Assembly (NCBI GenBank): GCA_051362555.1
Contig: CM120649.1
Coordinates: 12,586,001-12,650,000 of the forward strand
DNA length: 64,000 bases
Origin: Lingula anatina
Taxonomy: Eukaryota; Animalia; Brachiopoda
Direction: 5' to 3'
Every line of letters starts with the position of its first letter. Positions within the stretch are counted from its first letter, which is position 1. This document shows, piece after piece, positions 1-64,000 of this stretch. Position numbers and translations under genes: made by a program. The notes beneath the pieces were generated by a model. That model was not told where the DNA came from, made no database searches, and saw only the letters and a program-made list of their open reading frames with translations.

Positions 1-70
1 TTCACAAGCAGATGAGACTGTGCTGCTCTCGCTTAGGACATTATAGAATGCCATTTGGATGGGCTGCAAG
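1..70 (+). CDS. DOCK9: DOCK-D exon (partial; ...[17 protein letters not shown])
   Basis: Conserved YRMPFxWAAR motif; donor AG|GTAGGT at 71. Confidence 0.9.
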
Positions 71-524
71 GTAGGTGTGATTTAACACCATTTATACTTA
101 TTGTGGATTTTGAAGTTGTTTTCTCCAAGGGCATATCACAGAATGCCATCATTGTGTTTTTAAAGAACTCCTAAAATCTCAAGAATAAAGTAATTCTTTC
201 TTCAGTCAACCTCCAATTATCTCCAATATTTGGATGTCTAACAATGAATTTTTTTTCTATTCTGAAATCTCATTTTCTTCAGCAGAGTATGAAATATGGT
301 AATGGGTATACTGCTTGTAATGCATTATGTGCAAATTTGGCTGATTGAGACTTAACTTAGAGAGAAAATAGCAGTTATTATTTATTTACCCAATAAATAT
401 GTAATATATACAATATATACGGAAATAAATAACAGCAGTTTTGGTGGTGGAAGTAGTATTTGACTTTATTGAGATAAATTAATAGAAATGAAAAGAAAAA
501 GAGTAGAAATTTGCCTGTTTTGCA

Positions 525-578
<54 letters not shown>

Positions 579-3500
579 TCTCTTTCAGACCAGTGTTCAA
601 GCCATTTACCTCTGATCTGGAGCCAGACACAGACATCACAGTGTACAGACAGGAACCCAATAGACTGACTGAAGAGGACCTTATCAAACACCTGCAGGAT
701 ATGAGGAGGTGAAAAGAAAAATGAAAAAAAAAAAAAACTTATGAAAAACATGAAGATTCAGTAGTATCAAGGATTCAAATTTTTATAATATATTATGTTT
801 CACAGTTAAATTATGATTTAAGGAAAGATATGAAAATATAAAACATTTTGAAAGATAATGAAAATAAAAAACAAAAATACCATATTTTAAACCAGTAATT
901 TCAAATTAATAAAAACCAAAATAATATTTAAAATTTGGTAAAAAAAAAGACATTTGTTATTTAGAGTCATTGATTCAGAAGTAAATACTTGCAAGGAATC
1001 AAAGTGAGAGCCCCATTGTAGACCCTACCGTCATTTATTTGTTTTAATATATTTGGAGGGCATATTGTCTTGATAATCTTTATGAGTCAAAGTAGTCATT
1101 GTATAACCTGCATCATGAAATTAAAACTAAATTAATTAATAATATATGTTAAACAATCTCATGTCATTACTTCAACTAAAAAACGATAATTTAATTTATA
1201 TATTTCAATTGAAACAAGTTGCATTCATGCCAAAAAGAATGTTTTTGCCACTGACAATGAGACATCTTGATATAATCAAATATTGGGATAAATGCAGTCT
1301 TTCCAGTTTGTTAGTAAGTGTCGTTATTGTCTACTTCAGGCCTGAGAAACAGAGCAAGTGGCAGGTCATCCCTGCCGACTTCATGGTGATCCTGGCCAAG
1401 TATAAGCAAGCCATTAAAAGTAAGTTGATCTCAGTTGCAGTAATAGATGTTCACTTTTAACAAAACACCTTGACCAGGGAATGTAGCTTCATGTGTTATG
1501 ATACTACCCGTGGCAGTATAGTCCTAAAAACAAGGAATCTGTTTCATGATGATTACATTTACTGAATGAGTAGTATTTTAAAAATTTTAAATGTCACATC
1601 AATACAGTGGAGAATTGAGACAGTGCGTGTTGTTTCATTTTTAACCTGAAACAATCTGTCACTATATCATGAACAAGGAAATTGTTAAGAATTTTCATAT
1701 TTTCTTTAGCCAAAATTATTTACGTATCATTTGTCCATAAATTGTCCCTCTTGAATGCACATAGAAATTTTATACAATTTATAACACTATTACACATTAG
1801 ATATATATTATGTATATATGATCTCAATTTCAGACACTGTCACGTCAGGGATAATTCCTGTCAAACCCTTCCCCGACCCCCCAGAACAGCCGCCAACATT
1901 AGAGATAGAGGAATTTCTTCCTGATGATGGGCGGTACACATGGCCCCACACAGCATATACTAACCATTTGTATGTGTATCCAAAGATGCTCAAATATGAC
2001 AGCCAAAAAGCTTTCACTAAGGTAAAATACATGTACTTATAAATTAATGTAAGTTTGCACACAAAACATTAGTACCTTTGATTTATGAATTTATTATAGT
2101 TATGATTAATTGATGAGTTTTTGGTGGAAATCTGACATTTTGACACTGCTTTACTCTCTTAAATAATTTGTTATCCTATGTTAAAAGCTAACTAGATGTC
2201 ATTTAATCTTCTAGAACAAACCAAACATTTCCGGTCTGCACAGAAAAGAAAGTTTATTATGTTCCTGAGAGATATAAAAGTCATAATTGGATAATTTAAA
2301 AAGAATATTCAATTTCATTGTTTTTCTTCATTTTAGGCCAGAAATATCGCCTGTTGCATAGAAATCAAAGATTCAGATGAAGAGGGTGCTGTGCCGTTAC
2401 AAATCATCCGAGGTCGCCCTGGAGTAGCGGTATTCACCACTGTGACAAGTGCTGCCGTGGTGCATCACCAGACCTCGCCCGAGTTTTATGAAGAGGTGCG
2501 TACCAATGATTTTAGATTTCTCTAATTCTGTGTATTTATTATGAGGGAATGGTTTTTTAAAACTTGTGAATTTTATAAATTTTTCTGCTATTTTCTTCAT
2601 GAATAATATATATGTAATAGAGCTATTTCATTCATTGTGCACAATTTTCACAAAAATAAGTTATTGCAGAAGGTATTTCTAGCTTCAGATTATCGTTAAG
2701 TTCTTGAAAATGTGAAGTAATAGACATAATTGTAACATGTTTGATATTTTTAGCAGTTTTTCTTTTTCAAAATATAACTAAGTGTCAAAATAATTTTCAA
2801 AATCTTCCACATGTTCTTCCATTATTTATTGATCTTATTTTGTATTTCTCCTATCCTACAGGTGAAGGTGTCACTACCCACTCAGCTCAATGACAAGCAC
2901 CACCTGTTGTTCACATTTTACCACGTCGCCTGTGAGTCGTCCACTAAGATGCCTTCGAAAAGCACCAGTAATAAAAAGAAACATGATGTAGAGTACACTA
3001 TTGGTTATGCATGGATGCCAATTAGTAGACTGGGCAGGTGAGAATAGGATTTTTTTGTCTAAATTTTATTTTGAATTTACTTATGAGTAACATTTGGAAG
3101 AAAAATATCCAAACTTGATTAAAGACTAATGTTCTTGAATATAAGCAACATAATAAGAGTATAGGTGCTTGAAAAATACCAATTGCTTTTGGCAATTATA
3201 CTGTTAAATTTATAGTGATAAGCTCATCAGTTGGCAGTAAGATGTAGCAAATGGTGTAGTTTTTCCAGAAATCAATAGATATATTTTTTTTCAAAATAAT
3301 TGAAGATTTACAGAAATGAAAACAACAGAGTTGGGATTTTGTTGTATTTCTCCACTTGAAGATGTGATTCACAGAGGTAGAGAGTGGAGTGAACAAAATG
3401 AACTTGCCCGATTCCCTTTCTACCACCACCAACAGGTATTTGGTGTCCTTCCTGCTGCTGAGTTGTTCCAATTATTCAAAACTGCCAGAGCTAACTATCA

Positions 3501-6500
3501 CACCCTCCTTGAAAAGCAAAAACTGTATACCATCGGACCTGTATTGAAGGTGCTGATCAAAGGGAACTCTTTAGGATTGTGGACAAGATTTCAGAATCTA
3601 AGTCAAGCCAGCTAAGTGTGCTTCCTGACATGGAAATGTCAACACTTCCTCAAGTTTTTGCAGATTTCTTCACAAACCGGATCAAGGATATTCGTAAGGA
3701 CTTAACTCAAAATGCTACCACAGGATCCTCAGAATCAGATCCATTACCAAGTGAATTTCAAGACAGGTGTGCCAGTTAGGGTGGTGGGGCCCAACTGAGC
3801 AATTTCCTACCAGTCTCAGAGAAGGATATTATCTCTGTTATAAAGGGGATGGATTCTAAGTTTTGTGCTCTGGATCCCATGCCAACATATATAGTGAAAG
3901 AGTGTATTAGTGTGTTATCTCCAGTTCTCTTGAGATTAGTAAATCTGTCTTTCTCAACAGGTATCTTTCCATCAAACTGCAAAACTGCAATTGTTAGACC
4001 ATTACTTAAAAAGCAAGGGCTGTGTAAAAATGTCCTGAAAAACTATAGACCAATATCAAATCTACCCTTTTTAGGTAAATTTCTTGAAAAAATGGCATGT
4101 TCCCAACTAAGCAGCTATCTATCTGAAAATAAACTCTTTGGGAAATTCCAGTCTGCCTATAGAGAAGGCCACAGCACTGAGACAGCTCTACTTCGAGTCC
4201 ACAACGACATAATGCTTGCCCTGGATAAACAAAGAGATGTCATTTTAGTTCTTCTAGACCTTTCAGCGGCTTTCGATACCATAGATCATAATATTCTTCT
4301 TCACAGGTTGCAGCATCGTTTTAGAGTGAATGGACTTGCACTTAGTTGGTTTACCTCTTACCTGAAAAACAGAACACAAAGGGTTTCAATAGAGTCGGTT
4401 TTATCTCAGCCAGTTAACTTGGAGTACGTTGTTCCACAAGGGTCTGTGTTAGGTCCGATCCTATTCTCATTATACATGTTACCTGTAGAAGATATCATAC
4501 TAAAGCATGGTCTGAACACTGTTATTTTTGCAGATGACACACAAGTATATATTACATGCAAGAGCAGCCAGTCTGCAACAATCACTTCTATGGAGACTTG
4601 TCTTGCAGAGATTCGAGAATGGATGAAAGTGAACATGTTGGCTTTAAATGATAGTAAGACTGAGTTGATATGGTTTACATCAAGGTTCAAGGCAAATAGA
4701 AAAAATGTAGCAAATGCCAACATTTGCATAGGAGATGTTCTTATAAAACCATCTAGTTCTGTAAAAGATCTGGGAGTTACCCTCGATGAAAATGGCACTA
4801 TGGGCAAGCGTGTATCTGAAGTGTGTAAATCAGCATCTTATGCACTATGGTGCATTGGAAAAATAAGGAAAGTGTTAGATAACAAAACCACTGAAAAATT
4901 AGTACATGCATTTATATCATCAAGATTAGATTACTGCAATAGTCTCCTCTTTGGTATTTGTGACTATCAGATTAAAAAGTTACAAGTTATTCAAAACTCA
5001 GCTGCAAGACTGGTTTGTCAAATTAAGTACAATAGTACACACCATATCACTCCCATTCTAAAAGAATTACACTGGCTGCCTGTGAAGCAGAGGATTGATT
5101 TTAAAGTACTCTGTATTATTTTTAAGGCGATCCATTCACAAGGACCATTATATTTATCTGATCTTATCTGTTTTAACTTACCACGGCGGTCCACACGTTT
5201 TAATACTGAGAATGATTTTATTTTAGAACATTCTGTTTTAGAGAAGGGGTGCCTAAAAAGTTATGGAGATCGTGCTTTTATAATCTACGCCCCAAGAGTG
5301 TGGAATGGTCTACCAAATTTTATTAGGAAAACAGAAGACTTTGACAATTTTAAATCTCTTTTAAAGACCCACTTTTTTAATTCTGTCTATATCTCTTAGA
5401 TTTTATTTTAATATATATATGTTTTTTTTTTTTTTAATAAGATTGATTTTTAGTAGTGTAAATTTTAAATGGTTTCCAATGAGAGTTTATGATTAAAATA
5501 TTGTAGTCATTTTAATGATTTTAGTATATTAGCCATTATTGTAAGGCGCCTTGAGATAGAATGTAAGGCGCCATATAAGAATCTTATTATTATATTATTA
5601 TTATTAAATCTCTTGTTGTATTCCAGAGTTTTGGTAGGGGAGCAGATGTTACCCCTTGCTGTGAACCTTCCCCCTGGTTACCTAAGTCATGAGTTGTTAG
5701 GGCTGGGAAAAGGGGTAAGTTTGATTGGATAATATCAACTGGATAACAACCAATCAAAAGTCACATTTTGACTGGAAAAATATATTTTTTTGGGGGGAGG
5801 GGGGTTAGATTTTGTATCTGCACTCATTCCTTATCAGTGTAATTTTGTTTACTTTTATGAATAAATTGTTTAAGGATAAAGATTTGCAAGTGGCTTCAAG
5901 CCCTTAATTTATCTCCTCTGTACAGATGTCAGCAAGTACGTTTGGGATCGAGTAAACCATTAACCAGCATTCACACTGCAAACGTGTGCTGAAAGTACTT
6001 TGGATTTGGTACATGTACTGCCACCCCCTTCCACTGGACACAATTTACATTACTGCTACTCTTCAAAATAATATTAGAATTTTTGTTTCTGTCAACTTTT
6101 GTGAAGTTAAAAAAAAGTGCTGAGTCATCCATCCTTACATTCCAGAGTGCAGGTCCAGACATCAAATGGGTGGACAGTGGAAAACATCTGTTTAAAGTTG
6201 ATCTGCGTCTTGTCTCCACTATTTATACAAAGGTTAGGTTTTTATTCTTTGTTTAGGAAATGATTTTATTGTAAGCCTGTTACTAGTTAACCTCATAATT
6301 TTATAAACCTCTCTTGGATTAGATTGTATTTTTGTCTTCATAGGTTTAATTTTTTTAATTTTTTTTGAAAATTTTCTTCCAAACATATTGACATTTTAGC
6401 ATTAGGTAAGTTTTGTATTATTTTTAAATTTAATTGGCTATTTTAAATGAATTTTTCTGTTATTTCTGTTCAAAGGATCAGCACCTTCACAACTTCTTCC

Positions 6501-7549
6501 ACCACTGTCAGAAAGTTGAGGAGTCCAAGTCTCTAGCAACAGACATGGATACAGTCAACAAGCTCAAGGTATGTACTCCATTTGCCATCTCACGTAAAGT
6601 CCACTGCCTTTTACGTGAGATGGCAAATGGACTTTATCACATTTGACTTGTCATGAAAAAGAAAAGAAATTTATTATATTTACTTTGCCATGAACTTCTA
6701 GGGGAAAAATGCTTTGAACCCTTTGAAAAATTTATGGTTTGTACACCATGGCCACTGTCACAAAATAGAGTGGTGTGCACTCCATGTGCATTTGCGTAAA
6801 AATGTTTTGGCATGCATTTTGGTTGATTGGTAAACTTAATACTCTATTAGAGATTTTGTAGAAGAATGTGAATTTCTTAATTTAAAAGTAACTTATTGTA
6901 ATTCTGTTGATGATACTTAGTTCTGTAGTTGCTAGTCAGAAGAAAGGACTGAAATGTTAAAAAGCATGTTTATAAAGATTAATTTGATGATTAAATTGAT
7001 ACAGTTTTATGCGAACAACTGTGCTTACCAATTAGTTGAAAATTTTGCAATTTTGTTGATTATAGTATATCAGGCATGTAATGCAGAATTTAATTTGTTT
7101 ATTAAGATGATGATTTTATTTTTTCTCCTATAATTATTTAATGTAGAATATTTTTTCTTCTAAACTAATATAGAAATTCTAACTTGTAGTCAAATGTTGA
7201 TGCAGTTTGATATCTTGGTAGAAATTTTGCAGCTTTTGCAGTAGTATTCTTTCTAAAATAGCATTTCACATCATGTTCTTGTAGAACCAGCTAACTTGGT
7301 AGAGGTTTTATGTTTTTACATCAGTACTAACAAGAAGATTTGAAGATTTATTCTATGCATCTCCAGAAGAGATGGAAAAAAATTTGGCCCCTGAATTTCT
7401 TGCCACACTGTTGATATTTTTCTAACACTTAACAGAAATTGCTCACTCATTTCAGATAAATTTTGTACATATTTTACCTAAGCCAAGAAAAGTTTTACAT
7501 TAGCCAAGAAAATTTAGTATTTTACCAAAGGAGTGACAAAAAATGAAAA

Positions 7550-7605
<56 letters not shown>

Positions 7606-7906
7606 CGTTTTCTTTAGCCAAAAGAAATTGTTCAAAGAATATGATGGACCTTAAATATGCTTGTTTAATCTACCTTGGAATCCTTATGCCAAGTGCATGT
7701 ACACATGTAATACTAATATGGGTGTACCTGTAGATATGCATTTATATACTGTGCACCTGGGTAAGGTTACAAGCTTATCATAGGGTAGTTGATAACAAGT
7801 GGGAACAGGTTTACCTGCTTTATTTCTCTTTTAAATGCACAGGCAAACCTAGCAGACAAAAATGTTTTGATAAGCACGCAAGCACGTGGGCACGCACGCA
7901 AGCGCA

Positions 7907-7941
<35 letters not shown>

Positions 7942-10164
7942 TTGTTCCCGCATTATTAAAAATGTATAAGTGGAACTGATTTTCTTTTACCCAAAAGAGT
8001 GCGATTTAGGATTTTTTCATTCAATTTTATGGCAATTTTAAATTTTATATAATTATTTGAATTAATTAGTGTTATAGTTTGCTATATTTTCCCAACTGAA
8101 TGATGCTAAGAGTTATATGCCTGGTTAGAATAAAAAGCCAGCCTGAAACCAGCAATTTCAAGGGGGGGGGGAGTCTTTTTCTGAAAAAAAAAAGATCTTT
8201 CATGTACCTATATCAAATTTTAACCTGAGCAAACCAACCTCCTGGCAAAAAAAAAAAAACAAAAAAAAAAAAAAGGTTGTTACCCCCGAACCCCCCTTGC
8301 TACGGCACTGTATAGATTACCTTAAAACATGGAAGGTGGACTCTATATTAATCAATAATTTACTATTAAATCTTCAACTTCTTACTAAGGGTGCAAAGCA
8401 TTCACAATATAATGACTCCCTCACTATGGCTTTCAAAAAAAACTTCTTTTTTTGCTTTTGACATTCTGTTGTAACACTTTACGTGAAGCTTAACACTGAA
8501 GGTAGTGGGAGATAATAATTTACTAAATATGATAATTTTCTTACTATTTCTTATGTACTGCCTTCATTTCTTGGCTGGATATCACAAACCTCTGTTCTGT
8601 TTAGTTATTTTTTTTCACTTGTTCATTTATTCAGAGTGCAGAAAATGTTGATGAAAAAGAATTGTTGAAATTTGTAAAGGTATGTGTTCGTTATTCACCC
8701 ATCTCAGAAAAATGGAATAAGTCCATTACATGACTAGACGTGTAAAAGGAAGATTCCATTTCTTGAGAAAAGGGGTGCTATTGAGTTTGCAGCTTAAAAA
8801 TTAATTTTGCTGTGTTTAGAAGTTTTTTGTGTTAGTATATTTGTTAAGCTTTTTACAGAATTTTATGAATTTTCAAGATCTATTTTTTTATTATATTATT
8901 ATTATTTATTTATTATTATTATTATTTTTTTTTTTGAAAATCTTTTTTGAGATTCTTTGTGTGTTTTTTTGGGTGCTTTTAGACATTTAGAGAGTGTACA
9001 TATATAGGAATTCAATTGTTTTATTAATAACTGAAAATAGAACTTTGGAATTTTTCGAATAAAAAAAATATATATTTTTTGAATAAATAGCATTTTAGAC
9101 ATCAGTCTATTGAAACTTCATGGGGAAAAAGCTTCCCATGCAGTCTGCATTGCCTGGCTTTAGTCACGCCCTTTGTTTGGACTAGTTTGTACTTTGGAAC
9201 AATTTCTTTCATGAAAAAAAACTCAATTATTGAAACAGTTTTGGTTGATAGCAATCTCATTTAGCAGATATAATTTGTCAGATTTTGAAAAAGGTAGCAG
9301 TAGTGCACTGAGTTCTTACAGAAAGTTTTAAACACAGAAATGTATTTTATATAGAGAAATGGGGGGGGGGATCATTGTGATGGTTCATTTTCTAACTTGT
9401 GTGATAATTATTTTAAGGCTTCTTATTCTGTTTGCATGTAGAAGTGCTGTCTAAAATCTTAGTTTTGATTTTTAATTGCATGAGTGATGATTTAATGTTG
9501 TGATTCAATTTCAAGCTTAAAAAAAACAGTACTTTAGCTCTTTTTGAAGGAAGAATAATTTAAAGTAGACAGAATGATTTTCATAGCTTATTGAAGTGAA
9601 TTTTGTCATCATAAAACAGATGGGGGTGTACAGGTTAAGGACAGGGGGTGTCCTTGACTTTCATTTAGGCAGAAGATGTACTTTTGCTTCAGCACCAGCA
9701 TCTTTTCAAACAAGCACAAATGTATTTGTTTTATGCCTGAGCATTCGGTACAACTTATAGTTCATGATATGCATAATTATAACAAATGATTGTTTTATCA
9801 ATAACAAAAACTTTCTAAGATTTTACAAGAGAGTTTGAATTGCAATGTTGAAGATAAAACTGATTTAAGGATAATATGCAGTCAAAGAAATGCCCCTTTT
9901 GATAATTTTGATCAGTTTGAATGCATGATAAAAAAGTAATGTTGTATAATTGTTTTATCTTATTTCGTGTTATACAATAATGCCATATGCAAAGTTTCTG
10001 CATTGTCTTATTTTATATATGTTATTATTTCATGCTATGATGTTACTTGACACATTTCACAGTTTTTGAGCCAAATTTGTAATAAGTTTGTTTGATTCTG
10101 TGTCATTTATTTCTCATTTTGTTGTTACTTACTGTGTTTCCCTTGATATTATTTATTTATTCAT

Positions 10165-10203
<39 letters not shown>

Positions 10204-13200
10204 TTTCAGAGTATGCATGCCATGGACGTGGGAACTATGATCCAGTTTCTTCCAACCATCTTCAATCAACTTTTCCGTCTTCTTCCCCAGACGAGTAGTG
10301 AAGATGTGGCATTAAATGCTGTCAGGTAAATTCTTGTCTCTTTCTGATGTCTTTTATTAACAGAACATTGATTTTACTGACAGAATGTTGTTTTTAGAAG
10401 CACAGATACTTGAGTTTTGTTTAAATTTATTCAGTTCTGTAATTGTGTACTTTGTAATAATTAAAATGAGCAATGCACAGTAATAAAATATATAAATATT
10501 TTATAAATTTCTACACTAGGGTGTTAGTCCATGTGGTATCAGAGGTTAGTGAGGCAGGGAAAACTGATGCTTTACACTCCTATGTCAAAGTAAGTACTTT
10601 ATGTATGTCCATACATTAAATGTGTATTAAAAGTAGTTTTGTCATGATAAAAAAGTAAGTTGTTTTGAAGAGATAAATGTCTTAGGGGCATGGAAAGATA
10701 CTCATATAAAATGTGCGTGCAAACAATCTCAAAATATTTAATGATTATATTATAAAAAGATTCTGCACAATTTAAAAAATAAATGATTTCTGTTATTCAT
10801 TTTGAAACACTTATACATACTATGTAAATGTTGTGGTGACATTTTCATTTTTTCCCTTTCAGTATGTTTTCCAAACTGAGCCAACAGCAGGTAGTCTCAA
10901 ACAGGGCAAAACTGTCCACGAGGAACTGGCCAAACACTTGACCACAATGACCCGCCCAAACAACGCCGACCTAATGGTCATCAACAAACTGCTCAGGTTT
11001 GCCTGGTTCTTCTTTGAGATCCTCATTAAGAGCATGGCGCAGCATCTGATTAGTACGGGGAAAATCAGGGTGAGTATATGCGTGTGTGTGTTCGTTTGCA
11101 CATGCTTGCTTGCATGCACATGTTAAAAATTGTGGTAGTAACTGCTTATTTAATTTGAACAGATTCAGAAAATTTTAATTTAAAATTTATTAAAAAATTT
11201 ATTTTATTTTTTTAAATGTAATAATGCATTGTTCATCTCCAGGCCCAAAGAAATGACCGCTTTCCATCGGACTACCAGTACAGAGTACAGAACCTAGTAC
11301 AGTGCTTTGCTCCTCACATCACACAGAAGTTCAGGGATCAGCCTGTGGAAACAAAACATGCTAACCAGGCCCTGGCTTGTTTTATTAAGGTAATAGTAAA
11401 AGACTAGGTTTCAAAATTAAGGTTTTGATCCATCCAGTTATTTCAAACTAAGATAATGATGAATATGAAAGTGACTCACTTATTGGATCTTACAGAAGAT
11501 CACAATGTTTTGACCTTATCACAAATAACAAGGCCCTGGCATGTTTTAAAATCAAGAACTTCATTATTATTTTACAGAAATGCCTGACCTTCATGGACAG
11601 AGGGGCAGTCTTCAAGCTGGTCAACATGTACATGGACAGTTTCAGCCCAGGTGACCCGAAGGTAAGGAGTGGACACTGGTCATCTGGTTTGACTTTCTTG
11701 GTCTGAAAAAAAATAGAAGGCATTCGGTTGATTCAGAGGAAAAGGAAGACCATTTAAAATATTGATATATAGTAGCACATGATAGAGGACATTTGTTAAT
11801 TATAAACAACATATTAATTGTAAATTCAGAATTTCAAAAAAATGTTTTTGAATGCTGTTTGTTAATAACTAAATATTTAAACTGAAAGATACTGGTTGAG
11901 TCCAGGCAAAACTTTTGTGTGTATACACATGCATGTGTGTGTATCTGTGCATGTGTTGGCGCATGCACGTGTGTATACTAGTATGTGTATGTGGTCATAT
12001 TTACTGTACCCATTTTTTCCCTCCATATCAGACATTACTGGAGTACAAGTTTGAGTTTTTGAGGATCTTGTGCTGTCATGAACACTATGTCCCACTCAAC
12101 CTGCCTATGATGAAGAAAGGTCATGTTAAAACATACAAAGGTAGGTTACTTATGTCTCAGCCAACACAATTATAACTGCAAGGTGTCACAACTAACACAA
12201 TTGTCTTCAATATTATGTCACAAGGAAGGCAATTGCCTTTGATACTTTGTATCAACTGTGGCAATAATCTTTGATATTTTGTCATAACTTAGGCAATTGT
12301 CTTTGATATTTTGTCACAACTGAGGCAATTGTCTTTGATATTTTGTCACAGCTGAGACAATTGTCTTTGATATTTTGTCATACCTGAGGCAATTGTCTTT
12401 TATATTTTGTATCTATAGCATTCCTCAGCTGATAAAATACCACTCTGTGGTGTTATTTCACATGATATGTGCTTCAAGCAGCACGATCATATTTTCAGTA
12501 GGACATCTGTTGCAATTTTGCACAGTAGAATTTTGTTACCTCATGAATTTCATTAACTGCTTTGAAAAATTTTGTTGCAGGTAATTTAAGTGCAGGTATT
12601 AATACATTGTCCACCAATGCCCTACCTGACACAGAAATCCAAGCAACTTTTTCCATTACTGTTTTACCAGACACAAATTGCAATCAGCTCTTTTATGTCA
12701 TATCAAGTACTTGTCAGTCGAGAATAATCATTGATGTGTTCCTCAGTGTTTGTAAACTAGTGAATGATGTTCATTTCAGTAAAGACCACTTTAAAAATAT
12801 TCTTTCCTCCCTTTTGTTTTCTCAGTGAGATCATGCTGCCCATCATTATAAAAATGCCCTCTGTCACAACTCAAGCAGTTTTTCACTCTCCCTTTATTTC
12901 TTGTTTGCTACCTTGATGAGAGCTTACCACTGAATCCATGCTTGATTTTTATAACAGTTTTGAAAATTGCTTGGCTTGGTTGGGAATTTTGATGCCATGA
13001 TGTTGACTTTTATGCTTTTTTTATGGCATTGATTAAATGATTTTCCTTCTCATCTTTGAATAATGGCAAGGATTTTACATTTTTGAAATGATTCTATCAT
13101 GGAAAGCTATTAGATTATTCATACTTTTGTAATCTTATTTGGGTGGTAGTTTCTTTCTTTGAAATGCGAAGACTACAGGGTTTTGCATGATAAATTATTC

Positions 13201-13262
13201 TTCTCAATAGAGCCATGTTGTTATATACTGTAGTTCAGAATGAACATGAAGACTGCATATTT

Positions 13263-13352
<90 letters not shown>

Positions 13353-16300
13353 ACAGAAATGAAGGAACTATTTTACTCTGTTGTAAAAAGTCTTTTTTGG
13401 ATGGTCTCTTAGCTTTAGTAAAAGGCCAGATCGGTCTTTAAAAGGTGTTTAAGGTTAAATAAGTAATTTTTATCTGGGATAATTTGTTGAAAGTTGGCAG
13501 CTGTTAAACAAGGTGCAGTTCACTTGTAACATGATAATCAGATGAATATATGTTCTATAGTATTACACTATTTTTTTCACCAATTTTGTGTATGAAAATT
13601 TATGACCTTTCGTGTTGGGGAATTCATTTAGATTTGTAATTTGTGTATTGCAATTCAAACAGCGGCCAGAGAAAAGCTACTGCCACATCCAGTAGTTCAA
13701 ACTTCCATGCAAACATCTTCCTTTACCACGGCCAGCTCAAGAGGTAAACAGTTTCACCTATAGATGTCTCTGATGTAGGCTATGCTAGATATTGTATTTT
13801 TTTTATTATTATTATTATTATTATATTCTTTTTTTCACCAAGTTCGATGTTGTTTTAAGTCTGCCTGTATTAGTTCTTAGATGGTTGTTTCTGTAATAGG
13901 GAATGAATAGATAATTGTCGTGGCTTGTCTTGCAAATGTCAGTGCTACCCTCTTTTTTTTAATAAAATCACAATATAACATTAGTGCCCTAATAATAGGT
14001 GATTTACGTATTTGTCCATATGCAGACGAAAGAACACCACAGTGTTTGTTGTTATGCTTGTTTTTTAAATTATTTTAATTAAATTTAGTTACAGTGTGGT
14101 TAGATAGATAACTGAAATGGCATTATTTTCAGGTGCAAAATTATAATAACAAATTATATGTAGATAGAAAAGGGTTGAATCCCTAATTCTGAAAAAAAAA
14201 ACATTTTATTTTTTAGCTTGTTTGATAAATTTAGCAGTGGTTGTTGTATCAGCAGTTCCATTTGTTCTGTAAACCAGTGTTTAATTGTTGTTCAATGGCA
14301 TGATCTGTGTACATGATGGTCAGAGAACGACAAAATATGAATTTCAACCCTAATTTGAAGGTTGATTTACCTCCTATGGAGGAATCACAAACACAAGTGA
14401 CTGTCAAGATTCCACATATATACATAACAACATCCAAATTCAAGTTTAATACATAACTTTTAGAATCTTGCATGTTTAGAATTATCAGGGTTTAAGCACG
14501 TTCAGGAGGCCTGTGATGGTAGGATATTAGATTTATATGGAGCATGCTTGTATATATGCTGATAATTACAGTATTTTTGATTTTAATCCCTTAAACCTAA
14601 AATATTGTCTCTTGATTTTGGCTTTTTTCCCCCTCACAAGCTTAAATATGCCCTTTGTGCCTTCCCAAAATTTCATCTTTGTTGTTGTTGTTGTTGTTTT
14701 TTTTTAAATGGTAGACTTGATACATTATTTATTGTGAACATAATTGATTTTGGAAGTGCATTTTAGAAGAAAAGTATTCTTTTTTGCTTCATTATAAGGT
14801 GACATTTTGAATTTTCATATTGTAGACTTGATAGAAATAGCGTCCTAATTTTACTAATTTTACTGAACTAATTTTGCATGGAACCGCAGTTTCCACATCA
14901 AAGTGAACAATCCTTTTTAGAGGATTGCTAGATTGGATTTGAAAATCATTGAGAGTTTGAAAGTAACCATTTTACAAAGTTTCATGCTGCCCGTTGGTCC
15001 TAGGTGGTCTTAGCCAGTATATAGGCTTTAGAGAAAGACTTATGTTTTGGGGCCATCAAGAACAGCCACAACCACAACAACCAGGGCAAAGTGGTAAGTC
15101 TCAACCAGCACAATGTGGTGTTGTCTCAACCAGCACAATGTGGTGTTGTCTCAACCAGCACAACGTGGTGTTGTCTCAAGCCGCACAATGTGGTGTTGTC
15201 TCAAGCAGCACAATGTGTTGTTGTCTCAACCAGCACAATGTGGTGTTGTCTCAACCAGCACAACGTGGTGTTGTCTCAACCAGCACAATGTGTTGTTGTC
15301 TCAACCAGCACAATGTGATGTTGTTTCAGCGATCACAATTTGCTGTTGTTTCATCCAACACAATGTGATATTGTCTCAACAAACACAATGTGGTGGTCTT
15401 AACCAATACATTGTGCTATTGCCTCAACCAGAACAATGTGGTATTGTCTCAACAAACACAATATGCTGTTGTCTCAACTAGTACAAATGTGTCTCACGAG
15501 AACGTTTGTTGTAAATGTTGCAAAAAATTATATTTGATGACGAGAAACCAGAATGAGGTAAAACATTAAGCCAGAAACACTAATTGAACTTGCTTGGTAC
15601 ATTTGTTCTTGTTGTTAGTGGTACTGAATACCATAACTGGATGTTGTTTAAATTGTTAATATTTGTGAAATGTGTCATGTTGTCCAAGTTGTCAGTGTTA
15701 AGATCATGTTTTGGCACAGCAAAAGAAAAAGGTAAACAAATGAAAAAGTATTATAAATGATTAATATTGAATAGTTAGATAAGAAAAAAAATCACAACCA
15801 CTACAATCAGAGAGGAAAGGTAGGTCACAATTAGTCCCAAAGCACATTGTCTCACTTGTGATAATTTTGATCTGTTTATGATGTATGTTGTAACTCAATG
15901 TTGTGGTTCATGAATTATTTGAAGAAACAAAAATACAGTTTTTAGTTTATGGTAATGTTGTTATAATACCCAGTATATGTAGTAAAATATTGAAATGGTG
16001 CCAAAATCAAAGTTTTCAAGGCAAAAACATGTTTAATGAAATTGTATTTAAGAAGGAGAAAAACAGTTGATATAGTTTTAACAGTATTTGAGCAGAACCA
16101 GAATCTTATATTAGTAATGGTAAGTACCAAAGAACATGAGTTGTTTACATTCTTACCTTTTTTAACAACTTCTTACTTAGTCTCGTCTTCATCAGATTAG
16201 ACTTTACCAACAGATTTCATGGTTTAAGATTGGTACATTAAGCCCCAATATACACTTACCCTTGTCTCAGCTGATGTTTAAAAAATAATTTTTGAATTTT

Positions 16301-19300
16301 ACTTTGCTGTATTTGTCAGTAACATTTATATTGAATGTCTGTAGCAATGGTTACCTCTTTTCACAAAATGTTTCATTGTTTTTAGTAGCAGAAGTAGGTT
16401 CATAAATGCATTAGCATGAGAGATCAAATGTTATGAAGATTTTGCATTTAGAAGTGCACTGTGCATTTTGGGTACTAACACCCGTAAGTTGGGTTCAAAT
16501 CAAGCTTGAGTTTTAGATTTATAATATGACATCCCAAACTCAGTTTTCCAGAATTGCCTTAAAACAACCTTTTCTAAAGTACAGGATTTTTTCATAGCTC
16601 TAACTGTTTAAAGTTAAATACAGTAACATACAGTTATAAAACCTTTTTCAGGTGTTTAACATTGATTGATGACTGCCAGTGAAACTTACTTCAGAATATA
16701 TTTAGAAATAAAGAATTTGCACCAGCACATATAACTTTCTGTTTTCTGTGCATGGTTTACGTGTATTTACATAAGCCATCTTTATGTATGAAGCCCTGTT
16801 AAGACACTTTTTTTAATATAGATTTGATTTCTTTTATTTAGATATGAACACTGAAATGCCAGGACTTAATCCAGTTTCATGAAAACTACTGATTCTTTCA
16901 TTATCATTGTTGTTGTTGTTATAAATATGCATGTTTGATAATATTTTAAACAATTATTTAACCTTTATTTCAGATCTTGTTATGTATATCATTGCACAAA
17001 CAATATATATGAATAATTTAAATACAAACATTTCATTTGCTGTATCTTTTGATTTTTATTTGGTCTTAGATTCTAATTTATTTGTTTAGTTGCATGGCTA
17101 AAGAGAGTGCAACTGAATTTTGTTATTTTTGTTTTCTTCTTGCTACAGAAATTTCTGCAGAAGGTAAACATTTTGTTCTGTGGTGGGAAGTGTTATTTAT
17201 GGTTTTAAAATCAATAATCTAAATGTTTGTGTCATTTACCTTTAATAATTTGGAGAAGATAATCTTACTTTTTTTCTCAGGTGTAAATAAACCCATTATT
17301 TCTGAGAATATTTCATGTACCTGACATTTTACATTCACTTTTATCACTGCAAAAAGAATGAAGTTTTTTTTAAATATGGATATTGATATATTATTTATTT
17401 ATTTATTCCTTTTAATTATTTTGCAAAGTAAGATCTATCATCCAAGTTGTTAAAGGAAAAAATCTGCAGTATGCATATAAAGTTATAAGGACAGCTGTAT
17501 GATTCAGCAGATCAGTTTTGCTTCCTTAGTCTATTGTAAAAAGACCACCACTGTTCAGTGTTATTCATTGCTAACCTTCCCTGCAGCTTTGCTGGGTGTC
17601 ATTCTCCAACATGTTTTATGCAACACCGCATTAGCAATAATAGATATAATAGACTGCAATAAAAAATCCATTTTTTTCCTGGTGTTTTTTGTAACATAAA
17701 GCAGCTCCTGTACCCCCATTTGGAAGGTCTTAAATTTAAAGTATTTCTTCTTACTTTTTCTTTCAACCCAAAATCATGTCTTGGACTGGTTACAATCTTG
17801 ACTTCTAAACCAGGAATTTGCAAACATAAAAAGTGATTGAAAATAGTAAGAGATGTGAAGTTGGTTCAAAACATAGTTTAAAGAGCCCTTATTTTTGTCA
17901 CTCTCAGCACAAGATTAGGTATTACACCTAATACAATGCCCCAACAAGCTTCTAAGATACATGTCACATTTGACACAATGGCCCAACACCTAACACAATG
18001 ATCCTTCATACTTCATAAGTATATGTCACACCTAACACAATGACCCTTCATGTTTCATAAATACATGTCACACCTAACACAATGACCTGTCATGCTTCAT
18101 AAATTTATGTCACACCTAACACAATGACCCTTCATGTTTCATAAATAAATGTCACAAAGACTCACACCTAACACAATGATTCTTCATGCTTCATAAATAT
18201 ATGTCACACCTAACACAATGATTCTTCATGCTTCATAAATATATGTCACACCTAACACAATGATTCTTCATGCTTCATAAATATATGTCACACCTAACAC
18301 AATGATCCGTCATGCTTCATAAATATATGTCACACCTAACACAATGACCATACACAGAACTGGTCCACTCTCTCTTTCTGGACTTAATTTGTCACTCCTA
18401 AGACAATGCCTCCTTCCAGACACAATGTTCCTAAAACACTTCCCAGATGTTGTGAAACACTTAATGAAATTGTCCAAATTCATCCCAGGTATGGCGTTTA
18501 ACCAAACACAATGATCACACTTCCAATTTAGAAGTGCTGTTTAGCACTCAGCACATTGATAGAATAGCCACATCCCAAAATCAGTAGGAAGTACCATTAG
18601 AATTGTAGCATTGCTTAAGATTTTTTACAGTGTTGGCAAATGTTCTTATTCACATCAATTCAAATTTAATTATTTAGAAAACCACACAATTATTACCTTG
18701 CTTTGTTCTCTGTGCTTTTTGGTCAGGTCGTTTTGTTCCCTTGTACGGTACGTGCTCAGCTTTTATCAATGGGTTTGGGTGCAGATGTTCATGTTGATTT
18801 AGACCTTAGAGGGTACGGGGAAACAGCGGTATTGGTAGTGGTCCTAGTGTAACTGCATGTAGTGTTGGTTCCTGCTCACATTCAGTGTTTTTCCTTTTAT
18901 TTTAAAAAAATTTTAGGAAATTAGAAATTGAACAAATTAAAGGAATTATGCTGATATCACAAAGGCGTTATTTAATTAATTCATTTTCATGAATCTCTAT
19001 AGTAATTATCTTGCTGTAAGGAAGAGTGAGATGTTTGGTTTTATTGTTCAGACTTATTTTGGATTTAAACTTTTGTGAAATTGGGCCCAGGGATTGGGCT
19101 TTGATATATCATTAAAAATATGCAGTGCTTGTTAAAATGTGATAGGATTATATAAATTAACATGTATGAGTAGAACATGAAAGTAGCAATTTGTTATAAT
19201 GATGCTATAATCATGGTTGTAGAAATTGACTTAGTATAAACATTTGTAATGTAGTCAATTAATCTGAAATAATCTTTAAAGTAAAACTAGTCAATTAACA

Positions 19301-22300
19301 CATTGGGGTTTTAACTATTCTTCTCCAATGCAATGTCAGTGCTCCAATAACTTTGAACTGAAAAAAGGAAAAGGTCCACGTTCTGATGCATGAGCAAGAT
19401 TAACATGGGGGATTTTGAAAGAACAGGAGATAAATATAGTTCTTTCATTTTGTTTTATTACATATAATGTGTCTATGTTAAATATGGTAATTTCTCACAT
19501 ATTCCAAGCATGCACTTACTCCAATAATTTACTTTTTTGTTTGATCATCTAAAATCACTCAAAAATGCAGATGTTCAAACTGAAAATCTATTCTTTTTCA
19601 TAAAGGAACTTTAAAATCATTTGTTTTCTGTATTATTTCCAAAACTGTTTTTAGGAAATTTGAATCAATCATTTCTGTTTGGGTGAAATGAGAAATTGTT
19701 GTATGGGTTCATTACTTCCCAAGATTTCTAGGATATTATATGGTGGCAGTAAATATGAATGTTTTATATAAACCAATGAATGTTGTATTTTTATGAGATT
19801 TTCAGCTTTTTAAGATGAAATTATCCAGCTCTTTGGTTACAATACCGTTACTGAAACTTTAAGATCTTTTGATATTGTTTTGTTGTACTTTGTTGAGTTT
19901 TTTTATTGTACCTAGGCAAAGAAAAATATTACATGATATATGCCATTATCTTTTGCTCGTGATATATTTCTCATTTTCATGCTAAGACCTACAACTTCAG
20001 TCCTAAACATTAAACATTTTGAGCATGTTGACCAATTCATTTAACCAATTCATTTTATATCAATATGTATAAAAAATGTTTTTGAAAGGTTAAATTATAA
20101 TATTGCACTGACTGTCATCATTTTCAACTGACAAATAATAAATGCTTGAAAGTAGAATTTTATTACTTAAAACAGACCATCACTTTGATTATAGTATTAC
20201 ATATTTTATCTGGGTGTCTCGTTCACTTTCAGATTTGAAACATGACTACACACTGTCCGAGGAGTTCTGTAAGAACCACTTTCTGATTGGTCTATTACTA
20301 CAAGAGGTCAAGGCCGCTCTCAATGAGCATCAGCATACCAGAAGATATGCCATTGCTGTCCTGCGAAATTTATTGGCAAAACATTCTTTTGATGACAGAT
20401 ACTCATCAAAGGTAAATATAAGAATAAATTGAATTCATATAGTATTATCTGTTTTGGTTCTCCATCCTTAAATTACTTTTAATGTCTTTGCCATGCAATA
20501 ATGAAATCCAATTCTAAGTTTCTGCTTTTGTTCATGATGACATTACCTTGATAAAATATCTATATTGTAAGGGAATAATTCAGAAAATAACTTTCACCAT
20601 GACATTATCTGGAGTATCTTCAGCTAGTATATGCTTACTGTTTTTTGTTTCCATTGTTGTTTCCCATGTAAAATGAATACAATGGTATAATATTTAATTA
20701 CATTAATATTTATAAGAATCACCAAGGACGAATAGCCACTCTCTATCTCCCCTTTATCACTGTGATCATCGAAAACAAACATCGCCTCATGGTAAGAGAG
20801 TCCCAGCATGCATCACCAATCACTCCAGTTGCAAATGGCGATGTTGGCCATCAGCAGCAGAATGTGGAACCCGAGACGCCATCAAAAACTGCCAACACCA
20901 CTGCCAACACCACCAAGAGCAGTGGAGATACTGGAACGCCCTCGGGAAGTCTGAGGCTTAATCGAGACTCGCAGTTGTTGGCAATGATCGCAGGACAAAG
21001 TAAGTTATAAATTGGTGTCAACAATGCAGTGGTAGCCTTCATTATGGTAGCCAGGCTGGGCATTACAGTCTCTCTGCACCATGTTGAGAGGCCAAAAAAC
21101 ATCCACATTTCAGTATCTATGGTGCACAGGCAGCCTTTATCACAGAAGCCGGGCTGGGTTTTTCAGTCTCTGTCCAGTCTCACCATGCAGGGAGGCAGAA
21201 ATGATTCTGATGCTCAGAAACCAGTGTTGTTTTTTGAAAATGATTCTGGCAACCAAAAACCAGTGTCAAATTTTCAGAAAATGTACTTGTCAAATAGAGA
21301 CTAGAGAAAAGTGATTTTTGACGCTTAGAAATCAGAATCATTTTTTTTTTTCTGAAAGGAAAGGGGGGTGGATGGAAAGAAAGGCCAAGGAAGGCCATTG
21401 ACAATATGTGTCTACCGCGACTGGGTACACTTGCTGTTAAGGTCAGGCTGGGTTTTATAGCAACAGTGACTGTTCGGTGTCATCGGCACAGAGGTAGACT
21501 TCACTGCAGAGGCTGGGCTGGGCATTAGTCTCTCTTTGCCATGCACAGAAGATATGAAATGGCTGCAGAACAAGATCTACATGTACCTCACACAGGTAGC
21601 TTTCACAGCGAAAGCTGAGCTGGGTATTATAGTCTGTCTCTGCCGTGCAGGGAGGACGAAACAAGTGCAGATTGGTGTCTGTGGTGCACAAGAAGTCTTT
21701 ACTGCAGAAGCTGGTCTGGGTATTATGGTCTCTGTCTCCACCATGCACTGAGATCGAGATCACTGGTAATTGTAACATAATATAAAAAATTCACTAGGTG
21801 GGAGAAGACAATAATGTGTATGCCAGATTACGGGGTATAAAGGCGAGTTTGACATATCAGGAAGATTTCCCTTTTCTTGCCACTCTTAAATGCCTCTAAG
21901 TAACTTAAGTTACTAAAGAAGTCTGACCAAAAGTCATACATGGAGATTTTTAATATGCCATTGGATTTGACCTTTGATCTCAATTTTAAATTCAAATTGA
22001 TAAGTAATAATGGGAAATTTCTATGAAAAATATATTTCTTTGTTCTGAATTTCAGACATTACATGAACTTAGGCTTTCAAATTAAATTGAGCAGTTACTC
22101 TTAAGGTCTCTTTTCATCTTCGTGAGTTAGGGGTAAATGGGTGCATTTTCATGGGAGAAACAGGTATTAGATGCTGAAGTTCAAACCTCTTATCTAATTC
22201 TGAAACTGTTAATGCTAGAGACCTCTTGTTTGTTGCATTTTGTAGAGCTTGTCAAATGTAACAGTAGGGGTGGTATCAGTTTCTCTTGTTTTTGATATGG

Positions 22301-25300
22301 TTTATAAGTTGCACTGTCAAAAAGTATAATGACATAATGTTCATGTCATAATGGTGAAAATGAAATTTGAAATTCTCCCAAACTGGAAGAAATATGCCCA
22401 TTGTTATTATTGGACTTAAATAGGCAGTCTTACTGTGACCTTGGATTGGACCTTTGACATACTTTTCAGCATGAAATGTACTTTGCAAAAACTGGAAGAA
22501 ATATGCCCATAGTTACAGTAACTATTGAACTTAGATTGGAAGTGGTATCTGGGCAAACATAACGTGACCTTGAATTTGACCTTAGACTACTTTTCCCTCA
22601 ATTTTGTCATTAATTGTAATTTTGTACAAAAAAAAAGCAATCTTCAAAAAGACTACACAAACCTAAAGAAAAGTGACATAATGAACTATATTTTAGAGAT
22701 AGAAGCAAGATTAGAGATAGAAGCAAGACATATTTTCAATTGGAAAAGTTTTTCAATGACCAAATTTTCAAGGACCACATTGTGGTAATTCACAAAGGCC
22801 ACAAATAATCTAAAACTGATGAATGAACTTACATACCAACAGGCATAAAAGATATTATATTAATTAATCATAAACCAACCACCAACACATAACACTGTAA
22901 TATTAAAACTATAGCCTATATTACAATTATTAATATATTAATATACAATTACAACTCTTGCAGATAAAACCATTAATTCCAAAAGCAACACATATTAAAC
23001 ATTTCAATCTACACTTGAATTTACCCTTTAACCTACTTCTCCCCATAAAATAATACTACCACATTCACCCAACCCTGCTTCTCCTGATAATACACACACA
23101 CTTTCCTTTAAAGTTCAATATGCTTACTCCCGCTTGTGGTACAATATAATAAGAGGTGGTATTACCTCTCAGACCCTCTAGTTTACTTTGTTACAGTAAG
23201 CTACAAATATGTTTCCTGATGTGAAGGAATGCACCAGTTAAAATTGGATTTTATAATGAAGCAGCAAATGGGTCTTTTTCTTCAGAATGTTCCCAACAAG
23301 ACTGTTCTTTGTCTTCTTGAAGGCAATTGTGCCACCAAAAAAGTGGATTGCCTGAATCTGGTTTGAAAAATACGTTTGCGTGTGCTTTGTGGTTTTTTCT
23401 CTGGTTAGTACATTTCTCATCCAGCAATTTGGTCTGATCATGTAGTTGTTTGTGAAAGCGCAGGATCTCACAGTCAGAACTGTACTGGAGTAGGTGCTCT
23501 GTAAATGAAGCTGTGCTTTTAATACAGCCATTGTTAAGAGTTGCCTCATCCAGTTCAGCTTTCAGTTTGTCTAGTTCAAGGGTAAAGTTGGCATCAACTT
23601 TGGCATGAAGTTTGGCTTGTTGAATTTTGATCGAAGCAATTCGTTTTTCGCAGTATTCGTCAATGTCTTGTTTTAAACATTTCTGGTTTTCATTGATGTT
23701 TGCTTCTTCGCTTTTTAATGCCTCAATTTCACTTATACAGTTTGGAAGAGAAGTTAACTGAAGTTGTTTCAAATCATCCAGAAGAATTATACGTTTTGCT
23801 TCAACAGCATCAGAAATGGACTGGCATGGATGCTTCATGTGGCACTGTTTAATCACTGTGCATAATTGGCAGATGGGTTCTTCGCAAGGCTCACAAAACA
23901 GCTTTACTTGCTCCTCTGGGTGGAGTCTGCAGAACACCATTTCTCTCTTCGCTATCTCTTTTACATATTGGCCACTCTGGAACTCTTCAGTGGTTATAAC
24001 TAGGTGTTGTGATGATATTTTACTAGTGGAGTGATACTTTTTACACTGCTCGCACAACCACTCCTTGCAGTCGAGACACCTGCCATAACAATATGATAAA
24101 CATGTATTTATTTATATATTCATTTATTTACTTGTTTATTCATTTATTGATTTTATGCATTCATTTATCATTGTGAGATAAAAGCTACACTAAGGTGGCA
24201 TTGATATTTAAAGGAGTGGAAATGATAAGTTTTTTTTTTTGTGTGTGTGAATTACAACCATGCCTATACTGTAGTTGGTTATTTGGACTCGAGTGTTATC
24301 TGTTTACTTAAACTGCTCACCTGTGTGTTCCGTCAACAGTCTCCCCCAGTCGGAGACAGGAATCACAACTCAAGGGTTTCTCATCAGCGGCCAACACCTG
24401 GTCTTTAAGACTGGTGATATAAGTGCTGGGAGGAAATCCATCAGCTCCATTCTCAGGAAGGGTGGTGTCTCCTTGACAAACCGGACAGTTGAATTGACCC
24501 CCCTTTTCGGTGTTTCCTGTGTATGTCTTCAGGCACCCAAGGCAAAATATGTGCTGGCAGGGTAAGGCACGCGGGTCAGCAAAGAGTTCAAAACATATCG
24601 GACAGGAGAGAAAATCTCGACTGATTTTCTCTGCCAGTTTCAATGCAGATCCTCCGACTGCCATTTTAGATCCAACCAGAAATATTTTGGCTGGATTTGT
24701 CTGTTGTCTTTACACTAGGGGTTCAGCCTGCCAGTCTTGCTTGCGCAACCAGTGCGTATACCTGAGGTACGTGAGATTTTATATACATGCATGATTCAGG
24801 ATCAGGAGGTGCGTTGTGTATTTACATTGATATTTATATCTTTTTTATCTGCAGAGGGATACTGGTGATTGTGCAATCATACTGCCATGCATTTTGAGTA
24901 AACATTCCAAGAATATTTTGAGTAAACATTCCAAAAAATATTTAACGATAAATGAGTAAGTTCTCAGAGACTACTGAAAGACGATACTGAAAGATGATAT
25001 TGAAAGATATTGATACTATATTATAAGATACAATACTAAAGTGTCTTTTAAGATTTAAATTTAAAAAAAATTTAAATGAGATATAAAGGCACTACACAAA
25101 GATTGAAATTAAAACTTTTAGTTGATAAAATTTTAGAATGGCTTGATGTCTCTAGTACCCAGGGCTTTAAGCATGAAGATCTTAAAGTTTAAGTTTTGGC
25201 ACTTCTGTACGTACTGATTGTTCTTTCTGTTTTGATAATTTAAGTTGGTGGGTTTTGTAGCCAGATTAGATGTCCCTCTTTATTTCACCATTTATTTAAA

Positions 25301-28300
25301 CAGCTCATGATCATCATGCTTACATTGCATTGCTATGCCATTGTGATCAGGTTAATTGATTTGACTTACAGTGAAGAAATGTGATCATTTTTATTTTTCT
25401 TTCCCTTAATGAATATCTGCACGTATGCACAGTGTTTGGTACCTTCATGTATCAATTGACAACACTGTATAACAATGCAGTTTCAAAGTTTACCTGTTAA
25501 GTGGATCTTCACTAAGGACTTATCTCAGTAGTTGAACAAATGCCAGCTCAGCACGACTTTGGAAATTTCCACCATGTGTCCTGGTTCTCTATCAAAGTTC
25601 AAGTATCTTTTGTGTCCTCCACATATCTCATTTAGCAAATTATTCATGTTCTAATGTGATGTAAATGCAAAGTCTTGGTATGTGGTCCTCAGTGTTCAGA
25701 GTATATTGATCACCCACTGTGTCATCTATAGTGTTGAGTCTTTCATTATCAATCACATCAACCATAGTACTGACATTTTTGTATTGAATTTTATATCACC
25801 AGAGCAAAAACATTTTTAATCAACATAGTAAAAAATGGTCTTATTATGCACTTGATAATTTGCATCATCAAGCAAAATTTCTTAAATTGAAAAAAAATAA
25901 TAAATTACACAATACTATCACAGCACGTTCAGTTCCATAGATACATGCAATTACTACTTTGAAGTGTTCATTATTCAATATATCCTATGTCATTGATGAT
26001 ATTTCAGAGAAAATCAGAATATTTTGAAAAATTTAATCGCACTGTATGTCTTTTTCTTCAGCGCCTGCGGCTATCAGTATATCTGACCCGTTGCCAGCCA
26101 ACAGTGCCACTGCCTCTCTGGCCAGCAGTACGTCCAGTATCCAGTCCGCAGTGGCCGCAGCTGACTATAAGGAAAGCAAAGAAAAACCTAAAGCAGAAAG
26201 GTAAGCTGTTGTGATGATGTTTTACTTTTTAATTTTTTCTTAAATTTAATTATAGTGATTATAGTTCAATGTCATTTGTGTCAATTGCCTTATGTTTTAT
26301 ATATCCTGGGTTTAAATTTTTTAATTGTGACCTATTAAGATGGTTGTCAAAAAATAAATATGTGAGATTTAAAAAGGTTTACTGTAGGCTAAGTATGCAA
26401 AACAACATACTTCAAAAATTCAGCATAGGAAATGTTTCCAGCTTGCTTTGAGGCACTTAATGTCCAAGAATTTGTAATGTGACTCACATGACATGCCTTT
26501 ATAAAATATAGATTCAGGAGATTTAGTTTTCGACGAAGCAGCAGTATGAGTTTGTAAGTAGGCAGGGAGTTGCTTTGTATTTTTCCTTTAAGTTATTTTA
26601 ATGAGTATATTATTATTATTATTATTATTTTGTAAATTTTTTGAATTTTTGCATTGAACACCATTTGCAGTGTTTGAATTTTGAATATTAAAACAAAGAT
26701 TTGACTGAATTAAATTTGGGTGAGCATTTGTATGATGTTATTTGCATCAAGGGTTTTTGTACATTAAAAGAATACTATTAGGTTTAAATATGCTAAATTT
26801 CCTACAATTGGCATATTTCCTACAATTTGGGAACCCAAAATATCTTTGGCCAAGATGGTCCCCTGGACATATTTTCTGACTTTTTCACTAAGTAGCGGTC
26901 TCATACCTGTGATAATATGTGTGCTTAAAAATAGAAAAGAAAAAGCATCTACATAAATTAAACAGTTGTAGTGTCAGTGAAAATGTTGTATAGCCAGTTT
27001 GTCAACAGTTCCTGCAAGTTGGTTACCAGTTCCCGTCTTTTCCATTCACTGGTCAACTCACTCTTACTCTTATTTTAGGTCCAAGTCAATTGGTCAACAG
27101 TTTCAGTTAGTTGGTCAACATTTCCAGTCATTTCCACTCACTGGTCATTTCTCTCTTTCTGTTTCTCCAGGTCCCAGTCAGTCGGTCAGCAGTCTCAGGG
27201 CGGTCAGTCCCTTGGCCAGTCCCCGTTCGGCGTGCGTCAGGACAAGCTGGACAGCACAGAGGTCAAGGATCTGCTGATGTGCTTCATGTACATTGTGAAA
27301 AATTTGCCAGAAGGTGGGTAGATTTTGGGCAAAATTTCAGAATTTTGGAACAATTCAGTGAAAATTTTGATTACGCTTTTCAAAAGATTTGTAATAATAT
27401 ATAAGATAAACATTTATTGTAGATAAAGATGAAATGGTTAATTGTTGCTTAAAAAGGAATTGACCAGGAGAGTTTAAAGATCTGAAGCAAAAATTCAAAA
27501 CTGCAAAAAATATTTTTTGCATCAGATTATATAAGAATTAAACTCAGATTGTTTAAGGAATTGAACATTACAGATTTTTAAATATTGTATTTTCAATTCA
27601 AATTATTATTCATACCTAACTTTGTCATCATGCTAGATGTTCTTCTTGGTTGGTTTAACAACTCATCCGAGTACGACATCCTGGACTTCTTGAATGTTCT
27701 AGAGTAAGTGGGGCACATACATTACGTTAGTTATTTTGAATTATTCTAAAAGACCACCTGTAAGATCTGTGGCGCAATTTATATTATATATTTGTCAAAT
27801 CCACTGCAAATATTCTATAATATGTTGATGGATAGTTCAAAAATAGTATCAAAACTTATAATGAGGTATTGTGGAGTATTCCTTTTCATCAACAGTTTTT
27901 CTATGAAATTGATTTTAAGAACAAATGTTAATGATATTTATGTATAATAATTATTTTAAGATGGTGTTAAAAAATTTTTTTGACATTGTGTTTTTTGTCA
28001 GGATTTGTATGCAGCAATTCAAGTACCTGGGGAGGAAAAAAATCTTTGCTTTGAGGTAAGTCAGTGCACGTGACTTTCACATGACAATCACATGACCACG
28101 TTGTGTTGGTATGCTGTACATTGTCATATAATTGACCTCATCTCCCCCCTCTCCAAAGCATAGAATGACGATTGGTATTCACACAACTAACTCTGGTACA
28201 TGTATTTTTAGCACATATGAGTGCCATGTAGTTTCTTTATGTTGATTGTCTCATTAGGTGATCTGGAAAATATTTCTCGATTGCTGTAAAAGACTTCCAG

Positions 28301-28328
28301 TTTATCCAAAGGTCTATTGATTCAGTTT

Positions 28329-28387
<59 letters not shown>

Positions 28388-30479
28388 TATTGCAAAACAT
28401 CATGGATAAGTATGATCTTAGAGTCTATATAAATTTGTAAGATCACTAATCAGTAATGGGCATGGACTTCTAAACACACGCAAATTGTAGTGGGTGTTAA
28501 GTCCGAAAAAAGACTTCAATTTATGTTATCAGTTTTATATCTGAAAAAGAGAAGTCGTCTTTATGGATTTCTTCTTATTTACAGCATGGAGGAGGATGAG
28601 AGGTATAAAGATATTTCTTTTAAAAATTTTACTGCTTCAAGTTTCTAAATTTCTGTCTTCAGCTGTTTTTCTCTGTTTTATGGTAAAGAAGATTGAATAG
28701 TTTTAGTGATATATTTGCAGAAGGAGAAACTTATAAGCAAAAAAATGTCTTAATGTAAAATTTAAATATTTTTACATGAGCATTGAGGATGATTCTTTTG
28801 ATTTGATGAGATATTTTAAAAACAGTGGAGACTTTTAGAAACTTGCAAATAACAGTTCAAATGCATTACCTATGTCATCTGTCTCAAACCTTGTCTGTCT
28901 GTTGTCTGCAATTCTGGTAATGGCCAGTACGATTTCATATTGTAGATTTTTATTTTATTTTAAAAAGGTCATTTTTGTTACCTGATATGCAAGAATTCTT
29001 GATTTTTAAGCAAATTAATTTCAAGTTTTATTATTATTTTCAGAAAATATGTTGTAGCTTTGTATCCTGGCTTTAAATTTTTTTCTGTTCCCAAAATGTT
29101 TTTCATATCCTTTTGATCTTAAATAGACAAAATCACAAAATTGTTTCACAATTTGTGTTTATTCAGGAAATGATTTGTCAGTTTATTGTCTGTTGTGGAA
29201 TGATTGAATATGACCAATAGATATTATTTGAATGTATTACAAATTGTCTTTTTGTTGGTGCTATATGTTGTTCTGTTGAGTTATCATAATGGCCTTGATA
29301 TAACATTGAAGAATATATGAAACTGATGGCATAAAACATTTACTAGCTAGGCAAATATCAGCACTACATTTTAACCATTGATTTGTAGCCTTCAGAACTA
29401 AGGCTTAAGATGAGGGGATGAATTTCGTATGATATTCATTTCTATACCTAAATTCAAGTTAAATACTTACATTTCACAAATAAAAGGTGTGGAAGGCTTA
29501 GATTCCTCTAGATTATTAATTCACTACTTAAGGTTTTGCTTTGACAATTCATATAATATAGAAAACACTGAAATATATTTCTACAAAATCATTTAATGCT
29601 TATGCTTGGAAGGTGTAATCTTAAATTGCAAAATATAATATGCAGATGTGATGAAATGAATGAAAATGATGCATGGAAAGTATCAGAAATTATGATAAAA
29701 TATAAATCCTTAAACTGGTGAGTTTTATGCAAACGGAACCCTATAATTTTGATTTTCATTCATTTAGATGCATCTGGGTCTCTAAGTGTAGTATGAGTGC
29801 ATGCTTATACCTTTTAAATGTGCCTCAAACCATGTCACCAGCTGTTCTCTATATATTAAGTCTCTGAATTGTTTAAGGGTCCAGTGATTACTCACAATTT
29901 CCAGAATTAATTTATTCTTAAGGACTTATTATTATTGAACCCCCCCCCCCCCTCAAAAAGAAAATTCAGATACTGATTAGCAAAAAATTCTGTTTCTGAT
30001 CTGTTTTCCAAGCAATGTCAAGAAAATTAAGATAAGCATCACATTAAGGAAATATTTGTTTATTTTAATCACATTGTGAGAAACTACCAAATTAGCACAG
30101 TTGGCCAATGTATCAGTTGTGTTAATTATGCATGTCAGTCAGTGTCATGGTTCTCTGAAAAAAAAAAAAGAATAATAATAAATTCAGTGTCCTACAAAGT
30201 TGTTACTGTCTCTGTATGTTGTTTTTGTTTATAGTGATCTGTAAAAAAGAACTTTTACAGAGGCTCAACTTGTTAACATTTCATTTTTATTTTTGTTCAA
30301 ACAAATTTTGATTGTTTCCACATATTTTGTCAGTTGTTGATATTAAATGTTTTCCGAACATAGCTATTTTAGTTACTCAGAGATGAAAAAATGCCCTCAC
30401 AGTGGATTTTGTGTCCATTTGCAGTAGATATTATTACGACTCATTCAATTTCAGGATTTTGGAATTAACCATGTTATTT

Positions 30480-30522
<43 letters not shown>

Positions 30523-33500
30523 TTATGAAATTATGACTGTCCATGAAGAATTATGTTTTCAAAGAAAGCCTTGTCACCAGATTCTGGTCATAAATTCTCT
30601 CATGTTCCATTCTCAGCATGATAGGCGACAGTCGAAAGGCGCTCACGATGCCAACTGGGCGGGGCAAAGGAGGTCTGATGATGCATGCCCGCGCAGCCAG
30701 TGCCTACGGGGAGGTCAGCATGGACGGGTTCAGCTGTAAGTGTGTTCACTTATATCAGTTACAAAGTCTTCTTACACTAATCCAATATTTGAAACCTGTT
30801 GAAAAAAGGCCTGCCCATGAAAAAGGCTGAAAAAACTTAAGCAAAAATATGTATAGTTTGTGTGTGTGATTGGCCAATTTAATGAACGCTTTACACTTTG
30901 ACAACCTTAACACATTTGTGAACATATGCCCCATTATGACCTTGACCTTGTATGGTTAACCTTGACCTTCTGTTCTTATTTCCTCTAGCCCCCAGTGGTT
31001 CAGATGCTGATACTCTTTCCCGCGCCAATCAGGAGGCCAGCCTGGCTGTAGAGATAGGACTAACAGTACTGGATGTTATAACTCAGTACAGCCACCAGTT
31101 CAAGGTGGGGTTTGGTTCATATTTGCATTAAAAATATTAGTCTTAGTCCTGATGGTATATCTATTAGTGTATTCTTACAGATATGAATTGAATAGCTTAT
31201 AAATCAAATTTTAAAGAGAGTTGCCTTGGTATTAAACTTCTGAACTTTGGTAAAGTATATGGTTCATTATAATTAGAAAAACTTAGGTTTTTCACTATAT
31301 CCTAACTGAAATAATTTAATAAAAGTGACAGTACCAATTAATGATTGTTTCATCTTTTTATTATTTTTTCTCACAGTTTTGCAGTCTTTTATGATTTTTG
31401 TTTTTATATTTCAAATAATTTTTTCATTCCAGGCCCAGTTGGAGTTCAAAGATGGTGACAATACTGTGATGAGGAAGATATTCGATCTGTACATGATGTT
31501 CCTCCAAACCAGCCAATCAGAAGCCTTGCTCAAACATGCTTTTGCCGCTCTCAGGCTATTTGTTCATAAGGTAAGCATAGCTGAAATTAAGACATGAGCA
31601 GTAGTGAGAATAATATGTAAAAGTTGTTTTTTTCACAAAAATTCAACAATAAGATATGGTAATTTTAATCAAATTTGAACAATATTTTATCATATTTTTT
31701 GGAATGTTTTGCAGGCAATTAATTTTTTTCAATTAGTGTGTTTGGTTCCAATGTGCAGTGATTTTATAATAACTGAGATAAAATATTAATTTTGAAATTT
31801 TGTTTGAAAATTGTAAATAATAATTATAACCATAAAACTTATGTATCAAGAAAAAAAAGGTTAAGCTACAATGCTTTCCTCATTTTACTTCAGTTTCCAA
31901 AGGTGCTATTCAAGGGACATGCCATACTTTGCAGTAATATGTGTTATGAGGTAGGTAATAATGACACCTACATACACAGTAAGACATCTGTTAAATGAAT
32001 AAAATCAATCAATTTTGTTGTCACTTATTAGTGAACTATTTTATGTGAAAATATTTTGTTTAAAATAATAATATATACATTTTTTCTTATATAAATTACA
32101 ACCCAAAACTTGGTTATATATTTACAATACAAATTCAATGAAATATTGAACACCTGGAAATGTAGATTTGTAAATGATTAAATGACTTAAAGGAATTTAG
32201 AATTTAAAATGAGTATTTAATAGAAATGCATGCTGACATACATTAAGTACTAATTTAAGATTCAAAGTACAAATTATTTTATGCAAACTAAAATTTCAGC
32301 TGCTGAGAGGTTGCAACTCTCGCCTAAAGTCCACCAGAAATGAGTCCTGTGCTCTGTTATACCTTCTCATGAAGGCCAACTTTGAATTCATGAAGAGAAA
32401 GAGTTTCACAAGGGTGCATTTGCAGGTCAGTCAAATGCTAAATGATTGTGTTCGTTGAGAAACAATTGGCACAACCACATTGCTTTTGATGAGATAATTC
32501 AACAAATTCTTTTCTCTGTAGCATCAGGGTGAATGGGTGGTGTTTTGTGAACTAAATTTTGGAAACTTTTTGAATGAATTTAGAACCAAAGTTTCCCAAG
32601 CTTGGGTGCATAATACTCGTACATCCATTATTTTGCATCAAATACATGTTGGATTGTGAAACTAATATAAAGTGGGGAAAGGTTGTGTCCGTAATTTTTT
32701 GTGTCCGTAATATTGTTGTGTCCGTAACTTTACATGAGTATAATGATTCTATGTCCAGGTCATCATCAATGTGTCCCAACTCCTGGGAGAGGTAGTGGGG
32801 CTGGCAGGAACCAGGTTTCAGGAGAGTCTGTCCATCATCAACAGCTACGCCAACAGTGATAAGGCAATGCAGGTAAGAAGCCGCCATTTTACTTTTATGA
32901 TCTCATTTCAGTTTTGCAGTATGTTAATTACTCTCAGTTTCACACAGCTCACATACACGTTTTAAAAATTCTCCATTTTATGTGTAATAGTTTTAAAGTT
33001 GCTAACAGATATGTACTCCCTGACACAAACATATGCATATGACACCTCCAAAACTTCATTTAAATATTTTATATTTAAAAAAAGCAACCTTGGTAAAATG
33101 ATTAATCTAATTGGTTCAAAGTTATTGAACCATTACTGTATTCAGAGGTTCAGCAGGGGTGAGAGAAGGGGCCTTTTGCTTAGGACCCATTGCAATGTAC
33201 TATATGATATAGCTTTCTCCTGAACTCGTTGATAATTTCAGCAATATTTTACCCCTTGCTATCCTCATTTCTGCTTTTGATGAATGAGGCTTGAAGCTAT
33301 ATATGTATGAAGTATTTTAAATATATTTGTTTTAAACTGATAAATTGACCAAGTTTGTTCAGTGCTATAAATACAATATAAACAGGTGCTTTGATTTAAA
33401 AAAGCTGTAAAAAAGATACTGTATAACAGCCTCTACATTACCATGTGGTTTGTCAAGATCAAATGATGTTCTATCCTAGATGGGACAGTCATGGTAGGAA

Positions 33501-36500
33501 AAAATTGTCAGTATCTGTTTTTAGGCATTTATATAACTAGTAGTATCTCTGCAACTGGTTTAAGAACAGGATCAAATATATTGTTTTAGGCTGCAATATC
33601 TGCTTATGGGGTATGTGATATTTAAGCATGTTCTCAAGAAGTTATTTCTGCAGATATTAGCCAAGCTTTCATTTCTTTCATTTCATTTTACTTGTGTCTA
33701 CAAAAATATTTACACATTATACCCATGCCTCTTTAATGTGATTTAAAGATATTTGAAATTTTAGATTTTTTTAGTAATAAAGTTTTCCACATTTATTAGT
33801 GTGTGGGTAAACATGATCAGATTATAGTGTTTCTTTATGAGTCATGTTTCCTAAGATTTTACATCATATAATAGTAAAAAAAAAAAAGGTTACTTGCACA
33901 TGATTTACAAAGGAAATCTTGTAAACTATTCAACCAGTTGGGGTCAGTCATGATTGCAAACAACAGAATCTGCACATGGGGTTTGCCATGATCAGATGAT
34001 GAACCTCTGTATCTATGGCCCATGTTTCACCATGGTTTATGGCCATTACATCTCGTAGATTGTAGCAAGTGGTAGTTTCATATGGCAAGAGGTAAAGGTT
34101 AATATCTAAGAACTGTTATTGGGATCAAGATTAAGAGTGAAAAATGGCTGTAGGAATTGGAGTCCTGGTTTTTAAGCTCTCTTCTGGTGCAGGAGGAAGT
34201 GGTCCAGTTATTAGTGAAATTGGAGGGGTTTTTGGCCCTATCTAATAATGATTTTATTATGTTTTTCATCATTTTGAAATAAAAGAAGTAAAGAAAAAGG
34301 GGTCCTTGGCTTGTAAGCACACATATTAAAAGGAATATGATAACATTTATTTACTATAAAATCTGAAGCGGTGCAAATGATTTTTATACTGATACTTAAT
34401 TAAACACCAAAAGACTTAATTAAACACCAAAAAAAATTTTAAAAAAAAACTGATATGGAATTTATCTATATTGTGGCTCCCTCAAGTGAACTTTACCAGT
34501 GCGTGATACCCTGCAGATATGAACATCAATCAACATAGTGACCTGTGAGATATTCACCGTAACCGCCTCAGATACCTGAGCAACTGCTTAGAAGATATAG
34601 AAATATTTTCTGCCTGGGTAGTGATAGATTTGTGCCAAAGAGAAAATGATACATCCAATATGGGAATTGAATGATGGCTAAGAATTTTTTATTTATTTAT
34701 TCATTTATTTTTTTTGAAAATTAATATTTTGCAAATGTAAAGGTATAGTTTCTGCCTTCATGCATGCACATATCCCAGAATGCAGACTTGTAAATATTTA
34801 AGTATGCATGCTTGCACCTAGAAACACACACACACATGCACGCAAACATGTATATGCTTTCATATACAGACATATGCATAATTTGTACACAAGCTCAGTG
34901 AAATGCATTCCTTGTGTCTTTCCCTGTGCAGTGCATTTTGTTCAGCTACCACCAGCACATAGATGTATGTGTGTATGTATGTGGGTTATATTTATTGTGT
35001 ACGGGATTGTATATCAGTCATTTACAGACATGTGCATGGCAAGCTTTGGCGAGGTGCTGTAAAACTTATAATTTTCATTTTTTTCTACACTGAAGTAGTT
35101 AAGTGAAGAACAATTTTTGTGAAAGAGATACTATAATTATGCTATCAGTGGCACAATTCTTCATTCTCATTAGTGTACATGTAACTTGAACAAATGAAGC
35201 TTTTTTCGGAAAATTGATAAACTGCAGGATTTAAAGGTTTTACAGTTGCCTCTCAAAGTATGTTACAAACGTGTACTCATATATATGTGCATTTAGTATT
35301 CGATATCAGCATGGTACACTGCTATAGACCTGAGAGTTGTTGAGACCTATTAAGTATACCAGTAAAACCTTATGCTGTTATACATATGTGCATGGATTTG
35401 ATACCCAATTTTTTCTTTTTTGATTATGACGCCAGTTTTGGGCCAGACAAGAAAGACAGGTAAAAGGAGTTAGTGTGTTGACTCTAACACTTGATGTGTA
35501 AATATGTTTGCATTTTGTTGATTTTATTTTGTTTGACATTGACTGGAGATGCTTAATTTGGAGTTCCAGGAGAAACAGGTAAAATGTTTTATTTTTGTGA
35601 TTCTATTTTTTTGTGTGTGTATTTTTACATCTTTTAACATTTTTGTTTTGTTTCACCGTTTATTTTTTACCACTTTATCCCAGGGCCCAATAGCAGTGAG
35701 GATGGTAAGATCAATTATTTTATTTTGTCTACTTCTGCACAGCACAACATAATAAAATCTCATTAATTGGTTAACTTCTATTTTTCATTCCTATCTAATA
35801 AATTACCAGCGAGGTATTTTTGAAGTACTCTCATTTGCATCTGTTCAAAATACAAATTCTTTTCTAACTTTTTTCCCAGTGCTTTTTCAAATTTAGTTAT
35901 TGCTTTCAAACTTCCTTTTAAGTTTTATTTTTCTATAATAACTTTTATTTATTTTTGCTTATTTAACAAATTGGAATATGACAACGATTAATGAGATTTT
36001 AACTGAGAAAAAATAACCTCCATGCATAGAACCTAGTAAAGGTCAGGATCTAAGGGTGCTTTTACAATGAATCCACCTTATTAGCTACTCTGCATTAACT
36101 CCATGGAAGCTCTTGCTGCATGCAATTAGATTAACAGACTAACATGCATTTTAGCCTGTTAAACTGATTGCATTCAGTGAGAGTCTCCATGGAGTTAGCG
36201 CTCAGCAGCTAGTACAATATCTTCATTGTGAATGTACCCTTAGAGTTGCCAACATTTTAGTTCTCAAAATTGTAGACATTTACTGTTAATCATTCTCTTA
36301 ACGATGGAATTAACAGCTGAAAACGAAAGAAATGAAAGATGAATTAAAACAGGTGTTGGTGGAAAGAGTTTAGAGTTGGCAATCCTGGTTAAGTTGTCAT
36401 TAAGACACAAAAAAAAATCTTTTGCATGTTTGTTGTTAAATTTCAAACCGAAAAAATTTCTATTGCCTGTTTAGAATATAAAATCATGGTAGAAAAGTAA

Positions 36501-39481
36501 TTGAGGATTGGTATATTCATGGCATGTATCTTTTTCTTACCTTGGAACATATTCAATTGTGCACCACATTTATTTTTATACTTTGGGAAAGGATACTTAC
36601 TACTATTAATAGCTGACTTTGTTTCTCAGTCTTTTCATCATAGTTTTGATGTTTTAACTTTCTTCTGAACTTATCAGATGATGATATGATATCTTACTTA
36701 ATAAAAGGTTATAGGTGGGGTGGGGGGAAGGAGTGAGTCTAGAATGCCTTTTAAAATGACAATCAGAATTATTGTACTAGGACTTGATTTAGATGTCTGA
36801 GGCTCAGTGGGGGTCTTTCATAACCCCTCTTTCTGCATAAAATCCTCCTGGTGTCTCGGACATCTAAGTTTGAATCCCAGATTGATTGATTTACTATGTG
36901 GTTGCCTGGTGGCGTTCTTTAGACTTGTCATCATTTTAAGTTATAACTTGTCTGAACTGGCTGTTTTATGATCACATTTGGATTAATGCTCTCACTTTCT
37001 TGACTGACCAAAGGTGTGTTTCCAGTTAAGATGGAACAATGTAACTTAGTACATGTTATCCCAGCAGGGCTTGTGATTGGTTTCTTGCCAAAAGAAGGTA
37101 ATTTCACTTCAATTTAATCTTTTATCCCCCCCCCCTCCCAGCCCCCACATTCTTTCAAACCTTACCCCCCTCCCACCCTCCCCCACACATCCCTGTCATA
37201 ACTGACTATGAGGTATTCTATATGTTATCAGATTGTTTCTTATGGTCAACCAATCAGAAGCCCACTGAGATGGGTCACACTGAGTAAGGTTGAATCAGCC
37301 TGAATGGAAACAAGACTTGAACAGCTATTGTGTATTCTCTTTGCACATGTATTTCTTATATTGTGGTGAAGTGGTATGATTTGTGAAGTGATCATGCTGA
37401 AAGAATTCATAAATGTTGTGCATAAAGGTTTTTGTCAAAGAGATTGTTTTCAGAGTTTATGAATGGAAAGCACACATGCTCTCACAGAGTTATGTATGTG
37501 ATATCTATATATTTTAAGTAGTAAATAATGCACTGTCCACGAGCCCGATATCACGATAGCAGGCCGAGCGTCAGTGAGGCATGCTATCGTGGATATCGGG
37601 CGAGGGGGTAACAGTGCATTATTTGTCATACATACAAAGGGAAATCGTGCGTATTCCCCACCCAAACCCCCTAACTTTGAATAGAACACGCTGATATCAC
37701 TGCGCATGGAGTGATATCAAAGAATGGACTTTCCCCGCGTATACCGCCTAATTGCGGTCACCGTCCAATCATTTTCATCTACGTGAATGGTTTGTGGTTG
37801 CGTGTGTCTTGACAGGGACATGGGTCAGTGGTTTTCTGCGAGTAGTTGGCTAATTTCCTGTCCATCTTTCGCACGTGGCAGTCACTCCGTCTCATTCATT
37901 ATATCGGTCCCTGCAATCCTTTTGTTTAGATATCAGCCCCGTGGTATGTATATTAAAAGATGCTTCATGTTAAGGTTAATCTCATATTTAGTAGAGTAAA
38001 AATTGTTTCAAATTAGTAATGATTATTTTTGAAAGATTGTTAATAGCTCTGTCAGAAAATGCTGAAATCTGGGTTTGAGGTTGCCATCCAGTGGCCTGTA
38101 GAAGGATAAGAAGAAAGGTTAACACTTAATGCATGAAAAACTCATAACATTAACCCAGCCACTTAATATAATACAATTACATTACAATGAAAATACCATC
38201 ATTTCCTCATTTCAAGAGTCAGATAACAATATTGTGGATGTGAAATTAGTTTTTAATCTTAGCCTAGATAAAAGGCATCCTGCAGCACTGGAGGACTTTG
38301 CTGCCATGGCAACATGTAAACAGAGGTCACTGATATAGGGGAAGGTTTGGCGACCAGGAAGTAAAGAGAAAGCTTGCTAATTGAAATGGGGAAAATGCCT
38401 TTCTTTCTTTCTAACATGCATTATGCTACATATCTAAGAATAAGGTACAGTTATCCCAAACAGAGCTTAGATACATGAATGTAAAGAAATGCAGTCTGTA
38501 TATGATGTATTACCCATTTATTAGTTGATACAGGCTGGGTAGAATTATGTATATACGTGATAGCAGATTGGAGTTCCATTATCATGTCATTAAGGAGAAG
38601 TCCTCTGAAGAAGCAGTGAATCTTAAGTTCTTGGACTAAACCCAGATTGCAAAAGTCTGATAACCCACTACTATTTTGTGATATTGGTCTGAAAGCTCTG
38701 AAGAAACATTGACCCAGAACAGGTGTATTTGACATACCTAAATGGGCTGCTGTTATTGCTGAGATTAAATATCTCAGTTTGTAAGGGGCGTCAATTGAAA
38801 TATATCAAAAACAAGGTATGCAAACTTTTAACTTATTTCTTAAATGCAACTAAGTCTAACTTGGCTTTAGCCCCAAAAACTGACCTTAGACTTAATTTTT
38901 ATGTATCAGACTCCTGGTCTCATTTATATATGTCATACGCTCATTTCAATAAATCCCATGTGATATTAAAAAGAGACCCCTTTTATCAGGACTCGATCCC
39001 CCATTCAATAACAACAGAAATATTTAAGCACTTTATAGTACACAGGCAGTTACATTATTGAACAGACAAACAGAAAGGCCAAATGTGAAGTTTTCGGCTG
39101 CAGCACAAAACTGGGGTTGTTTGTTATGCAAACAAGTCAGTGGTGGGGTTCTCACATACAAATGTAGTAGAGATGCAATAGCTAGGGAGGAGAGACCACA
39201 GGAGTGAGAAGGTAGGGGAATAATGGTAGAAGACTGTACACATATATAGGTTAGACTGTACACATGTATAGGTTAGGCTTACAGATGTGCCTGCTGTGTA
39301 TGTACATGTAATTATAAGCAAGTGGTACTTTGTAGTAAGGAGGTATATAGGAGAATGGATGTAGTGTAGAGGCATATAGGAGAATGAATGTAGTGATGTA
39401 GTGTAGAGGTGTATAGGAGAATGGGTGTATAGTGTGGTATATTTGTACATGAAGGTTCAGTGGATAGGGTTCATACTAGTT

Positions 39482-39542
<61 letters not shown>

Positions 39543-42500
39543 TTGTACATAATATGCACAATGTATGTAAAGGCACAGTAAGAATTGGGGAACATATTCT
39601 GTATTTGGGAGATGCATGAGCAAAACAACCCTAAAAACTTCCTTGTAAATAGTTGTTTTTGTAGGGGTGCAGGCATATACATTCATGCAGGAAAGTAAAA
39701 ATGCATGCAGGTAAAAATGGGACATGTAGGATGGGATGGGGGGGGGGGATGGGGAGATTTTAAGTTATGATGCATTTTAATATCATGTTCACATGAGGGC
39801 AAGCTTTATGTGACCTATATTCCAATGGATATATCCAGCTGTATGTATATATATATATATATATACAACTGTTCCAACCTGCACTCCTTGACCCCATCCC
39901 CACCTCCACCCCTACCCCTACCCCTTATTAACACAATGGAAAGTCTCCACAGGATGGGTCGTGTCTTTGTTAAATATATAATGCACATGCACCCTCCACC
40001 AACAAAGTAGTGACAAATGATAATTTCTTCACTTATGCAATGCACCAGTTTAACACATGGAGCATCCTGTGCGTATCTTCAGACAATATATGAAGTGAAG
40101 GTTAAATGGTTATTAAGGATCAAGGGAGGGTCCCTGTCTACAGGTGACAGTCTGCTTAAAACATCTGATTAAAGGCAGTGTGCATAATATGGTAATTACT
40201 CAATAAATTTGCACATGAATAAAAAGTCCCTTTCCCCTCAGAGAATGGATTTCATTAATAAATTGAAGTGTTGATTAAAAAGTTTGGAAAAGAGAGTTGG
40301 TTTCTTGTTAAAAATAACATTTTCGTGACAAATCTTGAAAGAGTGAAATATTAGAAAAAGATAATTTGAAGTAATAATACAGAGAATTCAATGACGAGGG
40401 TGCTACACACATTTGACATGGAACTTATTTGAGGCACAGCTTAAAAATGAGATGATTTGAATAACACTTTTTGGCAGTCAAAACAAAGGAAGGTAGAAAA
40501 AAAAGGTAGGCAATTTTGAACCAGTTGTGTACACTCTTTGTTCATTTATAGTTCATATTTTGGTACATGTGTTCTGTAACCAGGGGAGGGGGGGGGAGAC
40601 TTAGGTTGCATTCAGAAAAAAATTTAAGCTAAAATTACTATACCACTAGTAGTTCAGATATTATGGTGTAGATGCTTGATTGCAATCCTCAGCATGATTG
40701 CCATCCTAAGCATGATTGCAATCAGTTTATTTGCAATTCACCCTCTATAGTTGGAGTATAACACACTAGGCAGTACAGGGTATATGGGACAACAGACAGC
40801 AGTAACTAGTCCACAGTAAATATTTGCTCACTGAGGGGGATACTGATCTTATATAATACTGTATTGTAAATAACAGTAATAATGTGGTGGTTGGGAAGAC
40901 ATGAAGGGTCTATATGCTGCTGTAGGCTGTAGGATATACATGTAAGTGTATAAAAGTGCATGTGATTTTTGTAAGTATCTACATATAAGTATTGCTCCAA
41001 ACTCTTGTTATTATTGGAAAAGTTCATAAGAATGTAAATCTTTAGTAAATACTCAAAGACACGTATGCAGGCGAAAACACACACAAGCATGCACACACAT
41101 AAATACTTTTCCATCCAATTTTCTTATACTGCTTGTGAACTACAGTATAATATCATTCATCACCTACCAGCTGCATCTCTGACCATCTTACTTGCCCTCC
41201 CCCGCCCCCCTTCCCTTCCCAACTCTGAGATTAGAGTTTACAAGCCCCAACCTTCCAAATATTACAAGTGGTGTTAGAATTTATACCCAACCCCTCCCCC
41301 CCCCCTTTCCCTCTGCATTGAATTCTCATTAATTAAACACTGTCTTTAGGTATTGGCATATAGGAAGATGTATACTGGAATATATGCACATGTACAGTGT
41401 ATGAGGGGAGTAGGGGACTGGTATATAAGCTGTTAAGACTTTTCCTTCTTATCTGTGAACGGAGGGAGAAAAAGTGTTGGGTTTTTTGTTTGATAATTGA
41501 TAGAAAGAAATTTTGTTTCTTATTTGTCAATAATGAGCAGGGGAAAAACTAAGTAATGTGAGAAAAATGCAGCCTTTCTTTTCTTGATCTATAAGCCTTG
41601 CTAGATTGATTAATATGATACTAAATCTTTGGCATGAAGTGAGTAATATTCACTATTTAATCCAAGGTGCATTTAGAATCAGTTGCCAAATAAAAAAAGG
41701 TTTAAAATATTGCCTTTCTGTGCCAGGGTATTTGAATTACATTCAAGAGGGCTACACTGTAAGTTATGTACTTGCGGATATGAAGTGCCATTTTTGTGAA
41801 TGACACACATGTTGCAGAGGGTATAGATTTTGTTTTACCAGCTGAATAAGATGTTCTTATTGAATATTTTGTGCAATTCTTCATGGTGTATTTCTTCCAT
41901 TCAGCTTTTATTGATTTCAGTTCTCTGTGTGAAAGTTTGTGTTAGAGATGCAAGTGTGAAGTATTTAATTGGGTCAGGGTTATAGTCGTTGTTAATGTAA
42001 AAATATGCATATGATATAACATTAAGAATGGAAATTGATGTGGCACATATTGTCTGTTTTCTTTTCAACTGCATGGAATGGACAATCATAAAGAGTGACT
42101 ATCTAGCCTTTTCGATACAAATTATTTTAGTCAAAAGGATGAATAATTCAGCAAAAATAAAATGTTAAACAAATCAAGGTAAATATAAACATCCCCCCCC
42201 CCCAAAAAAAAAAAAAAAAAAAAGTTAATTTTCATTAGCCAGTTTAAGTACTACTTTCATTCAGCTAAATAAACTATCAATGTTAATGTAATAGCTGTAG
42301 ATGCTCTTGCCCTTAGGTCTGACATTTTGAGAAAACAAATGACAAATTATGAATAATGATCAAACCATGGTTCCAAAGGCAAAAACTTTTTTGTGGTCAC
42401 AAACAGTGATGGATCAAGTACAGTGTATAAGGGCCAAGTCTGAAGTAAACGTAGGTCATGACCCACGTAGAAATGAGTTGTTTTAAAAAGATTGTGGACA

Positions 42501-45500
42501 GTGTCATTTAGGTTGTCCTATGTTGAAATTTTGTACTGGTAGAGTGGTGGAGGGGGGAGAGGGCAATCAAATGCTAACCAAATGGCTGCAGCCAGTCCTA
42601 TTTTGTCTCTGAAGAAGTAATTGTTCATACAGAAGTTAAATGTTCAGAGACTTTTACGAGGTCAATACCAAAGCATAATTACAATTTTTAGCTCAAACTT
42701 TTCCGTTTATAGAGAACCAACTTCCCTGCCGAGGTTAAGGATCTGACCAAGCGGATCAGGACTGTGCTGATGGCGACGGCACAGATGAAGGAGCACCAGA
42801 ATGACCCGGAAATGTTGGTGGACCTTCAGTACAGCCTGGCCAAGTCCTACGCTGCCACGCCCGAACTCAGGAAAACATGGCTAGAAAACATGGCTAAAAT
42901 ACATGTTCGGCATATGAATTATTCTGAGGTCAGTGACCAGTAGGGTTTTGTTTTATTAATGGGCAGAGAAGATAAATTGTGGTGATGGAACCCTCTTATG
43001 TTCCAAATAGATTGTCATCACATTTTTATCTTGAACTCCATTATCTGCATATTCGGATTATACTTCATATCGAATTAACTTCACAAGCTTAGACCAAATG
43101 CCCCAGAGCAAGTCATGCTGTTTTATCAAGTAAAATGATAATGACTTTACAATTCAAGGCAGATTGCAAAGGGGTATGCATGCTTTTCAATATGATTATT
43201 AAAGAAACAAAATGGGGCACATTAAAATACAGTATGCAGCAGTACAAAGAAATAAACAGATTTTAAATTACTAGAAATAAGAAAAATTTGCGTACTACTT
43301 TCTTTCAGGCTGCATATTGCTATCTCCACATTGCCGCTCTAGTTGCAGAATACTTGAAAAGAAGAGGTATGTTTGTTCACTATATTTTCACATTTACTTC
43401 TTATATTGACTTTTCAAAACACAAAGGAAGTTGAATGTGAAAGATACTACTGTCTGATGTTTTCACTTTTGAAATGGGTGATATTTGAAACTTTTTTCTC
43501 AAGTCAAAAGGAAGCTTTGCATAAAATCTGCAATCTGAAAGTTTTTTTACATACAGAACATGTATGTACATGTGTGATGCTTTGAAAGACATACATGCAC
43601 TCCTTATATTTTAGACATTATATTACATAATATAATTATGGCAAATTTTATTGTTGCAGTATATAGTCACATATTGAATATGAAGAATTTGATTGATCAT
43701 TAATTTAACTTATCTGAGAGATTGTCTTGTCTTGGGCATATTTGAGTAACAATTTTATCATATTATTTATTGTCATACTTTCTTACTTACATTTTATATC
43801 AATATTTATATTTTTCTTCAATTTCAAGCACTTTAAAAATTTAAATCTCAGCATTTGAATCTTTCAAAAGGGATATACATGTATTAAAACCTCAGTTTAG
43901 ATGTTTTATTTGTACTGCAGTGCTGAATGTGCCAAAAAATAAACTGGAAAATATATCAGTTATACTCTGTATATCAAGCATATCTTGACAGTCCCTGTTT
44001 GTATGTGTGTGTGCGTGCGTGCGTGCGTGCGTGCACGCATGAGTGAGCACTATGGGTACCTCCTTGTTAAGATATTTAAAGCGCTCACAATTTATATGTT
44101 TTGTGTTCTTGTTTGTCTTTTTCTTCGCTGTGTCAGGAAAGCTACGGAGTAAGTGCTATATGGTGCTGCCACCTATCTATCAGCTTGTACTTCCTGTCCG
44201 CCTGCAGTAGTTGTTAATTGTATAACTTGTATATGTGGACCTTATCAGTAGTTGTTGTAGTGGTAGCTGGTTTTGTAGGTTTTGTTTTTTAAAAATTCAG
44301 GAGAGTTGCATTCATAAAGGGTGTTTTGATTTGAGTAATGTTGGGCTTTTTTCATTTTTTTTTTTATTTTTTTTAAATATATATAATAAAGTTCAAAAGT
44401 TATGTCTCAAGTCTGAAAATAATAGGCAGTTTTATAACCTTTAATTTCCTCTTTTCTTGACCAAGAACTTATTTAGTATCAGGTTTCGGAGATTGAGGTA
44501 TGCTGACTTACTGCATCTGAAAAGAGTAAAAAATATGTTGTACCACTTTGCAAGCAAAATGCTTCAAAACATCGTTTGATTTTCCTCTTTTAAAAAAGGT
44601 TAATTATCGTTAATACCAAAATTACTCAAAGCTGCATTCTTAGTGCAAATTAACTCTCCTGATTTTTATTATTGGTATAATTTGAATTGGTATGACAAGA
44701 CAAATGTATTTAATATGTTTTGATCAAACAAACAATTGGTACATATTTCCTTCAAGACATTTTCTGGTGGTGGACCCTTCAGTTTTTTACAACAGTTTGG
44801 GATCAGGAATATTAACTTGCATTATTTTATTTCTCTTTTTGATTTATTGTTATACTGAATATTCATTAAATTTACCCAAATCCCAAATTGTTCTGATGCT
44901 GTAGGTTTTGATATTCTATATCATTCCATATAACATCACCCACTGCCCCCCCTTTAAATGCGGGTAAATTTGTGGAAGCTGGCAAGGGCAGTATTAAAAT
45001 TTGCTCATTAACTGTCCACCGTTTCTGTTTCGGGCTAGTCGATTCGTAGGCCCTGGCTTACCAAAAGGTTAGCAGTCTAAAAAGTTGTCACAGATTGTTA
45101 CTAGTTTGAATTCTTGGCAGCTTTCAGGACTGGGTCCTTACCCTTTATTGGTGTTTATTATCCCCTTTTTTTTAATAATTAAATATAATGTTGAGGCAAT
45201 TCAAAATTCCAAATGTTTCATGTCCATGATACATCTTGGAGGAGATCTACTCATTAGAAATCATTGGTTAATATTATAAGATCATCTATTTACTGATGTT
45301 ACAAGGTGTGAGTTTGATCACGGATCTTGATTAGTACTGGGTAGATATAGGATAAAGCTGCATTAAGATCACTTTATGAAAAAAATAGTTTAAGTTTTTA
45401 TTTAAGGGAGAGAAGCTTGATTGCAAACCCTCACTGTGTATAATTTCACTAAAACCATCACAGTGACTGTGTGTAATCACAGTGGAGTTACACAGCGTGG

Positions 45501-47984
45501 GACTGCAAATTGAGCTTCACCTTCCCAAAGTGAGATCTAAGACTTTTCTATGAGAAATGATTTGAATGCTGCTTAAGAGATGGGAGGGGGGAATAGACAA
45601 TGATTCATGAAAGGCATGCTCAAATATATGATATTTAAGCTTAAACATTTTCATTTTGACAAACGAATGCTTTGATTTGTAGTCTGTTGCTTGGAAGATA
45701 ATACTTTTGAAAACATTTTCCTCTGATCTTGACATTTAAGAACTGAATTTAAACTGTAAACCTGAGTTGTTGGGCTATTATTCCTTTTTATTTGTGATGG
45801 TTGTGATATTGTGTTTTGCATTACTCAATATATGCTAATATTGTGTTTGTTGTGTTTTGCTTTCTTATCTGAAAAAAATGTTGATTGTTGTGCTTCATGT
45901 TTAAATAATTTTTTGAAATAATTATGCTTGCACAATACCTGTAATGTTAGATACTTAAAAAAATTAAAAAAAAAACAAATGTAATGATATCATTATTTTA
46001 TATTTAGAGATTTGCACAATTCTCAATGCTCTACAACTACAAAAAGCTTGTTATTTTTTTTTCGATTAACACATGATCAACTTAACAAGTTAAAAAAAGA
46101 AATTTGAATTGTTATTGTAGTCAAATGTAAAATGTGTATTGTGAAATCTTTTTATATGCATGTTTTAAGTAGTACTCACTGTACAACTTCCTAATTAAAT
46201 GAACAAGGCATAGTTTAATGATATAAAATGATGCATGTTTTGGGTTTTCCTAATAAGTTCAACTGATATAAATTTGAAAGCTTAATATTCTAACTGCAAA
46301 ATGCATGAATATTTGCCCAAAATGAAAATCAAATACCACATTTTGCATGCTTCTTAGAGCAAATCTAACTCTAAGCTTTTTTCCCCTTCCTTGGAGGGGC
46401 TTTATATTTATGTTGAACGATTCGGATCATCAGATTTTATAAAGTTTAAATACATTTGCTAAATTAAATGAAATAGTGTATCAATATTCACGTTGTCTGT
46501 GTAAATTATTTTACATATACGCAACTTTTGTAGTGTATATAGTATATATTTTTGTACAGTGTTGTAGAATTGCTATATATGTATCCCTCATTGCATGTTT
46601 TTCCCCCTGGAATATACAGTTCAGTAGAAATGCTGTACATGTACCCCTATTCCTGCTTTGCATCTATTGTGATGTTTTGTAAGTACATGTTTACGTCTTA
46701 AAGGTGCATTTATTTAAAAGTATACGTACCATATAAATTGGCTGGACAGTGAGTTTAATAAGTTCATATCATTTACCCATGTTTGTATTTTTGCAGACCC
46801 ATTAAAAATTTTTTTTCAGCGTTTTTTGACTAGATGTATATTTTTGGAATGCTCTATTTGGTTTTGGTTGTTGATGTTGATGGATTTGGTTTTGCACCCC
46901 TTTTAGTCAAACAAGGGTCATTTTGTATCCCTCTCCCACCCCCACCTGAATCATGTTTGCAAAAACAAGAACAATGCAAGCATGGAAATATTTAGGTCTT
47001 GAATTGTGTACACCCACCTCCTGTTGCATGAAAAAAAAAAAGGCTCCTTTTATCCTAAATTTGAAATAAGATGTATTGAATATAGAGATGATTGAAATAT
47101 GTTCAATTACTTGGTTATCTTGAATAGATGGAAGGTCTGATTTGTATTTTAAAAGCCCAATGACAAAAAAGATAGAAGATGGAGAGAGAGAGATCAGTAT
47201 TTTACTGGTGAAATGGGCCACGTCATTTTAATTAGGGCAAGGGGTGAATGAGGAAAATTAAAGGAGGAATTACTAACAAGGCACTTTTAACTTATATATT
47301 TCCACAGTTGAATTATATAAGAAGTTAATCTAATGTTTTGATGTGTTTCAGAAATTTACCCAGAAGGCTGTGGGGTGTTCAAGAGAATCACTGCTAATGT
47401 CTCCGAGGAAGAGTATGACATCAAAGATGACACAGGCATGCAAGACGTACAGTACTCAGTGGTAAGAAAGTTAACAGACACTTTAGCCCCCCCCCCCCCC
47501 CCCCCCCCAGCTTCATTATCATTGTTTTTAATAAATATTAAAAGGGAATGCTATTTTTTGCATTATAAAATGATAAAAATGTCATTATAAGTCATTTACT
47601 GTGTAGTTGATCACTTCAGGGGTTCATGCTAGAAGGTATCTTTCCAATGTATTGTGTAGTACAGCAGAGATGATATTCATGGTGTTTAACACTCTCTGCT
47701 GTGGGTGGAGATCTACACATGCACCAGTGACCTCAAAGCCCAGTTGATACACCTGCTTCTCTTGTTATAGTGTTTGTGAAGAAAATAAAATGTTTAAAAC
47801 AATTTATAATAATTATTGTTTTTATAACCTTTGCATCTCTTATATTGCAGTAACATTTTTGGAGAATTATTATATATATCATTATTTTTTTTATTTTTAT
47901 TTATTTATTTTTTTTTTTTGTGTGTGTGTTTCAGGAGGTTAGGTGGGCATACTGGAAACTTGATAATAATCATTACTATAATCA

Positions 47985-48023
<39 letters not shown>

Positions 48024-51013
48024 TCCTGTGATTCAGGACACACTGGTGGATATACTGGAGACATGTGCCAGGCACATGGAGCAGGCAGAGAGATACGAGA
48101 TACTAGGAGAACTCTATAAACTCATCATTCCTGTCTACGAGGCCAAAAGAGATTATGCTGTAAGTCTGGTTGTATGTTAAATGATGTTTTATTATTATTA
48201 TTTTTTTAATCTTAAAAGGTCATTAGATTTGTGTGTAATATGGGTTAGGTATGACAGGTGAAAGCTGTGGCATTATAAAGTGTGTTGTAATAAATGATGG
48301 ACTGGTCACCTAGCTAGGAATAGCCGCACATATGCCGTGGGGCACTGGAGACTGTTCCTAGCTGTATTTACATGCAGGTATTTATTCATTTCTTCACTTA
48401 TTAATTTTATGTATCAATTCCTTCATTTATTTATTTATTTATCATGGTTTCCAGAGGTTAGCGGAATGTTATGACACACTGTGCGCAGCATACAACAAGG
48501 TTGTGGAGGTCATGCGGACGGGGAAGAGACTGCTGGGAAAGTTTTTCAGGGTGGCGTTCTTTGGACAGGTAAGTTATTTATCAGATATCAAGGAAAATAA
48601 TCTCAGGTAATATTATGAGATAAGAAAGAAGTGATGTCTTTCCAGTGCTTTGAAGTTCATGATATTTGTTGGGAGCTTTAAGAAAAGGAAAGTCTACCAA
48701 GGAAAGTTTTTGACAGTTAGCCAATAATTAAAAAAAATTAAAACATCTAAAAGTATTGTATAAAAAATTGTATCAATAGTTTGTGTGGAAGAAGATTAAA
48801 CTTTTTTTTTTACAATACAAGGAAAGTTCTAGCAATACAATATAACATATCCCTTAGCAAAGTTTGAAAGTTTGAAGCAAAATTGCAGCAAATTTGCTGA
48901 AAACTTAGTTTGTGGCAAGCCTGCTATTTTGCTAAAGGATAATTGTATCATTATTAAAGGATAATGTAGAGTGTTAATAAGTAGTTGTACGATCTTTTTC
49001 ATTATTCTTCCAGTTGTTTGAAGAAGAGGATGGCAAGGTTTATATCTACAAGGAGCCCAAGGTGACGGGACTGCCAGAGATCTGTGAGAGGTTAAAGGGG
49101 CTGTACTCTGAGAAATACGGCAAAGGAAATGTGAAGCTCATCATGGATTCTAACAAAGTAGGTTCCATCAGTGACGGTTTCTTGTGCATATGGGACATTT
49201 AATAAAGTTTGAAAAAATATTTAAATGTTTTAGTTTGATACATGTGTATGTCTACATCTTGGCAACTGATTTGATTCAAGGGGGCAGGGGGCTATGTCTG
49301 TATGTCACTGTGGGGTTCAATATAGACCGAAGTCACTTTTTGAAAGGCAATTTTATTAAATCAGTTAAAAAAAATTTTACCAACTCAATTACTTAGAACT
49401 GTCTATCCTGAATATTTGGTCAAAATTTTGAAATATCGGTATCTTGATTTGTCCACCAATGAAAATATGTAACACCCTGCAGTAGCAGAGGTAATGATGA
49501 TGTTTGACACTATTTTTTTCTACAGGTTAACCCAAAAGACTTAGATAGCAAATATGCTTACATCCAAGTCACGTATGTAACACCTTATTTTGATGAAGCA
49601 GAGCTAGAAAACAGGCAAACAGACTTTGAAAAGAATAACAATATCAGAAAATTCATGTTTGAGACTCCTTTTACAAAAGATCCCAAGAAGTCAAGAGGCT
49701 CCATTGAGGAACAGTGGAAGAGGCGTACCATACTCACAAGTTGGTCAAAATAAAATTATATATTATATTTATTTATAGAAGTAATGCAGTCAAGAACTTT
49801 GTGTTGGAATTTTCTTGTTCTTTAGATTTTTTAATTCACTTTGGAATTTGATTTCTTTGTCAATTTTTATTTGAAGTAAATTTGATTTTATCAGAGTTTG
49901 TAGAATTTTACGCCATTAATTGAAAATTTGTCAAAATTTTAGTAAGTACCAAAATATTTTTTATATGAGTTGAACCAATGTAAAACTGCAAATAAGACTC
50001 ATAAATTTGTCTTTTGGCAGCAAACAATACATTCCCTTATGTCAAGAAACGCATCCAGGTGGCGTACGCCCATGAACTGGAACTCTCACCAATAGAGGTT
50101 GCCATTGACGAAATGCAAATCAAAGTTGCTGATCTTCGAGAGGTAGTCAATCTGAACCCTCCAGACCTGAAGAAGTTGCAGCTCAAGCTCCAGGGCAGCG
50201 TTAGCGTCCAGGTGAACGCGGGGCCATTGGCGTACGCGGAGGCATTTTTGGACAGAACAAGAGGGAGCAGGTGTCCAAAGTCCAAGGTGGACAAGCTGAA
50301 GGATGTGTACAGGTCAGTTTATTTATTTATTTATTTATAAATCTAATTGTTGATTTATTTATCAATTAACCAAATGGCTACATAATCTGATTACAGTATG
50401 ATCATAAGGCTCAGTGAACAGTTCAAGTTACTAAGCTAGCAGGCTTGTAGATATTACTTTACTTCAGTTGTTATTTTAAATAAATATGTTTTATTTAGGA
50501 CAAATTATAATTTTATTAAGAAATTGCTTTTTTTAGTCTGGAAAATCTGTTATTCTTTCAATTCTAGACATTTTGTTGAGGCCTGTGGAGATGCAGTGGA
50601 GCTGAACGCGGGTCTAATTCTCTCTGAACAGTATGAGTACCACGAGAGTCTGAAACACGGCTTCAAGGAATTGAAGGACAGGTTATCAGAAATTATGCAG
50701 GAAAGGGTAAGAAATGGAAGATACTGGTAGCAACTTTTTATGTCTGTGTTTGTTTGTGTGTGTAAGGCACCTGGTTCTCACTAGTACTTTAGTAGAACGT
50801 AGATTACTATAACCCTTTTTATTGAATCCGTTTCATTATTTAAATGACACACATCTGCAAATGTGATCTAAATGACATGTTAATGATATGCAAATCCTCT
50901 TTCTCTTCCCCCAGGTGATCACTGAAGAGGACCGCCTCAGTACCAGCAGCAGCAGGTCATCATTAACTTTATTCAATGTTATTAGTGCCACAGGCTCCAC
51001 TAGCACTGTATAG
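1..51013 (+). CDS. DOCK9: DOCK-D family (Zizimin; DOCK9/10/11 ortholog) Cdc42 guanine nucleotide exchange factor; 5' end lies upstream of the window; 37 core exons traced
   Basis: Spliced translation gives hallmark DOCK9-like motifs: [14 protein letters not shown]; [31 protein letters not shown] (DHR-1); [10 protein letters not shown]; [40 protein letters not shown]; [21 protein letters not shown] (DHR-2). All exon phases are mutually consistent with GT-AG introns. Confidence 0.96.
589..708 (+). CDS. DOCK9: DOCK-D exon (PVFKPF...[22 protein letters not shown])
   Basis: TTTCAG acceptor, GTGAAA donor, phase 2-2. Confidence 0.9.
1340..1419 (+). CDS. DOCK9: DOCK-D exon ([16 protein letters not shown]...)
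   Basis: CTTCAG acceptor, GTAAGT donor, phase 2-1. Confidence 0.88.
1834..2021 (+). CDS. DOCK9: DOCK-D exon, start of DHR-1/C2 domain ([22 protein letters not shown])
   Basis: Motif match; TTTCAG acceptor, GTAAAA donor, phase 1-0. Confidence 0.93.
2337..2495 (+). CDS. DOCK9: DOCK-D exon, DHR-1 (ARNIACCIE...[11 protein letters not shown])
   Basis: Motif match; TTTTAG acceptor, GTGCGT donor. Confidence 0.93.
2862..3037 (+). CDS. DOCK9: DOCK-D exon, DHR-1 ([22 protein letters not shown]...GYAWMP)
   Basis: Motif match; CTACAG acceptor, GTGAGA donor. Confidence 0.93.
3465..5606 (+). mobile_element. 5'-truncated L2/CR1-group LINE in a DOCK intron, sense orientation
   Basis: RT ORF 3849-5399 ([64 protein letters not shown]). 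The same frame continues upstream past a stop at 3777-3779, and a frameshift lies near 3520. The 3' tail has GTAAGGCGCC repeats and (ATT)n ending near 5606. The 5' boundary is approximate. Confidence 0.92.
3849..5399 (+). CDS. LINE ORF2 reverse transcriptase domain and C-terminus (no endonuclease; likely non-functional copy)
   Basis: 516-aa ORF with the canonical non-LTR RT subdomain motifs. Confidence 0.88.
   Translation: MDSKFCALDPMPTYIVKECISVLSPVLLRLVNLSFSTGIFPSNCKTAIVRPLLKKQGLCKNVLKNYRPISNLPFLGKFLEKMACSQLSSYLSENKLFGKFQSAYREGHSTETALLRVHNDIMLALDKQRDVILVLLDLSAAFDTIDHNILLHRLQHRFRVNGLALSWFTSYLKNRTQRVSIESVLSQPVNLEYVVPQGSVLGPILFSLYMLPVEDIILKHGLNTVIFADDTQVYITCKSSQSATITSMETCLAEIREWMKVNMLALNDSKTELIWFTSRFKANRKNVANANICIGDVLIKPSSSVKDLGVTLDENGTMGKRVSEVCKSASYALWCIGKIRKVLDNKTTEKLVHAFISSRLDYCNSLLFGICDYQIKKLQVIQNSAARLVCQIKYNSTHHITPILKELHWLPVKQRIDFKVLCIIFKAIHSQGPLYLSDLICFNLPRRSTRFNTENDFILEHSVLEKGCLKSYGDRAFIIYAPRVWNGLPNFIRKTEDFDNFKSLLKTHFFNSVYIS
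5627..5714 (+). CDS. DOCK9: DOCK-D exon, DHR-1 ([20 protein letters not shown]...)
   Basis: NLPPGYL motif; TTCCAG acceptor, GTAAGT donor. Confidence 0.92.
6146..6232 (+). CDS. DOCK9: DOCK-D exon ([29 protein letters not shown])
   Basis: KWVD...STIYT end of DHR-1; TTCCAG acceptor, GTTAGG donor. Confidence 0.92.
6476..6568 (+). CDS. DOCK9: DOCK-D exon ([13 protein letters not shown]...VNKLK)
   Basis: DQHLHNFF motif; GTATGT donor. Confidence 0.9.
6577..6631. repeat. Perfect 22-bp inverted repeat (11-nt loop) just downstream of a splice donor
   Basis: TCCATTTGCCATCTCACGTAAA ... TTTACGTGAGATGGCAAATGGA. Confidence 0.95.
7559..7604. repeat. (TA)n microsatellite
   Basis: Seen directly in sequence. 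Confidence 0.95.
8635..8679 (+). CDS. DOCK9: Candidate 45-nt cassette or alternative exon ([15 protein letters not shown])
   Basis: Long pyrimidine tract + TTCAG, AAG|GTATGT donor, phase 0-0, open frame; ELLKFVK resembles the ELVKYLK segment recalled from vertebrate DOCK9. Confidence 0.75.
10210..10325 (+). CDS. DOCK9: DOCK-D exon ([25 protein letters not shown]...)
   Basis: FLPTIxNQLFR motif; GT-AG boundaries. Confidence 0.92.
10520..10589 (+). CDS. DOCK9: DOCK-D exon (VLVHVVSE...LHSYVK)
   Basis: Phase 2-0; GTAAGT donor. Confidence 0.9.
10863..11069 (+). CDS. DOCK9: DOCK-D exon (YVFQTE...TVHEELAK...[15 protein letters not shown])
   Basis: TVHEEL and WFFF motifs; GT-AG boundaries. Confidence 0.93.
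11243..11389 (+). CDS. DOCK9: DOCK-D exon ([11 protein letters not shown]...[10 protein letters not shown])
   Basis: RxxRFP motif; GT-AG boundaries. Confidence 0.92.
11578..11661 (+). CDS. DOCK9: DOCK-D exon ([18 protein letters not shown]...)
   Basis: FMDRG motif; GT-AG boundaries. Confidence 0.93.
12032..12140 (+). CDS. DOCK9: DOCK-D exon ([25 protein letters not shown]...)
   Basis: HEHYxPLNLP motif; phase 0-1. Confidence 0.93.
12150..12405. repeat. 32-bp minisatellite (TGTCACAACTGAGGCAATTGTCTTTGATATTT), about 7-8 diverged units
   Basis: GTCACA recurs at 12313 and 12345 (period 32). Confidence 0.9.
12581..12595 (+). CDS. Candidate 15-nt microexon (GNLSA), or a recursive AG|GT site
   Basis: TTGCAG|GTAATTTAAGTGCAG|GTATTA; phase 1-1, open. 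Confidence 0.4.
13266..13350. repeat. Compound (TA)n(CA)n microsatellite
   Basis: Seen directly in sequence. Confidence 0.95.
13663..13743 (+). CDS. Candidate 81-nt cassette exon ([27 protein letters not shown])
   Basis: AAACAG acceptor, GAG|GTAAAC donor, phase 1-1, open, GC-richer than flanks. Confidence 0.65.
15004..15093 (+). CDS. Candidate 90-nt cassette exon ([30 protein letters not shown])
   Basis: CCTAG acceptor, GTG|GTAAGT donor, phase 1-1, open. Confidence 0.55.
15098..15490. repeat. 25-bp minisatellite (TGTCTCAACCAGCACAATGTGGTGT), about 15 units
   Basis: TCAACC recurs at 15101, 15126 and 15151. Confidence 0.95.
16096..16119 (+). CDS. Weak candidate 24-nt microexon (EPESYISN)
   Basis: Strong ATG|GTAAGT donor; GAGCAG acceptor with a poor pyrimidine tract; phase 1-1, open. 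Confidence 0.3.
17149..17163 (+). CDS. Candidate 15-nt microexon (EISAE)
   Basis: Long pyrimidine tract + TGCTACAG acceptor, AAG|GTAAAC donor, phase 1-1; TGCATG at 17091. Confidence 0.7.
17920..18350. repeat. 42-bp minisatellite (TGTCACACCTAACACAATGATTCTTCATGCTTCATAAATATA), about 10 units plus degenerate flanks
   Basis: GTCACA recurs at 18203 and 18245 (period 42). Confidence 0.93.
18727..18747 (+). CDS. Candidate 21-nt microexon (GRFVPLY)
   Basis: TGC-containing pyrimidine tract + GTCAG, ACG|GTACGT donor, phase 1-1; TGCATG at 18854. Confidence 0.65.
20233..20411 (+). CDS. DOCK9: DOCK-D exon ([23 protein letters not shown]...KHSFDDRY)
   Basis: Motif match; phase 1-0. Confidence 0.93.
20717..20999 (+). 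CDS. DOCK9: DOCK-D exon ([13 protein letters not shown]... low-complexity linker)
   Basis: RIAxLYLP motif; GTAAGT donor; phase 0-1. Confidence 0.88.
21050..21760. repeat. Degenerate ~100-bp tandem repeat (GCTGGGtattaTAGTCTCTgtc..CCATGCA), interrupted by a small inverted-repeat insert (21199-21343)
   Basis: Motif copies near 21055, 21151, 21516, 21618 and 21716; AAATGATTCTGAT...ATCAGAATCATTT. Confidence 0.6.
23251..24664 (-). CDS. Nested antisense TRIM/RBCC E3 ligase (TRIM56/TRIM45-like): exons 24664-24321 and 24079-23251, about 390 aa
   Basis: C3HC4 RING ([24 protein letters not shown]...CPVC); B-box1 split by a GT-AG intron (CDSC...|[14 protein letters not shown]); B-box2 ([24 protein letters not shown]...H..H); coiled coil. 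Exons total 1173 nt in frame. Confidence 0.88.
26062..26200 (+). CDS. DOCK9: DOCK-D exon, Ser/Ala-rich linker
   Basis: CTTCAG acceptor, GTAAGC donor; phase 1-2 is needed to keep the frame. Confidence 0.85.
26512..26553 (+). CDS. Candidate 42/36-nt cassette exon ([14 protein letters not shown])
   Basis: Two in-frame acceptors (starts 26512 and 26518), GTAAGT donor, phase 2-2, open. Confidence 0.6.
27079..27105 (+). CDS. Candidate 27-nt duplicated microexon (SKSIGQQFQ)
   Basis: TTTTAG acceptor, GTTAGT donor, phase 2-2; a copy of the start of the next exon (SQSVGQQSQ). Confidence 0.4.
27171..27313 (+). CDS. DOCK9: DOCK-D exon (...[25 protein letters not shown])
   Basis: DKL..E.K.LLMCF motif; GT-AG boundaries. 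Confidence 0.92.
27637..27703 (+). CDS. DOCK9: DOCK-D exon ([23 protein letters not shown])
   Basis: Phase 1-2; GTAAGT donor. Confidence 0.9.
28002..28055 (+). CDS. DOCK9: DOCK-D exon ([14 protein letters not shown])
   Basis: FxYxGxK motif; GTAAGT donor. Confidence 0.9.
28327..28387. repeat. (TTTA)n microsatellite
   Basis: Seen directly in sequence. Confidence 0.95.
28585..28602 (+). CDS. Candidate 18-nt microexon (SMEEDE)
   Basis: Pyrimidine tract + TTACAG, purine-rich body, GAG|GTATAA donor, phase 2-2. Confidence 0.6.
30617..30735 (+). CDS. DOCK9: DOCK-D exon ([12 protein letters not shown]...)
   Basis: Phase 2-1; GTAAGT donor. Confidence 0.87.
30989..31104 (+). CDS. DOCK9: DOCK-D exon (...[14 protein letters not shown]...)
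   Basis: Resembles the EAN.ATEV.LT.LD motif; phase 1-0. Confidence 0.9.
31433..31570 (+). CDS. DOCK9: DOCK-D exon (...MRKIFDLY...[19 protein letters not shown])
   Basis: QSE...FAALR motif. Confidence 0.93.
31894..31950 (+). CDS. DOCK9: DOCK-D exon (FPKVLFKG...CYE)
   Basis: Phase 0-0; GT-AG boundaries. Confidence 0.9.
32300..32425 (+). CDS. DOCK9: DOCK-D exon (LLRGCNS...[12 protein letters not shown]...RVHLQ)
   Basis: Motif match; GT-AG boundaries. Confidence 0.92.
32759..32872 (+). CDS. DOCK9: DOCK-D exon (VIINVSQLL...[16 protein letters not shown])
   Basis: RFQxSLxIIN motif. Confidence 0.93.
35436..35459 (+). CDS. Candidate 24-nt microexon (FWARQERQ)
   Basis: T-tract...GCCAG acceptor, CAG|GTAAAA donor, phase 0-0. 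Confidence 0.35.
35549..35578 (+). CDS. Candidate short exon ([10 protein letters not shown], or 9-nt EKQ from 35570)
   Basis: CAG|GTAAAA donor; ends in phase 0; acceptor ambiguous. Confidence 0.35.
35684..35704 (+). CDS. Candidate 21-nt microexon (GPIAVRM)
   Basis: Very long pyrimidine tract + CCCAG, ATG|GTAAGA donor, phase 0-0. Confidence 0.7.
36050..36243. mobile_element. About 190-bp fully palindromic MITE (PIF/Harbinger-Tourist-like ends)
   Basis: TAAGGGTGC..TACAATGAA / TTCATTGTGAATGTACCCTTA; inner TAACTCCATGGA / TCCATGGAGTTA; centre ATGCAT. Confidence 0.75.
37492..37955. mobile_element. CpG-rich non-autonomous element with a ~100-bp subterminal hairpin (37523-37624)
   Basis: AAATAATGCACTGT..CCCGATATC.ACGATAGCA / TGCTATCGT.GATATCGGG..ACAGTGCATTATTT; CpG density far above the flanks; boundaries approximate. 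Confidence 0.65.
38300..38362. promoter_or_regulatory. Putative intronic enhancer: RFX X-box + forkhead + ETS motifs
   Basis: GCTGCCATGGCAAC (1 mismatch to GTTGCCATGGCAAC), then TGTAAACA, AGGTCA and CAGGAAGT. Confidence 0.4.
39483..39538. repeat. (CA)n microsatellite
   Basis: Seen directly in sequence. Confidence 0.95.
42713..42928 (+). CDS. DOCK9: DOCK-D exon, start of DHR-2 ([25 protein letters not shown]...TPELRKTWL)
   Basis: Highly conserved DOCK-D motif; phase 0-0. Confidence 0.95.
43309..43366 (+). CDS. DOCK9: DOCK-D exon, DHR-2 ([19 protein letters not shown])
   Basis: Motif match; phase 0-1. Confidence 0.94.
44137..44148 (+). CDS. Candidate 12-nt microexon within DHR-2 (GKLR)
   Basis: About 35-nt pyrimidine tract + GTCAG, GTAAGT donor, phase 1-1. 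Confidence 0.7.
47352..47461 (+). CDS. DOCK9: DOCK-D exon, DHR-2 ([16 protein letters not shown]...GMQDVQY)
   Basis: Motif match; phase 1-0. Confidence 0.93.
48037..48159 (+). CDS. DOCK9: DOCK-D exon, DHR-2 (DTLVDILE...AERYE...LIIPVYE)
   Basis: AERYE motif. Confidence 0.93.
48455..48568 (+). CDS. DOCK9: DOCK-D exon, DHR-2 (...[16 protein letters not shown])
   Basis: FRVAFFG motif. Confidence 0.94.
49014..49157 (+). CDS. DOCK9: DOCK-D exon, DHR-2 ([19 protein letters not shown]...)
   Basis: YIYKEP motif. Confidence 0.94.
49526..49739 (+). CDS. DOCK9: DOCK-D exon, DHR-2 ([22 protein letters not shown]...FMFETPFT...KRRTILT)
   Basis: Motif match; phase 0-1. Confidence 0.95.
50021..50312 (+). 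CDS. DOCK9: DOCK-D exon, DHR-2 catalytic lobe with the nucleotide-sensor valine ([17 protein letters not shown])
   Basis: [19 protein letters not shown] and VNAGP motifs. Confidence 0.96.
50568..50706 (+). CDS. DOCK9: DOCK-D exon, end of DHR-2 ([13 protein letters not shown]...EYHESL)
   Basis: Motif match; phase 2-0. Confidence 0.93.
50915..51013 (+). CDS. DOCK9: DOCK-D terminal coding exon (...[17 protein letters not shown])
   Basis: CCCCAG acceptor; LFNVIS resembles the IFNAIS tail of DOCK9; TAG at 51011-51013. Confidence 0.88.
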   Translation: MITEEDRLSTSSSRSSLTLFNVISATGSTSTV

Positions 51014-53012
51014 CAGCAGTAATAACCGGAAACCTCAACCCATAGACCTGTGTTTATACTCTCTCTATATACTTTGGTGTATGTACCGTCGGTATATGTA
51101 CAACTCATATACCTGGTACTTCAACAGTGTCAAAATCGACCCACTAATTTCGGGTTGTGGCCTTGTTTTCTAGATCATATTTAAATGGCTGATAAGTTAG
51201 CTTCATCCTCATGCTCTTGCCTAATTATTAAGTAGTTGAACCTACTTGTGCTATTTGGTTACCTTGACCTACATATGATGAGTACTGACCTTGAACTATA
51301 TTTGCTGTGTAGTGGCCATGCTCTAATGATATGTATAGCAATTCTGTAGGCCAGTGGTTGACTATGATCTGTTTGTGCTATGTTTACCTTGACCTACATG
51401 TGCTGAGTATTGAACTTGACCTAAATGTGCTAAGTAGTCAGCTCATACCTGTATGTTACACTCTAACAGGCTTGGTACAAGTAGCAGTTACCAGTACTAA
51501 TTTAAAATGACAAACCTGGACCTGATTTGGCCCACTTCAGGTGGGTTTCTTAGATTGTGTACAATCTTAATTTTACACAGATAAGATCGAATTGTTTTAA
51601 ACTTTTATTTTTTAATTATTATTATAATTTTTTTTTGCCATCCTACTCAGACTTGGTGTACAAAAAAGGAAAGATATAGAAAGGGATTGAATATCTCTCA
51701 AGTGCCTGAAGCAGACATCAAAATACATGTACTTTAATTGCTGTGGGATTTGTAGTCTGAAAGAAAAAGTGAAACTGAATGTTGCAAAAATATTTGGGAA
51801 ACTGGTGTGTCTTATTTGGCCGGCTTATTGAATAAATATAGTGAGACAATTAAACAAAGTGGAGAATATGAGAAGATTTAAAGTGGAAGTAATAGGGCTG
51901 TCTTGATTGATTTCTGAATTATATGTATATGGCAGCCACTTTTCTCTGTCCTGTCTGATTGCTAAATATGTTATATTAAGGTAAATAATGTGACTCAGAA
52001 ACTTTCCACAAGAAGATTTCACTAGCATAGTTTGACATCTGCGAACTTTCAAGACAAAATTTAGACTAATGCGTGTAGTGGTTGAAATTTTGTTGAGCTT
52101 ACTGCCTTGCTATAAATCAAATTAGTTTGTCTGAATAAATCTACTTGTAGAGCAAGCACTGCCTTAGATTTACATGTATGTGTAATAGTTTGAAAATCGA
52201 CCTATACTGGGTGCCCTTTCTCTCTGAAATCTCGACTTGTCTGTATGTGAATAAAGATAGATACACTGGCATACTTAGTAACTACAATCTAAACGTCGAC
52301 CTAACGGGTTCTTAGTTCAGTAGTAGACCTGCAGTCTGGACCTGCTTGTATGGGCCTCGATCTGAGAAGACTTGCAATCTAGATTTGCCTGTATCTAACG
52401 TGCCCTCTATTAGGGACACGGGTTGAGTTTTTCACCAGTTATTCAAAGATATGTCTCTGGGTAACTCGTGGTACATTTTTCCACTGTGTTTATATAGAGG
52501 AAAGTTCACTTAATTAATCTGCGGACCTGGTAGAGGGTACATTAGACGTGGCTGTACATGTACCGTACATGTGTACTATTCCTACTACTGTAACTTTGCA
52601 TTTTTAATTTGCCTGCAGGTCACCTTATATATTGAATGATTAACAGTCTGGAATTGCCTTTCGTTAATACCTACATGTACAGGCAGGTTTCGATTTCGTG
52701 AATTTATCTTTAGTGGTGTACATGCAGTTGCTAATATCATTGTCATTTTTGTGTATTTAACATGCTGCCATCCTCACACTCACAAAGAAGCTAAGATTTG
52801 ACTCAAATCAGTTTTATTAAAAATAATAAAATTCTGCATAATCTTATTAGTTCCATTTGCAGGATTTATGTGATGCGTGGTACACGTATGCCGCGGTCTT
52901 TGTGAAAACGCTTCATTGTTTGTATAGTGTTTTACACGTAAACTCATATATTGTCTGCATTAAGGGTGTTTTTTAAAGATTCATTGTACATTATCATCTT
53001 GCTTCAGTAACC

Positions 53013-53018
53013 AATAAA
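53013..53018 (+). promoter_or_regulatory. Candidate polyadenylation signal (3' UTR of about 2 kb)
   Basis: AATAAA followed by GT/T-rich sequence; other AATAAA copies exist upstream. Confidence 0.35.
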
Positions 53019-54831
53019 TGGTCGTTCAATGTAAATGTTGTAATCTAAGAGATTTTTATTTTTACTTTACCTGCCCATTATACTGCACTAGTATGATGAA
53101 CGGAAAAACAGTTTGTGCCAAAATAAATATTGAACGTGTTCATGCACATTCTTTTGAATGGACGCGAAACGTAAAATTTAAGACAAAAATAATAGGTGTC
53201 GCCTGCCACAAATTTGCTTTTAAGCTAAAAAAATCTTAATAGTATTCCATGGTTAGCAAAATAACAGAATACGAATATTATACTTTGAATTAACGTAAAT
53301 AAAATATTAAAATAAATGCGGGCATGAAGACACCAACAATAATGAAATGCAAAGATATGTGTGAATGGAGTTCAAATTATTCATTTAGTAATTAAAGTGT
53401 ATTGCGCGTTGCACTTAAACTAGATTTTAAAATATAGTGTTTACACTCGTCCATTAAAAAGAAAAAATGTCATCGGAGCAGGTGATTGGTTTTATTTTCA
53501 TTTTTATCACTCGTTCAATAGGATGTGTCACATAAAACCCTTCAACATACAAAATTGCAGATTTTAAGACTGCATTTCCAGTAATTCTGATTATCAAAGA
53601 AGTGGATCTGAATGCTATTTCATCCATGTCCAATCTGTTATAATCCGCTTTGCTTCAAAGTTGTCTCGGTTTTTCAGATTCCCTACTTGCGTTCCCTGGT
53701 GAAGGAGATAATTGTTTTCATTATCCATCGTATACCAAAGAGATTAGAGATTCCCAGAATCCTTGAAATCCAACTTCATCTGTTGATTCCTCGCGTTACC
53801 GCCATTATTATCTCACCACTCTCTGACATGCAATTCTTCAGTAACTAATCCAGAATACCAACTGATATTGTCTGCCTTTCTAATTGAGTAGATAATAAAT
53901 GAAAACACCCACGCGAAAAGTAACCTACTGTATTAAATACCCTTGCTATGAAAAACGATAAGAGAAGTGTGGGAGGGAAAGAGGGAAGAGATACATATAA
54001 TAGTTATATTCCAGGGGAGCATTTTTTGGTCGAAAAATTAAACAAAAGATTCGTAAAAGGTTTAATGTATTTTTACCTCTGTGATAACGATTTTGGCTCT
54101 TCACCAGATAGCCAGTGACACGCCAATGAAGGGACAAAACGCTATGTCCCAAAGACAAAAAACTTTTTGTCTCTTTAGAGAATAAATCGCCCCTACTAAA
54201 ATCTCTATACAAAAGGCTTAATTCCAACTTATTTCACTGCATTCTCTTCTTATAATAGAATCAACGGCGGAATTTAAGGTAAATTAAAACTGCTTTGTTT
54301 TTCTGTTACTGTTCCAGAGCCAGTTTAGTCACCCTGGTGTCAAAGGACGACAGACGGGACATTACGACCCACCTCTGACCCCTTGGAGGCACAGCTGCCA
54401 CCATCCTGAAACTAGGGAAAGAATTCGGTACCTTAATGACCACTTCCCGAAGGGTGCCAGACGGGGCTTGGAACAGTTTGCTTTTTCTGTTGTTGACAGT
54501 TAGAATGGTTGTATTCTAGTAAACTCATGGCAAGGTTATCTCCCTTGTCGAATGATGCAAGTCCGGGCCATTTTACGTTTTTATTTTCTCATTGTTTGAA
54601 GTTCTGAGTTCAAATAGATATTGCGCTTGACCGTATTTGGCAAAGCATGATTGCAGTGCATGAAGTATGAGAAGCACACTTTTTTTTTCATTACTAGGCC
54701 TATCGCTAAGTGATTAATTCAACTGAAGCAGAAGAACCAACAATACAGAATGACATTTAGCATTTAGTATTAGACAGTCCCCCATTACAAAGTGTCGGGG
54801 ACCCCGTTATTTCAGAAACCAATATCAAGTC

Positions 54832-57800
54832 CCGGTGTAACGAAACCGAGGGTCCGTGTAACAAAAAGTCCGACCTCCATTTAGTTATAATGGTTAGGGT
54901 TATCCTGACCTACATGTAGTGGGTTAAAATCTAGGGCGAGGCTTAGCTGTGCAAATGAATAGGAAGCGACTCTATCATGGGGGTCTCTCTGTTATACCGG
55001 ACTGATGTATGGTAACTGGGCCCCAAATCAAACAGTAGGATGGAATACATAGGCCTATAACAGAGATATTATTATTATTATATAACGGAGGAAATCACAT
55101 GTATTTACTTTGTAATAATATGCTGTCCTGCTCATTATTTCAATTTTTTTTACTTTGCCAATAAAATATTATTGGTAGGCCTATCAGATTTATTTGGGGC
55201 CATTCCACAAAAAAGGAAGTTTCCCTCAAATATATATATATATAGGCCTATATATATTGAATGATTTTTCTGAGAGCATATATTACTTTGACTTGTGGCT
55301 TGATACACATGGCTTATTATGACTTTTGTTCTTATGTTTACCATAGTGTTGTACAATTCTTCAATGCTAAGCTCTACAAAATGTCTTTGTTTTAAAATAA
55401 TGGAATACATGTTACATAACGGAGATATTATTATTATATAACGGGGCAAATCACGACAGGTATTTCCTTTGTAATAATCTGCGGTGCTTTTTAGTGTTTC
55501 CTATTATTTCAAAAACCGGCTTATCGACTGGAAATCCATGATGACAAGCAGATTTGGCGATCAGCATGCAATTTTATACATCGAGGAACGCGGAATATAT
55601 TTTCTGTGGGTTGACACAAATTAAAACTTACGTTTATTGTTCAACAAAATTGAAAGAACGTTTCTTCAATGCATCTCTATAAAAAAATATATATAACTTG
55701 TGAAAGAACGTATGCTAAAACTGGTGAAAAAACAGTTGGCGTGGGAAATGGTAAATAGGAGGGAAAAAGGAAGTCTAACAAAATTTGCACGATTAACATA
55801 ACATCTGAGGTGGGGATTATTCAACCTTCTTCGTTCTACAGTCCAATCGATTTCCAAGTCTGATAGCTATACATTTAAATGACATACTTTGATAAAAAAT
55901 TAAAACAGGAATATTCTCAATTTACCACCGTTGACATCTTAATACCTTTCAAATTATAATTAAATATATGCATTGTAATAGTATATTACTCATGAAAAAT
56001 GAAAACGAAAGATAATATGAACAGAAGAGTATATTTGATCTCTACGTGCTATATAAAAAATAAATAATTTGAACCAATAAATTACAATTTTTCTCCTTTT
56101 AGACAACAGACTGACACGCAGGTGTGATATTGATCAGATATTGATGTAGATGAGATCAGTGGTACTGATTAATAGACGGTTATATGCTTAGTAATATATT
56201 CAGATACAGTAAGCCCACTACATAAATTTCACTCGAAAAAAGTTGTTGTAACAGAAAGTCCGACCTCCATTTAGTTATATGGTTAGGGTTAGCCTGATAG
56301 TGGGTTAAAATCTAGGGCGAGGCTTAGCTGTGCAAATGAATAGGAAGCGACTCTATCATGGGGGTCTCTCTGTCACGTTATACCGGACTGATGTATGGTA
56401 ATTGGGCCCCAAATCAAACAGTAGGATGGAATACATAGGCTACATGTATAACGGAGATAATTTTATTATATAACGGAGGAAATCACATGTATTTACTTTG
56501 TAATAATATGCTGTCCTGCTCATTATTTCAATTTTTTTTACTTTGCCAATAAAATATTATTGGTATGCCTATCAGATTTATTTGGGGCCATTCCACAAAA
56601 AAGGAAGTTTCCCTCAAATATATATATATATATAGGCCTATATATATTGAATGATTTTTCTGAGAGCATATATTACTTTGACTTGTGGCTTGATACACAT
56701 GGCTTATTATGACTTTTGTTCTTATGTTTACCATAGTGTTGTACAATTCATCAATGCTAAGCTCTACAAAATGTCTTTGTTTTAAAATAATTGAATACAT
56801 GTTACATAACGGAGATATTATTATTATTATATAACGGGGCAAATCACGACAGGTATTTCCTTTGTAATAATCTGCGGCGCTTCTTAGTGTTTCCTATTAT
56901 TTCAAAAATCGGCTTATCGACTGGAAATCCATGATGACAAGCAGATTTTGCGATCAGCATGCAATTTTTACATCGAGGAACGCGGAATACATTTTCTTTG
57001 GGTTGATACAAATTAAAACTTACGTTTATTGTTCAACAAAATTGTAAAAAAAAAATTTCTTCAATGCATCTCCACATAAAAAGAATATAACTTTTGAAAG
57101 AATGTATGATAAAACTAGCGATAAAATAATTGGTGTGGGAAATGGTAAATAGGAAGGTAAAAAGGGAAGTCTTGCAAAATTTGCACGATTAACATAACAT
57201 CTGAGGTGGGGATTATTCAACCTTCTTCGTTCTACAGTCCAATCGATTTCCAAGTCTGATAGCTATACATTTAAATGACATACTTTTGATAAAAAATTAA
57301 AACATGAATATTCTCAATTTACCACCGTTGACATCCTAAGACCTTTCAAAATATAATTGAATACATGCATTGTAATAGTATATTACTCATGAAAAATGAA
57401 AACGAAAGATAATATTAACAGAAGAGTATATTTGATCTCTACGTGCTATATAAAAAATAAATAATTTGAACCAATAAATTACAATTTTTCTCCTTTTAGA
57501 CAACAGACTGACACGCAGGTGTGATATTGACCAGATATTGATGTAGATGAGATCAGTGGTACTGATTAATAGACGGTTATATGCTTAGATACAGTAAGCC
57601 CACTACATAAATTTCACTCGAAAGAAGTTGTTGTTGTTTTAATTTCTACACGTGTGCAAAAGATGGTAATTGAAAATAAGTGAAATACACAGGATAAAAA
57701 TTACATTATGTACTTAACACTTTCGAGGGCTTTTTGCAAATAACTGTATTTTGGCCAATGGCCCTAATCATTCTTTCTTTGATTACAATTTTGATTGTTC

Positions 57801-58102
57801 GTTATTTTCTTTTTGAATCCGTGTTATAAGTTGAATATTTTATAAATAATTCCTCTTAAATGCGGACCCTCGGTATTTAAACAAAGGGTCTTTGAATTTT
57901 CCGTATTGACAGAGAGTGTCCAGGCGGGGTCTTCAATTTAGAACTTGAGTCCTGAATTTGGGACACGTTATTTCGAGACAGAGAGCCTGCCGGACACTCA
58001 GCTTTAAAACACCGGTTCCTATGTCTGACTAACCCTAACCATTATAATTATATGGAGGGCGGACTTTCTGTTACACGATGACCCTCAGATTCGTTACACC
58101 GG
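54832..58102. mobile_element. Region bounded by ~75-bp inverted repeats (CCGGTGTAAC...GTTACACCGG); putative non-autonomous DNA transposon or composite
   Basis: 54832-~54903 is the reverse complement of ~58028-58102, with few mismatches; no transposase ORF seen. Confidence 0.7.
54857..57633. repeat. Tandem duplication, period ~1390 bp (copy A 54857-56246, copy B 56247-~57633)
   Basis: Near-identical sequence and paired ORFs (55150/56528; 55666/57026); TGT at the junction. Confidence 0.95.
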
Positions 58103-60229
58103 CAAGGATTTTGATGGATTAAACATAGAACTTTTATGATTCTTACGTTAAATACTGTATATTGCTAGACTTTGAAATTAATGAAATAAAATACCAGTCT
58201 GACGAAGTTTACCTCATTTCCGATGACGTTTGATTTTCCCTAAAATTGCAAATAATGGAAAGCCAACGTTTTTTTTTTTTTTTTTAAATTAAGGTGTTAC
58301 TCTCTCAGGCTGCTAAAAAATGCCCCCATTGCACAATTTGGGGCGATCAGTCGTCAAAATAAGCGGATAAGTTTACTACGGCATCGTGAACATGAGTCCT
58401 TCTTCAAAAGAAGCTCAAGCCGAATAACTAAATGGTGTACAATAAAATTTTCCCCGCGTGCTTTATTTGATCGGCCGGAATCGAATTTTTGACGAAAAAA
58501 ATGATTTCGACATTTTCCAGCACATAATAAAGAACGCCGTTGATGACATTTTGCGTGGATACGGAATTTTTTACCTCTTTACTTCTTAAGTACATCTAAA
58601 AAAAGAATTAATGTATAGGCCCGAACAAAGCCCGTGTATACCACACACTTCCCACAAATAAAATAAATTAATAAAAGGTTATCTACAGCTAAGGTGATAA
58701 TGCCACACTTGGAACGCCTGTTAAACTATTAAGTCGAACAAAAGCAGCGTCGAGTGCTGAAAACAAGCTTAACAGCAAAATACTTGACAGTGCTTTTACA
58801 CACCTGCTGAAAAGGACTTTTGCGTCTCCACAGGATATTAATTTATAATCAGGCATGGAAAGCACGCCTCTGGTAAATCTTTTAAAGTAATAACCGCATA
58901 GACCCAAATGAACCCTGGATATAACGCTACATGTACAATGCAATGACTTAACACAGTGCAGCAAGTGCCAGGCATCTCGATGGAAGAAAAAACACGCCGG
59001 CCTTTTCTTACCTAAATCAATTCAAAAACATATCATTCGAAAATTTTCTCAGCTGATTCTAAAATTACGATGGTATTCAAGAGAAAAAGTAGTTTAAAGA
59101 TATTTTCATTTTTGCACTACATAGAACGCGGGCAAAGGAGATGTGGAGTTCATCGTATTCACTTTCTCTAGTTCCAGTGTTCGTTGCCATGCTGTGACAA
59201 AACTAAAATGAATTCAAAACAAATACAACAGAATTTGTCACAATATGTTTTTTATTTTAATAATACGCAGTCTCCGTAGGAACAAATAAACACAGCTACA
59301 ATACAATTTGTGCAATAAAATATCTACTTAAGCCTGTTTCACAAAAAAGTTCCTGGGCTTAGATTTAAACTGCTAAAATTGAAGATCCGACTATGCAAAG
59401 TCAGCCTTGTGACATCGGTTTAAGATTTATTTTTACTGATTGGCTCTCACTAAATGTATTGGACCTACTTAAACGAGCTACTGTCACCAGTAAGAGCAAA
59501 GAATTGTAATGACGAATCAGAATTTGACCAACGGAGTCGGTGAATAGGCCAAAAATAACAAAACAATTAAATGACCTGACCTTCAAGATTTCGTGTAAAA
59601 GGCACCTTTGTCGTATTTTGTTATAAGAATTATTATTATTAAATTCATAGCGAATTTTAAATTGTTTATCAACCTTGGTAAGCTAAAATTGAAAATTGTA
59701 GCCAATAAACTAACTTAAGTATTATTGTTCATCAAGCAATTGAAATATGACAACGAATGTTGAAATAATGTGATTACAGTAACTTGAAGTTACTTGTTGT
59801 CGGATATTTGACAAAACTGAATGCAACCATACAGTGAAAACATAAATAATAATAATAATAAAAATAATAATAATAATTATTATTATTATAATTATTATTA
59901 TTATTATATATCTTGCAACTAAAAGTTTACATGTAATTAATAGGAGTCATTCGTGTACTAAAACACATTATGGCATTAAAACATAAAAGAAAAAAGTACT
60001 GATTATAATGTAAAATCAAAGCTGCTTCTGGTAACATACAATCCTACAACTGTGAACACTGCGACGATATAACTAATAATATTTCATATTTATTAGCAAT
60101 ATGTAGTGAGGAATAAAATCTGAAATATTAATTGTCAATATATACACTGAATATTTCATCTCAGATTGCAAAACATTACAAGAACAAAGACGGGCTGAGG
60201 CATATCAAATACTATTATTCTCTAAAACA

Positions 60230-61065
60230 GTTTTCACACCCCTTCTGTGTTTGTAGAGTAACTTGAAAATAACCTTATACACATTACCATGATCCTTAAT
60301 TAACTTTATTCTGAATAAACTAAAGTTTCTTTTATCTTGAATATTAACAAATGAACCATACAGTGCAAAGATATATAATACCAAAAATGGACAAATCTGA
60401 AGGTTTTACACCCCTTCTGTGTTTGTTGAGTAACTTAAAGGGATAACAACTGTCTGATGATATCCATATTTCACAAATATTTTGTAAACAACTCATAGAA
60501 ATATGATAAATTCTATTTTACCACCAAAATGTCAGTTAACGCAATTATTCTGGAATCTGTGCTTGCCACCACATCACGTGACCTCCATAGATGGCTACAC
60601 TGTAATAATCTTTTAAGAGAATATTACAAAAAAAAAAAAAAAACTTTGTAGAAAAAATACAGAGACTAACTGAGAATGTCGGAATGGATTCATTGACCAT
60701 TGGTAAGTATGGGAAAATTGCCCTTCACCCCAGGAAAATCCATTTTTGGGCCAAAATGAACAGCTGTTATCCCTTTAAAACCAACCTTATACACCTTAAC
60801 GTTATTCTGAATAAATAAAGTTTCTTTTATCTTGAATATTAACAAATGAACCATGCAGTGCAAGATATATAATACCAAAAATGGACAAATCTGAAGGTTT
60901 TTACATCCCTTCTTTGTTTGTTGAGTAACTTAAAATCAACCTTATAGGCCTACACATAATCATTATTCTTAACGTTTTGCTGAATAAACTGAAATTTCTT
61001 TTATCTTGAATATTAAGAAAGTGCTAAGATATATAATACCAAAAATGGACATATCTAAAGGTGTC
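60230..61065. repeat. ~170-bp tandem repeat, about 3 units, interrupted by a transposon
   Basis: CTGAATAAA.TAAAGTTTCTTTTATCTTGAATATTAA...GATATATAATACCAAAAATGGAC recurs three times. Confidence 0.88.
60439..60774. mobile_element. 336-bp non-autonomous DNA transposon with TTAA TSD (Kolobok-like)
   Basis: TTAA|AGGGATAACAACTGT...ACAGCTGTTATCCCT|TTAA; empty site GAGTAACTTAAAATCAACC in the sister repeat unit at ~60923. Confidence 0.85.
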
Positions 61066-62096
61066 ATTCAATAGTAAGTCGAATTACTAGAAAATGTGCT
61101 ATACATCGTGCAAGAAGATTGTATGACATTACTTTTCATTGTCATGCTTAAAAATAGATATGAATATCCTGGTATATATTTACGGCAATACAAAAAGCAA
61201 TAATATGATAATATTGATATAAATTGAACTATAAAAGTACATTTTCAGTGAATATAATAAAATGAATTAAACCATCACTCCTTGCACAATAACGAACATA
61301 AACTGAGTGCACAAAATTAGATATGTAATCCCAACTACATGAAAGCTCTAGGAGGTTCGGTACGTTAGGATTTTTCCTTATTCTCTTGGACAATGCGGCT
61401 ATAAACACTGTCACGTAAGAAAATAATGCATGAATATAACAGACCTATGAATTGGGATGAATTGGCTAACTCCAGCTGGTGGCCAACAACAGCGCATTTT
61501 GGGTTTAAAGTGTCATACCGATTTCGAGCAGATTCCCCTCACTTGAACAGCATTCAACGCCGTTTGAACGCTTATTTCATCAGAAAGTATTCAGTCTGAT
61601 GCCAGGATATTTTATTGAAAAAATTTTTACTGATGTTATCAGTAAAAAGGCGAGGGGATGCTTTTGTTAAATGGTACCACCGTAATTAAGGGCTCTGGTC
61701 TCCGAAACAAAGACTACCTTTATGGAGAAGTGAGTGGGTCTGATGAGTAAGACAACAAATGAGGGAGTTTGCGCTCTAAAATGATTGTTGTTATTCCATA
61801 TCATCATGAAATGTGTTTCACAAGAGGAAACGGAGACAAAAACAATTTCGCCAAATTAGGCCTTTACAACGTACTAGTATCGAACCCCCGTCAATAAGTA
61901 CGCGTACTCTACATTATTTTTCTGACATACACAATTAACCAGAAAAGAGTGTAACTGATAAACAAATCAAAACCGACCACCACCCCGATTTCAATGTGAA
62001 TAACCTCAAAATGTTTCATGCGTGCGTGTGTTCTTGTGTAAAAGACATATTATCATACTGACCGCCTATTGCCTTACTCTTTTAAGGTATAAGCCG

Positions 62097-63221
62097 CTAC
62101 TGTGCGGACTTGCATTGGCATGCCCCAATCATAAACTTTCTGACACGTTTGTTCAAAATTCCGTAAATAAAGGGATTGGTGACTGAACTAAGCATCAACA
62201 GTTCGATTGATATGTTAAAAATAATATGAAAGGTCACTCTATTGTTTACAATGTAGCTATCAAGCGCCGACAGAAGCGTGTAAGGAATAAATAACAAAGT
62301 AAACGTACCTACTATTATGGCAGTCATCTTTGCCACTTTGACTTGCATTTCATCTAATGAAACCATCAATTTGGATTCCTTGCCTTCAACTGTCAGCTCT
62401 TCTCTTCGAAATTCTTCTCTCTCCTGTTTGGACTGGTTTTCTGTCTGCGCGGTGGAGGTACCTGGCATATTCATCTGAATGCTGTTCACTGGGGTGGGGC
62501 TGGGTCTGGGGGCGTATTTCTTCATTTTCTGTCTTTGCTGCCGGACGCGTCGAAATATGGCGCAATAACACCCTAATGTTATCAGGAGGCAGATTGGCAG
62601 GTGCGGCGTCACCAAGAATCGCATGTGTGTTGGATTGATTATATTACCCTTGCATTCTTTATCCGGGGACCAATCATTCCAGCCGAACAGAGGAGGGATG
62701 GAAATGGCCACCCCGTACAGCCATGTAAAGACTATGGCCGAGATCAGTCTCTTTTTGGTAAATAGTGTCACGTACTGGATATGTCGACAGATCTTAAAGT
62801 ATCTTTCAAATGCAATTAATGTTTGGTGAAAAAGTGATATAAGTATCAGTCCGGATCCAGTGGCAGTCTTAAACAGACAAAAATATTTTTCGGATGCGAG
62901 GTGACGTAGCCCGGGTAAGTTGTCAACGAAATACACAGTGACAATGTGAATCGACATGGCAACGAGACCAGTGACTAAATCCGCAATTGAGAGACTCATC
63001 AAGATGTAGTTTGTTTGCTCTTGAAGTTCCTTAAACTTTGCAAATGCTGCAATGAAAATGCTGTTGCCAACAATCGTCGCAACGAACAGGCTGATTTCCA
63101 CTGCGATGAAAGGCAGGCATGATACCAGGCCCGTGCACGCTGAAGCCACCGTAGAAGTTTCGTTAAGCGTCATGTTGCCTTCCTCTGTCATAAAATCTTC
63201 TTCGATTGATTTGTTCAACAT
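62097..63221 (-). CDS. Intronless class A (rhodopsin-like) orphan GPCR, about 374 aa from the first ATG
   Basis: Seven hydrophobic segments; TM1 GN, TM2 LSIADL, TM3 IAFERY, TM4 W..PPLFGWN, TM7 NPFIY; N-terminal N-glycosylation sequons (NKS, NMT, NET). Confidence 0.93.
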   Translation of the reverse strand: MLNKSIEEDFMTEEGNMTLNETSTVASACTGLVSCLPFIAVEISLFVATIVGNSIFIAAFAKFKELQEQTNYILMSLSIADLVTGLVAMSIHIVTVYFVDNLPGLRHLASEKYFCLFKTATGSGLILISLFHQTLIAFERYFKICRHIQYVTLFTKKRLISAIVFTWLYGVAISIPPLFGWNDWSPDKECKGNIINPTHMRFLVTPHLPICLLITLGCYCAIFRRVRQQRQKMKKYAPRPSPTPVNSIQMNMPGTSTAQTENQSKQEREEFRREELTVEGKESKLMVSLDEMQVKVAKMTAIIVGTFTLLFIPYTLLSALDSYIVNNRVTFHIIFNISIELLMLSSVTNPFIYGILNKRVRKFMIGACQCKSAQ

Positions 63222-64000
63222 TTCGTATCTCTTCAACGCAACCAAAGTCAGCTGTGCTGTTTGATTTGATTACTAGCTAGAATCTAGATATTTGTTTCCC
63301 GTTTCATTTAGACAAATATATATATACCCCAAAAGGAACTACAATTATATAATATAGAAGGTAAAGAATATCATTGGTTGTTATGTCAATACGTCACATG
63401 TCAGAATCTGCACTGGGCGTTTTCTACAATAATCCGAAGGAAAAGAAGAATATTCTCGGTTGTTTTCAGTGACAAAAGATTGTTTGGCTTTCAGACAAAT
63501 TCCGTTACTTCTGTCTTTGTGCATGCAATGTTACTTGAGGTGAAATTCGTTTTAAAAAATAGAGGGTTGCGACTTTAGGAATTATGCTCCCTTTGCAGAA
63601 ATGTATTTGAACATCCTAAAATTCGCATCGATTAGATGACTACTTTTAAAGAGATGTAAAATTAAATGTAAGGAGCCCAACATTTCCCCATCCAAAAATT
63701 GATAATGAATTTTTCAAGTTTAGCTAAAACGACACAACTTGTGGTTTATTATACTGTGAAAATTTTCCTTATACCTACATGTACAGTATACCACATGTTC
63801 AACACAACACTTTTCTATTGCTTTCTAGCAAAACAAGCCACATAACCTACGTTATGTTGTAATTCTTTACACTCAATTGTAAATAATTCAATAATTCAAA
63901 TACCAACACGGTGTTAAGGGATGAAGTGGCTTGAATTTATGGACCAAGTGCTTAGTCATCGTATTAGATCTTCTTAAGTTATCTTTCGATCATTGTGACA

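What the first reader, a model, noticed from the sequence alone, without database searches (positions are those of the whole stretch)
12141..20232. Array of six frame-preserving cassette or micro-exons hidden in one 8-kb DOCK-D intron
Seen: this phase-1 intron lies between ...VKTYK and DLKHDY... and contains six AG...GT segments: 12581-12595 (15 nt), 13663-13743 (81), 15004-15093 (90), 16096-16119 (24), 17149-17163 (15) and 18727-18747 (21). Each is a multiple of 3, phase 1-1 and stop-free. Several have UGC motifs near the acceptor and nearby UGCAUG. Established: UGC near the 3' splice site marks Srrm4/eMIC-dependent microexons, and UGCAUG is the Rbfox site. From recall, DOCK9 and DOCK10 differ in length at this loop. 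Inference: a combinatorial or mutually exclusive 'variable loop' module diversifying a Cdc42 GEF, which I do not know to be described for invertebrate Zizimin. Caveat: I selected candidates by eye partly on frame fit.
Basis: partly seen in the sequence, partly recalled or inferred. Interest (0 to 1): 0.85.

Follow-up and report, generated by a model that had tools for sequence, protein, structure and literature searches.

The report
Alternative-exon hotspot in invertebrate DOCK9 intron
RNA reads show that two of six proposed hidden exons in one intron of an invertebrate Cdc42-activator gene are spliced in, one being a 15-base microexon likely shared with molluscs; this is a new example of a known kind of alternative splicing, and the other four remain unproven.

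Summary
All six segments exist as described, in a phase-1 intron of a DOCK-D (Zizimin) gene of a non-mollusc lophotrochozoan. In 8 RNA runs, 35 of 44 listed reads at the upstream donor skip everything, 4 include the 15-nt exon 17149-17163 alone and 5 splice into the 81-nt exon at 13663, whose donor was not seen. No split read was listed for the other four. The 15-nt exon encodes EISAE and matches a 5-residue optional insert ([DE][IVF]xxE) at the same site in cephalopods, bivalves and gastropods. Many bilaterians carry further, unrelated optional inserts there, and four mollusc-type records combine two, which argues for independent cassettes and against mutual exclusion. Five of six pass a UGC/pyrimidine/AG-exclusion rule against 0.56 expected (thresholds set afterwards); 16096-16119 fails. 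UGCAUG is not enriched. The site is a flexible loop of the armadillo domain. Neural, eMIC-driven inclusion is inferred, not shown. Verdict: a real hotspot of recurrent exon birth around one old microexon; new member of a known kind.

The parts
12032..12140 (+). Upstream flanking exon of the DOCK-D gene; phase-1 donor
   Evidence: 37-exon open model; all listed joints start here
12581..12595 (+). Candidate A, 15 nt; unproven (my estimate about 0.5)
   Evidence: UGC at -5, AG-free zone 52 nt, weak donor 3.2 bits; no reads
13663..13743 (+). Exon B, 81 nt; acceptor used; donor inferred
   Evidence: Joint 12140>13663 in X7 (4 reads) and X6 (1 read); donor ranks 11 of 506 GT sites; zero depth in 4 further runs
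15004..15093 (+). Candidate C, 90 nt; unproven (about 0.6)
   Evidence: Donor ranks 4 of 506, acceptor weak; UGC at -19/-16; X3 has depth 0.48 in bin 14757-15093 and 0 in the next bin, no joint listed
16096..16119 (+). Candidate D, 24 nt; weakest (about 0.3)
   Evidence: Strong donor only; no UGC, AG-free zone 3 nt, pyrimidine fraction 0.38; no reads
17109..17148 (+). Microexon-type acceptor of exon E: U-rich tract, UGC at -8, 41-nt AG-free zone
17149..17163 (+). Exon E, 15-nt microexon encoding EISAE; included alone
   Evidence: 2 reads X7, 2 reads X9; only 1 of 24 15-nt AG..GT segments of the intron that fits the mollusc pattern; rank 5 of 3705 by splice-site score
18727..18747 (+). Candidate F, 21 nt; unproven (about 0.7)
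   Evidence: UGC at -14, AG-free zone 49 nt, pyrimidine 0.73, donor 7.5 bits; passes all seven rule settings tried; no reads
20233..20411 (+). Downstream flanking exon
   Evidence: homologue search with this exon

Best explanation
This intron of a DOCK9/10/11-type gene holds at least two alternative exons that are skipped in most reads, and one of them, a 15-base microexon, is likely an old exon shared with molluscs, around which younger optional exons likely arise lineage by lineage. Shown: skipping dominates; exon E is included alone; exon B's acceptor is used. Inferred: the exons are independent cassettes, not a mutually exclusive array; E (and probably F, A) is switched on in a subset of cells, most likely neurons, by an eMIC/Srrm234-type activator acting on the UGC, the pyrimidine tract and the long AG-free zone. 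Predicted: the inserts lengthen a flexible, basic surface loop of the armadillo domain, just ahead of a short helix and away from the catalytic DHR-2 domain, so they would tune partner or membrane contacts and leave catalysis intact. Because any phase-1, 3n exon is tolerated in this loop, the intron would keep gaining exons; B, C and F would be such additions.
For: Reads: skip 35, B 5, E 4 of 44 listed. Inclusion 8 of 15 in study P3 against 1 of 29 in P1+P2, Fisher p=2.7e-4. Of 472 stored proteins 209 have a mollusc-type loop: 53 no insert, 112 the 5-residue insert alone, 40 another insert alone, 4 both. EISAE fits the pattern, met by 3 of 392 15-nt AG..GT segments window-wide. The window falls outside Mollusca (support 1.0). 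Unrelated optional inserts at the same site: amphioxus 36, horseshoe crab 7, sawflies 9, vertebrate DOCK9 14 residues. Rule scan: 4-5 frame-preserving hits against 0.34-0.56 expected from 72 kb of antisense and intergenic DNA, p 3-4e-4. Model of the Owenia homologue: residues 397-402 under pLDDT 50 between confident helices, next to the insertion point 406/407. eMIC exon features as published (PMC8797185, passage).
Against: No tissue labels, so neural use is untested; the P3 contrast could be population or library (its reads carry more substitutions), and reads come from few start points. B's donor was never seen. Four candidates have no split read. EISAE differs from the mollusc consensus at 2 of 5 positions, and Owenia records show no insert here. 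Rule thresholds were set after seeing the six; without the UGC term the short-exon excess fades (17 and 40 of 300 shuffles). Mollusc inserts come from predicted isoform records; their exon borders were not checked in DNA. No function of the loop is shown.
Confidence: 0.66

Rival explanations
1. Only exon E is a regulated microexon; B is a cryptic or terminal-exon acceptor read on into the intron (stop 6 codons past its donor, AATAAA at 13961) giving a truncated protein without DHR-2, and A, C, D, F are pseudo-exons.
For: No joint from B's donor; X7 has depth 0.8 in 13909-14195 and X9 0.42 in 13746-14082; stop and AATAAA found; no split reads for A, C, D, F; 486 frame-fitting segments to choose from.
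Against: B has a donor ranked 11 of 506 exactly 81 nt on; rule-passing, frame-preserving segments are 9-12-fold above real-sequence controls; X7 and X9 have scattered intronic depth in many bins; molluscs commonly hold two or more exons here.
Confidence: 0.18
2. All six are real and are combined freely, giving up to 64 versions of the loop.
For: All phase 1-1 and open together; five of six pass the motif rule; combined inserts exist in molluscs.
Against: E was seen alone in 4 of 4 reads, B directly after the upstream exon in 5 of 5; D lacks acceptor features; no genus listed showed more than three distinct inserts (at most 15 members listed per cluster).
Confidence: 0.1
3. The exons form a mutually exclusive array, one insert per transcript.
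For: Each inclusion read showed one exon only; 152 of 156 mollusc-type records with an insert have a single one.
Against: Skipping all is the main form; no similarity between segments and over 1 kb between them; no docking-type pairing seen; 4 records combine two inserts; low independent inclusion predicts single inserts too.
Confidence: 0.06

Closest known systems
eMIC/Srrm3/4-dependent neural microexons (PMC8797185; 10.1101/2024.09.17.613571; passages read)
   Same: Short, frame-preserving, UGC close to the 3' splice site, long pyrimidine tract and AG-free zone (E, F, partly A); sample-dependent inclusion.
   Different: Neural specificity and eMIC dependence untested; B and C (81, 90 nt) are too long to be microexons; D lacks the features.
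Type I recurrent neural exons, e.g. the spg/DOCK3/DOCK4 microexon (10.64898/2026.09.05.749416; passages and section 10 read)
   Same: Different exons arising repeatedly in the same coding region of a DOCK GEF across bilaterians.
   Different: That case is another DOCK subfamily and lies in DHR-2; this one is DOCK-D, in the armadillo domain, with several exons in one intron and one exon apparently kept across two lophotrochozoan lineages. 'Ziz' does not occur in that main text and its two 'DOCK' hits are DOCK3 and DOCK4; supplements not seen.
Optional inserts in public DOCK9 isoform records (mollusc 5-residue insert; vertebrate 14-residue insert)
   Same: Same protein position; the mollusc insert has the same length and first, second and last residue class as exon E.
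   Different: B, C, D, A and F have no clear counterpart in the records seen; the vertebrate insert is unrelated in sequence.
Dscam-type mutually exclusive exon arrays (recalled)
   Same: Several alternative exons between two constant exons.
   Different: No duplicated exons, no docking/selector pairing seen, skipping of all is the main form, and combinations occur in relatives.

Membership tests
DOCK-D (Zizimin, DOCK9/10/11) gene | DHR-1/C2, armadillo and DHR-2 regions; groups with DOCK9-11 and not DOCK6-8 | tested here: met
   Open 1603-residue model; 50% identity to macaque DOCK9, 31% to pike DOCK7; tree; Pfam on the Owenia homologue
DOCK-D (Zizimin, DOCK9/10/11) gene | N-terminal PH domain | not testable with these tools
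   The 5' part of the gene lies upstream of the window; no genome held
eMIC-dependent neural microexon (exon E) | Spliced exon of 3-27 nt that keeps the frame (length limit recalled) | tested here: met
   15 nt, 4 reads in 2 runs
eMIC-dependent neural microexon (exon E) | UGC near the 3' splice site, long pyrimidine tract, long AG-free zone | tested here: met
   UGC -8, pyrimidine 0.70, 41 nt; features as in PMC8797185
eMIC-dependent neural microexon (exon E) | Inclusion enriched in neurons | tested here: inconclusive
   Inclusion differs between studies but runs have no tissue label
eMIC-dependent neural microexon (exon E) | Loss of inclusion without Srrm234/eMIC | not testable with these tools
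   Needs knockdown or a minigene
Rbfox-regulated exons | UGCAUG enriched close to the exon (recalled) | tested here: not met
   8 against 6.5 expected, p=0.32; only three sites within 130 nt of a candidate
Mutually exclusive exon array (Dscam type) | Tandemly duplicated, similar exons (recalled) | tested here: not met
   Local alignment scores 10-19 between all 15 pairs
Mutually exclusive exon array (Dscam type) | Exactly one exon per transcript (recalled) | tested here: not met
   35 of 44 listed reads carry none; 4 mollusc-type records carry two
Mutually exclusive exon array (Dscam type) | Conserved docking/selector RNA pairing (recalled) | tested here: inconclusive
   Only chance-like inverted repeats among 25 of 78 shown; no orthologous intron DNA available

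The most novel reading that the evidence does not exclude
Five or six exons are all in use and are combined by neuron type, so that one armadillo loop of the Cdc42 activator acts as a splice-coded variable module; its 15-nt anchor exon dates from the lophotrochozoan ancestor, and this intron has recruited exons independently in at least five bilaterian lineages, making it one of the densest single-intron hotspots of exon birth.
Probability: 0.15. Interest if true: 0.55.

Novelty: new member of a known kind. Interest (0 to 1): 0.33.

Why it matters
Recurrent birth of neural exons in the same region of a gene is described, but deep conservation is reported as rare: 3% of neural exons in outgroup species and two bilaterian-ancestral microexons in one preprint. 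This locus offers a microexon likely kept between molluscs and another lophotrochozoan lineage, next to younger exons in the same intron, so old and new exons can be compared in one minigene. It also points to a loop of the DOCK-D armadillo domain, a domain whose roles are called poorly understood (PMC13663769), as a tuned surface. It does not reveal a new splicing mechanism.

Tried and rejected
No genome is held, so no search for Srrm234 or paralogues. No RNA holder listed by index; nine raw-read runs of the same species label were offered and eight laid. Frame fit as evidence: rejected (486 of 3800). A splice-site matrix from the gene's own exons ranks the six 5, 29, 79, 117, 136 and 218 of 3705, and ranks the read-supported acceptor of B only 137 of 392, so low scores do not exclude an exon. 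Rbfox signal: rejected. Back-splicing 18350>12184 (table 5c): rejected; only about 20 letters fit on each side and the rest lies elsewhere, so it is read as a repeat-bearing transcript from another locus. The 109 reads at 15720-16058 in X6 share one start and end before D: not counted. A likeness of F to a Mytilus 6-residue insert and to the horseshoe-crab 7-residue insert was noted by eye and judged too weak. Pfam found nothing for B or C. Fold search gave DOCK5 and generic solenoids, nothing on the loop. Literature searches found no description of this exon or site (listings only, except the papers cited); the 2019 eMIC paper is not held; bioRxiv supplements were not seen and may list this exon. 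Earlier scan notes: none.
Full report
Gene and setting. Coordinates 589-51014 hold 37 exons that join to an open 1603-residue reading frame. It is a DOCK-D (DOCK9/10/11) protein: 50% identical to macaque DOCK9 and 31% to pike DOCK7; in a FastTree tree of 31 sequences it lies among lophotrochozoans (support 1.0) but outside Mollusca (support 1.0), next to the annelid Owenia with weak support (0.50). The intron 12141-20232 is phase 1 and, with 8.1 kb, the second longest in the model.

Observation. The six segments (A 12581, B 13663, C 15004, D 16096, E 17149, F 18727) are as described. Frame fit is no evidence: 486 of 3800 AG..GT segments of 3-150 nt share it. Five of the six donors rank in the top 12 of 506 GT sites, which may reflect how they were picked; acceptors rank 7 to 253 of 392. 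UGC lies within 20 nt of five of six acceptors, of 4 of 37 modelled exons and of 92 of 392 intron AGs. A rule taken from published eMIC exon features (UGC, AG-free zone, pyrimidine tract; PMC8797185, passage seen) plus a donor score returns A, E, F up to 30 nt and A, B, C, E, F up to 100 nt; expected from 72 kb of antisense and intergenic DNA are 0.34 and 0.56 (p=0.005 and 0.0003), and the other 37.5 kb of introns give 2 and 4. In shuffles 0-4 of 300 reach the count when UGC is required, but 17 and 40 of 300 for short exons when it is not. I set the thresholds after seeing the six, so these p values are optimistic. D fails every setting that asks for acceptor features. UGCAUG is at background (8 against 6.5).

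RNA. Nine raw-read runs of the same species label were listed, without tissue; eight were laid, 6-30% of each being read. Direct skipping 12140>20233: X1 3, X4 5, X7 3, X6 1; X8 3, X9 1, X5 17, X3 2. Joint 12140>13663: X7 4, X6 1. Exon E between both flanks: X7 2, X9 2; the 13 inserted letters plus the AG laid on the intron end give the 15-nt segment exactly. Thus 35 skip, 5 B, 4 E of 44 listed reads. Study P3 gives 8 of 15 inclusion reads, P1 and P2 1 of 29 (p=2.7e-4); the reads start at few places and P3 animals differ more from the window, so tissue, population or library could each explain this. Against a full cassette reading of B: no joint from its donor was listed, and there is some depth downstream in X7 and X9; read-through would stop after 6 codons, with AATAAA at 13961. 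For C the only sign is X3 depth confined to the bin ending at its donor. A, D and F have no sign; joints with under 3 reads in a run are not listed, so rare exons would be missed.

Relatives. Searches with the downstream exon, an unnamed homologue and a cephalopod homologue and three cluster look-ups (at most 15 members listed per cluster) gave 472 proteins. Of these 209 matched a mollusc-type loop pattern: 53 without insert, 112 with a 5-residue insert alone (DIKLE, EIKLE, DVQLE, EFKPE and variants, in cephalopods, bivalves and gastropods), 40 with another insert of 6-35 residues alone, and 4 with the 5-residue insert followed by a second one (Mya, Ruditapes, Crassostrea virginica, one unnamed record). 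Exon E reads EISAE; it is the only one of 24 15-nt AG..GT segments in the intron, and one of 3 of 392 in the window on both strands, to fit [DE][IVF]xxE. Same site, same length and this pattern make shared ancestry likely; convergence is not excluded, positions 3-4 differ, and both Owenia records lack an insert. Unrelated optional inserts occur at this site in amphioxus (36), horseshoe crab (7), sawflies (9) and vertebrate DOCK9 (14), and an unnamed close homologue has 18 residues there. These are mostly predicted isoform records, and I did not see their DNA.

Protein. In an AlphaFold2 model of the Owenia homologue (50-row alignment, mean pLDDT 77.8) the site follows a coil with pLDDT under 50 (397-402) and lies at the start of a short helix, between confident helices. 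It aligns to about residue 1099 of bowfin DOCK11, inside the armadillo domain and about 150 residues past the surface that binds active Cdc42 in human DOCK11 (residues 851-952; PMC13663769, parts 1-4 of 7 read; human numbering of the loop not checked). The loop is long and Ser/Pro-rich in DOCK6 and varies widely among 77 loops parsed from 145 representatives. An insert therefore should not disturb the fold or the catalytic domain; an effect on partner or membrane contacts is my inference.

Mechanism. Shown: default skipping, inclusion of E alone, use of B's acceptor. Inferred: eMIC/Srrm234-type activation in neurons, from the acceptor anatomy; independent cassettes, from combined inserts in molluscs, lack of similarity and wide spacing; repeated exon gain because the loop tolerates any 3n phase-1 exon.

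Known work. Recurrent neural exons in the same coding region, including a DOCK3/4-sponge microexon in DHR-2, are described (10.64898/2026.09.05.749416; passages and section 10 seen, supplements not seen). Nova2-dependent Dock9 exons 37a/37b are reported (PMC4633719, passages); I did not map them to this site. A paper on DOCK9 first-exon isoforms was seen as a listing only (PMC7551865). PMC13503879 on DOCK6 was seen as passages and says nothing on splicing. My searches found no account of this exon, but the variation is implicit in public isoform records.

Verdict. A real cluster, proven for two exons and probable for two or three more; a new member of a known kind, with a likely deeply conserved microexon as its most notable part. 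Interest 0.33.

Noticed in passing
window 44137-44148 (+): 12-nt frame-preserving segment encoding GKLR in the DHR-2 lobe A intron, the only strong candidate there; many mollusc isoforms have an optional GK[LI][KR]S insert at the same site. Likely a second shared microexon; no reads laid.
   Followed up: partly
window 8635-8679 (+): 45-nt phase-0 exon at a site where Owenia and oyster isoforms have optional 18-27 residue inserts. It aligns to the DOCK11 helix that appears to carry Lys851/Lys854 of the active-Cdc42 feedback site (match by residue pattern in bowfin DOCK11), so splicing here could alter feedback.
   Followed up: partly
window 28585-28602 (+): 18-nt frame-preserving candidate microexon (acidic peptide), the only hit in its intron; untested.
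   Followed up: no
window 35436-35459, 35570-35578, 35684-35704 (+): Three close frame-preserving candidates in the 9.8-kb intron 32873-42712; Gigantopelta has an insert at this site; untested.
   Followed up: no
   Followed up: partly
window 3780-5399 (+): 539-codon open frame with a reverse transcriptase domain (RVT_1, E 9e-34) inside an intron; a LINE-type retroelement copy.
   Followed up: no
window 23251-24111 (-): 286-codon intronless open frame with a B-box (E 4e-6), antisense within intron 21000-26061; possibly a nested TRIM-like gene or retrocopy.
   Followed up: no
window 62097-63269 (-): Intronless rhodopsin-family GPCR open frame (7tm_1, E 8e-40) downstream of the gene.
   Followed up: no
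window 12184-12202 and 18328-18350: Short repeat pieces that occur together, in reverse order, in reads of all 8 runs; read as an expressed repeat from another locus.
   Followed up: partly
window 18801-19811: Intronic depth up to 2.1 in X8 and X9 only, mostly one mate orientation, near an A-rich stretch; unexplained, possibly internal priming.
   Followed up: no
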